This document shows, in pieces, positions 1-64,000 of a stretch of DNA of 64,000 nucleotides. Under the pieces are notes generated by a model, which was not told the origin of the DNA, searched no databases, and saw nothing but the letters and a program-made list of their open reading frames with translations. Position 1 is the stretch's first letter, and every line of letters starts with the position of its first letter. The position numbers and the translations under genes were made by a program. The stretch lies in IMG/VR virus record IMGVR_UViG_3300045988_149609; one strand, given 5' to 3'. The stretch comes from a virus.

Positions 1-7028: not shown

Positions 7029-7485
7029 ACCAATGAATAATGTCCTTATAACTACAAAAGATGTATATAAGGATGATATTAAAACAGGAAGTATTGTTAC
7101 AAAGGCTTCAGGTACAATGAAAGAATATCAAAAGGTTATCGCAATAGGGCCTATGGTGAGAAACATTAGTGTAGGTGATATTGTTATGATAAATCCTTCA
7201 AGATATGCAGTTAGAAAGTATAATGAAAAACCTATGGAAAATTCTATTAAAAATGATATGGAATTGAATCCTGTAGTAGGTTATAGATTTAATACAATAA
7301 TGCTTGATAACGTTGAGCATCTTGTACTTTATGATCAAGATATTTCGTATGTAATTGAGGATTATGAAGAAATTTCAGATGAAGATTCAAATGCTAAAAA
7401 TATTATTGGTGCTAAACCTTCAAATTCTATCATCCTACCCAAACAAAGAAAGATAAAATCAAGCAATCTGATTATTCCTAATTAA
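7003..7485 (+). CDS. GroES-like co-chaperonin (Cpn10 / T4 gp31-like) with C-terminal extension
   Basis: N-terminus IKKIKPMNNVLI…GSIV…KVIAIGP…VSVGDIVMIN matches the GroES pattern NIRPLxDRVIV…GGI…V.AVG…VGD.V.f. Confidence 0.45.
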   Translation: MKLNIKKIKPMNNVLITTKDVYKDDIKTGSIVTKASGTMKEYQKVIAIGPMVRNISVGDIVMINPSRYAVRKYNEKPMENSIKNDMELNPVVGYRFNTIMLDNVEHLVLYDQDISYVIEDYEEISDEDSNAKNIIGAKPSNSIILPKQRKIKSSNLIIPN

Positions 7486-7508
7486 TAACATAAAAAATTT
7501 AATATACA

Positions 7509-7536
7509 GGGGAAAGTTTTTACTTTTCCCTTTATT
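7509..7536 (+). terminator. Intrinsic terminator after the cpn10-like gene
   Basis: 8-bp stem GGGGAAAG / CTTTTCCC with a 6-nt loop, followed by a T-run. Confidence 0.5.
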
Positions 7537-7546
7537 TGTTTGTAAT

Positions 7547-8104
7547 ATGAAACTAGTAAAATTAGATAATTATGAAATTAAAGTAGAAGATGAGCTTCTA
7601 TTACTTAAACCTTTTAATATTGTATATAAAGCAGATAAAACGTCTAATAAGAGTAAATTTTATGACTTTATGACAATATTATATTTCACTTATGATCCAA
7701 GAAGTGATTTTAATTATATAGCAAATGAAGAACTTAGACTAAAAGAAGTATGTGAATCTAATGGTTTTAAAGTTCCTAAATTTAATAATAATGAACAAGA
7801 ATGTATTAAACTTTATCAAAAATTAACTGAAACTTCAGCAAGTATTCTTCTTGAAAGAACAAGAATAGCTGTAGATAAATTAGGTAAATTTCTTGAACAA
7901 ATAGACCTTACTAAAGAAGATGATAAAGGTAAACCTAAATATACAGTTAATTCAGTAGTTACTGCAATTAAACAAGTACCTCAACTAGCTAAAGATGTAA
8001 TGGAAGCAGAAAAAGCTGTAGCTAAAGAAATTGAAGAACAAGGTAGAGCTAGAGGTAGTCAAGGTACTAAAAAATTAATGGATGATGGTATTTTAACAAT
8101 TTAA
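7547..8104 (+). CDS. Hypothetical protein (185 aa); position suggests possible small terminase subunit
   Basis: Guess by position only, two genes upstream of TerL. Confidence 0.25.
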   Translation: MKLVKLDNYEIKVEDELLLLKPFNIVYKADKTSNKSKFYDFMTILYFTYDPRSDFNYIANEELRLKEVCESNGFKVPKFNNNEQECIKLYQKLTETSASILLERTRIAVDKLGKFLEQIDLTKEDDKGKPKYTVNSVVTAIKQVPQLAKDVMEAEKAVAKEIEEQGRARGSQGTKKLMDDGILTI

Positions 8105-8106
8105 TT

Positions 8107-8358
8107 ATGATAATAGAAGATATTTTTAAGATAAAAGGAGAAGTAGATAAACAACATTATATTGTACATAAAACAATAACTCCAGATAAGCATTTTAAAG
8201 CAGTTAAAACATATAAAATTGATGTTTATATAACTCATGATAATATAGAACCTATTAAGAAATATAGTGTTCAAAAAATAACTAAACTAAACGATGAAGT
8301 TTGGAATGAATTAGAAAAAGAATTGCTAAAACAAATTTTTAATGAAAGAAGAGACTAA
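8107..8358 (+). CDS. Hypothetical protein (83 aa)
   Basis: ORF overlapping the TerL start by 17 nt. Confidence 0.3.
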   Translation: MIIEDIFKIKGEVDKQHYIVHKTITPDKHFKAVKTYKIDVYITHDNIEPIKKYSVQKITKLNDEVWNELEKELLKQIFNERRD

Positions 8359-10618
8359 TTTAAATAAACTTACAGAAGATACTATTATTCCTACAAATAA
8401 ATATCAAACACCAATTACTAAACAATTATTAGAAAAATATCCACAAGAAGTACAAGAACAATTTTTAAATTTTGTAAGAAATGTACCATATATTAAAAAT
8501 TTAATATCTCCTACAAGACCTCATGCAAAAGATTGTAAAAGAGATAAAAATGGAAGAATTATTATTGATTTAACTAATCCAATATTACATGATAATATGG
8601 ATTATTTTAGACCTACTGCTATTAATTATCAAAAATATGGTAAAATAAATAATCTTAGACCAAATCCTAATCCCAATAGTGAATATGGAAAATGGATTAG
8701 AGAAGAAATAAGAAGATGTTATTATGGGTATACAAGAGAATCAGATGGTGATTTTGTTACAGGAGATATGTATTTCTTTTTAAATTATTGTCCAATTCTT
8801 TTATCTAAAATTGTAGATCAAAAGAAAGCTTTACGTGTTTGGGATTTTCCTGAATATTGGGAGGGACATAATTTAAAATTTAATTATATAGAACAAGCTA
8901 GAAATCATGGACATCATGGTGCAGAATTAGCTTCAAGAGCAAAAGGTAAGTCATTTTCATTAGCTGCAATGACAGCAAAAAGATTTATTTTAGGGGAATC
9001 TCCTAAAGTAAATAGAGAAGTTAAATGTTTAATTACTGCCTATCAAAAAGAATATTTAACAAAAGATGGAATATTAAATAAGTTTCAATCATATATTGAT
9101 TTTTGTGCGCAAAATACTGAATTTCCATCAAGAAGAATTAAATCTTCTTTAAATGAAATGGCATGGAAAATGGGCTATGTTGACCTTGATACTAATACTC
9201 AAAAAGGAACTTTAAATGAAGTATTGGGTGTATCTTCAAAAGATGATGAATCAAAATTAAGAGGTAAACGTGGTGTCTTAATAGGAATTGAAGAATTTGG
9301 TTCATTTCCTAACTTATTAGGTTTATATGGTACGTTAAGACCCTCAGTAGAAGAAGGTGATCTTACTTATGGATTAATATGGGCACAAGGTACAGCTGGT
9401 GATGATACTTCAGATTTTGCTGCAGCTCAAGAAATTATGTATAATCCTATTGGTTATAATATGGAACCTATACCTAATGTTTATGATATTGAAGGACAAG
9501 GTAGAAAGTTTTTTACTTATTTTTTTCCTGGATATATAAACAGAAAAGGTTGTTATGATAAAGATGGAAATAGTGATGTAGTAAAAGCACTTTTAGAAAT
9601 ACTTATGAATAGATATATGGTTAAGTATAATTCTACAGACATTAACGCTATTACTAAAACTATTTCTGAAACACCTATAACTCCACAAGAAGCAATTATT
9701 AGAACAAAAGGTAATATATTTCCTGTTACTGAATTAAATAATAGATTGAATGAAATTGATAATAATCCTTCATTTTATGATCAAACTTATGTAGGAGATT
9801 TAGAATTAAATAATAAAGGAGAAGTAGAATTTGTAGCTACTAATGATAAACCTATTAGAGAATTTCCATTAAAAGATAATAATGCAAAAGGTGCTATTGA
9901 AATATTTGAAATGCCTGTTAAGATTAAAGATAAAGTACCAAATGAAAGATATATTTTATCTTTAGATAACGTAGAAAATGATGTTGCTCAATCTATGTCA
10001 TTAGGTAGTATATTAGTATTAGATCTGTGGACTGATAGAATAGTTGCTGAATATACAGGTAGACCTATGTTTGCTGATGATTTAAATGAAATAGCAAGAA
10101 AAATGTGTCTTTTTTATAATGGACGTATTATGGTAGAAAACAATAAGAAAAATACTTTTTCTTATTTCAGTAGAATGAATAGTTTACATTTAATGGCAGA
10201 TTGTCCTGAATATCTTAAACAAAAGCAAATTATTAAATATAGCACATTCGGTAATAGTAGTAAAGGTATTACAGGTACTCCAGCTATATTTAACTTTGCT
10301 TATACTTTAATTAGAGATTGGTTGCTAAAACCTATTACTATTACTAAAGAAGAAGGAGGAGAAACTATAGAATATACTGTACCAAATCTTCATTTTATTA
10401 ATAATAGGGCATTACTTAAAGAGCTTGTTCTTTTTAATCCAGATATAAATGTAGATAGATTAAAATCATTGTGTCAATTAATGTTATACAGAGAAGAAAA
10501 GATGATTCTTTATCAAAACAATATAAGTAATGCTCAAAATAGAGATGATGATAAGGATTTAAGTAATGATCCATTTTTTAAAGACAATTATGATAATAAA
10601 GAATCAATATGGGTATAA
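8342..10618 (+). CDS. terL: Terminase large subunit (ATPase + nuclease)
   Basis: Walker-A-like ASRAKGKSF. Walker-B-like VLIGIEEFG. Size and position next to the portal gene fit. Confidence 0.55.
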   Translation: MKEETNLNKLTEDTIIPTNKYQTPITKQLLEKYPQEVQEQFLNFVRNVPYIKNLISPTRPHAKDCKRDKNGRIIIDLTNPILHDNMDYFRPTAINYQKYGKINNLRPNPNPNSEYGKWIREEIRRCYYGYTRESDGDFVTGDMYFFLNYCPILLSKIVDQKKALRVWDFPEYWEGHNLKFNYIEQARNHGHHGAELASRAKGKSFSLAAMTAKRFILGESPKVNREVKCLITAYQKEYLTKDGILNKFQSYIDFCAQNTEFPSRRIKSSLNEMAWKMGYVDLDTNTQKGTLNEVLGVSSKDDESKLRGKRGVLIGIEEFGSFPNLLGLYGTLRPSVEEGDLTYGLIWAQGTAGDDTSDFAAAQEIMYNPIGYNMEPIPNVYDIEGQGRKFFTYFFPGYINRKGCYDKDGNSDVVKALLEILMNRYMVKYNSTDINAITKTISETPITPQEAIIRTKGNIFPVTELNNRLNEIDNNPSFYDQTYVGDLELNNKGEVEFVATNDKPIREFPLKDNNAKGAIEIFEMPVKIKDKVPNERYILSLDNVENDVAQSMSLGSILVLDLWTDRIVAEYTGRPMFADDLNEIARKMCLFYNGRIMVENNKKNTFSYFSRMNSLHLMADCPEYLKQKQIIKYSTFGNSSKGITGTPAIFNFAYTLIRDWLLKPITITKEEGGETIEYTVPNLHFINNRALLKELVLFNPDINVDRLKSLCQLMLYREEKMILYQNNISNAQNRDDDKDLSNDPFFKDNYDNKESIWV

Positions 10619-10638
10619 ATTAATAAAGTTATAATTTA

Positions 10639-10670
10639 TTTGTTTATATTGATAAAATGTTATAATTTTG
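10639..10670 (+). promoter_or_regulatory. Bacteroidota-type promoter (TTTG at 10639-10642; TAATTTTG at 10663-10670) upstream of portal gene
   Basis: 20-nt spacing between the -33 and -7 boxes. TTTGCA follows. Confidence 0.45.
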
Positions 10671-10691
10671 CATCAAATAATTTAAAAAATT

Positions 10692-13106
10692 ATGAGTGAA
10701 TTTGTACAATTTCCTCCACAGCAATTATCTTTTAATAAAAAGACTAAAGCTTGGAGAAAAACTGTATTAGATTGGGCTGACACCAAATCATTTACTCATT
10801 ATTCACCTGTAAGAAAAAGTGTATTGCATAAGAAAATCAATTATGATTTACTTAATGGTGTACTACATATGAAAGATTTAGCTCAAATAATAAATCCTGA
10901 AGATTTAAAAGCTAAATATATTCCTGAAAAAATACAACATTTTCCTATTATAAATAGTAAATTAAATGTATTAATAGGTGAAGAATTAGGAAGAGTTTTT
11001 GATTATAGAGTTGTAGTTACTAATCCAAATGCAGTATCAGAAATAGAGGAAAATAAGAAACAACAAGTTCTTCAACAAATACAACAAGAAATAGAAAATC
11101 AATCACAATCTCAAGAAGAATTTCAACAAAAGCTTGAGAAAATGAATGAATATTTTACATATGATTGGCAAGATATGAGAGAGCAAAGAGCTAATTATTT
11201 ACTTAATCATTATGTAAAAGAATATAATATGCCACTTATATTTAATAAAGGCTTTATGGATGGTCTTGTTGTAGGTGAAGAAATTTATAGATGTGATATA
11301 AGAGGTGGAGAACCAATTATTGAAAGACTTAATCCAAACAAAGTATATGTATTTAAATCAGGTTATTCTAATAAAATTGAAGATGCTGATGTAATAGTTA
11401 TTGAAGATTATTTATCTCCTGGTCAAATTGTAGATAGATATTATGATTCTTTATCAGCAAAAGATAGAGATTATATAGAAAAGTTACCTTATAATAATAC
11501 TTCTACTCAAGGAGATGAGGAGGAACCAAGAAATGCTTGGATTTCTGCAGATTTAGTTGGAGATGATAGTAGAAATTTCTTTTCTAGTATGTTAGAATTT
11601 ACTGATGGAAATACAACAGCCATTGATACTCCTTTTGATATGTATGGTAATATTAGAGTATTACAAGTATATTGGAAGTCAAGAAGAAAAATTAAAAAAG
11701 TAAAATCTTATAATCAAGAAACAGGTGCTGAAGAATTTAATTTTTATCCTGAAAATTATGTTTGTGATGAAGCTAAAGGTGAAGAAGAAACTACTTTTTG
11801 GATTAATGAAGCATGGGAAGGTACTAAAATAGGTAAAGATATTTATGTAAATATGAGACCTAGAGTTGTGCAATATAATAGATTGAGTAATCCTTCAAGA
11901 TGTCATTTTGGTATTGTAGGTTCTATTTATAATCTTAATGAAGATAAGCCTTTCTCTTTAGTAGATGTGATGAAACCTTTTAGTTATTTATATGATGCAA
12001 TTCATGATAAACTAATAAGATTAATGTCAAGAGATTGGGGTATTCTTCTTCCTGTTGACTTAGCTAAAGTTCCTGAGCATTGGGATATAGATAAATGGCT
12101 TTATTTTGCTAAAGCAAATGGTATTTTTGTTACAGATAGTTTTAAAGAAGGTAATAAAGGTGCAGCTACAGGTAAACTTTCTGGAGCATTAAATAATGCA
12201 TCAAGTGGTGCAATTAATGCAGAATTAGGTAATTCTATTCAAGCTTATATTAGTATGCTTGAATATATTAAAACTGAAATGTCTGATGTAGTTGGTATTA
12301 ATAAACAACGTGAAGGACAAATTGCAAATAGAGAAACAGTAGGTGGTGTAGAAAGAGCTACTTTACAATCTTCTTATATTACTGAATATTTGTTTAATAC
12401 ACATGAAGATGTTAAAAGAAGAGCTATAGAATGTTTTTTAGAAACAACAAAAGCTGCTTTAAAAGGAACAAATAAAAAGTTTCAATATATATTACCTGAT
12501 GGTGCTTCAAAGATATTAGATATAGATGGAGATGAATTTGCTGAAAATGATTATGGTTTAGTTGTAGATAATAGTAAAGGTACACAAGAACTTAATCAGA
12601 AACTTGATACTCTTGCACAAGCTGCTTTACAAAATCAGTCATTAAATTTCTCTACTATTATGAAATTATATAGTAGCGCTTCTATGGCTGAAAAAGAAAG
12701 AATGATTGCATTTAATGAACAACAATTACAACAAAGACAACAAGAGCAAATGCAACAACAGCAACAGATTCAACAACAACAGATTCAACAACAAGCTGAA
12801 ACAGCTCAAGCTAAAATGGAACAAGATTATAAAATTGCACAAGAACGTAATGAAACTTCAATTGTTGTTGCTCAAATTAATGCTCAAGCTGAAGCACAAC
12901 GTTATGCTTTATTAGATAATCAAAATGATGGTGTACAAGAACCTATTTTTAGTGAAGAAGCAAGAGCTAAATTAAATGAATCTATTAGACAATTTGATGC
13001 TAAATTGAAATTAGATAAAGAGAAATTAGCATTAGATAAAACAAAAGCTAGTAGAGATTATGATATAAAAAAGAAACAATTAAAAAATAAAAATAGCAAT
13101 TCATGA
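10692..13106 (+). CDS. Portal protein (804 aa) with C-terminal poly-Q/coiled-coil tail
   Basis: Size and synteny with TerL. The C-terminus is Q-rich low-complexity. Confidence 0.5.
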   Translation: MSEFVQFPPQQLSFNKKTKAWRKTVLDWADTKSFTHYSPVRKSVLHKKINYDLLNGVLHMKDLAQIINPEDLKAKYIPEKIQHFPIINSKLNVLIGEELGRVFDYRVVVTNPNAVSEIEENKKQQVLQQIQQEIENQSQSQEEFQQKLEKMNEYFTYDWQDMREQRANYLLNHYVKEYNMPLIFNKGFMDGLVVGEEIYRCDIRGGEPIIERLNPNKVYVFKSGYSNKIEDADVIVIEDYLSPGQIVDRYYDSLSAKDRDYIEKLPYNNTSTQGDEEEPRNAWISADLVGDDSRNFFSSMLEFTDGNTTAIDTPFDMYGNIRVLQVYWKSRRKIKKVKSYNQETGAEEFNFYPENYVCDEAKGEEETTFWINEAWEGTKIGKDIYVNMRPRVVQYNRLSNPSRCHFGIVGSIYNLNEDKPFSLVDVMKPFSYLYDAIHDKLIRLMSRDWGILLPVDLAKVPEHWDIDKWLYFAKANGIFVTDSFKEGNKGAATGKLSGALNNASSGAINAELGNSIQAYISMLEYIKTEMSDVVGINKQREGQIANRETVGGVERATLQSSYITEYLFNTHEDVKRRAIECFLETTKAALKGTNKKFQYILPDGASKILDIDGDEFAENDYGLVVDNSKGTQELNQKLDTLAQAALQNQSLNFSTIMKLYSSASMAEKERMIAFNEQQLQQRQQEQMQQQQQIQQQQIQQQAETAQAKMEQDYKIAQERNETSIVVAQINAQAEAQRYALLDNQNDGVQEPIFSEEARAKLNESIRQFDAKLKLDKEKLALDKTKASRDYDIKKKQLKNKNSNS

Positions 13107-14113
13107 AAAAAATAAAAGATATAATATTATCTGATAAAACACCAATGGATAAAAACTCATTGTGGCTGAAAGATGGTAATTTGAAATATTTTGAAGGTGT
13201 ATGGAAAAATATTGATACTTCAAAAATGTTAACTAATACTTCTGATATTATTTTAGATTTTGAAAAATGTTCAACGGAAAATAAAAATGATGATATCAAA
13301 TATTTAAAAAATTTTATAGAACAAGGAGAAACTTGGGCTAAAAATAATGGTACATATGAATCAAATGCAAGTGAAGCTGTATTTAGTTTTCCTGTTTTAA
13401 TGAAAGATCATTATATGTTGATACCAAGTGTTGCTTATTCATTAAATAATGAAACGGTAGTATTTACAAAATCACAATATATATATTATCCTTATATCGA
13501 TTCTATAGGAGAAAATGACATTTTTGTAAATCAAAGTTGTATTATTACAGGTAAGATTACGATTGATTTAAATAAATCTAATTATTTTGAAAATACACTT
13601 GATATGGATTCTGAAGACCTAACAGCCAGGTTATTAAAAATTTCATTTACTGATAATAATCAAACACAACTTTCACGAGAAAGTTTATTAGCAATCCGAA
13701 AGGAACTTGACAATGGCCCATGTTCTTGTATTTTAAATGGAGTTGTTGTTTCTTGTAGACTGAGTGATGGTTTTAATGATGGTTTTAAGGATAATATTAT
13801 TATTACATCATCTATAAAATATGGCAATCCTAAGGTTGATACTTCAGGTGGTAAGGCAGAAGAAAATATATACAAAAATTATGATAGTATATTTAATCTT
13901 CTTATTGATTCTGAATCAGGGAGAGTATTAAGAAAGAATCAACAAGTAAATGGGCCTATTGCAGGTATGTCTGCAAGTCCAGGTATGGTTAAGCAAATGC
14001 CTAAGATTCCAGCTTTACCTCCATATGCAACATTAGCTACCGTAATTGATTCTTATAATACACTTTTAACTAAATTACAAGATGCATATATGATGGCAAA
14101 AAAAGAAAATTAA
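13103..14113 (+). CDS. Hypothetical virion protein (336 aa)
   Basis: ORF with its ATG overlapping the portal stop (ATGA). Confidence 0.4.
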   Translation: MKKIKDIILSDKTPMDKNSLWLKDGNLKYFEGVWKNIDTSKMLTNTSDIILDFEKCSTENKNDDIKYLKNFIEQGETWAKNNGTYESNASEAVFSFPVLMKDHYMLIPSVAYSLNNETVVFTKSQYIYYPYIDSIGENDIFVNQSCIITGKITIDLNKSNYFENTLDMDSEDLTARLLKISFTDNNQTQLSRESLLAIRKELDNGPCSCILNGVVVSCRLSDGFNDGFKDNIIITSSIKYGNPKVDTSGGKAEENIYKNYDSIFNLLIDSESGRVLRKNQQVNGPIAGMSASPGMVKQMPKIPALPPYATLATVIDSYNTLLTKLQDAYMMAKKEN

Positions 14114-14124
14114 AATGTTGAATT

Positions 14125-15255
14125 ATGATATTTACAAGAAGTGATTATGAAAAAATACAGCAATGGTTACTATTAAATTCAAAGAAAGATAGCGAGTTTC
14201 AATATTTTAATTTTAATAATTTAAATAATAATTATAATTTAGAGTTTTCTGGAATTAGTCAAAACTTAGAAACTACAAATTATGATAATTATAGAATTAA
14301 ATTTGAAGATCTTAGGTCTTATTTAAAGCAGTCTTATTCAAATGAATTTCTTACTAGAGATTATACATATGCTTCATATGTAAAACCTTTTGATGTTTAT
14401 TTTGATAAAAGTCAAAATAGTTTCTTTAAAAATTGGTTTAAACTAACATTAGGTAAAGAACCAGTTTTAGGAATAGAAAGAAAGAGAGATACTGAAGATT
14501 ATGTTTCATTAGTTAGAATTTCAGAACACCCTACTACAGAACTTAATCCTAATGAAGATCATTGTTCTTATGGAGGTGAAATTAAGATTTTAGGTTATGA
14601 TGATTATACAAAATCATTTGAAGAAGATCCTAAATATGTTAATTTAAATAGACATAATTCTTTTGAAATAAGAATAGGAACAAGAGCAGAACTTGGTGTA
14701 GGTGTTTATCCTTCAAATTATATTGAAGAAGATAGAGGTGAAATACCTAAAGATTTCAAAGGACTTTATATAAACAATGAAGATAATTATACACCACATA
14801 AAACTACAAATGCAGGTGTTTATATTAGAGGAGCTAAAGAAAATGAAATTCTTACAGCACAAGGTTCTAAAACTATAAATCCTGTACTATATTTAGGTGA
14901 TTTAAATTTATCATTGGAGGAAATTGATGAAAAATATCTGATTAATCCTAAAATATGTTTTAATAAAGAGATATCTACTATTACTTTTATAAATACTATA
15001 AAAAATAATAAAACTAAAGCATTAAGTACGGTATTTCAAGTTAATAGTGAATTAAATGCTGATGGGCATAATATAAAAGGGGTTACTCAATATTTATTTA
15101 TAAATAGTCAAATAATAAAATGTAGAACTTTTTCAATGATAGACAATATATTATATAAAAGTAACTGGAAAATTTTAAGTAATATAATAACAAGAAATGG
15201 TACTTATTCTTTATTTAATAATACAGATATTGATACAAGAATAATTGCTGAATAA
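14125..15255 (+). CDS. Hypothetical virion protein (376 aa)
   Basis: ORF only. Confidence 0.4.
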   Translation: MIFTRSDYEKIQQWLLLNSKKDSEFQYFNFNNLNNNYNLEFSGISQNLETTNYDNYRIKFEDLRSYLKQSYSNEFLTRDYTYASYVKPFDVYFDKSQNSFFKNWFKLTLGKEPVLGIERKRDTEDYVSLVRISEHPTTELNPNEDHCSYGGEIKILGYDDYTKSFEEDPKYVNLNRHNSFEIRIGTRAELGVGVYPSNYIEEDRGEIPKDFKGLYINNEDNYTPHKTTNAGVYIRGAKENEILTAQGSKTINPVLYLGDLNLSLEEIDEKYLINPKICFNKEISTITFINTIKNNKTKALSTVFQVNSELNADGHNIKGVTQYLFINSQIIKCRTFSMIDNILYKSNWKILSNIITRNGTYSLFNNTDIDTRIIAE

Positions 15256-15273
15256 TATATAAAATAAATAAAA

Positions 15274-16398
15274 ATGGGAAAAATAAAAAATAAAGTTTTT
15301 GGTTTAGTTGTAAGTAAAAATGTAACTGATTCTTTAGCTGATAGTATAAAAGATAACAATCAAGCTAATTTTTATTTAGCTCAAGATAAGCTTCCTAATG
15401 GACAAGCTCTTGATGATGTTACAAGTCCAAATGAATTAACAGATAGAAATGTACTTATTATAAACGGTAATAAAATTCAAGGTGTTAATCAAAAGGATCT
15501 TTCTAAATTAGATGCTATTACTGATGTAAGTAAGCTCTTTAAATATAAAGGTTCTGTTGCAACAGGAGATGAACTTTTGAAAAAAGTTCCACCTGAAGCA
15601 GAAGTTGGAGATGTATGGAATGTGGAGCAAGAATGTGAAATTGATGAAGTTAAATATCCAGCTCATACTAATTTTGTTTGTTCTTCTGCTAAAGCATCTA
15701 TTGCTGGGAAACCTGCTTCTTCTACTTGGGACTCATTAGGCGGTACTATGCAAATGGGTACAGGAGCGGAGGCTCACAAAAATGATGAACATATACTTAC
15801 ATATTATACTTATGATCCGACAATACCAATAACTCAATTTTCTTTAATGTTGTCTGACAATGGAGGTTTATATGTAAATTCACAGAATCGGTTAGACCTT
15901 AATCATAATAATGCAGATGAACAACGTATTATTGCTGTAAACAATCGTTCACAGCAATTGATTTATAAGAGAAAGCCAAATTCCATCATAGACAATATTT
16001 CAATTCGAGTAGGTACACCTTTATGCATAAGTACAAATAATGAAATAGAATTAAAAGTTGGTACTGGCTTAGCTGTTGACGATAGTTATACTGGTTCTGT
16101 TTATTTGAATTTAAAGTCAGATCCTAAAGTCACAGCCCTAGATCATAAATACGAAGGTAGTGGTCTTTCGTATGATTCTAATCAGGCATTATCTATTTCA
16201 TTAGCTACTTCAGCAGTTTATTACAATGATATAATTCCTAACGGTTTAGGACTAGCAACTTATGCTGGTACAGCAGCAGGTCACGCAACTGGAGGTCTTT
16301 ACATATCTGAATCAGCAATTGTTGACTTTATTAAAAACGATATATCAATAAAAACATATATTAACTCCCTAATTAACGAAAAACTTAAAGCAAAATAA
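15274..16398 (+). CDS. Hypothetical virion protein (374 aa)
   Basis: ORF only. Confidence 0.4.
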   Translation: MGKIKNKVFGLVVSKNVTDSLADSIKDNNQANFYLAQDKLPNGQALDDVTSPNELTDRNVLIINGNKIQGVNQKDLSKLDAITDVSKLFKYKGSVATGDELLKKVPPEAEVGDVWNVEQECEIDEVKYPAHTNFVCSSAKASIAGKPASSTWDSLGGTMQMGTGAEAHKNDEHILTYYTYDPTIPITQFSLMLSDNGGLYVNSQNRLDLNHNNADEQRIIAVNNRSQQLIYKRKPNSIIDNISIRVGTPLCISTNNEIELKVGTGLAVDDSYTGSVYLNLKSDPKVTALDHKYEGSGLSYDSNQALSISLATSAVYYNDIIPNGLGLATYAGTAAGHATGGLYISESAIVDFIKNDISIKTYINSLINEKLKAK

Positions 16399-16417
16399 TA
16401 AGTAAATTAAATATATA

Positions 16418-17296
16418 ATGGAAGAGAAGAATATTAAAGTAAGTGTTGTAATTACAGCATATAATGTAGAGAAGTATATTAAAAAAGCAATTAATTCAGT
16501 ATTAAATCAAACATATAAGAACATAGAATTGATTATAGTAGAAGATTGTTCAACAGATAATACACTTAAAATCATTAAAGATTTACAAAAATCTGATACA
16601 ATATTCCCTATTAATCTTGTACAACATAAAGAAAATGTTGGTGCAGGATTGTCAAGGAGAGATGGCATTAAAGCTTCTACAGGTGATTTTATAATGTTAC
16701 TTGATGCTGATGATTGGCTTAATAAAGATTATATTGAACATCTTGTTGATAAACAAAAAGAAACTGATGCAGATATAGTAGGAGGAGGAATGACTTATTG
16801 TTATGAAGATACTGACAAGTTTGAGACTAAAACTTTTGGTACAACTGTAAGTGAAGGATTTCAAAAGTTTATGGATTATAATGATGGTAAGATTGTTTTC
16901 TTAAATAATAAGATTGTAAGAAGTACTATGTATGATACAGTTGAATATTGTGATAGAAGATATGTTGAAGATACTCCTGTTATAATGAAACTTCTTTACA
17001 ATGCAAATAAAGTAGCTTATGTAAATGAAGCTGGTTATAATTATTTACAAAGAAATGGTTCTCTTTGTCATGATTCTTCTAGATGGAAACATAATTTATT
17101 CTGTGCTTTATGCTGTGCTGAATTAATTGAATGGTTTAAGGATAAGCCAGAACCTTACAAAACAATATTTGATTTAAGTCAATTTGTTGAGTATCTTAAA
17201 GCTATGAATGAAATACAAGTAACTAAAGAAGAAAAACAAACATATATTGAAGAATATGATCAATGTATGAAATATTTAATTAGTCATATTTCATAA
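16418..17296 (+). CDS. Family-2 glycosyltransferase (GT-A fold)
   Basis: Classic GT2 N-terminus VSVVITAYNVEKYIKKAINSVLNQTYKNIELIIVEDCSTD. The DxD motif is LLDADDW. Confidence 0.8.
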   Translation: MEEKNIKVSVVITAYNVEKYIKKAINSVLNQTYKNIELIIVEDCSTDNTLKIIKDLQKSDTIFPINLVQHKENVGAGLSRRDGIKASTGDFIMLLDADDWLNKDYIEHLVDKQKETDADIVGGGMTYCYEDTDKFETKTFGTTVSEGFQKFMDYNDGKIVFLNNKIVRSTMYDTVEYCDRRYVEDTPVIMKLLYNANKVAYVNEAGYNYLQRNGSLCHDSSRWKHNLFCALCCAELIEWFKDKPEPYKTIFDLSQFVEYLKAMNEIQVTKEEKQTYIEEYDQCMKYLISHIS

Positions 17297-17303
17297 GTTA
17301 AAA

Positions 17304-17345
17304 TAAAAAAACTCAATTATACTATTGTATAGTTGAGTTTTTTAT
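17304..17345 (+). terminator. Strong intrinsic terminator after the GT2 gene
   Basis: Stem AAAAAACTCAATTATAC / GTATAGTTGAGTTTTTT of about 16 bp with one G-U pair and loop TATT. A-run upstream and T-run downstream. Confidence 0.6.
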
Positions 17346-17347
17346 TA

Positions 17348-17355
17348 TATTTTTG
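17348..17355 (+). promoter_or_regulatory. -7 box TATTTTTGca immediately after terminator, 22 nt upstream of ATG 17378
   Basis: Matches the recurring TAnnTTTGCA motif. Confidence 0.35.
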
Positions 17356-17377
17356 CAAAGAATTTAATGTAAATGAA

Positions 17378-17641
17378 ATGGATAATTACAATAAAATTAT
17401 AAATAAAAATCATGCGCCTAATTCTTTACAAATTAGTTGTTTAAAAGATATAGTTGCAGGAAAAGATTTTGAATTACAAAGTGGATTCTTAATTAAGAAT
17501 AATACAGATGAAGATTTACAAGTAACTATTATTCCTTTAGATGGTGAGGAAGAGATTACTACAACTATGTATATAGGATGGAATCCTGAATTAGTAAAGA
17601 AAGTTATTAACGCTCCTTCGGGACTTCAATACGGATATTAA
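17378..17641 (+). CDS. Hypothetical protein (87 aa)
   Basis: The ORF-track start at 17333 lies in the terminator stem, so it is moved to the in-frame ATG at 17378. Confidence 0.35.
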   Translation: MDNYNKIINKNHAPNSLQISCLKDIVAGKDFELQSGFLIKNNTDEDLQVTIIPLDGEEEITTTMYIGWNPELVKKVINAPSGLQYGY

Positions 17642-17642
17642 T

Positions 17643-18431
17643 ATGGGAACAGCTATTACGGGAACACAAATGCGTACACCTAAAGCTTCTGTTGTAACAG
17701 AATTACCAGATAAAGGTGTAAGTAATAAAATATATTATGTACCTAATGGTACTACAGGTGATAATAAATATGATGAATATATTTGGATAAAAGATGCTGA
17801 ACATCCTAATGGATACTTTGAAAAAGTAGGTCAGAAAGATATTGATTTAGAACCTTATGCTTTAACAGAAGAAGTTGATAAAAAACTAAAAACTAAAGTT
17901 GATAAAGTTATAGGGAAAGAGCTTTCAACTAATGATTTTACTAATGAATTAAAGCAAACACTTGAAGATCTTAATTCATGGAATTATATAGGTATTTTAT
18001 CTAGTTGGAATGGTATTGCTAAATTAACTACAGAATCTACTGAAGCTGATATATTAAATGCATTAACCATAACTCCTTTAAGAGGAAATAAAATTAATAC
18101 TAAAACTGAATTATTTAAAGTTTTAGATCAATGTGCTATTAATAAGAAATTCTTAAAAGAATCCAGTACTAATGCTCATGTATTTGTAGAACATATTGGT
18201 TCTTGCTATGTAATTCAAATATTAGGTAATAAGGCAGCTGTATTAAATGGCAATTTAGTAGGAACACCTGTTCTTAGACATATTACTATTTCTGCTAATT
18301 CAAATGAAACACTTACTGTACGTAAAAATCCATTTGAAATTAAATTAGAAGATATTAATAAAAAAGTAGCTAATTTAGAAACACAAGTAAAAGATTTAAC
18401 TGATAGAATCACAGCACTTGAAACTAAATAA
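17643..18431 (+). CDS. Hypothetical virion protein with C-terminal coiled coil (262 aa); possible fibre/collar
   Basis: ORF with heptad repeats ANLETQVKDLTDRITALE at the C-terminus. Confidence 0.35.
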   Translation: MGTAITGTQMRTPKASVVTELPDKGVSNKIYYVPNGTTGDNKYDEYIWIKDAEHPNGYFEKVGQKDIDLEPYALTEEVDKKLKTKVDKVIGKELSTNDFTNELKQTLEDLNSWNYIGILSSWNGIAKLTTESTEADILNALTITPLRGNKINTKTELFKVLDQCAINKKFLKESSTNAHVFVEHIGSCYVIQILGNKAAVLNGNLVGTPVLRHITISANSNETLTVRKNPFEIKLEDINKKVANLETQVKDLTDRITALETK

Positions 18432-18455
18432 TATTTAATTAAAAACTATAATAAT

Positions 18456-18575
18456 ATGGGAATTAAAATTAAAGGTAGACCAAAACCTATTACTCCAAAA
18501 GCAGGTATAACTCATGGTAAGTATGCAATGGGTGGTAAATTAAAGAAAGGTGGTAAGAAATCTAAAAAGTGTTAG
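18456..18575 (+). CDS. Very small Lys/Gly-rich basic peptide (39 aa)
   Basis: Short ATG to TAG ORF in the gap. Compositionally biased and speculative. Confidence 0.2.
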   Translation: MGIKIKGRPKPITPKAGITHGKYAMGGKLKKGGKKSKKC

Positions 18576-18576
18576 T

Positions 18577-18981
18577 ATGTATAATAAAGTATGGTATAAA
18601 ATATTTTTAATAATCTTGAAATATATTCCTGCTATTATTACAATATTTTATGTATTAAATACTTTTCTGTCTTTTGTAGGTATAGATACTTTCTGGATGA
18701 GTTATGTTTCAGGAATATCTATACTTACTTGGATATTTTTATATGTATCTAGTTTTGTTTTTAATTATTGTATTTATCATAGATTATTCTTATATTATAT
18801 AGCTTTAAATGATATAATAACAATAATAGATTATCATTACAAAATACCTATTAAAAATGAAACTTTATTTATGTTACATAGTATTTTATTAGGTATTTTT
18901 ATTATATTAATTGTAATTAAATATGTTACAAATCATAAAAAGAATACTACTAAAAATAGTAGACAATATAGATTCAGGTAA
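18577..18981 (+). CDS. Multi-pass membrane protein (3-4 TM); holin candidate
   Basis: Hydrophobic helices IFLIILKYIPAIITIFYVL, ISILTWIFLYVSSFVF and LHSILLGIFIILIVI. It heads a lysis-like cassette. An alternative start is at 18550. Confidence 0.35.
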   Translation: MYNKVWYKIFLIILKYIPAIITIFYVLNTFLSFVGIDTFWMSYVSGISILTWIFLYVSSFVFNYCIYHRLFLYYIALNDIITIIDYHYKIPIKNETLFMLHSILLGIFIILIVIKYVTNHKKNTTKNSRQYRFR

Positions 18982-18988
18982 TTCTAAT

Positions 18989-19249
18989 ATGACTTCTTCA
19001 GATCAGTTGAAAATATTAGAAGTGCTAAAAGAATATACAGATAAAGAAGTAAGACTTAGTAAATATCAAGCTTGTAAATATATAGGATTAAGTAGAGCTT
19101 TTTTTGATAATTATGCTAGATTTGGTTCTTTACCTAAAGGTATAAAACAACAAGGATTTAAAGAATTATTTTGGACAAAGAAATCTTTAGATAAATTTCT
19201 AAAGGAAAGAGAAAAGAAAGAGAAGAAAAAAGAAAAGAATAACGTATGA
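18989..19249 (+). CDS. Small putative HTH DNA-binding protein (AlpA/excisionase-like)
   Basis: LSKYQACKYIGLSRAFFDNYARFGSLPKG resembles HTH_17 / AlpA motifs. The start is chosen at the internal ATG after the upstream stop. Confidence 0.3.
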   Translation: MTSSDQLKILEVLKEYTDKEVRLSKYQACKYIGLSRAFFDNYARFGSLPKGIKQQGFKELFWTKKSLDKFLKEREKKEKKKEKNNV

Positions 19250-19638
19250 AATATTTTTATGTATTCATAGTTTTACTTTTATGTATTAGTTGTAAAACTA
19301 AATATCAATGTGTAGAAGTACCAAAGGAAATAATAAAAGTTGAGTATAAAGATAAATTGATACATGATAGTATTTATAATATAGATAGTATTTATATTAA
19401 AGAAAAGAATGATACAATTTATTATTTTAAAACTAAAATTCAATATAAATATAAATATATTAAAGATACTATTTTTAATACAGATACTATTAAAACTACA
19501 ACTATTAAACCAATAGAAGTTACAAAAGAAATAGTTACAAATAAAATTAAATGGCATCAAAAAATCTTTATGTGGTTAGGAGGAGTATTTATGTTATTTA
19601 TAATATATAAATTAACAAAATACATTAAGAGAGAATGA
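19246..19638 (+). CDS. Putative lipoprotein with N-terminal signal/lipobox-like Cys and C-terminal TM helix (spanin-like)
   Basis: N-terminus MKYFYVFIVLLLCISCK. C-terminus IFMWLGGVFMLFIIY. Confidence 0.3.
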   Translation: MKYFYVFIVLLLCISCKTKYQCVEVPKEIIKVEYKDKLIHDSIYNIDSIYIKEKNDTIYYFKTKIQYKYKYIKDTIFNTDTIKTTTIKPIEVTKEIVTNKIKWHQKIFMWLGGVFMLFIIYKLTKYIKRE

Positions 19639-19955
19639 TTGATTTAGGTGTAATAATTACAGCTTTAGTAGGAATAATGACGAGTGGTGCTACAAGTTGG
19701 ATTACTTGGTTTCTTACTAAAAAGAAATATAATGCAGAAGTTGATGGAGCATTGTTAGATAATATGAAAGAATCACTTAATTTTTATAAAGAATTAAGTG
19801 AAGATAATAAAAGAAGATTAGAAGATGTTTTGGATAGAAACAAACAATTAGAAAAGGAAGTTTCAGATCTTCGTAGACAAGTTACAGCAATGCTTAGTAC
19901 AATATGTACAGATTTAACTTGTATGCATAGAATAAGTAAAAATTTAGAGGATTAA
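19635..19955 (+). CDS. Type II membrane protein with N-terminal TM and coiled coil (i-spanin-like)
   Basis: N-terminus LGVIITALVGIMTSGATSWITWFL followed by a heptad coiled coil. ATGA overlap with the upstream gene. Confidence 0.35.
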   Translation: MIDLGVIITALVGIMTSGATSWITWFLTKKKYNAEVDGALLDNMKESLNFYKELSEDNKRRLEDVLDRNKQLEKEVSDLRRQVTAMLSTICTDLTCMHRISKNLED

Positions 19956-19959
19956 ATAA

Positions 19960-20439
19960 ATGAAAATTGTTGTAGATAGAAAATATAAAAAGTCAACATA
20001 TACAATAAGTAATCTTACTATTGATGGTAAATGGTTTTGTAATGTTGTAGAAGATACAGATAGAAATTTAGATAATACAATGTCTGTTACTCACATACAA
20101 AAGGTTAAAGATGTTAATGGTAATGGTGTAAATGATGATGCAATTACTGCAATACCAAGAGGAACATATAAAGTTACACTTGATGTAGTTTCTCCTAAAT
20201 TTAGTAAAAAGGATTATTATAAAAAGTTTTGTAATGGTAAAGTTCCTAGATTACTCAATGTACCAGGTTTTGATGGCGTTCTAATGCATTGTGGATCTAC
20301 TGCTAAAAGTAGTGCTGGTTGTTTAATTTTAGGCTATAATAAAATTAAAGGTGGAGTTGTTGATTCACAAAAAGCTTTTGAAACAGTATATAAGGAATTA
20401 TTAAAAGATAAAAATAATATCACAATTGAAATTAAATAA
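19960..20439 (+). CDS. Putative peptidoglycan-active enzyme with YkuD-like (L,D-transpeptidase fold) His…Cys motif; endolysin candidate
   Basis: LMHCGSTAKSSAGCLILG resembles the L,D-TPase signature H-G-x(n)-S-x-G-C-[IV]-R. Last gene of the lysis-like cassette. Confidence 0.3.
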   Translation: MKIVVDRKYKKSTYTISNLTIDGKWFCNVVEDTDRNLDNTMSVTHIQKVKDVNGNGVNDDAITAIPRGTYKVTLDVVSPKFSKKDYYKKFCNGKVPRLLNVPGFDGVLMHCGSTAKSSAGCLILGYNKIKGGVVDSQKAFETVYKELLKDKNNITIEIK

Positions 20440-20490
20440 TTAGCAGGTTCTTGCTAAATTGTTCTTAGTGTTTTCATGATGTTTATTTGA

Positions 20491-20523
20491 GGAGTAGTAA
20501 CATTAGTTATTACTCCTTTTTAT
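20491..20523 (+). terminator. Intrinsic terminator
   Basis: 10-bp stem GGAGTAGTAA / TTATTACTCC with loop CATTAG, then TTTTTAT. Confidence 0.55.
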
Positions 20524-20586
20524 GTTTAATTTTGTGATGTAAGCTTACAAAAATATTGTTTATTAATCCTTTAAATAAATAAAATT

Positions 20587-21495
20587 ATGTCAGAAGAAGC
20601 AACTAAAACTTATGTATTTGGACAAGATAATAATAGTTTATTGTCTATGTTAGCTCCATTATGTCAACAAAGAGGTGTTGATCCAAATGTTCTTTTAGCA
20701 ATGAAAGATAAAAATAGTTTTGGAGATGGTGGCTTTCTATGGGTTATCTTCCTCTTCTTCCTTATGGGATGGGGTGGTTATGGTAATGGATTTGGCTTTG
20801 GTGGTAGAAATGGTGAAGGTCTTGCTAATCAAATTAATAATGATTATGGTAGAGACTTACTCCTTCAAGCTATTAATGGGAATGGTAATGCTATTAGTCA
20901 ACTTTCCACTACTCTTAATTGTGATATTAATGCTGTGCAGAATGCAATAAATGCAGTAAATAATAATGTAAGTAGTGTAGGTAATCAAGTAGGTATGACT
21001 GGTCAGCAAATTGTTAATTCTATTCAAAGTGGTAATCAACAAATTGCTGCTCAATTAGCTCAATGCTGCTGCAATACACAGCAGTCTATTCTTAAAATGG
21101 GTTATGATAATCAAATAGCAACACTTAATCAAACAAATCAGTTAAGTGGTAAAGTTGATACAAATACCTCACAAGTAACTAATGCTATTGCTAATCAAAC
21201 TGCATTATTAAATGATAAATTCTGTCAACTTGAAATGAGAGATATGCAGTCTAAGATTAATCAGTTACAAGAAGAAAAGAGTACTTTGCAGAATCATATA
21301 AGTAATTCAAATCAAACTTCACAGATTCAAAGCTACATTGCAAGTGTAGTTAATCCAATTGCTCAAGAAGTTAATGCTATAAAATGCGCACAACCAAATA
21401 CAGTTACTGTTCCTTATCAACCTTTTGTTACAGTTCCTAATTGTGCTGCTTATCAGTTAGGTTTAGTTAATGGTAATCAAAATCTTTGGTTTTAA
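20587..21495 (+). CDS. Gly/Asn/Gln-rich protein with one TM segment (302 aa)
   Basis: FLWVIFLFFLMGWGGYGNGFGFGGRNGEG, CCC, N/Q-rich repeats. Codon usage shifts towards G/C-ending codons. Confidence 0.4.
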   Translation: MSEEATKTYVFGQDNNSLLSMLAPLCQQRGVDPNVLLAMKDKNSFGDGGFLWVIFLFFLMGWGGYGNGFGFGGRNGEGLANQINNDYGRDLLLQAINGNGNAISQLSTTLNCDINAVQNAINAVNNNVSSVGNQVGMTGQQIVNSIQSGNQQIAAQLAQCCCNTQQSILKMGYDNQIATLNQTNQLSGKVDTNTSQVTNAIANQTALLNDKFCQLEMRDMQSKINQLQEEKSTLQNHISNSNQTSQIQSYIASVVNPIAQEVNAIKCAQPNTVTVPYQPFVTVPNCAAYQLGLVNGNQNLWF

Positions 21496-21509
21496 GAAAG
21501 GAGGTGACT

Positions 21510-21833
21510 ATGGCTATTAATATAAGATACCTTAGTAATATGAATGGTATTCCTAGATTAGAATCAAATAGTGTTGCAGTAAATACTGCAAATGTAGTAT
21601 TTACCTTTACTAATCCTGGCCCTAGATTTAATAATGAGTATAATGGTTTAGTATTATTGAAATTTAATCAAATAATACCAACAGGTACAACAGGAACATT
21701 ACCAATATTAATAAATAACCAAGCAATTACAACATATAATGGTGCAGCTTTAACTGTTACTGCTTTTAAAGGCACAGGTATTTATTTGGCTTATTATGAT
21801 AGTGGTAGTAAAACTTTACAAATTATAGATTAA
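21510..21833 (+). CDS. Small beta-rich virion-like protein (107 aa)
   Basis: A strong Shine-Dalgarno AAAGGAGGTGA lies 3 nt upstream of ATG 21510. The ORF-track start at 21486 is rejected. Confidence 0.4.
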   Translation: MAINIRYLSNMNGIPRLESNSVAVNTANVVFTFTNPGPRFNNEYNGLVLLKFNQIIPTGTTGTLPILINNQAITTYNGAALTVTAFKGTGIYLAYYDSGSKTLQIID

Positions 21834-21850
21834 TATTAAAACTATAGAAT

Positions 21851-22375
21851 ATGTTTCAATCATTAAGACAAAATAGTCCAATTTATATATTTCATAAAAT
21901 AGATAATCCTTATTTAGAAATAGGAACTATATCAACAATCAGTTTACCTAAACCTAAATATGCAGTTCCTGCTACTTTCAATAATACACAAGAAATGTGT
22001 GTAGATATTGTAGTTAAAATAAATAATAATGTTGTTAACTATAATAATTTACCTGCAACTCTTGATATTGCTGATAGTACTAGTAATGGAGATAACATTG
22101 TAATTGCTTCAAGTAAAGAAGCAATGAATGCTGAAATACTTAGTTTAAAACAAAAAAGTATTGATGAATTAAATAGGAAAGAATATAATGAAAATATAGT
22201 TAGAAATTGTGATAAAATATTGGCAGACTTAAATCCTGAATTTGCAGAGAAACAAGCACAAAAAGCTGAAATAGATTCTTTAAAATTGCAAATGCAAGAA
22301 ATGTCTAAAAATATGCAAAGTCTTATTGAATTAAATAAACAATTAATGAAACAAACTTCTAATAATAAAGAATAA
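21851..22375 (+). CDS. Hypothetical protein with C-terminal coiled coil (174 aa)
   Basis: ORF only. Confidence 0.35.
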   Translation: MFQSLRQNSPIYIFHKIDNPYLEIGTISTISLPKPKYAVPATFNNTQEMCVDIVVKINNNVVNYNNLPATLDIADSTSNGDNIVIASSKEAMNAEILSLKQKSIDELNRKEYNENIVRNCDKILADLNPEFAEKQAQKAEIDSLKLQMQEMSKNMQSLIELNKQLMKQTSNNKE

Positions 22376-22379
22376 AACT

Positions 22380-22583
22380 ATGAAACTTTGGGAATTAAGA
22401 GAAAACGCATCATCTAGAGATTCATATCCTAGAAGGAATAGAGAAGATGATTATGAATACCCTATGAAAAATAGAGGTAGATATGAAGAAGATGAAGAAT
22501 GTGATGATTATGAAGAAGGTTATAAAGCTGGTTATAAAGCAGCAAAAAGAAAATACTCTCACATGATAGAAGATAGATATTAA
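22380..22583 (+). CDS. Small highly acidic protein (67 aa)
   Basis: D/E/Y-rich ORF. Confidence 0.3.
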   Translation: MKLWELRENASSRDSYPRRNREDDYEYPMKNRGRYEEDEECDDYEEGYKAGYKAAKRKYSHMIEDRY

Positions 22584-22594
22584 TTATTAACTAA

Positions 22595-22619
22595 GGGAGT
22601 AGTAATACTCCCTTTTATT
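22595..22619 (+). terminator. Intrinsic terminator
   Basis: Stem GGGAGTA / TACTCCC with loop GTAA, then TTTTATT. It shares the GGAGTAGTAA core with the 20491 terminator. Confidence 0.55.
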
Positions 22620-22629
22620 ATTTACAATT

Positions 22630-23037
22630 ATGAGATTAGATATATATGAAAAGTTACCATCTGGAATGAAAGAATATCTTACTTATTATGGATGGCATTT
22701 TAATAAAAAGATGTGTGAATTTGCTTGTAAAAATATGTATAAGACTGATAGTAATGGACATAAAGAATATATACAAATTTATACCAAAGAACAAATAGAT
22801 GATTTACTTAAATCTTATAATATAAAACTACATGACAATACATATGATTATGTATATATAGGTAATATGTGTAGAGCAGATTTTTATGGTTCTTCAATAA
22901 CAGATGAGCATAAATTATGTCTTTATATTAAAGATGTAGTTGAAGATAATGATGCTTATGAAGGTATGATTTTTACAAGATTTTATGCTGATTGTATAGG
23001 TAGTGGTACACCAATTTATTGGGAAGATTTTATTTAA
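22630..23037 (+). CDS. Hypothetical protein (135 aa)
   Basis: ORF only. Confidence 0.35.
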   Translation: MRLDIYEKLPSGMKEYLTYYGWHFNKKMCEFACKNMYKTDSNGHKEYIQIYTKEQIDDLLKSYNIKLHDNTYDYVYIGNMCRADFYGSSITDEHKLCLYIKDVVEDNDAYEGMIFTRFYADCIGSGTPIYWEDFI

Positions 23038-23105
23038 AAATAACAAGTTTTTAATGTATATATTATTAATGTATTTAAAACGTATTCTTAAACTATAAAT
23101 ATACT

Positions 23106-23113
23106 TAATTTTG
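23106..23113 (+). promoter_or_regulatory. -7 box TAATTTTGca upstream of scaffold-like gene; SD-like AAGGAG at 23124-23130
   Basis: Recurring motif. No clear -33 TTTG. Confidence 0.3.
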
Positions 23114-23136
23114 CACTAAAATTTAAGGAGAAATTT

Positions 23137-24354
23137 ATGGAAGTAATTAATTTTAGCGCAGATAATATAATACCAGAATCAGAAGTAGAACAACTTCTAA
23201 ATGGTACAGAATCTGCTTCAGATAGTTCTTCAAATGATACTACATCTAGTGATGAATCTAATGAATCTAATGTAAGTACATCAGCTGAAGAAGATAACAA
23301 TGAAAACAAAACTGTTTCTGCCGAGGGTTTAACTTTTGATGATAAGTTAGAATTTCCAGAGAGCGTAGGTGGAGAAGAAGATAATGATATAAGTCAGAAT
23401 CAAGATGATGGAGAAAACTCCTCTGAGCTAGAGGATAATATTTCTCCTAAACAAAACTTCTACTCTTCCATTACAAATGCTCTTGCAGAAGATGGGGTTT
23501 TCTCTAATCTTGATGATGATGCTCTTTCTAATATAGAAACACCTGAAGATTTTTCAGCATTAATTGATGAAGAAATTAGTAGGAGAATGGATGAAAGACA
23601 GAGAAGAATTGAAATGGCATTAAATAATAATGTACCTTCTACTGAAATTCAAGCTTATGAACAAACACTTAATGGTTTGTCACAGATTACTAATGATGTA
23701 TTAGATGCTGAAACAGAACAAGGAGAAACAATAAGAAAGAATTTAATATATCAAGATTATGTTAATAAAGGGTTTACACCTGAAAGAGCAACTAAAGAAG
23801 TACAGAAATCTTTAAATGCTGGTACTGATATTGAAGATGCAAAAGAATGTTTACAAAGCTGTATAGATTTTTACAATAATCAATATCAACAATTATTGAC
23901 TAATGCTGAAAATGAAAAACAACAAGAGCAACAAGCCATTCAAAATAGAGCAAAAAATATAGAAACTTCTATTATGAATGATAAAGATCTTTTAGGAGGT
24001 TTAGAAATTGATAATAATACTAGAAAAAGAACAATTTCTAATATTTCAAAAGCAGCATATAGAGATAATGAAACAGGTGAATATTTAACAGAACTTCAGA
24101 AGTATCAAAGAGAAAATGAAGATGCTTTTATTAAGAATGTTGGATTGATTTTTACTCTTACTAATGGTTTTAAAGACTTTGATAAATTTGTTCAAAGTAA
24201 AGTAAAAAAGGAAGTTAAGAAAGGTATTAGAAATCTTGAAAACGTAATTAATAGTACTTCTAGAGGTAGTGATGGTTTACTTAAATTTGCAGGACAATAT
24301 GCAAAAGAAGATCCTAATTCATTTATTGGAAAAGGATGGAAATTAAATATTTAA
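23137..24354 (+). CDS. Highly acidic, S/D/E-rich coiled-coil protein immediately upstream of MCP; scaffolding-protein candidate
   Basis: Composition and position only. Confidence 0.35.
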   Translation: MEVINFSADNIIPESEVEQLLNGTESASDSSSNDTTSSDESNESNVSTSAEEDNNENKTVSAEGLTFDDKLEFPESVGGEEDNDISQNQDDGENSSELEDNISPKQNFYSSITNALAEDGVFSNLDDDALSNIETPEDFSALIDEEISRRMDERQRRIEMALNNNVPSTEIQAYEQTLNGLSQITNDVLDAETEQGETIRKNLIYQDYVNKGFTPERATKEVQKSLNAGTDIEDAKECLQSCIDFYNNQYQQLLTNAENEKQQEQQAIQNRAKNIETSIMNDKDLLGGLEIDNNTRKRTISNISKAAYRDNETGEYLTELQKYQRENEDAFIKNVGLIFTLTNGFKDFDKFVQSKVKKEVKKGIRNLENVINSTSRGSDGLLKFAGQYAKEDPNSFIGKGWKLNI

Positions 24355-24413
24355 TTCTTTATTGATTTATCTTGATTTATATATAATATGAATACTTTTA
24401 AATTTAATATATA

Positions 24414-25934
24414 ATGGCAGGTAAATTAGGTAAGTGGCAAGTAAAAGGCTTTACTTCATGGAAAGGTCTTACTAATAGAAACCACTTGTTAGCTGCTTTT
24501 GGTGCAGCTCCTCAAAAGGCAAGCAATATCATGGTTAAGTTGCTTGCTTATCAATTTGGTAACTTGACCAGCTCAACTTTGGAACAGTTACCTGTTAAGT
24601 ATTTCGATACTGATGAAGAATATACTTGGGATATTGTTGGTTCAAATCAACGTAATATTCCTTTGGTAGAAGCTAGAAATTATGCAGGTGAATCTCTTAC
24701 TGGTACAAAAGATATTGTAGGTAAGAATGGTGAACCTTTCTATCTTGTATTTCCTGAAGATTGGTTCTTCAGAAATGAAGTTCTTTTTGGTGAACTTAAT
24801 GAGCTTTATCCTATTAAAGTAATGGAGGAAGCTAAGATGGAAGGTACAAATGCTGTTTATAAATGCTATTTGTTTGGCCTTAATGAAGATGGTATTCCTG
24901 CTAAAAGACTTCAACCTGGTGAAAGATTCTCACATGAGTTTTCTCCTATTGAAAGAGAAATGTCACGTGAACAAGGTGGTATTAGATATTCAACTCCTGT
25001 AGAAATGAGAAATGAATGGTCTAGTATCAGAAAGAAACTTAAGATTAATAATGCAGCCATGATGGATCAAAAACTTATGGTTGGTGTACCTGTGATTAAA
25101 CCTCTTGCAAATGGTGGTTATCAAGAAGATACAGTACATTCTTGGTTGCTTTATTCAGATTATCTCTTTGAAGAAGAGTTCCGTGAAGAAAAGAATAGTG
25201 TGATGATGTTTGGTCGTTTAAATCGTGATGCTAATGGTATGTATCATGATGTAGGTGATTCAGGCTTTGTTATTAAACAAGGTAGTGGTCTTAGAGAGCA
25301 AATGGAATCAGCTAATACTATGTATTATAATACCTTTAGTTTGAAACTTATTGAAGATGCTCTTTATCAATTGAGTGCTTCTAAGTTAGGTATGGGTGAT
25401 AGAACATTTGTGATGAAAACAGGTGAAGTTGGTGCATTGCTTTTTCATAAAGCAGTATCAGATTTGACTTCTGGTTGGACTCAATTTATTATGGATAATA
25501 GTTCTATTGGTGCTATTAAGAAAACTAATTCTAATCTTCATACTAATTCTTTGAGTGCTGGTTTTCAGTTTACAGAGTTTAAAGCTCCTAATGGTGTTAC
25601 ACTTCAGGTAGAAGTTTCTCCTGAATATGATAATCCTGTTAGAAACAAGATGCTTGATGCTAATGGTAGACCTCTTGAAAGTGGTAGATTTGATATTTTG
25701 AAGATTGGTTCTATGGATCAACAAAATATCTTCAAATGTGAAATTAAGAATCGTCCTGAAGTTAGAGGTTATCAGCCTGGTTTGAGAGATCCTTTTACTG
25801 GTAAGCAAGTTAACTATATGAGTACTGATGAAGATTCATGCACTGTACATAAGATGGCAACATTTGGTGTATGTGTACTTGATCCTACTCGTACAATGTC
25901 TATTATTCCTGCACAACTTAGTGGTGTAGAGTAA
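24414..25934 (+). CDS. Major capsid protein candidate (506 aa)
   Basis: Size typical of crAss-like MCPs. Codon usage is distinct from neighbours (more CTT, TTG, CAG, GGT). A strong terminator follows directly. Confidence 0.5.
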   Translation: MAGKLGKWQVKGFTSWKGLTNRNHLLAAFGAAPQKASNIMVKLLAYQFGNLTSSTLEQLPVKYFDTDEEYTWDIVGSNQRNIPLVEARNYAGESLTGTKDIVGKNGEPFYLVFPEDWFFRNEVLFGELNELYPIKVMEEAKMEGTNAVYKCYLFGLNEDGIPAKRLQPGERFSHEFSPIEREMSREQGGIRYSTPVEMRNEWSSIRKKLKINNAAMMDQKLMVGVPVIKPLANGGYQEDTVHSWLLYSDYLFEEEFREEKNSVMMFGRLNRDANGMYHDVGDSGFVIKQGSGLREQMESANTMYYNTFSLKLIEDALYQLSASKLGMGDRTFVMKTGEVGALLFHKAVSDLTSGWTQFIMDNSSIGAIKKTNSNLHTNSLSAGFQFTEFKAPNGVTLQVEVSPEYDNPVRNKMLDANGRPLESGRFDILKIGSMDQQNIFKCEIKNRPEVRGYQPGLRDPFTGKQVNYMSTDEDSCTVHKMATFGVCVLDPTRTMSIIPAQLSGVE

Positions 25935-25944
25935 TAACATATAA

Positions 25945-25972
25945 GGTAATAGAGATTGGGTTCTCTATTACC
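25945..25972 (+). terminator. Strong intrinsic terminator after MCP gene
   Basis: Perfect 11-bp stem GGTAATAGAGA / TCTCTATTACC with a 6-nt loop and a T-rich tail. Confidence 0.65.
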
Positions 25973-25991
25973 TACTATTAATTTTATTTAT

Positions 25992-26999
25992 ATGGAAGAG
26001 TTACTTAATGAAATGAATGTAGATTTATCTTCAATTCCTATGAAAGAAGTATTAAAAGGAAATAAATCTACAACAAAGAAAAAAGAAAAAACAATAACTA
26101 CTAAAAAAGTAGTAGAAGATACTGATGATGATCAATTAATTAATTGTCTTAGAAACGAAAGAGTTGTTGTAAGACATATTAATAAAAACAGAATGGGTAT
26201 TACAAATCCTAAACATATAATGTATGGAGGTATGTTGGAAAATGCTACTAAAGTATATACAGTACCTAAACTTAAATCAGGTGGATTTGTGAATGTTCTT
26301 ACTAATGAAGAAAAAGATTTTCTTGAAGATGTTATGGGATTAGAACATAATGCTTTATCTGTTTATAAAAGAGAAAATAACTTTTGGAGTGATGCTAATG
26401 AAGAAGGTATTTCAAGAGTTTTTCTAAAAAAGTCTGATAATATACTTGATCTTTCTAAACCATCAGATTATATTAAATATAAAATTCTATTGGCAAATAA
26501 AGACTTTATTTGTCCCGATTTGAAAACATTGAGAGAAGCTCCTTTAGTATCTTATGAATATGTAATTGTAACTAAAAATGCTGATGTTACAGAAGATAAG
26601 AATAAGATGTCTAATATTATGAAAGCTTATAGATTGTTTGGTACTATTGAAAATGATGATGATAAATTAAAGACTATAGTAGAATTATTGACAGGTAGAC
26701 CTGTTGCAATAAATACAAAGTCAGATTTCCTTAAAGTACAAATCAATAAGTATATCCAAGAATCTACAAAAGAGTTTCTTAATATTGTTGAAGATAAATA
26801 TCTTGATGCAAAGATTCTTGTTAAGAAGGCAGTAGAAAATGGCATTGTTTCTAAACGAGGTAATTACTATTATTATCGAATTGATAATACACCTTTATGT
26901 GAAGCTAATCAAGAACCAACACTTGATATTGCTGCTAAATTTATAATGTCACCTAAGCATCAAGAACTTAAAATGTCAATAGAAGCTCAACTTAATTAA
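25992..26999 (+). CDS. Hypothetical virion protein (~335 aa)
   Basis: The ORF-track start at 25956 lies inside the terminator hairpin, so it is moved to ATG 25992 (MEELLNEM…). Confidence 0.4.
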   Translation: MEELLNEMNVDLSSIPMKEVLKGNKSTTKKKEKTITTKKVVEDTDDDQLINCLRNERVVVRHINKNRMGITNPKHIMYGGMLENATKVYTVPKLKSGGFVNVLTNEEKDFLEDVMGLEHNALSVYKRENNFWSDANEEGISRVFLKKSDNILDLSKPSDYIKYKILLANKDFICPDLKTLREAPLVSYEYVIVTKNADVTEDKNKMSNIMKAYRLFGTIENDDDKLKTIVELLTGRPVAINTKSDFLKVQINKYIQESTKEFLNIVEDKYLDAKILVKKAVENGIVSKRGNYYYYRIDNTPLCEANQEPTLDIAAKFIMSPKHQELKMSIEAQLN

Positions 27000-27045
27000 T
27001 AAAAACAATTCTTCATGAGATACATGAAGATATAAATTTTAAAAT

Positions 27046-28248
27046 ATGACTTGTGAAGAATTTTCAAATGAGTTTGACATACTATATAATAATGTAATGT
27101 CAAATAAAGCTCCTGGGTTAGATGAGTATGAAAAAAGTGTTTTTCTTACTAGGGCACAGGATGATATAGTTAAAAGATATTTTACTCCTAAGGGTAATAA
27201 AGATTTTGAAGGATTTGATAGTTCTTTAAAAAGAAATATGGATTTTAGTTCTCTTTATAGAAATTATATTATATATGCTAAAAATATAGCTTTTCAAAAA
27301 TTAAATAAAGAGAATGTAAAAACAAATTTTTTTAATAAAGTTAGTAACATAAAATTAAAAGCTACAAGTGAGTTTGAAATAACAAATAATTTAAAACAAG
27401 ATAAATCTTCTTATTGTATATATAATCGTTCAGGAATTAGTAAATGCTATTTTGCTCTTTGTGACAATGATTTAAAAAGTATTAGTGGGGCTTTAGATAT
27501 AATATTTAAAAATAAAAATTATCTTCCAATAGAATTTTCTTATTCTACTGAGGATGGTACTGCTTGGAATGCAATTTGTGAAAAACATAAAACTGAAATT
27601 GTAGCTTATATAGATTCTTTTTTTAATTCTTCAAATAATACATTTGAAATTAAAAATAGTGTTGCAGATAATATTAAAGATGTAATCAATATCTCTTTAT
27701 TATTTTCACAAGAAAATGATTCTGTATTCTTACCAATTAATGATCAATTATTAGTTGAAGATACAGTATTAAAGAAAGATAGATTACTACAAATATTACC
27801 TATTACTTCAGTAGAATATATAAGATTAATGAGTAAACCTTTTAAGCAACCACTTAAAAATCAAGCTTGGAAATTACAAGAACAATCAACAGATACTTCT
27901 TTATCTTATAAATTATTCTTTGGTAAAAATAATAACTTCAAAGAATATACTTTAAGATACCTTACTCATCCTAAACCTATTATTCTTACTAATTTAGGTA
28001 ATGAAGGTCTTAGTATTAATGGTTATATTGGAGCTAATGAAGATAATCAACTTGTTAAAGAGGATGCAACTACAGGTTATACTTGTCAATTAAATTCAGA
28101 ATTACATTATGAAATTTTACAAAGAGCTGTTGAATTAGCTAAAGCTGCTTATACAGGAGATTTATCTTCTACTGTACAAATAGGTAATATTAGTTCTACT
28201 AATGTAGGACAAGGTGTTGATCCACAACAAGTACAAAGAACTAGATAA
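27046..28248 (+). CDS. Virion protein, paralogue 1 of a tandem pair (400 aa)
   Basis: N-terminus MTCEEFSNEFDILYNN…DEYEKSVFLTRAQDDIV and C-terminus …HPKPIILTNLG…LHYEILQRAVELAKAA match the neighbouring gene. Confidence 0.45.
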   Translation: MTCEEFSNEFDILYNNVMSNKAPGLDEYEKSVFLTRAQDDIVKRYFTPKGNKDFEGFDSSLKRNMDFSSLYRNYIIYAKNIAFQKLNKENVKTNFFNKVSNIKLKATSEFEITNNLKQDKSSYCIYNRSGISKCYFALCDNDLKSISGALDIIFKNKNYLPIEFSYSTEDGTAWNAICEKHKTEIVAYIDSFFNSSNNTFEIKNSVADNIKDVINISLLFSQENDSVFLPINDQLLVEDTVLKKDRLLQILPITSVEYIRLMSKPFKQPLKNQAWKLQEQSTDTSLSYKLFFGKNNNFKEYTLRYLTHPKPIILTNLGNEGLSINGYIGANEDNQLVKEDATTGYTCQLNSELHYEILQRAVELAKAAYTGDLSSTVQIGNISSTNVGQGVDPQQVQRTR

Positions 28249-28253
28249 TAATT

Positions 28254-28988
28254 ATGACTACTTCAGAATTTAGTAATGAGTTTGATGTATTGATTAATGC
28301 TTATGCTAATAATAATGCTATTGGTGATAATTATGATAAAAATAATTTAGCTTTTGATGAATATGAAAAATCAATATTTTTAACTAAAGCTCAAGAAGAA
28401 ATTCTTTTATCATATTATAATGGTACAAATAGTAATCAAATTGGATTTGAAGCAACTGAAGAAATAAGAAGATATTTAAGTGATTTAAATACACATGTTA
28501 CTATTGATTCAACAGAAACTGATAATTCTATTAAAAAAGGAAGTTTAATATCTAATACAAAGATTTCAGATAAATGTTTTAAAATACCTGAAAATCTTTG
28601 GTTTATTACATTAGAAACATTAACTTTGCAATCAACAAATGAATGTTTAAATGGTAAACAACTTGAAGTAATTCCTATTACACAAGATGAATACAATAAT
28701 GTAATAAATAATCCTTTTAGAGGTATAACTAATAATCGTGCATTAAGATTAGATGTTGAAAAAGGACAGCTAGAAATTATATGTAAATATGATTCATACA
28801 CATATAGAATATATTATCTTTCTAGACCAACACCAATAATTTTAACTGACTTAGGAGATTTAAGTATAAATAATATATCAACTAAAACAGAATGTTCTAT
28901 TAATGAAAATTTACATAAAACTATATTAAATAGAGCTGTTCAATTAGCAATAGCTAGTAAAATAGGTTATAGAACATCACAACAATAA
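28254..28988 (+). CDS. Virion protein, paralogue 2 of the tandem pair (244 aa)
   Basis: MTTSEFSNEFDVLINA…DEYEKSIFLTKAQEEIL and …RPTPIILTDLG…LHKTILNRAVQLAIAS. Confidence 0.45.
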   Translation: MTTSEFSNEFDVLINAYANNNAIGDNYDKNNLAFDEYEKSIFLTKAQEEILLSYYNGTNSNQIGFEATEEIRRYLSDLNTHVTIDSTETDNSIKKGSLISNTKISDKCFKIPENLWFITLETLTLQSTNECLNGKQLEVIPITQDEYNNVINNPFRGITNNRALRLDVEKGQLEIICKYDSYTYRIYYLSRPTPIILTDLGDLSINNISTKTECSINENLHKTILNRAVQLAIASKIGYRTSQQ

Positions 28989-29031
28989 AGGTAGTTTTTA
29001 CTACTTATGTTTAATTTAATATTTTAATAAA

Positions 29032-30087
29032 ATGCAATTTTCGCAAAATCAAGTACAACAACTTTATGTTGTTAACAAATTGTCTGCAACACTTTCAGAT
29101 CCTGCAGCTAAAGGTGAAGCTGCTTTTCATGCAAAAGATAAAGAAGGTTATGTAGAATATAAAGGTGCTAAAGGTACCTATCGTACTGATATGGTGTTAG
29201 GCCCTCAAATTCTTAGTATTACTGTGACTTCTGGTAAAGCTAAATCACAAGTAAGACATCTTAAGCAATGGACAGTTAAAGTTAGTGATAATGCTATTGC
29301 TGCTATTGGCCAAGTTTGTATTCTTAGACTTTCATTTAGAAATTGGATTGGTATGAGTGATTTTGATACTTATACTAAAGATGTTGCAGTTAAGATTGTT
29401 AAAGGTATGACTAAAGAAGCTTTTTATACTCAGTTAGCAAAAGCTATTAGACAATCATTTGCAAGAGAATATGATAAAGTTATTACTGCTACATCTGATG
29501 CAACTTCAGTAATTATTAAAGAAGTTGGTACAGACCTTGATGAATGGCAAAGAGGTGTGAAGTCAGTAGCTCCTATTAATCTTACTGTTTCTGCTGATAT
29601 GATTACTGTTAGTGATGGTGTTGAGGAAACTTGGGTAGATACAACTGAAGCTAATGCTGATAATATTGATGCTGAAGCTTCAAATGAATTTGGTACTAAG
29701 ATTAAAGCTACGAATTCAGCTACTACTGTAGGTAATGCTAAAGCTATTGCAGATCTTGAATATTTCTGTGCTGGTAATAGAGGTGATATGTATCGTAATA
29801 TTGGTTGGCCTAATGTCATTCCTACTGAATATTTAATTACAAATACAGATAATGATACAGCTTATGATATTGTTAATGTACATTATTATTTTGTAGGTGC
29901 TGGTGTTCAATCAGCTAAATCTGAAAAAGATATGACTTTTGTATGTAAACATGATGCAGAGATTACTGTTGATTCTAAGAATCCTACTGCTTTATCAGGT
30001 ACATCTACTGCAGAAACACTTGCTAAAAAGTTTAAGGCTCTTACTGGTTTTAATGGTGAAGTAACTGTTGTTGCTGACAACAAGTAA
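29032..30087 (+). CDS. Abundant virion structural protein (351 aa) with MCP-like codon usage
   Basis: Rich in GGT/GCT/CTT codons like the MCP gene. A strong terminator follows. Confidence 0.4.
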   Translation: MQFSQNQVQQLYVVNKLSATLSDPAAKGEAAFHAKDKEGYVEYKGAKGTYRTDMVLGPQILSITVTSGKAKSQVRHLKQWTVKVSDNAIAAIGQVCILRLSFRNWIGMSDFDTYTKDVAVKIVKGMTKEAFYTQLAKAIRQSFAREYDKVITATSDATSVIIKEVGTDLDEWQRGVKSVAPINLTVSADMITVSDGVEETWVDTTEANADNIDAEASNEFGTKIKATNSATTVGNAKAIADLEYFCAGNRGDMYRNIGWPNVIPTEYLITNTDNDTAYDIVNVHYYFVGAGVQSAKSEKDMTFVCKHDAEITVDSKNPTALSGTSTAETLAKKFKALTGFNGEVTVVADNK

Positions 30088-30141
30088 GATTCACATATTT
30101 AATAAGGTATAGTCTACCTTAAAATATGACTATATATGAAA

Positions 30142-30169
30142 GGGAGGACATCATGTTCTCCCTCTTTTT
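30142..30169 (+). terminator. Intrinsic terminator
   Basis: Stem GGGAGGAC / GTTCTCCC with loop ATCAT, then TCTTTTTG. Confidence 0.6.
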
Positions 30170-30201
30170 GTTTAATTAATTAACTTATTTAATTTAAAGA
30201 T

Positions 30202-30774
30202 ATGTTAGAATTTACACTACTTGAAGTAAGTGATGATAATTCATGTATTCACATTAAAGCTAATGTTGTAGATGCTTCTTATACACAAGATGTTTATATT
30301 AATAAAATAGTGATTGTAACTAAAGACAATTATGATGCAATTAATATACCTGCTAAAGAAAAAGCAGTTTATTATGATAATACTTTAAATGTAAAGAAAT
30401 TAGATTTATCACTCACTTTAAATCAATTAATAGGTTTAAAATCATTAGAAAATCAATTATTATATGTATATGTATATACAGAAGATTTACCTACTGTAGA
30501 AGTTTTAAAATATCCTTGTGGTGCTGATAAAAATTTAATTGTAGGTGCTTTATTTAATTGGTATCCTCTTTATCAAAGAGGAATGAATAAATTCAAAGCT
30601 TTTAAGGATTCATGTAATGTGAATAAAGATTTTATTGATTTTATTTTATTGTTTAAATATTTGCAATTAGCAATTAAATGTAATGATATACCTACAATAA
30701 ATAATATTTGGGATAAGTTATTCTTAAATTCAAATACATTAACTTCTAATAAATGTAATTGTTATGCAATATGA
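30202..30774 (+). CDS. Hypothetical protein (190 aa)
   Basis: ORF only. Confidence 0.35.
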   Translation: MLEFTLLEVSDDNSCIHIKANVVDASYTQDVYINKIVIVTKDNYDAINIPAKEKAVYYDNTLNVKKLDLSLTLNQLIGLKSLENQLLYVYVYTEDLPTVEVLKYPCGADKNLIVGALFNWYPLYQRGMNKFKAFKDSCNVNKDFIDFILLFKYLQLAIKCNDIPTINNIWDKLFLNSNTLTSNKCNCYAI

Positions 30775-31102
30775 TGATCAACTTTATAATGCTTTAAGTT
30801 CTTATTATACAATTCTTAGTAATACAGGATATTATAATGAATCTGTAAATAATCTTTTAGTTGTAGATTTTATTAATACATTTATAGAAAATTGTTATTC
30901 TTTTATTACAGATGAAGATATACAATTAATAAATAGTATTATTCCTTGTTTAAATGATTGTTTATTACAAATACCTTTGCTTAATACTTCATTGAGAAAG
31001 TTAACAACTAAAGATGATATTATTACTTTAAATAAAGTAAGAAGGCATGAGATTAATGATTTAAAACTTACTGAAAAAATAGACTATAGAGAAACAGAAT
31101 AA
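30764..31102 (+). CDS. Hypothetical protein (112 aa)
   Basis: ORF only. Confidence 0.35.
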   Translation: MQYDDQLYNALSSYYTILSNTGYYNESVNNLLVVDFINTFIENCYSFITDEDIQLINSIIPCLNDCLLQIPLLNTSLRKLTTKDDIITLNKVRRHEINDLKLTEKIDYRETE

Positions 31103-31108
31103 TAATTT

Positions 31109-31156
31109 AAAACTCTTGTGTAAGATAATGATAATAATTATCTTTGCAAGAGTTTT
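31109..31156 (+). terminator. 10-bp inverted repeat AAAACTCTTG…CAAGAGTTTT (28-nt loop) enclosing a TATCTTTGca -7 box (31139-31146)
   Basis: Terminator-like hairpin with a promoter box in its loop, upstream of ATG 31181. Confidence 0.35.
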
Positions 31157-31180
31157 AATTATATATAAAGTATAAATTTA

Positions 31181-31912
31181 ATGGCAACAACATATAGAGA
31201 ACTTGCTTATTTTTGTTTAGATAATGCTAAGCTATCCTCTGATGATAGTTATTATACAGTAGATCATGTAATATTTTTAATAAATAAAATTAGAGCAGTT
31301 CTATTAGATCAAAGATATGCAAATGGAAAAAAAGAAATTCCAGATAGTAATTATCAAACCTTATGTTTAGATTTACAAGAAACTAATAAAATAGATAATG
31401 TTCCTTGTATAGGTAATATTCTTAAAAGTATACAAAAAATACCTGATGTGTTATTAGGTAATCCTTTAATATATCCTCAATCATATTTCACTAATAGTGA
31501 AATAACTTTTATAAATAAAGAAAGATTTAGATTTGTAGGACATAATAAATGGTTACAAAATATTATATACGCTACAGAATTTAATAATAATATTTATTTG
31601 ACTTCTGCAAATCCACAATATAAATATTTAAAAAAAATACAATTAAAAGGTATTTTTGAAGATCCTACTAAAGCTTTTGAATTAGAATGTAATAAAGATA
31701 ATAAAACTAATTGTGATATTTTAGAACAAGATGTTCCTCTAGAAGAAACATTAATGTCACCTCTTATTGAGTTAGTAGGTAAAGTATTAAAATCTAATCT
31801 TTATTTAGCTAAAGATGATATAAATAATGCTTCAGATGATCAATCACAATTAGCAACATTTATTGCAAAAAATGCTAAATCAGCTTTACAAAAACAAATA
31901 GATGGACAATAA
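31181..31912 (+). CDS. Hypothetical virion protein (243 aa)
   Basis: ORF only. Confidence 0.4.
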   Translation: MATTYRELAYFCLDNAKLSSDDSYYTVDHVIFLINKIRAVLLDQRYANGKKEIPDSNYQTLCLDLQETNKIDNVPCIGNILKSIQKIPDVLLGNPLIYPQSYFTNSEITFINKERFRFVGHNKWLQNIIYATEFNNNIYLTSANPQYKYLKKIQLKGIFEDPTKAFELECNKDNKTNCDILEQDVPLEETLMSPLIELVGKVLKSNLYLAKDDINNASDDQSQLATFIAKNAKSALQKQIDGQ

Positions 31913-32432
31913 AACATTATTAGCTGAAATACAAAAATTACATAGTACAAAAAAACATTATATAAAAAATTCATTTGGTATTAAATTAATTTTTCAAGAA
32001 CTAAGAAGAAGGAAATTTTATAATAAACTTACTGTTACAGATTCTCAATTTTATGCTATAATTAAAGAAGTTAACACTTTATTGGCTGAGCAATTATGTA
32101 AAGGATTAATTGTAAAATTACCATATGGCTTAGGTCAATTAGAAACTTTTAAAATTAATACTACTGTTAAATTTGAAAATAATAAACTTGTTACTAATAA
32201 ACCTGTTGATTGGAAAAAGACTCTTGATTTATGGCTATCAGATGAAGAATGTTATAGAAATAAAACTTTAATTAGAAGAGAAATAAAAGCTCTTATTAAA
32301 TTACATTGGAATAGAATCGGATGCAAATGTAAAAATATAAAATATTTTTCATTTAAACCTTCAAGAGAATTATGTTGTAAATTAGGAGCTTTATTTCAAA
32401 ATGGTTTATTAGATACATTTAATAAAGAATAA
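31902..32432 (+). CDS. Hypothetical virion protein (176 aa)
   Basis: ORF only. Confidence 0.4.
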   Translation: MDNKTLLAEIQKLHSTKKHYIKNSFGIKLIFQELRRRKFYNKLTVTDSQFYAIIKEVNTLLAEQLCKGLIVKLPYGLGQLETFKINTTVKFENNKLVTNKPVDWKKTLDLWLSDEECYRNKTLIRREIKALIKLHWNRIGCKCKNIKYFSFKPSRELCCKLGALFQNGLLDTFNKE

Positions 32433-32434
32433 AA

Positions 32435-33136
32435 ATGAATTATATATCAATAAGAGAAATATTTGATAATATTTTAGACAATCCATTACTTAAAGATATT
32501 TCTTTAGAAAGAGTAGTTAATTATGCTCAAAGATTTATTAGAAGAATTGGAATGCCTAAAGAATTTATTGAAAAGACTGAAACAATAAACATTGAAGATT
32601 GGAGAGGACAATTACCTTGTGATTATTATCAAATGATACAGGTAAGGTCTGCTTATACAAAAAATACAATAAATGAACATCCTATTTATTATAGGTATTC
32701 TACAGATAATTTTCATATGTCTAATCATAAAACAAATGAATTTAAAGATCCTACTTATAAAATTCAAGGTAAAATTATTTTTACTTCAACTAAAGAAACA
32801 CCTATTGAAATTGCTTATAGAGCAATAAAAGTAGATGAAGAAGGTTATCCTATGATTCCAGATAATAGTACATTTGCTGAAGCATTAGAAGCATATATTA
32901 AAGTAAAAGTTTATACTAATTTATTTGATCAAAATAAAATAAATAATGCAGTACTTCAAAATGCACAACAAGAATATTGTTGGGCAGTAGGTGCAGCACA
33001 AACTGAATTAGTAATGCCTTCTATTGATGAAATGGAATCTCTAGCTAATCTTTGGAATCAAATATTAATAAGAACTACAGAACATAAGCATGGCTTTAAA
33101 ACTGAAGGTACTAAAGAACATTGGAGGACTCATTAA
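32435..33136 (+). CDS. Hypothetical virion protein (233 aa)
   Basis: ORF only. Confidence 0.4.
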   Translation: MNYISIREIFDNILDNPLLKDISLERVVNYAQRFIRRIGMPKEFIEKTETINIEDWRGQLPCDYYQMIQVRSAYTKNTINEHPIYYRYSTDNFHMSNHKTNEFKDPTYKIQGKIIFTSTKETPIEIAYRAIKVDEEGYPMIPDNSTFAEALEAYIKVKVYTNLFDQNKINNAVLQNAQQEYCWAVGAAQTELVMPSIDEMESLANLWNQILIRTTEHKHGFKTEGTKEHWRTH

Positions 33137-36100
33137 TGCAAAAGAAAGAACAAAAATTTACACCAACAAAAATACAAACAGATATTAGTCCAACTAAGAT
33201 TAAATCTGATTCAGCAATAAAAATACATAATTTTAGAATTGATAATAATGGAGAAGATTCTTCTACTTTTGCTTTAACTTTAGAAAAAGAAAGTAAAAAA
33301 TATAATTATACTGGCCCTATTACAAGTGTATTTAAAGTAGAAGATAATATTGAAGTAAACATTAAATATATGTTTACTATTAATTCTGAAATAATTTGTA
33401 TTTTTTATACACAAGAAGAAAAGAATAAACCTGAAACATTAACTTCTTATATATCATTATTTACAGATGATTTTCAAACAAAAGTTAATGTTTATAGTGC
33501 TGTTTCTAATATATTTGGAGAAAACATTCAAGCTACTTTTGTATATGAAACAGATAAAATACAAAAAATATATTGGATAGATAATATAAATCAACCAAGA
33601 ATATTAAATATTTCTGATTTCATAAATAGTAATGGTACTTTAAATCAAAAGGCTATAGCATATAAAAATGGTATTTTAGATTTTATTCCTGAATTACCTA
33701 ATAAAACTGAATGTAAAATAACCAAATCTTATACAGGAGGTGAATGGGCTTGTGGATGTATTCAATATTTAATATCCTATTGTATTCCTTATGTAATTGA
33801 AAGTAATATTGCTTGGTATTCATCTTTATATTATATTACAAAAGATGGTAAAGGTCTTAATCCTGATGGTAAAATAAAATCTACAGAAACATTTTATTTA
33901 AAGATTACAAGTAATCTTAAAGATATCACACCTAATTATACACACGTTAAAGTTTATAGATTACAATATTCATCTTTAGATCAACCACAAATGTATGATT
34001 TAGGTTACTATAGATTAGATAATAGTAAAAGGTTAGATGGTAATTATGGCTTAATTATAAAAGATACAGGTATTATTAATGAAAAAGCAACACCTACTGA
34101 TGCTACATCATTTAAATTTAATAATCTATTTTATCCTATTCAAGCAAATTCTTTTCAAACAAAAGATAATCACTTCTTAGTAGGTGGATATACATTACAT
34201 GATAATTATTTAGAAGAAACAGAAAATAATAGTTTTAGTATTTCTAATAAAGAAAATGAAAATGAAAATTTAGATTTAAAAACTTTATTAGTAAAAAATG
34301 ATAATGAAACTACTCCCATAAATATTGAAAATACTACATTCTTTCATAAAAATGAAAGTTATAATTTAGGTGTACAATATATGAATAAATATGGAGTATG
34401 GTCTAATGTACAATCACCACAAAATGTAGTTATTGACAATAATACAACAAATGTAGAACTTACATTAAATAAAATTCCTGATGATCAAATTGCTTGTAGA
34501 GTTGTATGTTCATATAATACTGTAGATAAAAGAAATTTTATTGCTGAAGGAGCAATAAATAATAGTATACAAGATGGTGAAAATCCATCAATTTATCATA
34601 GTGATTATCTTCTTACGAACTTTGACTCATTTAAGTATGGAGCAGAAATGCTTTTAAATAGTGGAGGTGGTTTTAATGATAGAAACTCATATAATTTTTT
34701 CAGTAGAACTAATAGAGTATTAAGTTTCTTATCTCCTGAATTTAATAGCTCTATTAATGATTTAGATTGGGTTTTAAGTGGTGACTTATATTGTAAACAT
34801 ATAGCTAATCTAAAATGTGGTGATATTGATTATGGATTATTTATGGATATTAAAAATCCATTAGTTGCATTACCTACAGGTATAGATGATTTAGATAATG
34901 GTTATGTTTATAAAGGCACTTCTTACATACCATCTTTATCTATAATGTTACCTACTTATATGGGAGATACAAAAGTAAATATTCCTTTGTATAAAGACGG
35001 TAATAATAAATTCCATTATGCACAATATCCTATACCTATTTGGAAAGAAAAGAGATCTCTCAATAATGCATCAAATGTTTCTCCTATTAATCCTACTATT
35101 CAAGTAAATAGTAAACAAGATAATGATGTAAATCAAACTACAGCTACAGGTGAATATCAATATTTTTGTAAAAAGAAAATTATTAGTAGACTTTGTATTT
35201 TTAATAAAGAAAAGGTTAAAGATGGGCCATGGAAAACATTTAGTTCATCAAAATATATTAATGAAAATCAAACAAAACTTTTCAAGTTAAATAAAGACGC
35301 AAAAGAAAATAATATATTTTATAAAGCAAATCCTCAAACATTATTTACTAATAATGCTCAGATTACATTACAAGTATTTAAAAATATTTCATTTGTAGAT
35401 AATATTGATTCAACTATTATATCTTCATCTTTATTTGATTATGATAAAGAGATACCAAGTGTAACAGTAGATAATGCTGAAAATGCAAAAGAAAATGATT
35501 CTGCTAAAACGAGTATGTTATCAGGTACAATAAATGTAAACTACAAAAATGGTAGTCATTTATTGCTTTATAATGATTCAGATTTATACGATGATAAAGA
35601 ACCAAATAAAATAATAGAACCTAATTATAAAAGTTTATATGCAGCAACAATTCCTTTATTTGTACAATTAGTTTGGATGAGAGATGATAATAAAGCTGTA
35701 CATCTTTGTAATAGAAGAATTGGTTCTACTGAAAATAAAAATTCTTATTTAGCAGTAAGAGAAATTAGTGGTGATAACGATAAGATGTCTGTTTCTACTG
35801 AATTATTTTTCTTAAATCATAATACAGATGATAATGGTGTTTATAGTATACCAGAATTTCCTTTAGCTAATGCAGAATGGGTAAATGGTGGAGATAATGA
35901 TGAATGTAGATATCATTTAATAGGTTTTAATGAAACAGGTAAAACTAAAAGTAAACATTTAGGATTTGCTACAACTTGGCTTGGTTATACCTATAATAAT
36001 ATAAATAACATTTTTACTGGACATCATTTATTTAAAGATATACCAGGACGTAAATTTCATTTACAATTTCCTACTTCTGTTGATGAAAATGGAGAACATT

Positions 36101-39100
36101 ATGATTTAGATTATTTTTCTACTGCTTATGTAGAAAATGTAATTGAACCAGAAAGAAAAAATAATAATACTCAATATGATGGATATCCTCATAATAAAAA
36201 TTATTTTACTTTTGGTATAAATAGTAATGAAATAGTAGCTGTAAATGGTAATTTTGCATATGATGTAGGTAATTTACCTTATAAAAAGTATTCTAGATTT
36301 TTTAATCATTTTAATTTAGTTAGAACTACAGATAAAGAATATTATGATAATGTTTATTTACCTAGTATTGCTAAGAATGATCCAAATAAAGGTATTATTT
36401 ATGGTAAGACTACAGATACAGCAAATACAAACTTTAAAGAGTTCTATCAATTTATAGAATGGTATTTTAACAGCTTTTATTTTTATATTAAAAAGTTTGA
36501 TTATAATCCTAAAACTGATAAATTATATCCTACAGGTACAAATGAAATAGATGAAAATGGTTGGTTTAAATTTAATTATAGTGATAAATATTTAGTAAAC
36601 TTAGCAACATTCCTTGTTTTATTTTCATGTGAAGATGGAAAAATTAATCAAAATAAAATAGGGCCAATTAAAAGTACAGATGGTAAAGATGTTTATATTG
36701 TAGTAAGTCCTGATCCTGAAAAGGAAAATGAAAAAGATAGAAGTATCTATAAATTTAGATTAGGATCTGATGCAGAAGGTAAACCTAAAGAAACAACTTA
36801 TACTACAAATAATTTAGTATCTGTAAGATTTAAACCAAGTAACGATATAGATGTAGCACAAGCAAATAGAAATGCTCTTGATTTCTTTAAGAATTTCTTA
36901 GAAGCTTATTGTAAAGATGCATTTGACACAAAATCTGGACTTAAAGAATGGACTCATAGTAATCATACATATTATGCAAATCGAAAGATTTTAAATATGT
37001 TACTTAATAGAATTACTGAACAAGTTGGTACTAGTAGTACTACATCTAGTACTACTTATACTAATGAATTTGATTTAAATCCTGCTTCAGATTTAACTTC
37101 TTATTGGACACAAGTAAGAAATTTATCACCTTCATCTTTTGGTAATCCAGATGTAAATGTTTATTATTCAGCTAACTTTCCTAATATGTCTCCTGTTTGT
37201 GTTATTACTACAAGAGAAATAGTGGAAGATGAAAAAGTAAATAAATTATATATAGGTTTACCTTATAAAGCTGTTTCAAATGAACCTTATAATAATAGTA
37301 ATACAGGTAAACAATTAAATACAAGATTATGGAATGATGATAATGATAATAAAGATAATCCATTATTAATTGATAAGAATTTAAAGGAGTGTTATTTCTA
37401 TGAAATAGAACTTGATGAAAATGATAAAAAAGTAAATGAGCAACAAGGATTTACTTTAACTATTGAGATGTTTTATAAATATTTGAATAGATTTAGTAAT
37501 GATATAAAAAATGGAACTTACCTTGGTTGGCTAACTAAATTGAAAAAAAGTGGAGATCTCAATAATACTAATAAACCTTTATTATATAAAACAATAAATA
37601 ATCAAGCTATTACTGATTCAAAAAATATTTATTTTGTATTTCCTTTTGCTAATTGTGGTATAGTTACATCTGAAAATAAAACTAATTTAGTTTATAGAAC
37701 TGTAAATAATGTAATGGATGGAGAATATCCAGCTGTTAGATTTAATGTAACTACAATACAACCTACAGGTATTATTGTACAGTATAGTAAAAAGAGTACA
37801 GTTACTGAATATAGTGATAGAACAATACCTTTATTTACTAGATGTTATACAAAGAATTTTAACTATAATGTAGTTGAAAATGAAACAAAATATACAGGTA
37901 GATTTATAAGTGATACAAGTCCAAGATATACTTTAATTGTAGGAGGAAATAATCCAAAACATCCATATGGTAATATTACAGATGGTTTAGATATACCAGC
38001 AACTCAGGAAGAATTGAAAGCTGCAGGTTGGTCACAAAGCGAAATAGATAATTGTTGGAAAGACTTAAACTTTAATGATGCTGGTGTAGGATTACAAAAA
38101 ATTCAATCTGCTGATCATAATATAGTAAATGTAGCAGTACGTGAAATATATGCAGCTTGGGATGGTAAAGATGAAGTTACTGATCATTATTCAAAAGATA
38201 ATGTAAGTATACCTATTTATGAATTATATAAAAATGATAAACTTACAAAAGATACTAATGTAGATTTTGAACATATTTTGTGGCAAGTATGTAGTCCTAT
38301 ATATTATATTAAAGATATAAAAGAGAATAAAATTAAAGCTACAATAGGTGATTGTTATTATGGAGATTATTATCATATATTAACTATTCCTTATACTAAA
38401 GAAGCGAATAATCAATTAGTAGATATTGATAATTTTCAAGTAGCTACACATTGTAATTTATTAGGTATTTATGATGGTAGAAAAGATTTAATAAATCATG
38501 TTACTACAGATTTAACTAATATGAATTTATTTAATAATGTTTATAATCAAACATTTAATTTCTTTTCTGTAAATTATCTTAATCCTAAAGAAAATAAAAT
38601 AAGTCATTATTATCCAAATCAAATTATATATTCATTAGCTAAAACTATTGGTAGTAAAGAAGATAATTGGACAAAAGTTAATCCTGGTACGGGTTTTTAT
38701 GATGCTCCTGGACATTTGGGTAAAATAACAAATCTTTTAAAAAGTGGAGATAAATTATATGCTTTACAAGAAAGAGGTGCTAATTATGTATCATTTAATG
38801 CAAGAATACAAGTTTCTGCATCAGATGGAGTACCAATTGAATTAGCAAACAGTGGTAAACTTGATCAAATAATAACTATAAGTGAAACATATGGTTGTAA
38901 TAATTATAAACAATCAGTATCTACAGATTTAGGTATTTATTTTATTGATTCTTATAGTAATGATTTATGTTTATTAAAAGATACTCAAATACAAGATATA
39001 GCTAAAACTACATTTAATAGTAGTTTGTTTAAAAGTAATAATGGAGATTATGTATTATTCTTTGATAAAATAAAACAAGAATTATATATTCAAGATCAAA

Positions 39101-39630
39101 GTAAAAATTATAGTATTCTTTACTCATTACCATTTCAACAATTCTTAGGTACATTTGATTATAATAATATTCAAAACATGATTAATTATAAAGACACTTT
39201 AATTTATGATTGTTATGATGATACTTATCTATATGCTATGAGAAAAGGAGATAATTATTTCAATAATTATGAAATAAGTGTTGTAAATAATGATGAATTA
39301 TCTAATTTATTAGAAGCATTTACTTTTAATAGTAGTGATTCATCTGAATTAAAATCATATAGAATTAAAGCAAATGCTTTAGATAATCAACTTATACAAA
39401 GAGGTAATAAACCTTTTAATCAAATAAGTGTAAAAAATGATTATCAAAATGCTACACATGATAATAAAACTTTAATTAAAAAATTAAGAACATGGAGATG
39501 GCAAATACCTAGACAAAAAAGAAACAGAATTGTTGATAGATGGAATGAAATTACTATTAGTAATTATTCAAATAATACTATCTTGGAACCTTTAAAAGTA
39601 TATGATTTAAGTTTAACTTATTGGATATAA
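33136..39630 (+). CDS. Giant N/Y-rich virion protein (~2164 aa); tail fibre/spike or ejected cargo candidate
   Basis: 6.5-kb uninterrupted ORF. Start at ATG 33136, overlapping the upstream TAA (TAATG). No recognisable catalytic motif. Confidence 0.5.
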   Translation: MQKKEQKFTPTKIQTDISPTKIKSDSAIKIHNFRIDNNGEDSSTFALTLEKESKKYNYTGPITSVFKVEDNIEVNIKYMFTINSEIICIFYTQEEKNKPETLTSYISLFTDDFQTKVNVYSAVSNIFGENIQATFVYETDKIQKIYWIDNINQPRILNISDFINSNGTLNQKAIAYKNGILDFIPELPNKTECKITKSYTGGEWACGCIQYLISYCIPYVIESNIAWYSSLYYITKDGKGLNPDGKIKSTETFYLKITSNLKDITPNYTHVKVYRLQYSSLDQPQMYDLGYYRLDNSKRLDGNYGLIIKDTGIINEKATPTDATSFKFNNLFYPIQANSFQTKDNHFLVGGYTLHDNYLEETENNSFSISNKENENENLDLKTLLVKNDNETTPINIENTTFFHKNESYNLGVQYMNKYGVWSNVQSPQNVVIDNNTTNVELTLNKIPDDQIACRVVCSYNTVDKRNFIAEGAINNSIQDGENPSIYHSDYLLTNFDSFKYGAEMLLNSGGGFNDRNSYNFFSRTNRVLSFLSPEFNSSINDLDWVLSGDLYCKHIANLKCGDIDYGLFMDIKNPLVALPTGIDDLDNGYVYKGTSYIPSLSIMLPTYMGDTKVNIPLYKDGNNKFHYAQYPIPIWKEKRSLNNASNVSPINPTIQVNSKQDNDVNQTTATGEYQYFCKKKIISRLCIFNKEKVKDGPWKTFSSSKYINENQTKLFKLNKDAKENNIFYKANPQTLFTNNAQITLQVFKNISFVDNIDSTIISSSLFDYDKEIPSVTVDNAENAKENDSAKTSMLSGTINVNYKNGSHLLLYNDSDLYDDKEPNKIIEPNYKSLYAATIPLFVQLVWMRDDNKAVHLCNRRIGSTENKNSYLAVREISGDNDKMSVSTELFFLNHNTDDNGVYSIPEFPLANAEWVNGGDNDECRYHLIGFNETGKTKSKHLGFATTWLGYTYNNINNIFTGHHLFKDIPGRKFHLQFPTSVDENGEHYDLDYFSTAYVENVIEPERKNNNTQYDGYPHNKNYFTFGINSNEIVAVNGNFAYDVGNLPYKKYSRFFNHFNLVRTTDKEYYDNVYLPSIAKNDPNKGIIYGKTTDTANTNFKEFYQFIEWYFNSFYFYIKKFDYNPKTDKLYPTGTNEIDENGWFKFNYSDKYLVNLATFLVLFSCEDGKINQNKIGPIKSTDGKDVYIVVSPDPEKENEKDRSIYKFRLGSDAEGKPKETTYTTNNLVSVRFKPSNDIDVAQANRNALDFFKNFLEAYCKDAFDTKSGLKEWTHSNHTYYANRKILNMLLNRITEQVGTSSTTSSTTYTNEFDLNPASDLTSYWTQVRNLSPSSFGNPDVNVYYSANFPNMSPVCVITTREIVEDEKVNKLYIGLPYKAVSNEPYNNSNTGKQLNTRLWNDDNDNKDNPLLIDKNLKECYFYEIELDENDKKVNEQQGFTLTIEMFYKYLNRFSNDIKNGTYLGWLTKLKKSGDLNNTNKPLLYKTINNQAITDSKNIYFVFPFANCGIVTSENKTNLVYRTVNNVMDGEYPAVRFNVTTIQPTGIIVQYSKKSTVTEYSDRTIPLFTRCYTKNFNYNVVENETKYTGRFISDTSPRYTLIVGGNNPKHPYGNITDGLDIPATQEELKAAGWSQSEIDNCWKDLNFNDAGVGLQKIQSADHNIVNVAVREIYAAWDGKDEVTDHYSKDNVSIPIYELYKNDKLTKDTNVDFEHILWQVCSPIYYIKDIKENKIKATIGDCYYGDYYHILTIPYTKEANNQLVDIDNFQVATHCNLLGIYDGRKDLINHVTTDLTNMNLFNNVYNQTFNFFSVNYLNPKENKISHYYPNQIIYSLAKTIGSKEDNWTKVNPGTGFYDAPGHLGKITNLLKSGDKLYALQERGANYVSFNARIQVSASDGVPIELANSGKLDQIITISETYGCNNYKQSVSTDLGIYFIDSYSNDLCLLKDTQIQDIAKTTFNSSLFKSNNGDYVLFFDKIKQELYIQDQSKNYSILYSLPFQQFLGTFDYNNIQNMINYKDTLIYDCYDDTYLYAMRKGDNYFNNYEISVVNNDELSNLLEAFTFNSSDSSELKSYRIKANALDNQLIQRGNKPFNQISVKNDYQNATHDNKTLIKKLRTWRWQIPRQKRNRIVDRWNEITISNYSNNTILEPLKVYDLSLTYWI

Positions 39631-39640
39631 TATAATTAAA

Positions 39641-39674
39641 ATAGTAGTACTATTACAGTACTGCTATTTTTTTT
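39641..39674 (+). terminator. Intrinsic terminator
   Basis: Stem TAGTAGTACT / AGTACTGCTA with loop ATTAC, then T8. Confidence 0.6.
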
Positions 39675-39706
39675 ATTTGTTACTTTATTGTATATTAATT
39701 TATAAT

Positions 39707-39714
39707 TAACTTTG
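39707..39714 (+). promoter_or_regulatory. -7 box TAACTTTGca upstream of 39747 CDS
   Basis: Recurring motif. TTTG at 39676-39679 is further upstream than the canonical spacing. Confidence 0.35.
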
Positions 39715-39746
39715 CAATTAATATAATATAACAAAGCATTAATAAT

Positions 39747-42572
39747 ATGGCAATTTATGATAATTATGCTGATTTTGCAGCAATGGGTAAAGAAAAACCT
39801 CTTGCTCCAGGAGGAGGTGTTTTAGCCCCAAATAATGAAAACAATGATGGAACTAATAATAATGGAAACAACAATAATAGCACTAAAAATAGTAAATCAA
39901 ATAATGGATCTAATGCAATGGGAATTGTTGCAGGTGCAATAGGAGCTGCAGGTAATGTATTAAGTCAATTAACAGGAGCTACACAAGAAGTAGAACAAAA
40001 TGCACAAAATATGCAAAGTAGTATCAATAATAAATTAGGTCAAGTTAATAATTTAGATACTTCTTCTTTAGATGCTTTTGTTGATAGTTCTAGTATAATG
40101 AGTGGACTTAATCATACTACTTTTTCTAATGTATATGGTAGAAGTGCTGGTGATGATATATTAGGTAATTTACAAGCTAGTATACAAGGTGCGCAAGCAG
40201 GTGCTGCAGGAGGGCCTTGGACTATGGCAGCAAGTGCAGCTGCAGGATCATTCGCTAATTTATTTAGTAGAGCAGCAGCAAGAAAAAAAGCGAGAGACCT
40301 TACAAAACAACTTAATGCAGCAGTAGATGCAGGTAATGCTTTAATGGCAGCTTCAACAGATCGTGCTGCGCATACTGCAAGTATGACAGACTTTAATAAT
40401 TTAATGAATAATGCAGTATTAGCTGCATATGGTGGCCCAATTAATATGAAATATACAGGTATAAATTCTCCTTTTGGTAATAGATTTAATGATGGAGGTA
40501 TAAATATAAAAAAAGAGAATAAAGGTAAATTTACAGCTTTAGCTAATACACATGGTATGACACCTTTACAAATGGCTAATCATATATTTGCCAATAAAGA
40601 TAATTATAGTTCAACTCAAATAAAAAGAGCTAATTTTGTTAGAAATGCAGCAAAATGGCATGCTGAAGGTGGAAATCTTGATAATCAATTTAGTGATTTT
40701 AGAAATGGAGTTATAGAATATAATGCAGGTGGTACACATGAAGAAAATCCTAATGATGGAGTTCAAGTAGGAGTTGATCCACAAGGTACACCAAATCTTG
40801 TTGAAGAAGGAGAAGTAAATTATAATGATTATATATTTTCAGATAGATTAAAAGTACCTAAACAATTTAGAAAACAATATGGATTAGGTACTTCAAAAAA
40901 ACAAATGACATATGCTGATGCAGCTAAAAAATTGCAAAAAGAAAGTGAAGAAAGACCTTTAGATCCTATTAGTAAAAGAGGTCTTGATTCAGTATTAGGT
41001 GCTCTTGCAGAATCACAAGAAGATACTAGATTTAAGAAACAAATGCAAGATCCTCAATTTAGACAGCAAGTAATGCAATCTATGGCACAGCAACAAACTG
41101 AACAACAAGCAATGCAACAACAGCCTTCAGAAGAAGAAATGATGGCTATGCAACAACAAGCTGCAGAACAAGGACAACCGTTTGCTTATGGTGGTAGAAA
41201 AGGTAATATGTTTGATGGCACAGGTGATAAATCACAAAAAGTAAATTCTTTTGCAGTACCTATTCCAGAAATAGTAGATGAAATGAATTATTATGATAAT
41301 CCAGTAAAATTAGATTTTACTAAAATGATGGATTATTTAGATACTTTTATTCCTGCTGCTAATGTTAACACAAATCTTCCATATTATAGAGATAATACAA
41401 ATCAAAAACAATATTATAATGCTGGAAAATATACACACAATAATATAACGGAAAAATTAAAAAGTGGATATGCAATCGGTGATCCTAATACAGTAAAATA
41501 TATAAACACTTTAGCTGAAAAAATAGGTATATCTACAAAAAATCTTATGGATAATTTTGATTCATATCGTCTTAGACAAGGTGATGCTGTTCCTGAAGGA
41601 ATTAATGCAAAACCTGGAAATGGATATGTATCTGCAGATATACCTGATGCAATATCTTATGATCATCAACAATTTAATCCTTATAATCTTCCACATACAA
41701 CAGAAAATAGCGATAAAGTAAATAAAGATAAAGATAAAGAAACTGAATCTGATTTTAGTTCATTAACAGGATTACCTACATGGTTAAGATATGCACCAAT
41801 AGCAGCTTCAGCTATGGGTTTATTTAGTAAACCTGATTATAAAAATGCAAATGCTTTACAAGATATTGTTGCTAATAATGTAGGTTATACTCCAATTGAA
41901 GGAAATTATATTGGTGATTATTTAAGATACAATCCTTATGATGTTAATTATAATGCTAATCAAATAAGACAGCAAGGTAATGCACAATTAAGAAATATTA
42001 TTAATAATAGTGGAGGTAATAGAGCTGCAGCTATGGCTAATATGGCAGTAACTAATTATAATACACAATTAGCTATGAGTGATTTATTTAGAAAAGCTCA
42101 AGAATATAATGATGCACAACAAGCTAAAGTTGGTGAATTTAATAGAGGAACTAATCAATACAATGCTACAATGGCTAATCAAATTGCTCAATTTAATGCA
42201 GGGCAAAGAGCTAAAGCACAAGAACAATATATTAATGGTATGACACAAGCATTACAATGGAAAGAAGCTCAAAAAGCAGCAGCAGATCAAGCTAAGAGTA
42301 ATGCTATTTCAGCTATTGGTAATTCATTAGGAGATATTGGTAGAGAAAACTTTGCAGCTAATCAACAATTAGGTTTAATTGCTTCAGGATATTATGGTGC
42401 AATTAATCCTGATATATTACCTTTAATTCTTAAAAATAATGGTATCAATCCTAAATCTAAAGTAGGAAAACAATTTATTAAAAATGCTACGACAAGATGG
42501 GAAGAACAAAGAGAATATGATAAAGAAATAAGAGAAGCTAATAAGAAAAAGAATAAATCACAATCTAAATAA
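39747..42572 (+). CDS. Large virion protein (941 aa) with N/G/A/Q-rich low-complexity regions
   Basis: ORF with NNNGNNNN, AQAGAAGGPW and QQQTEQQAMQQQ tracts. Confidence 0.45.
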   Translation: MAIYDNYADFAAMGKEKPLAPGGGVLAPNNENNDGTNNNGNNNNSTKNSKSNNGSNAMGIVAGAIGAAGNVLSQLTGATQEVEQNAQNMQSSINNKLGQVNNLDTSSLDAFVDSSSIMSGLNHTTFSNVYGRSAGDDILGNLQASIQGAQAGAAGGPWTMAASAAAGSFANLFSRAAARKKARDLTKQLNAAVDAGNALMAASTDRAAHTASMTDFNNLMNNAVLAAYGGPINMKYTGINSPFGNRFNDGGINIKKENKGKFTALANTHGMTPLQMANHIFANKDNYSSTQIKRANFVRNAAKWHAEGGNLDNQFSDFRNGVIEYNAGGTHEENPNDGVQVGVDPQGTPNLVEEGEVNYNDYIFSDRLKVPKQFRKQYGLGTSKKQMTYADAAKKLQKESEERPLDPISKRGLDSVLGALAESQEDTRFKKQMQDPQFRQQVMQSMAQQQTEQQAMQQQPSEEEMMAMQQQAAEQGQPFAYGGRKGNMFDGTGDKSQKVNSFAVPIPEIVDEMNYYDNPVKLDFTKMMDYLDTFIPAANVNTNLPYYRDNTNQKQYYNAGKYTHNNITEKLKSGYAIGDPNTVKYINTLAEKIGISTKNLMDNFDSYRLRQGDAVPEGINAKPGNGYVSADIPDAISYDHQQFNPYNLPHTTENSDKVNKDKDKETESDFSSLTGLPTWLRYAPIAASAMGLFSKPDYKNANALQDIVANNVGYTPIEGNYIGDYLRYNPYDVNYNANQIRQQGNAQLRNIINNSGGNRAAAMANMAVTNYNTQLAMSDLFRKAQEYNDAQQAKVGEFNRGTNQYNATMANQIAQFNAGQRAKAQEQYINGMTQALQWKEAQKAAADQAKSNAISAIGNSLGDIGRENFAANQQLGLIASGYYGAINPDILPLILKNNGINPKSKVGKQFIKNATTRWEEQREYDKEIREANKKKNKSQSK

Positions 42573-42595
42573 ATAAACATTATAAAACATAAAGT

Positions 42596-44470
42596 ATGAT
42601 ATTTAATATAAATAGTACATTTAAACCATTCACATTTGAAGATTTTGCTAAGCCAATGATTATGTATAAGCAAGCATATGAAGATATGGAAAAAAACATA
42701 GCTACGCTTACAGATCAAACAGAAATGTGGAAAAATATAGCAGAACAAGAAAAAAGTCCTGTTGCTTATAATCTTTATAAAAGTTATTCAGATAAATTAA
42801 ATTCTGTAGCTGAAGATTTTAGTAGAGGTATGTCTATGTCTAATAGAGGAGAATTATTAAATTTAAGAAAAGGATATGCTACCAATATAGTACCTATTGT
42901 AAATGCTTACAAAAGAAGGCAAACTTTAATAGATGCTGCTCAAGATGCTGCATTAAAAAATCCAACATTAGAATTTCAATATGATCCTCGTACAATGTCA
43001 CTTGATGATGTAATAGCAGATCCAAATAAAACTTGGGGTAATGTTATTAATGGTGCATTGTTAACAGAGCAAGCTGGTAAAATGGCAGCTAATTTAGCAA
43101 GAGCTGCACAAAGTGGAGATAAAGATGCACAAAAACAACTTGAACAAATACTCCCTTATCAGTATGAATATATTAAGAAAACAGGTTTTGATTATTCAGA
43201 AGTAGTAAGAGCTATAACAGATCCAGAACATGGAGCTGAAGCACTTACTAGGATTATTGATACTGTAATGGCAGGAAGTGGAATTAATGATTGGACAAAT
43301 CTTAAAGATGCAAATGGTAATTTTACTAAAGAAGGCTTAGCTAGATATAAGAAAATAAGAAGTTATGCAGAACAAGGTTTATATAATGCAATAGGTCAAG
43401 AACAAACTCAAATACTTAAAGATGATTTTGGTGCAAATGTGGCAATGAAACAATATGAAGCACAATTCGCAGCAGCTGCAGCAAATGGTGATTTACCTGA
43501 AGAAACATTAATGGACACTGACACTTTAACTTTTTCTACTGCAGAAGATGATGTAAAAGAAAGAGATGAAGCTGCTAAATTATTAGGATATAATACAGAT
43601 ACTAAAAAATTTGGAAATTTTGTGACTGTACGAATTACTGAGCCTTCTATTACGAGTTCTACTACAGGTACTACTCTTTTTAGGGATTATTATAAAACAA
43701 TAAGACTATGGAATACAAAAAATGATCGTCTTGTAAGTAAAAAGGAATTTGTAGCACAAGGTAAAAATAATCATGAAAAACAAGTACTTTCTAATTATTA
43801 TGATCGTGCTTTTAAAGCAGCAGGTACATGGAATTTACATACTTCACATCGTACTGAAAAACAAAATATTTTTATGGGATTGGAAAAAATAAAAAGAGGA
43901 AATTATGGAATAAAAGCACTTAAATATAATACAGATGATAATGTAGCTGTTATTGCTCCTTTTGTTAATGCAGGACAATTAGTAGAAATACAAGGTATGG
44001 ATTCTAAAGGTAATCTTAAATTTAATAGCCCTGGAGTTAATCATGCAGTCGGAATATCGCAAAAGGATATTCAATCATTTAATCAAAGATCTGATCCAGA
44101 TAAAGGAAAAGCAACTTTAACTAGTGGTCAAGTATCAATTCATATTTTACCAGGAGATTCTAAACGAACTGATAATAAAGGTATTGTTATTTCATTTCCT
44201 AATGCAGATGGTAAAAATAAATGGTATTTACTTCGTCCTCAATCAATGAGTGATAATGTTAAATCAGCATTTATTAGTTATAATCAAGCTGTGATTAAAG
44301 CAAAAGAAAATGCAAAAAAGAGTAAATTAAATGCTGAACAAACGGAACGATATATAAAACAAGTAACAGTACAAGAACTTTCAGCATTTATTCGTATATT
44401 TAATAATTCAGTAAATAATAAATACAGTACTACAAGTGTAAGTACTTATGATAGTTCTAAAGAAAAATGA
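42596..44470 (+). CDS. Hypothetical virion protein (624 aa)
   Basis: ORF only. Confidence 0.45.
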   Translation: MIFNINSTFKPFTFEDFAKPMIMYKQAYEDMEKNIATLTDQTEMWKNIAEQEKSPVAYNLYKSYSDKLNSVAEDFSRGMSMSNRGELLNLRKGYATNIVPIVNAYKRRQTLIDAAQDAALKNPTLEFQYDPRTMSLDDVIADPNKTWGNVINGALLTEQAGKMAANLARAAQSGDKDAQKQLEQILPYQYEYIKKTGFDYSEVVRAITDPEHGAEALTRIIDTVMAGSGINDWTNLKDANGNFTKEGLARYKKIRSYAEQGLYNAIGQEQTQILKDDFGANVAMKQYEAQFAAAAANGDLPEETLMDTDTLTFSTAEDDVKERDEAAKLLGYNTDTKKFGNFVTVRITEPSITSSTTGTTLFRDYYKTIRLWNTKNDRLVSKKEFVAQGKNNHEKQVLSNYYDRAFKAAGTWNLHTSHRTEKQNIFMGLEKIKRGNYGIKALKYNTDDNVAVIAPFVNAGQLVEIQGMDSKGNLKFNSPGVNHAVGISQKDIQSFNQRSDPDKGKATLTSGQVSIHILPGDSKRTDNKGIVISFPNADGKNKWYLLRPQSMSDNVKSAFISYNQAVIKAKENAKKSKLNAEQTERYIKQVTVQELSAFIRIFNNSVNNKYSTTSVSTYDSSKEK

Positions 44471-44471
44471 T

Positions 44472-47400
44472 ATGGCAACAACAAATAAAAAAATTCAAGA
44501 AACAGGCCCAGTAGGTTTAAAAGGTGTAAGAGGTGAAGATTTATATCCTAAAGGATTTAAAGGAGAACAATTACAAATAAGTGCTGCAAGAAATAAAGCT
44601 GCATTAAGAACAAATGTAAATCCTACATTGTTTGATAATATAGGTATTGCAGAAAAAACAAATGACACACAGCAAGGTAAATCAATGTTTGATGATGCTG
44701 TAATGATAAATCCTACTCCAGAAACAATTCAAGATACTAGAGCTAATAATCAGCCTTGGTATGCACAATTAGCAGCAGGTGTAGGTAAAGGTGCAGTATT
44801 AGCAGGTACTACTTTTGTTGATGGAACATTAGGTATTATTGCAAGTCTTGGACAAATTATAGCAAATAAAGTACAAGATGCTAATGGGAATCCAATGACT
44901 ACAGGCCAAATATGGAGTGGCTTTTATGACAATCCTATCACAAGAGCTATGAATGATATAAATAAATTGTCTGAAGAATTGATGCCTAATTATTATTCAA
45001 CACAAGAAGAAGGCAAAGCTTTTGATTTTGGTTCAATGAATTTTTGGGCAGATAAAATTATTAAGAATATAGGATTTACTATAGGTGCATCTTGGTCAGG
45101 TGCTGCTTGGTCAAGACCTCTTTCTTTATTAGGTAAAAGTTTAGCTGAAAGTACTAAATTTAAATCAATGCTTAATATTACTAAAGAAGCAAGAGATTTA
45201 GCAACAAAACAAGGTAAAATAACTCAAAATTTAGTTAGTTCTTCTGTACAAAATGGTTTAGGTGCTACAATGTCAGCTTTAAGTGAAGGTAGTATTGAAG
45301 CACTTAATACTAAGAATGATTTTATTAGTAAAAAAATACCTGAAATACAAGAGCAAAGAGATCAAAGAATTAGATATATTAGAAAAAAATATGGTAATTC
45401 AAAAATGGCAGAAGATCTTATAGCTAGAGAAAATAAAGCTTATAATGCAACAGTAGAAAAAATTAAAGAAGATGCTGCAGCTGCAGGTAATGTAGATTTA
45501 TTAGTTAATATTCCTATATTAACTGCATCAAATATGATTCAATTTACTAGATTATATTCAGGTGGATTTAAAAAAAGTCTTGAATCTTTAAAAGTTAAAA
45601 GACTTGCAGATGGTACTTATGATATAATGAGTAAAGCTAAAGCTGTAGCAAAAGCTGTGTCTAAACCAATAATATCTGAAGGTAGTGAAGAAATATTACA
45701 ACAATATGCTTCTGATGTTCCTACTAACTATTATAACACAGATGTAAATAATTTTTATAAAGCTAAAACGAACAGACAAAGCGAACAAGAAGTATTAAGT
45801 TGGAGTAAAGCTTTAGGTGAACAATTAGCATTAACTTTTGGTAGTGCTGATACTTGGGAACAATTTTTTATTGGTGGTTTGACAGGTCTATTAGGAGTTC
45901 CATCTTTTATAAAAACTAAAGCTAATGGTAAAATGGGCTTTGGTCTAAGTTGGCAATCTGAAGCTATTTCAGGAGCTAAAGAAGCAGCTAAAAAAGCAGC
46001 AAGATATAATTATTTATCTGCTTATATGAATGCTAGAATTGCTAATAATGAAAAATTTAAAAATTATTATCAAGGCTTGATTAGAAATAATACTTATGCT
46101 AAAGCTATGGATGCAGCATTAGAACATAATGATAAAAAAGCTTTTCTTGATAATGATTTAGCTCAACTTTATTCTGATTTTACAATGTTTGATTCTGCTG
46201 GTAGACTTGATGATTTACGAGCAATGGCTAAAGCAGCAATACCTACTTCTGATGCAGATGTACAAGATTTAATTGATAATACTTCTACTAAAGATTTAAA
46301 AGGAGAAGAGAAAGAAAAAGCAGAAAAAGAAAAAGAAAATTTAAAACAAGCTACTACAAAAAAAGAGCAAATAACTCAACAAATACAAGAGTTATTAAAT
46401 GAAAGAGAAGAAAAAGATTTAATACCTGAAGAAAAGCTTAAGCTTGATAATTTTAAACAAGAATTAAATTCTGCAGAAGAAGAAATTACTACAGCTAAAG
46501 CTAATATTAAAGATATATATGATAAATCAAAAGAACCTTGGAGAGGGCCATATATTAAAACAACAGGTGAACAAAAATCTATTGAAGAAGTTAAAGAAGA
46601 ATTAAATAAAAATGTAAAGACTTTTACAGATCATCTTAATCGTTATCAAGAAATTAAAGATGATGTAGAATCAATATTAAGAGGAAGATTAGATTCTCCA
46701 GAAAGAGAAAAAGATGTTGTTTCAGAATTAGTATTTAGAATTGCACAATCAGAAAATTGGAAAAATCGTAGTGATGAAATTCTAAATAAGTATAGAGAAA
46801 TATTCCCTGATTCAGAAGAAAAAGATAGTTATCTTGCTCAATTACAAGAAAAAGGTTCACAATTAGATGATGTTCTTGAAAGTATCAATGAAGCAAAAGA
46901 AAAGTATATTGCATATGCTAAAGCTAAAGCAGAACGAGAAGGAAAACTAGATTCTTTTGATGAAAGTAAAGTACAATTTCCTAAAAGTATAACAGAAGTT
47001 GAAGAACGATATAAAAAAGCAAATGATACAAATGTAGCATTAACAAATTCAGCTGCAGCTTTTAGAAAATTTAAAGCTTCAACAAATGAAGAAATAGCTA
47101 ATTTATTATTAACAGATCCAAATTTTAAACAAGGATTTGCAAATTGGATTTTAAATACAGATAAAATTCCAGCAGAGAAAAAAGATGAGTATATTGCTAG
47201 ATTAAATGACGTAGAAAAAATGTTAATATCTAAGCAAAATGCTAGTATAGCTATTGCTAAATATTTAGAAGATCCTAATACTTTAGCTCAAGAACAAGAA
47301 AAAGCAGATGAAAAAAATAAAGAAGAAGTTGCTGAGGAAAAACATAAAGAAGTAGTTGAACGATTAAGAAATGCAACTGTTTCTGATATTAATAATGCTA

Positions 47401-50400
47401 AAGCAAATGGAGAAGATATTTTTTCTGGAGTTAGAGAAGAATGGTTAGAAGAAGGAGATAAAGAAAAAATAAAAACTGCAAATGATGTAGAAAAAGTAAA
47501 AAATCTATTACTTAAAAGATTGCAACAAGCTTATGAGAGTGGTAAATGTTCTAAGATGTATTATGATTTATTTAGTGATGCTATTCAAAGAAACTATAGC
47601 AAAGCAAATAGTGTAGAAGAAATGTTAGATCCTTCAAATGAAAACTATGTTGAAGCAATAGAATCAAATGAAAATATTACAAATGATGATGTAGATGCAG
47701 CTTATCAAGTACTAAATGATGTTATAAATGTAACACAAGAGGATATTGAAAAAGCACAAGAAGTAAAAGATTTTGGAGATAGTATAGAAGGAACAACTGA
47801 CGCTCTTACTATAAGTTTAGATGATGAAACAGAAGGTGAATCAAAAGCAGAAGATAAAGAAAAAGATAAAACTAAAAAACCTAATACTGGCTCAACTTCT
47901 GCAACAGAAACTAAAACTAAAGCTAAAACTAAAACTGATAAAAAATCTGATGAAACAAATGGAGAAGAAGCTTCAGCAGGTAAAGATCCTGTAACTCAAC
48001 CTAAACCACTTAAATTTCCTACTTGGCAATGGCAGTTGTTAGAAACAGGAGCTGTATTATCTGAAAGTTCTGTACAAAGTATTGTTGAAAATCCTACATT
48101 TGTCAAATTTGATTATTATGATCCTTTGACAAAAAAATTAAAATGGTCAAAAGGAAATAATATGTTTAGATGTCCTAATGGTTATTATCTTTGTTTTATA
48201 AAAATACCTAAATCAAATGTAGTAGTTCCTTTCTTAGGTTATAGTAATGGAAAAGGCCAGTTAGAATGGAATGTTGCTGTAAAAGTAGATCTTAATGATA
48301 CTTCAAAATGTTTATGTGTAAATTCTGGAGATATTTGTGCAGAATTAGGACAAATTGCATATGCAATGAGTAAAAGATGGAGTAATACATCAGTAGCTGC
48401 AAAAAGAGTTCTTGAATTAAATGATAATTTTACAAGAAATGTAATTCAAACTCAGATGTTAGATAATATGGAAAAAAGTGGCATTGATTATGCAGACTTA
48501 TATTTAAATCGAAAAGAAGATGAAGATATAACTTATGCTTTAAATAGTGCATTTGTACCATATAAAAAAGTTTTAGATGAAGCAGTAATGAAAGCATATC
48601 ATTCAACACTTAAATCTAATACTTTTGATGAAACTTCTTCTAACACTGTACAAAATGCTACAAATATTTCATCTGAAGATTTAGAGAAAGAAATAGAAGA
48701 TAATAATAAAAAATCTAACGCAGTTGCTAATTCACAGCCAACTCCTGATAATCCTATTACTTCAAAAAATATATATGAATTTTGGAGAGATTCTACAACA
48801 GAATATAAAATACATAGAGATAGAGGAGATGATCATCCTTATTGGGAAACAAGTGGAAATCCAGCACATAAAATTTTATTTGAATATTTACAAAAAGCTG
48901 GAGTTTTTGATAGAAGAAAAAATACACCTGTTGAAGATATTCCACAATCATTTAAGTTATCTTTTGACCAAAAATTAAATGAACAATTAGGATTTCCTGT
49001 ATTATTATTAACAGATGAAGATGGTAATATTTGGGGAGATATACCTAATCCTAAAGATGCTACTTTTAGTAAATATAGAGGATTACAAGAGTTTTATAAT
49101 AAAGCTATTGAAGAATACAATCAAAATAAAGATAATATAAAAAATGGTTTTTATACATTAAAAGATGAGATAACAACAGCTGGTATATTAATTGGTACTC
49201 CAAGATATTTAGCTACAGGTGAAAGATATACATTAAATGAAATATGTAGCACTAAAGATAGTTCAGGTAAAAGAGTTACTAAAAAAGGAGGGCCTAAAAT
49301 AGGTATCATGGTTAATGATGAATTAAAAAGTGGTTGGAATATGCGTATTAGTGGTAATGAAAAAAGAGACACTGCTATGAGTATGCAAGAGAAAAAAATA
49401 CTTCCTCCTTTGACTTATAGAAATGGACAACCTTTCTTATTAATTGAAACTTTAGATCCTAAAAGAAGATATTATCCTGTTCCATTTACTATGAAACCTT
49501 TTAGTGTAAAAGATAATTCAAGATTAGCTAATGCTGTAAAAACATTATTTGATAAAAATAATTTACCTAAAAATCAAAGTGAAGCTAATACCTGGGCAGC
49601 TACATTAAAACACATTTTAGCTTTAGAAAATGTTGAAACATTCTTTAAAGATGGTAAACTATTATCTATAAGAGTTAAATCATTTAATGCAGAAAAAGCA
49701 ATAAATGTACGTACTGTAAAAGATCTTGAAAACATTCCATTTAATATAGATACTTCTTTAGTAGGACTTAAAGTAGGTAATGCTGAAGATGAAATTTTTA
49801 GTGGTTTACTTACAAAAGAAGTTGATTATAATGAATTAATTGGTGAAGTTGCAGAAACAAATTTACCTCCTAGTGCAGATAGAACAATAAATGATAGTAT
49901 TGTAATAAATCCTATTATAAATGGTAAATCAACTGCAGCAAAAATGCCTCAAGGAAAGACTAAACAAAAAGAGGCAGCAAATAGTGAAACTGATACTTCT
50001 AAAAAAGTAACAGATATTACAGAAACTGATATAAAAACTGATACTCAAGTTGAACTAAATAATAATGATAAGGATTGGTATTATTCAGATAACTATCCAG
50101 TCTTTGCAATTAATACTAAAACAAATGCTGTATTAAATAGAGCTACACATAAAGTATATACTGTTGAAGAAGCATCAAATCTTAATATTATTCTTAAAGG
50201 TAATATTGCAAGAGTTTATATTGAAGCTAATAATTTAGAAGCTACAGGTAAAACTATTATAGAAACTCCTTATGGATGGTATGATATAAAAAATGGTAAT
50301 TTTGTAGCAGCACCTGTTGAAACACCTAAAGCAAAACAATCTTCTTCCACTGAAACTATTAGTGAAGATAATACTGACTTTAATGTAGATACTGCAAAAG

Positions 50401-51329
50401 AAACTCTTAAAAAACTTGTTACAGATCCTGTTATTAGAAGTAAAGTTATTGAAAAATTAAATGTTGCTTCTTTACAAATTCTTATTGAATTACCATCAAT
50501 GAAAGCAAGAGGTATTTTAAATAGTTTGAAAACAATGTGGAGAAATAAAACGCCTGAACAATTAGAGGAATTTATTAAAACTGCAAAAGCTAAAATGAAA
50601 TTAGTAGCAGATACTAAATTTGAACAAGCAGATTTAGATAAGGAAATTAAAACTTTAAACAGAATGCTTCCTCAAATAGATATAAATGATTCAGTTAGAA
50701 TAGTTAAAGGATTAATTAAAACAGTTGATGGAGATGCTTATGGTAAATTCTATAAAGGTATTATTACTTTATCTAAACAAGCAACTGTAGGTACAACTTA
50801 TCATGAAGGATTTCATTATGTTGTTAATACTTTATTTAATCAATCAGAACGTGATGCTTTATTTAAACACGCTAAAGCTTTATATGGTGAAGAAAATGAA
50901 GCTCAATTAGAAGAATTAATGGCTGATGAATTTAGTAAATATGTACAAGATAGAGAAAATAAAGTTGTAGATAATGAGCAAAATCCAATTAAACGATTCT
51001 TTAAAAAATTATGGAATATTGTTTCTTCAATGTATAGACATAAAGCATATGTAGATTCTGTTTATAGAAATATCTATAATGGTAAATATGCTAATAGAAG
51101 TATTATAAGAGAACAAGAAAAAAGTAGAAGAAAACAATTAAAGGATAAAACATCAAAAGTATTAAATAATATTAAAACTCCAATTAAAAGTTATTATAAC
51201 AATAAGTATAAATATGAAAATCTTTCAGTAGAACAACAGCAATATCTACAAGATAGAGGTATTAATCTTAAGGATTATAATAATATGAATAATGAAGAAA
51301 AAGAAGTATTATTTAAATGTATGAATTAA
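44472..51329 (+). CDS. Giant coiled-coil virion protein (~2285 aa) with C-terminal HExxH (zincin-like) motif; tape-measure or ejected-protein candidate
   Basis: Start at ATG 44472, 1 nt after the upstream TGA. Hydrophobic GVGKGAVLAGTTFVDGTLGIIASLGQII near the N-terminus. Long K/E-rich heptad regions. YHEGFHYV at 50802-50816. Confidence 0.5.
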   Translation: MATTNKKIQETGPVGLKGVRGEDLYPKGFKGEQLQISAARNKAALRTNVNPTLFDNIGIAEKTNDTQQGKSMFDDAVMINPTPETIQDTRANNQPWYAQLAAGVGKGAVLAGTTFVDGTLGIIASLGQIIANKVQDANGNPMTTGQIWSGFYDNPITRAMNDINKLSEELMPNYYSTQEEGKAFDFGSMNFWADKIIKNIGFTIGASWSGAAWSRPLSLLGKSLAESTKFKSMLNITKEARDLATKQGKITQNLVSSSVQNGLGATMSALSEGSIEALNTKNDFISKKIPEIQEQRDQRIRYIRKKYGNSKMAEDLIARENKAYNATVEKIKEDAAAAGNVDLLVNIPILTASNMIQFTRLYSGGFKKSLESLKVKRLADGTYDIMSKAKAVAKAVSKPIISEGSEEILQQYASDVPTNYYNTDVNNFYKAKTNRQSEQEVLSWSKALGEQLALTFGSADTWEQFFIGGLTGLLGVPSFIKTKANGKMGFGLSWQSEAISGAKEAAKKAARYNYLSAYMNARIANNEKFKNYYQGLIRNNTYAKAMDAALEHNDKKAFLDNDLAQLYSDFTMFDSAGRLDDLRAMAKAAIPTSDADVQDLIDNTSTKDLKGEEKEKAEKEKENLKQATTKKEQITQQIQELLNEREEKDLIPEEKLKLDNFKQELNSAEEEITTAKANIKDIYDKSKEPWRGPYIKTTGEQKSIEEVKEELNKNVKTFTDHLNRYQEIKDDVESILRGRLDSPEREKDVVSELVFRIAQSENWKNRSDEILNKYREIFPDSEEKDSYLAQLQEKGSQLDDVLESINEAKEKYIAYAKAKAEREGKLDSFDESKVQFPKSITEVEERYKKANDTNVALTNSAAAFRKFKASTNEEIANLLLTDPNFKQGFANWILNTDKIPAEKKDEYIARLNDVEKMLISKQNASIAIAKYLEDPNTLAQEQEKADEKNKEEVAEEKHKEVVERLRNATVSDINNAKANGEDIFSGVREEWLEEGDKEKIKTANDVEKVKNLLLKRLQQAYESGKCSKMYYDLFSDAIQRNYSKANSVEEMLDPSNENYVEAIESNENITNDDVDAAYQVLNDVINVTQEDIEKAQEVKDFGDSIEGTTDALTISLDDETEGESKAEDKEKDKTKKPNTGSTSATETKTKAKTKTDKKSDETNGEEASAGKDPVTQPKPLKFPTWQWQLLETGAVLSESSVQSIVENPTFVKFDYYDPLTKKLKWSKGNNMFRCPNGYYLCFIKIPKSNVVVPFLGYSNGKGQLEWNVAVKVDLNDTSKCLCVNSGDICAELGQIAYAMSKRWSNTSVAAKRVLELNDNFTRNVIQTQMLDNMEKSGIDYADLYLNRKEDEDITYALNSAFVPYKKVLDEAVMKAYHSTLKSNTFDETSSNTVQNATNISSEDLEKEIEDNNKKSNAVANSQPTPDNPITSKNIYEFWRDSTTEYKIHRDRGDDHPYWETSGNPAHKILFEYLQKAGVFDRRKNTPVEDIPQSFKLSFDQKLNEQLGFPVLLLTDEDGNIWGDIPNPKDATFSKYRGLQEFYNKAIEEYNQNKDNIKNGFYTLKDEITTAGILIGTPRYLATGERYTLNEICSTKDSSGKRVTKKGGPKIGIMVNDELKSGWNMRISGNEKRDTAMSMQEKKILPPLTYRNGQPFLLIETLDPKRRYYPVPFTMKPFSVKDNSRLANAVKTLFDKNNLPKNQSEANTWAATLKHILALENVETFFKDGKLLSIRVKSFNAEKAINVRTVKDLENIPFNIDTSLVGLKVGNAEDEIFSGLLTKEVDYNELIGEVAETNLPPSADRTINDSIVINPIINGKSTAAKMPQGKTKQKEAANSETDTSKKVTDITETDIKTDTQVELNNNDKDWYYSDNYPVFAINTKTNAVLNRATHKVYTVEEASNLNIILKGNIARVYIEANNLEATGKTIIETPYGWYDIKNGNFVAAPVETPKAKQSSSTETISEDNTDFNVDTAKETLKKLVTDPVIRSKVIEKLNVASLQILIELPSMKARGILNSLKTMWRNKTPEQLEEFIKTAKAKMKLVADTKFEQADLDKEIKTLNRMLPQIDINDSVRIVKGLIKTVDGDAYGKFYKGIITLSKQATVGTTYHEGFHYVVNTLFNQSERDALFKHAKALYGEENEAQLEELMADEFSKYVQDRENKVVDNEQNPIKRFFKKLWNIVSSMYRHKAYVDSVYRNIYNGKYANRSIIREQEKSRRKQLKDKTSKVLNNIKTPIKSYYNNKYKYENLSVEQQQYLQDRGINLKDYNNMNNEEKEVLFKCMN

Positions 51330-51340
51330 TTAAATATAAT

Positions 51341-51375
51341 AAAAAGGTGGTAGAAAATATCTATCACCTTTTTTT
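51341..51375. terminator. Bidirectional intrinsic terminator between convergent gene blocks
   Basis: A5 – GGTGGTAG – AAAATAT – CTATCACC – T7. Confidence 0.55.
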
Positions 51376-51392
51376 ATTCTTATTTTAATAAA

Positions 51393-54300
51393 TTAATAAG
51401 AAGCTTTACCATAAAATTGAATAGATGAATCTAAATCATTTAAAAATCTATCCATCTTTTTATAATTACTTATTCCTGGTACAGGAAGTTTCCAAAATCT
51501 ACTATATAAAGTACTATGTCCTTCAAATGGGCCACTTTGTTTTTCATCTAACCAATAAGGAGGATACATTGCTGCCCACATAAAATTGATAGTATTATTT
51601 ACAGCTGAAATACAAGCTGCTGGACTCTTTAATGTTGCAAGCATTTCGTTACCCATTGTTAAAGATGGAGTTAAATTACCTAATTCATGAGTACTTTTCT
51701 TTGCTAAATATTCTGCAAATTTAATAAACCATGAACGATTTTTATCATCAGGCCATTTAATTAAACTAGCAAGACACCATACCGCTGCAAATTGAACTAT
51801 TTCAAACAATCCACGTTTTACATTAGCTTTTTCAATATCAGAAAGTTTACTCCAATTTAAAGCTAATGCATCTTTACCTTTTACTAAATCAATTAATAAT
51901 CTACCCATTGTTCTATAATAGCCTTCTTCCCACTCACCAGTATCAAGATTTTTTTGACCTTTCATAAATCTTTTATTAAACTGTGGTTTAATCCAATTTC
52001 TATATTGTAAGATTAATCTACCTGCAATAACTTGTTTTGCTGCATTTTGATCATCTTCATTATAAATACCAAACAATGATTGATTAACATGAGCTATTTT
52101 TCTAGCAAAAGATTTAGCAGTAATTGATTTACCATGTTCATCTGTAAAACCATCATCAAGTATCATTTTCTTGATACCTTCTCCAACATCAATTATTTTA
52201 AGATTATCCCAAATAGAACCCATATCTTTACCATCTTTATACAAATGTTGTTTTTTACACATAGCTATTGCAGTTCTATTATATAACCAATGATCGCCAC
52301 ACTCTTGTCCTAAGTATGCTAATCTTGCACCAAAAAATCTTTTAAACGCACTAGTTGATTGATTCTTTATTGAAGATTTAAAGTCTTGTTTTACATCAAA
52401 CAATTCATCAAATAATGATAATTTACTTGTTTGAATCCTTTTACCTAATTCAGGTATAAAATCTTTAAGCATTGCTGTATAAGCTCCATCTGCTGAAGCT
52501 AAAGTTTTAACATTAAAATATTGACCTGCTGCAGCTTCAATATTTTGCATACCAATACCTGTAGTGACATTTGTAATATTAGCTAACCAATGAAAACCCA
52601 TTTGAGCTAAAGATGTCATTTTTAATAAAAGAGAGGTTGCTTTATTGTTATTTATTTTTTTACCAGCGATTTCTGTAAATCCTGCATCTTTTAAATGTTT
52701 TCCATAAACTTGACTTGCCATTAAATCATCAAGTTTTTTATCAATATTTGTACCACTAGGATGTATAATATCATTAATAAAAGTATTACCGAGACCTGTG
52801 ACTACTTCATGAAGTCCACTATTACCTCTTGTTACTTTTACTTCTCTATCATGTAATATTTGTCTACCTACTTCTAATTGATCTATAATATTATCTAAAT
52901 GTTTATAATTTGTAGCAGCTACAGCATAACACATTAAACTTTTAAATATATCTGTAGAAAGTTCATCAGTATTTTTTAATTTATTTGTATAAAGAACAGG
53001 CATAACCATAAACTCTTTACCTTCAAAATCAGTTAAACCTTTTCTTACATTAGAACCAAATATTTGATCATCATCTTCACTTTCTAATACAGCACTTGCT
53101 AAATTTTCTTTAATATTAGATAATATTGAAGATGGTGAAGAAATTGAATCAAAAAATCTTTGAACACCATCTTTTCTTATTTGAATAGCTCTATTAGCAT
53201 AAACTCTATTAGGAGGATAATTACTATCTAATTTATTTTTAATTTTCATAAATTTATCAAGTAAATTTCTTTGTGTACTTGATAAAGATGAAAATGCTGA
53301 ATTTTTATATCTTTCGTTTGGTATTCTTGTCACTTTAATTGAACCATCAGATTGTTCTTCTTTTAATTCTTTTGTATGTGTTTTTAACCATTCTTTTTTC
53401 TCTTTTATCTTTTCTTTAGCTTTATCTCCTGATGCATTCTTTCCATATTTTTCATCTAAATTATCTAACATTTGTTGATAATCTTTTTCATATTGTCCAT
53501 AATTATATTCACTAATATAATTACCTGTTTTTTTACCTGTATTATCAACTTCAAACATCCATTCAAAATTCTTAATTCCAGCATTCTCTGCTTTTTTCAT
53601 AAGAATTTGTATTTCTTTAATAATATCAATAGCTTCTATACGTGCATCATCTTTTGCGTTTTTAATAAGTTTATCCATAGTTCTAAGCATAATATCTGAA
53701 CTATCCCCTAAACTATCTAGCCATCTATCTAATAAAGAAATATCACCTTCTGCTACTTTAAGTAATGTTTCAATAGGAACTTTAGAATTAGGATCATTCA
53801 TAATAGTTTGTACACTATCACCTAATATAGGTCTAATAAATTCAGCAAAAGCAGGGAGAGCTTTTTGTTGATATTGATTTGCTATTTTTTTAGATAAAGT
53901 ATTTAATTTATCAACTAATTCACCTAAACTTATTTCATTAACATTACCAAAAGCATCTTGTGAAGTAATCATAGTTTTATAAGCTTCATTTTCATTACTT
54001 TCCATTACAGGATTACCATAATCATCATATTCATCAGTACTATGTGTATTATTAACAATATCATTAAGTGATTTAATTAAAGGTACATAAGAAGCAAGAG
54101 AAGATCTTATACCTCTTAATTTATTACATACAATTTTTAAATCAGAATTTGTACCTGTATTTAAGTCAATTAAAAGTTGATGTGCATATTTTAAATCTTC
54201 AACTGCACTTAATGCATATGAACCTAAATTTTGTATTAAATCTGCAGTATCAGTAGAAGATGAAGCAGCTAAAAGTTTATTTATTTTTGTTTTTAAGGCA

Positions 54301-55442
54301 GCATTATTTTCATTACCTAATATTTTCCATCTTTTAGTTTCATTATTAGCAGCTTTCTTTAATGTTTCTGCCATTACTTTAACTTCATCACTAAGTTTAT
54401 TAAATTGTATATTTTCTCTTTGAAGATTTGATATTTCATGTTCTGTTAATGTTATTTTATTAACTACATTTTTAGCAATATCACTTGTTATATTATTAAC
54501 TTCATTTAATACACTAATGATAGCAGTAGCATCTTTATCTTTAAATTGATTTCTAATACTATCTAACATTCTATTGAATAATGCTGAATTGGCACCATTC
54601 ATTTTTTGAGCTAATATGTTACTTTCTAAAATTTGACCTAAAGCTTCTTCAGCAATTACTTCATCAATATCGTCTCTATAATCATAAAATTCTAATAGTT
54701 CGTTATATTCTTTTTCTCCTAAAATACTTACCACTAATTTTTTATTATTAGTAAGTAAATTTAAAGCTCTCTGAACTAAAGGATTATCAGACATTGCTCT
54801 AATAATTAAGTGAGAAAATTCTTCACTAATTGCATTATGTCCTTCAATATTATTAGCTCTTCTAATAATAGCTACAGTATCATTTGCTAAATTCTTTGCA
54901 GTTCTTAAATCAGTAACTCCCAGTCTACCAGCATTAATTTCAACATCTGTAAGATCTTCTATATCAATACCCATACTTTCTAGTTGAGATGCTAACTCTT
55001 TATTAATTTTGAATGAACCATATTGATCTGTAAATCTTTGTTCATTTTCTTCAGTTCTATCCAAAACTGTAGTTCTAATCCCATCTTCTGTATAGTCAAC
55101 TATTGCTACAAAATCTTCATTTTGTTGATTAAATTGTTGTGCTTCATTCAAACATTGTTCATAATTATAAATTGTATCTTCTTTACTTTCAAAAGCATTT
55201 TGATATACTATTTTTTGTCCTTCTTTACCAATATAATTTTTAATATATTTATTTTTAAGTAAAGATTCAAAAGTAGGGATTCCCTCTCCATCAAAAGAGA
55301 GAGAATCCTTATAATCATTTTGAAATTCAGGACTAATAGCTATACCATATATGTTCCAAGCCATATTATAACCTAATGATGATTTGAAACTTCTAAACAT
55401 TTTAACTCCTTTTTTAGGAGCAATTACACATGATTTAGCCAT
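51393..55442 (-). CDS. Giant protein (1349 aa) co-transcribed downstream of the RNAP gene; ejected/RNAP-associated partner candidate
   Basis: 4-kb ORF on the minus strand, 19 nt after the RNAP gene stop. No motif recognised. Confidence 0.5.
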   Translation of the reverse strand: MAKSCVIAPKKGVKMFRSFKSSLGYNMAWNIYGIAISPEFQNDYKDSLSFDGEGIPTFESLLKNKYIKNYIGKEGQKIVYQNAFESKEDTIYNYEQCLNEAQQFNQQNEDFVAIVDYTEDGIRTTVLDRTEENEQRFTDQYGSFKINKELASQLESMGIDIEDLTDVEINAGRLGVTDLRTAKNLANDTVAIIRRANNIEGHNAISEEFSHLIIRAMSDNPLVQRALNLLTNNKKLVVSILGEKEYNELLEFYDYRDDIDEVIAEEALGQILESNILAQKMNGANSALFNRMLDSIRNQFKDKDATAIISVLNEVNNITSDIAKNVVNKITLTEHEISNLQRENIQFNKLSDEVKVMAETLKKAANNETKRWKILGNENNAALKTKINKLLAASSSTDTADLIQNLGSYALSAVEDLKYAHQLLIDLNTGTNSDLKIVCNKLRGIRSSLASYVPLIKSLNDIVNNTHSTDEYDDYGNPVMESNENEAYKTMITSQDAFGNVNEISLGELVDKLNTLSKKIANQYQQKALPAFAEFIRPILGDSVQTIMNDPNSKVPIETLLKVAEGDISLLDRWLDSLGDSSDIMLRTMDKLIKNAKDDARIEAIDIIKEIQILMKKAENAGIKNFEWMFEVDNTGKKTGNYISEYNYGQYEKDYQQMLDNLDEKYGKNASGDKAKEKIKEKKEWLKTHTKELKEEQSDGSIKVTRIPNERYKNSAFSSLSSTQRNLLDKFMKIKNKLDSNYPPNRVYANRAIQIRKDGVQRFFDSISSPSSILSNIKENLASAVLESEDDDQIFGSNVRKGLTDFEGKEFMVMPVLYTNKLKNTDELSTDIFKSLMCYAVAATNYKHLDNIIDQLEVGRQILHDREVKVTRGNSGLHEVVTGLGNTFINDIIHPSGTNIDKKLDDLMASQVYGKHLKDAGFTEIAGKKINNNKATSLLLKMTSLAQMGFHWLANITNVTTGIGMQNIEAAAGQYFNVKTLASADGAYTAMLKDFIPELGKRIQTSKLSLFDELFDVKQDFKSSIKNQSTSAFKRFFGARLAYLGQECGDHWLYNRTAIAMCKKQHLYKDGKDMGSIWDNLKIIDVGEGIKKMILDDGFTDEHGKSITAKSFARKIAHVNQSLFGIYNEDDQNAAKQVIAGRLILQYRNWIKPQFNKRFMKGQKNLDTGEWEEGYYRTMGRLLIDLVKGKDALALNWSKLSDIEKANVKRGLFEIVQFAAVWCLASLIKWPDDKNRSWFIKFAEYLAKKSTHELGNLTPSLTMGNEMLATLKSPAACISAVNNTINFMWAAMYPPYWLDEKQSGPFEGHSTLYSRFWKLPVPGISNYKKMDRFLNDLDSSIQFYGKASY

Positions 55443-55461
55443 ATCTTATTAATTTATTATT

Positions 55462-58400
55462 TTATTTTAAATCTTCCATATCTACACCTAATTTAGTAAG
55501 ATTTACCATTTCTGCCATATTTATTCTATTTTTCTTAAAATCTTCAATTCTTTTTTGAATTTCTGGACTATATTTTTTACCAGCTGGTGCAGGACAAGGT
55601 TTCATATCTTGTTTTTCTAATTCCTCTTGAGGTTTATAATCTTTTAGTTTTTCTTCTTCAATTGTAGTTTCAGGTGTTTCATTTGCAAAAGGATCTTCTA
55701 TTTTTAATTCATCTTCTGTTGAATTATTAAGAAAAGCAAAATCTTCTTCACTTTGCATACCAGAAACAAATCCATTTTGAGTAGCAAGATTTAATGCTGT
55801 TTTCAAATTAGGATTTACTGTTCTATTATAAATATCATTTACTGTTTCAGAACTATTATAATAATCCAAAGTTTTATTGTTTATTTCATCATGTTCAACA
55901 TCATGTAAAATTATATATTTTGGATGCTTAGAAAATTGAGTATTAGGATCTAATCTTACATTATAATTTGTTCCCATTGCATCAACAAGAGTCATATATT
56001 CAAAATATCTATGTCTATCAGTTCTATAATTAATTACAGATGCTGCGTTATCAGGAATAAACATATCACCATGTCTTGAAAATCCTTTTACAGATCGTTT
56101 AGTAACAAATTCACCTAAATGATTAAACATGAATTGAGCAAAAAACTTTCCATCTATATCTACTAAATGATTATCTATATTTCTTAAAGTATCAATATAT
56201 TCAGGGAAACTACTTAAAAATTGAGTACTAAAGAAATTACCAAAACTATTATGACTAAACTTAAATCCTTCTTTATAATAAGCATATTTAAATAAATCTT
56301 CAGCTAATTTTTTAGCTTTATCATTACCATAAAGTAAACTATCAAAATCACGCATAAATCTATTTCTTACATCTTCTGTAACTCTACCTGATTTATCTAA
56401 AACTATTTCTCCATTATTAACTCTTAATTTATTTAAAGCACCTAATTGAAATACTTCTTTTAAATCAGGATCTGTTTGCATTTTTTGTAAATCAGCTGGA
56501 AATTTATATAAGTAATAATTACGCTTTTCTGCAAAAGTTCCTTCTTCACTATCACCAAACATTTTAGATTTAGTTAATTCATAAATGATATAACTATCCA
56601 TAAAATCTTGAATTGTTGCTGTTGGTAGATTATAATTAGCACTTTCTTCAAAAAGATAATTTAATGCTAATTGAAAACTTTCACTAGTTTGTGTAAATAA
56701 ATCTCTCATTACAGTAGGTACTGAATTAATACCTAATGAATAAAATGCTTGTAATTTAGCTAAAGGAGATTCTTGTAATTTAGTTCTAATTGTTTCTAAA
56801 TCTCCAAAAGGATTTATAAGATCATCTTGAATTAATTGTTCAGCATTATTTAATGTAAATTCAGGTTGTTGTGCTTTATAATTAAATGCTTTTAATGCTT
56901 GTTTTTGTCTATACATTTCAGCAAGAGTAATACCAACTGAACCATTAGGTGAATCAGCTCTACCTAATTGAGTAACAGTTCTTAAATCTTGTGCTGCAGC
57001 TTCAATTTCAAGTAAAGGCCCAACTAATTTATTCATTCTTGCTATTACTGAAGACATTAATACTAAATCAGTATTTACATCAGTTTTAATATCTATATTC
57101 TTATATAAATTATAATAAAATGTAGCTTCTCGCATTGTATCAGAATCAAAATTAAAGTCAGAACTAGGTATACTATTAGATATACTTAAAATTTGTTCTG
57201 TTAATTCTTCAATCATTTTATTTGCTTTTACTTTATCAATGCTTGAATCATTTTCAGCAAGTTTATTTATTTTAGCTTTAGCTGCTTTAATTGCTAATAG
57301 CTTAGGTAAATCTTTTATTGTTTTAGCATCAATCAATCCATAAAGATCAATAATATCACGAAAACCAGGTAGATTAAATACAAGAGATATTTCTTCTGAA
57401 GTCATACCAGCACATAACATAAAACAAGTAATATATGCTGTATTTGGTGTTTGTGCTAATCTTGCTAATACAGGGTCTTTTACATTATCTACTGAAGCTG
57501 CACTAAATTCAGCACATAATTTTGAAATTCTTATTGTTTTTCCTTCAACTGTAGTATAAGCATCATGTAATGATTTTATTGTACGATTATTTATAACAAT
57601 TTCTTTTTTCAATTCCAAATTACTAAATTGTCTTTTTGCTTGACCAACATTGTTATTTGCATAAATACCAATAAGTGATGCACCTGCCATATTTTGTTTA
57701 TGAAAATAAATAAAAGTTTCCATTGATAAAGGATCAAATGTTTTCTTATTCTTTGATAAGAAATCTTCAACTTCATCTAATGTGGCTTCTTTAATACTTT
57801 TATTTAAAGCATTAACATCACTTGCAAATGAATTATAGACTGCTGCACCATCTTCATCATTTTGTATATTATTTAATTCTTCAATAAAATTAGTATTAAT
57901 TCCATGTGCTTTTGCCCAAGCATTTAATAGTTGCGGATCATTTACTATATCTGTTTTATAAGCATCTGTTTTAATGGTATCATAACCACCAGGACTCATT
58001 ACTTGATCTCTTATTTGAGGACTTCCCCAAACTTTTCTATATAAATCAAGTAACATATTTTCTCTAGCTTGTCTGCTATTACCTGCTACTCCTTTTGACC
58101 AATCATATTCATATGTTTTATATTTGCCATCTTTGGTCTTATAATAGTTATAAAATTGTAAAAATTTCTTATCAATATCAAAATCTTCACCTGCATAAAC
58201 AATTGTATCAGCAGGCATCATTATAGTTGAACCATTTTCTTGAGGTAAAAATCCTTTAATTATAAATGACATCATTGAATATTTACCTTCTGTTGGTATA
58301 CGATAGCCAAATCCTTCGAGTAGTTTAGGATCATTTTCCTTTACTTTTTCAATATCTATTTTTTTACCAATAACTTTACCATCATCATCTAAAACATCTA

Positions 58401-64000: not shown

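Follow-up and report, generated by a model that had tools for sequence, protein, structure and literature searches.

The window analyzed here, a 64,000-nucleotide stretch of viral DNA (IMG/VR record IMGVR_UViG_3300045988_149609), ends inside a very large minus-strand gene. The window holds the 3' 2845 codons of this gene plus its stop (55462..64000, minus strand), and the frame that ends at 55462 is open for all 2845 codons up to the window edge, as the first-pass annotation had noted in describing a minus-strand protein of more than 2845 aa. The first 302 codons lie outside the window. A contig identical to it (L003; 0 mismatches in 22.6 kb) carries the complete gene at positions 538-9981, which gives a full length of 3147 aa, and in that contig the small genes upstream of the large gene share its strand. 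Residue numbers given below as window aa refer to the 2845-aa part of the protein that the window encodes. The long open reading frames of the window under code 11 speak against an alternative genetic code, and in this respect it differs from contigs L011, L012, cr109_1 and cr130_1, which use an alternative code.

The surroundings of the large gene are those of a Crassvirales transcription gene block. Beside it on the same strand is a gene for a 1349-aa protein (51393..55442, minus strand) that is 32% identical from end to end to the RNA polymerase (RNAP)-associated cargo protein gp49 of crAss001, itself 1349 aa long, so that the partner proposed earlier is indeed a conserved one. On the opposite strand is a gene for a 2293-aa protein (44448..51329, plus strand) that is 29-31% identical to crAss001 gp47, another RNAP-associated cargo protein, in its N- and C-terminal regions, and that has a conserved HExxH motif (HEGFH, nt 50802-50816). 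The gp47-like and gp49-like genes converge on a 63-nt gap that contains a 14-bp hairpin (51341..51373) with an A-run on one side and a T-run on the other. On either strand, this hairpin folds far better than shuffled sequences do (z = -5.4 and -4.6), in agreement with its earlier description as a bidirectional terminator. Among the neighboring proteins, Pfam models Crass_capsid, crAss_MUZ, crAss_CARG1 and crAss_CARGO2 are matched. The plus-strand products of 2293 aa (the gp47-like protein) and 2169 aa (the muzzle) were considered as candidate polymerases and rejected, since neither has a DxDxD motif.

The minus-strand giant gene very probably encodes the catalytic protein of a crAss-like virion RNA polymerase and is an orthologue of gp50 of Bacteroides phage crAss001 and gp66 of Cellulophaga phage phi14:2. 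In tblastn searches, window aa 583-2628 (56116..62253, minus strand) are approximately 30% identical to the putative RNA polymerase of crAss001, and, across 68-70% of the part encoded in the window, the RNAPs annotated in crAss001 and in many other Steigviridae match at approximately 30% identity. BLASTP segments delimit the same polymerase body. A 47-sequence family profile searched against PDB sequences with hmmsearch matches 6vr4_A, the structure of gp66, at E=4.7e-107 over gp66 residues 714-2113. An AlphaFold model of window aa 1340-2289 (pLDDT 75.9) has 6VR4 as its sole significant Foldseek match (E=2.5e-19), with which it shares its core fold; the next-nearest structure is QDE-1, and the weaker structure matches are mostly to beta-prime/Rpb1-type subunits. 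The Asp-triad region is modelled as a beta-rich domain. Together, these tblastn, profile and Foldseek results support the first-pass reading of a crAss-like single-polypeptide, two-barrel RNAP with a DFDID metal-binding motif.

Several other searches were empty. A phmmer search of PDB sequences with the whole polymerase gave chance matches only, a Pfam search with four large proteins returned nothing for the polymerase, the gp49-like protein or the gp47-like protein, and a PHROGs search gave nothing useful, with a DprA-like match only. With single-sequence searches empty, the polymerase assignment is based on family profiles together with a model of medium confidence. The homologue collection was limited to proteins of at most 1500 aa and held no full-length polymerases, so the modelling alignment was built from fragments and split genes.

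The closest comparison among characterized phages is with crAss001 (Steigviridae, Kehishuvirus), which has the same gene order and orientation as the window. Its gp50 is approximately 30% identical to the window polymerase over approximately 2050 aa, and both proteins have a DFDxD-type motif, DFDID in the window and DFDVD in crAss001. They differ in length (3147 aa versus 2412 aa for gp50), and the window polymerase has an extra N-terminal region of approximately 880 aa and an unmatched C-terminal tail of approximately 215 aa. The small gp48 gene that lies between the convergent genes in crAss001 is absent from the window. In crAss001, the strand that carries gp50 also carries replication genes, which alone could suggest a non-virion enzyme; crAss001 still packages gp50.

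The first-pass annotation held that known crAss-like genomes carry this gene in the same orientation as the virion genes. This is correct for phi14:2 and cr111_1. In crAss001, IAS virus and cr126_1 it is false, the layout there being that of the window: the muzzle, cargo 1, cargo 2 and gp47 genes are on one strand, and gp49 and gp50 are on the opposite strand. A convergent polymerase orientation is thus not unusual. Nor is the lineage, which had been suggested to be divergent, deeply so, since synteny is identical to that of crAss001 and the capsid protein (MCP) is 55-58% identical to those of Steigviridae/Asinivirinae members. Orientation is also a ground for supposing that the polymerase is never packaged and is instead expressed inside the cell along with replication genes. 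The gene does lie on the other strand from the structural block and follows a terminator, with small genes upstream on its own strand, and the corresponding crAss001 strand does hold replication genes. However, crAss001 is identically oriented, and its gp47, gp49 and gp50 proteins have all been detected in virions by mass spectrometry (PMC10172136). Moreover, the polymerase gene adjoins cargo and muzzle genes, and the region has no other DxDxD protein that could act as the virion enzyme. We therefore consider a non-virion polymerase very unlikely.

The catalytic core of the predicted virion polymerase can be mapped by alignment to gp66 of phi14:2 (PDB 6VR4), the experimentally characterized crAss-like virion RNAP, which is 2180 aa long and is encoded in the same orientation as the structural genes. 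gp66 is a DNA-dependent RNAP in which each of the three Asp residues of DFDID is essential, and its published limits place the connector at residues 1095-1238, the bridge helix at 1529-1559, the trigger loop at 1598-1636 and an N-terminal cleft-blocking (self-inhibiting) domain at 196-233 (preprint 10.1101/2020.03.07.982082). Direct BLASTP similarity between gp66 and the window polymerase is confined to two short segments. Alignment at the gp66 boundaries, taken together with the modelled secondary structure, predicts this order along the chain: a beta-like double-psi beta-barrel (DPBB) and, after a connector of approximately 140 aa, a beta-prime-like DPBB, with the bridge helix and then the trigger loop following it.

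The predicted beta-like barrel (DPBB-B; window aa ~1440-1675; 58975..59682, minus strand) aligns by MAFFT to gp66 residues 1011-1095, upstream of the published connector; its limits are approximate, having been derived from an alignment with 23% identity to gp66. Its strands are at model residues 122-144, 188-191 and 330-340, it includes a lineage-specific helical insertion, and K1459, K1483 and K1535 are invariant. The connector/clamp between the barrels (window aa ~1676-1819; 58543..58974, minus strand) aligns to the gp66 connector and is helical in the model. The beta-prime-like barrel (DPBB-A; window aa 1820-1965; 58105..58542, minus strand) aligns to gp66 from residue 1234 to approximately 1400 and appears in the model, at residues 481-625, as one unbroken domain rich in beta structure. 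Within it, NKKGAAC is at window aa 1820, YMPW at 1853, GYRIPT at 1898 and DFDID at 1939. The last of these, at window aa 1939-1943 (58171..58185, minus strand), is the predicted catalytic Mg-binding motif by alignment with crAss-like RNAPs and is the sole DxDxD among the six large proteins of the region. The bridge helix (window aa ~2093-2123; 57631..57723, minus strand) is a 31-residue helix at model residues 754-784, and its LIGIYAN sequence aligns with GVGITAN at gp66 residue 1546, within the published bridge helix. The trigger-loop region (window aa ~2157-2195; 57415..57531, minus strand) aligns to the gp66 trigger loop and includes an invariant VDNxKDP.

This map also bears on whether the protein might have lost catalysis and serve in the virion structure or ejectosome, with only the polymerase fold retained. 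Its divergence is extreme, with 15-19% identity to gp66 in structural alignments, and it has large non-polymerase regions to which no function is assigned. Against this, D1939, D1941, D1943 and the adjacent K1944 are invariant in six aligned crAss-like RNAPs, as are the YRxP, bridge-helix and trigger-loop motifs, which is unlike a decayed enzyme. Loss of catalysis seems even less probable to us than a non-virion role.

Although the earlier identification of a two-barrel enzyme holds, its placement of the barrels does not. The stretch NKKGAAC…YMPW had been taken as the beta-like barrel and matched to RHGNKGV…NPLG of bacterial beta. Instead, it aligns from gp66 residue 1234 onward, which is the start of the barrel that bears DFDID. 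Its Smith-Waterman score against E. coli beta 1041-1120 is 14, below the mean of 19.7 for shuffles. When the family profile was compared with E. coli beta by hhalign, no relevant match emerged at this position. As for the second proposed match, between RIPT…DFDID and RAPT…DFDGD of beta-prime, hhalign places it in the right register, but alone it is not significant (E=0.32), and it is validated only through the crAss-like family profile and the predicted structure. None of the motif pairs scored above shuffles in Smith-Waterman comparisons, and the hhalign comparisons of the family profile with both E. coli subunits, beta-prime and beta, were not significant. Given the alignment at gp66 residue 1234 and the one continuous modelled domain at window aa 1820-1964, both the NKKGAAC and RIPT…DFDID motifs belong to the predicted beta-prime-like DPBB, and the beta-like barrel lies approximately 300-500 residues upstream of DFDID. 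The first-pass picture as a whole, in which a divergent crAss-like lineage has an inverted gene and an active centre made of adjacent barrels approximately 90 residues apart, can be dismissed almost outright: both motifs are where it put them and the orientation does differ from that of phi14:2 and cr111_1, but the first motif falls where the DFDID barrel of gp66 starts and has no similarity to beta, the orientation is that of crAss001, IAS virus and cr126_1, and the MCP is 55-58% identical to those of Asinivirinae.

As a polymerase, then, the gene is a new member of the known crAss-like virion RNAP family and offers nothing new. Its one distinctive feature is the N-terminal extension of approximately 880 aa, which comprises approximately 300 aa without assigned function, then a cpYpsA-type SLOG and a PD-(D/E)xK nuclease domain. 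The SLOG-superfamily domain, of the cpYpsA or "molybdenum-carrier" type (window aa 11-190; 63430..63969, minus strand), has the motifs SGAAEGSD and GGTGYA, and the structure model predicts a Rossmannoid SLOG fold with the glycine-rich loops present. No curated SLOG Pfam model matches it above threshold (one scan gave only DNA_processg_A at E=0.097 and another gave none), and it belongs to a family of more than 800 proteins without a precomputed Pfam domain. The fold was assigned from the structure model because the family profile has no significant match among PDB sequences. The nuclease domain (window aa ~201-458; 62626..63399, minus strand) matches Pfam PF12705 at E=1e-9 to 3e-9 (38-39 bits versus a cutoff of 22), and its VDLL…IYDMK motif is intact. 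It is 44% identical to a domain in the gp49-like protein of IAS virus. Its counterpart in crAss001, at 26% identity, resides on gp47 and not on the polymerase as in the window.

Related extensions carry other domains. In close IMG/VR relatives, the same SLOG domain is preceded by ART-PolyVal or Kinase-PolyVal together with an SF1 helicase, and the cr126_1 polymerase has a NADAR domain in its N-terminal extension. IAS virus has a cpYpsA SLOG domain in the gene that directly precedes the one for its RNAP; BLASTP found no similarity between this "molybdenum carrier" gene and the N-terminal extension, though both have SLOG-type domains. Two giant transcription-block proteins of Suoliviridae, cr130_1 gp79 (5801 aa) and cr109_1 gp53 (4328 aa), resemble the window polymerase in combining DFDID and a homologous SLOG in one polypeptide. 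In these the SLOG lies approximately 800 aa C-terminal of DFDID, whereas that of the window is N-terminal; their genes need TAG as a sense codon and belong to a different Crassvirales family.

The polymerase N-terminal extensions resemble "polyvalent" injected proteins, a term that has been applied to N4-like virion RNAPs such as Klebsiella phage Pylas gp65 (Iyer et al. 2017, PMC5512222). Within the single open reading frame of the window gene are SLOG, PD-(D/E)xK and RNAP domains, as in a polyvalent protein, and its delivery to the host is presumed. As is predicted for the window polymerase, the N4-like enzymes are giant ejected polymerases with accessory effector domains, and residues ~986-1184 of the Pylas enzyme are 34% identical to the window SLOG domain (E=5e-22). 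In contrast, their polymerase module is a T7-like single-subunit enzyme that is unrelated to the two-barrel fold of the window. The eukaryotic two-barrel polymerases of RNA silencing, Neurospora QDE-1 and plant RDR2, are RNA-dependent and are not virion proteins, and their sequence similarity to the window polymerase is undetectable. That SLOG recurs in two classes of ejected polymerase that are unrelated to each other suggests that it is functionally coupled to them. The coupling could lie in destroying or capturing ADP-ribose-derived immune signals upon DNA entry, as has been proposed for viral SLOG and NADAR domains (Iyer et al. 2022). Alternatively, it could lie in DprA-like handling of a single-stranded template.

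By analogy with gp66 and crAss001, the polymerase would be synthesized late in infection and enter the capsid as cargo, along with the gp47-like and gp49-like proteins. It would then be ejected through the tail together with the DNA and would transcribe early phage genes, with the three aspartates serving a Mg-dependent reaction. The SLOG and nuclease domains of the N-terminal extension would enter the cell with it. We tentatively propose that the N-terminus of gp50-type virion polymerases is a loading site for injected counter-defence domains, such that the polymerase may double as a "polyvalent" delivery vehicle.

The virion polymerase described here extends the crAss001-type transcription block (gp47, gp49 and gp50) and its convergent layout to another Steigviridae-like lineage, and it provides a corrected map of the two barrels, bridge helix and trigger loop for gp50-type proteins. 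Across these phages, the three packaged transcription proteins accumulate accessory domains (PD-(D/E)xK, SLOG, NADAR, ART, kinase and helicase), which move from one of these proteins to another. Should such domains prove to be anti-defence effectors that are injected, the crAss-like virion polymerases would join those of the N4-like phages as carriers of "time-zero" counter-defence.

The window belongs to the genome of a crAss-like phage, in which Pfam detects a Crassvirus major capsid protein (E = 2.5e-170) together with the muzzle protein and cargo proteins 1 and 2. The capsid protein shares 55-58% identity with its counterparts in the Steigviridae/Asinivirinae phages cr112_1, cr106_1 and IAS virus and in the crAss001-like PhiCrAssBcn phages. 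The 766-aa product of a plus-strand gene at 773-3073 has a phage-lysozyme domain at its C-terminus (PF00959, E = 5e-6), and eight tRNA genes, for Asn, Pro, Thr, Glu, Arg, Lys, Met and Leu, are clustered at 3941-5488 on the same strand.

On the minus strand, a reading frame with its stop at 55462 is open for 2845 codons as far as the window edge, and in the ORF listing of the window it starts no earlier than an internal ATG (63735). Across the 22.6 kb compared, the window is identical to two public contigs in ENA, each ~101.5 kb long. In one of these, L003 (ERZ27229726 k119_253848), the predicted gene product has 3147 aa; therefore, the window lacks the first 302 codons, and residues are numbered here as window aa = full-length aa - 302 unless stated. 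The other contig, L002 (ERZ28573143 scaffold_73), is otherwise identical and contains a run of Ns inside the polymerase gene, upstream of locus position ~1440. Because of this run, the gene predicted in it has 2756 aa and starts falsely at the internal ATG, just as in the ORF listing of the window.

Searches of PDB and Pfam with the single polymerase sequence produced no match. A tblastn search of phage genomes aligned aa 583-2628 at ~30% identity with the 'putative RNA polymerase' of crAss001 and dozens of its relatives, and a profile made from 47 homologues matched the sequence of the phi14:2 gp66 crystal structure (6VR4) with E = 4.7e-107. When an AlphaFold model covering aa 1340-2289 (pLDDT 75.9, pTM 0.64) was submitted to Foldseek, 6VR4 was the sole significant match (E = 2.5e-19). 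These results bear out the first-pass annotation's proposal of a crAss-like two-barrel virion RNA polymerase. Its identity as a single-chain, two-barrel RNA polymerase of the crAss-like type is well supported, and the protein adds one more member to an already known family; for gp66 itself, the greatest similarity reported is to QDE-1 (preprint 10.1101/2020.03.07.982082). The homologue search with the polymerase returned only proteins of 1500 aa or less, and the identical full-length protein was not among them. The homologue set used seems to lack very long proteins, so that giant-gene families look artificially rare in it.

The strings NKKGAAC, YMPW, GYRIPT and DFDID, pointed out previously in the minus-strand protein, are all present (aa 1820, 1853, 1898 and 1939, respectively), and DFDID is the single DxDxD among the six large proteins at this end of the window. 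It had been proposed that NKKGAAC…YMPW forms the beta-like double-psi beta-barrel (DPBB) and RIPT…DFDID the beta-prime-like one. That barrel geometry is unlikely, and the first motif was assigned to the wrong barrel. In gp66, a connector of ~140 residues (1095-1238) lies between the two DPBBs, DFDID is located at 1361, residues 1529-1559 form the bridge helix and residues 1598-1636 the trigger loop (preprint 10.1101/2020.03.07.982082). A MAFFT alignment of six crAss RNA polymerases pairs the supposed beta-like string, KQKNKKGAACTLVSSFGF, with gp66 KLKTNGGSFIQLSNFGL, beginning at 1234, which is where the connector ends and the DFDID-bearing barrel has its first strand. The AlphaFold model shows aa 1820-1964 as a single beta-rich domain without interruption, whose strands occupy model residues 486-491, 501-503, 509-515, 527-531, 537-542, 556-560, 571-578, 586-589 and 605-610. 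Such a domain has no room for a connector and a second barrel; therefore, both motifs lie in a single beta-prime-like DPBB. Nor can the proposed match of NKKGAAC…YMPW to beta RHGNKGV…NPLG be detected: its Smith-Waterman score falls below the shuffle mean and hhalign against beta finds nothing.

Judging by position and order, our reading would pair AACTLVSS, YMPW, YRIPTE and DFDID with RSVITVGP, CGLP, NRAPTL and DFDGD of E. coli beta-prime; hhalign against beta-prime recovers just the last 50 residues of this pairing at a non-significant E = 0.32. The beta-like barrel maps to aa ~1440-1675, with boundaries inferred from the alignment to gp66 ~1011-1095. Lysines K1459, K1483 and K1535 are invariant in this region, which also has a helical insertion specific to the lineage. 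Further along the minus-strand protein, aa 2093-2123 form a 31-residue helix (model residues 754-784) whose LIGIYAN matches the gp66 bridge helix, and an invariant VDNxKDP (aa 2168-2176) lies within the trigger loop.

The gene adjoining the polymerase downstream (51393-55442, minus strand) encodes the gp49-like protein of 1349 aa, which is 32% identical to crAss001 gp49 over its full length. The plus strand encodes the muzzle (2169 aa), cargo 1 (941 aa), cargo 2 (624 aa) and a gp47-like protein (2293 aa) that is 29-31% identical to crAss001 gp47. Between the convergent gp47-like and gp49-like genes is a 63-nt gap with a 14-bp hairpin that has A and T runs on its flanks and folds far better than shuffled sequences on either strand (z = -5.4 and -4.6). 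The description in the first-pass annotation, with its 1349-aa partner and a terminator-like element between the convergent genes, is thus largely correct. Another terminator-like hairpin (13 pairs and a T-run; 55277-55308, minus strand) falls within the gp49-like gene, in the 5' part of its coding sequence, and is probably a chance match, as two such sites are seen and 0.9 are expected.

In crAss001, gp44 (muzzle), gp45, gp46 and gp47 occupy one strand, and gp48, gp49 (1349 aa) and gp50 (2412 aa) are convergent on the opposite strand, the same arrangement as in the window. IAS virus and cr126_1 share this convergent layout, whereas all three genes are co-oriented in phi14:2 and cr111_1. Thus, both arrangements are already known within one subfamily, and the orientation does not mark a divergent lineage as had been suggested. 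The crAss001 virion contains gp45, gp46, gp47, gp49 and gp50 (PMC10172136). The gp47-like protein has an HExxH motif at aa 2119-2123 (50802-50816, plus strand; TTYHEGFHY), with TTYHEAFHV as its crAss001 gp47 counterpart. [quoted passage not shown]

Full-length residues 1-884 of the polymerase have no counterpart in crAss001 gp50, IAS virus, cr126_1, cr111_1 or gp66, and the same is true of its last ~215 residues. The N-terminal extension has two recognizable domains. The first (aa 11-190, minus strand) is of the SLOG type, matching the PHROG 'DprA-like' family (E = 7e-8) and nothing in Pfam. Its family comprises >800 proteins, mostly stand-alone, ~185 aa in length and none Pfam-annotated, and its homologues are repeatedly fused to ejected polymerases. 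In close IMG/VR relatives, the SLOG domain is inside the polymerase ORF. L010 (IMGVR_UViG_3300045988_162139, 4511-20188) has a 5226-aa stop-to-stop ORF comprising ART-PolyVal, SF1 helicase, SLOG and a DFDVD polymerase, as well as a weak SprT-like match; L009 (6194-18247) has a 2515-aa ORF with Kinase-PolyVal, helicase and SLOG, the DFDVD part following after a single stop. In two other IMG/VR relatives, L011 and L012, no ORF reaches 400 aa under code 11 and TAG occurs at conserved positions inside the conserved SLOG domain, so TAG reassignment is probable in these near relatives of the standard-code window phage.

Proteins of 5801 aa (cr130_1) and 4328 aa (cr109_1) from two Suoliviridae phages have the SLOG homologue ~800 aa C-terminal of DFDID. 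GenBank labels these proteins, cr130_1 gp79 (L019 6778-24183) and cr109_1 gp53 (L020 10210-23196), 'DprA-like DNA recombination-mediator protein'; contrary to that label, they are DFDID polymerases with a C-terminal SLOG domain. Under code 11 they contain 70-74 in-frame stops, and every one of those checked in the SLOG segments is TAG. A SLOG homologue (34% identical to the window's domain, E = 5e-22) also lies at aa ~986-1184 of a T7-type virion RNA polymerase, gp65 of the N4-like Klebsiella phage Pylas (L008 12001-12594). Pylas, with two records, is alone in representing Schitoviridae among the phage-collection matches listed. In other Asinivirinae, domains related to NAD/ADP-ribose occupy the equivalent position: in IAS virus, a different SLOG domain (cpYpsA, PF12694, E = 7e-27) is encoded directly upstream by an 837-aa gene (gp055, L005 4359-6872) that overlaps the polymerase gene start by 11 nt, and in cr126_1 a NADAR domain (E = 3.7e-14; gp003 aa 62-189, L007 5356-7455) is fused to the N-terminus of the gp50 homologue.

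The second domain (62626-63399, minus strand, aa 201-458) is a PD-(D/E)xK nuclease domain (PF12705, 38-39 bits against a cutoff of 22) with VD…IYDMK intact. The corresponding domain is found within gp47 of crAss001 (aa 1715-1889, 26% identical), within the gp49-like protein of IAS virus (aa 512-757, 44%) and as a stand-alone 395-aa protein in cr126_1 (L007 16743-17930, 41%); in the window, neither the gp47-like nor the gp49-like protein has it. This phage-to-phage difference in placement is domain shuffling among virion transcription proteins. Yutin et al. 2021 (PMC7886860) noted PDDEXK domains in large transcription-block proteins, and the window polymerase presents a known theme at a new position.

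For the polymerase, the analysis itself shows homology and fold, a complete catalytic motif set, and conserved partners and genome context. It is unlikely to be a non-virion enzyme, and likewise unlikely to be a dead structural protein. By analogy with gp66 and crAss001, the polymerase would be packed in the capsid together with the gp47-like and gp49-like proteins and would pass through the tail along with the DNA, probably partly unfolded. It would then refold and transcribe early genes, with the three aspartates holding Mg.

Virion-delivered 'polyvalent proteins', N4-RNAP-like ones included, were defined by Iyer et al. 2017 (PMC5512222), and viral SLOG and NADAR domains have been predicted to degrade ADP-ribose-derived immune signals (Iyer et al. 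2022, PMC9503650). Literature text searches found no paper tying SLOG domains to crAss polymerases, which is weak evidence of absence. As a hypothetical role, the N-terminus of gp50 could plausibly serve as a site where injected counter-defence domains accrete. Beyond the known polymerase family, the modest extra is a polyvalent-type N-terminal extension and a recurrent association between SLOG domains and polymerases.
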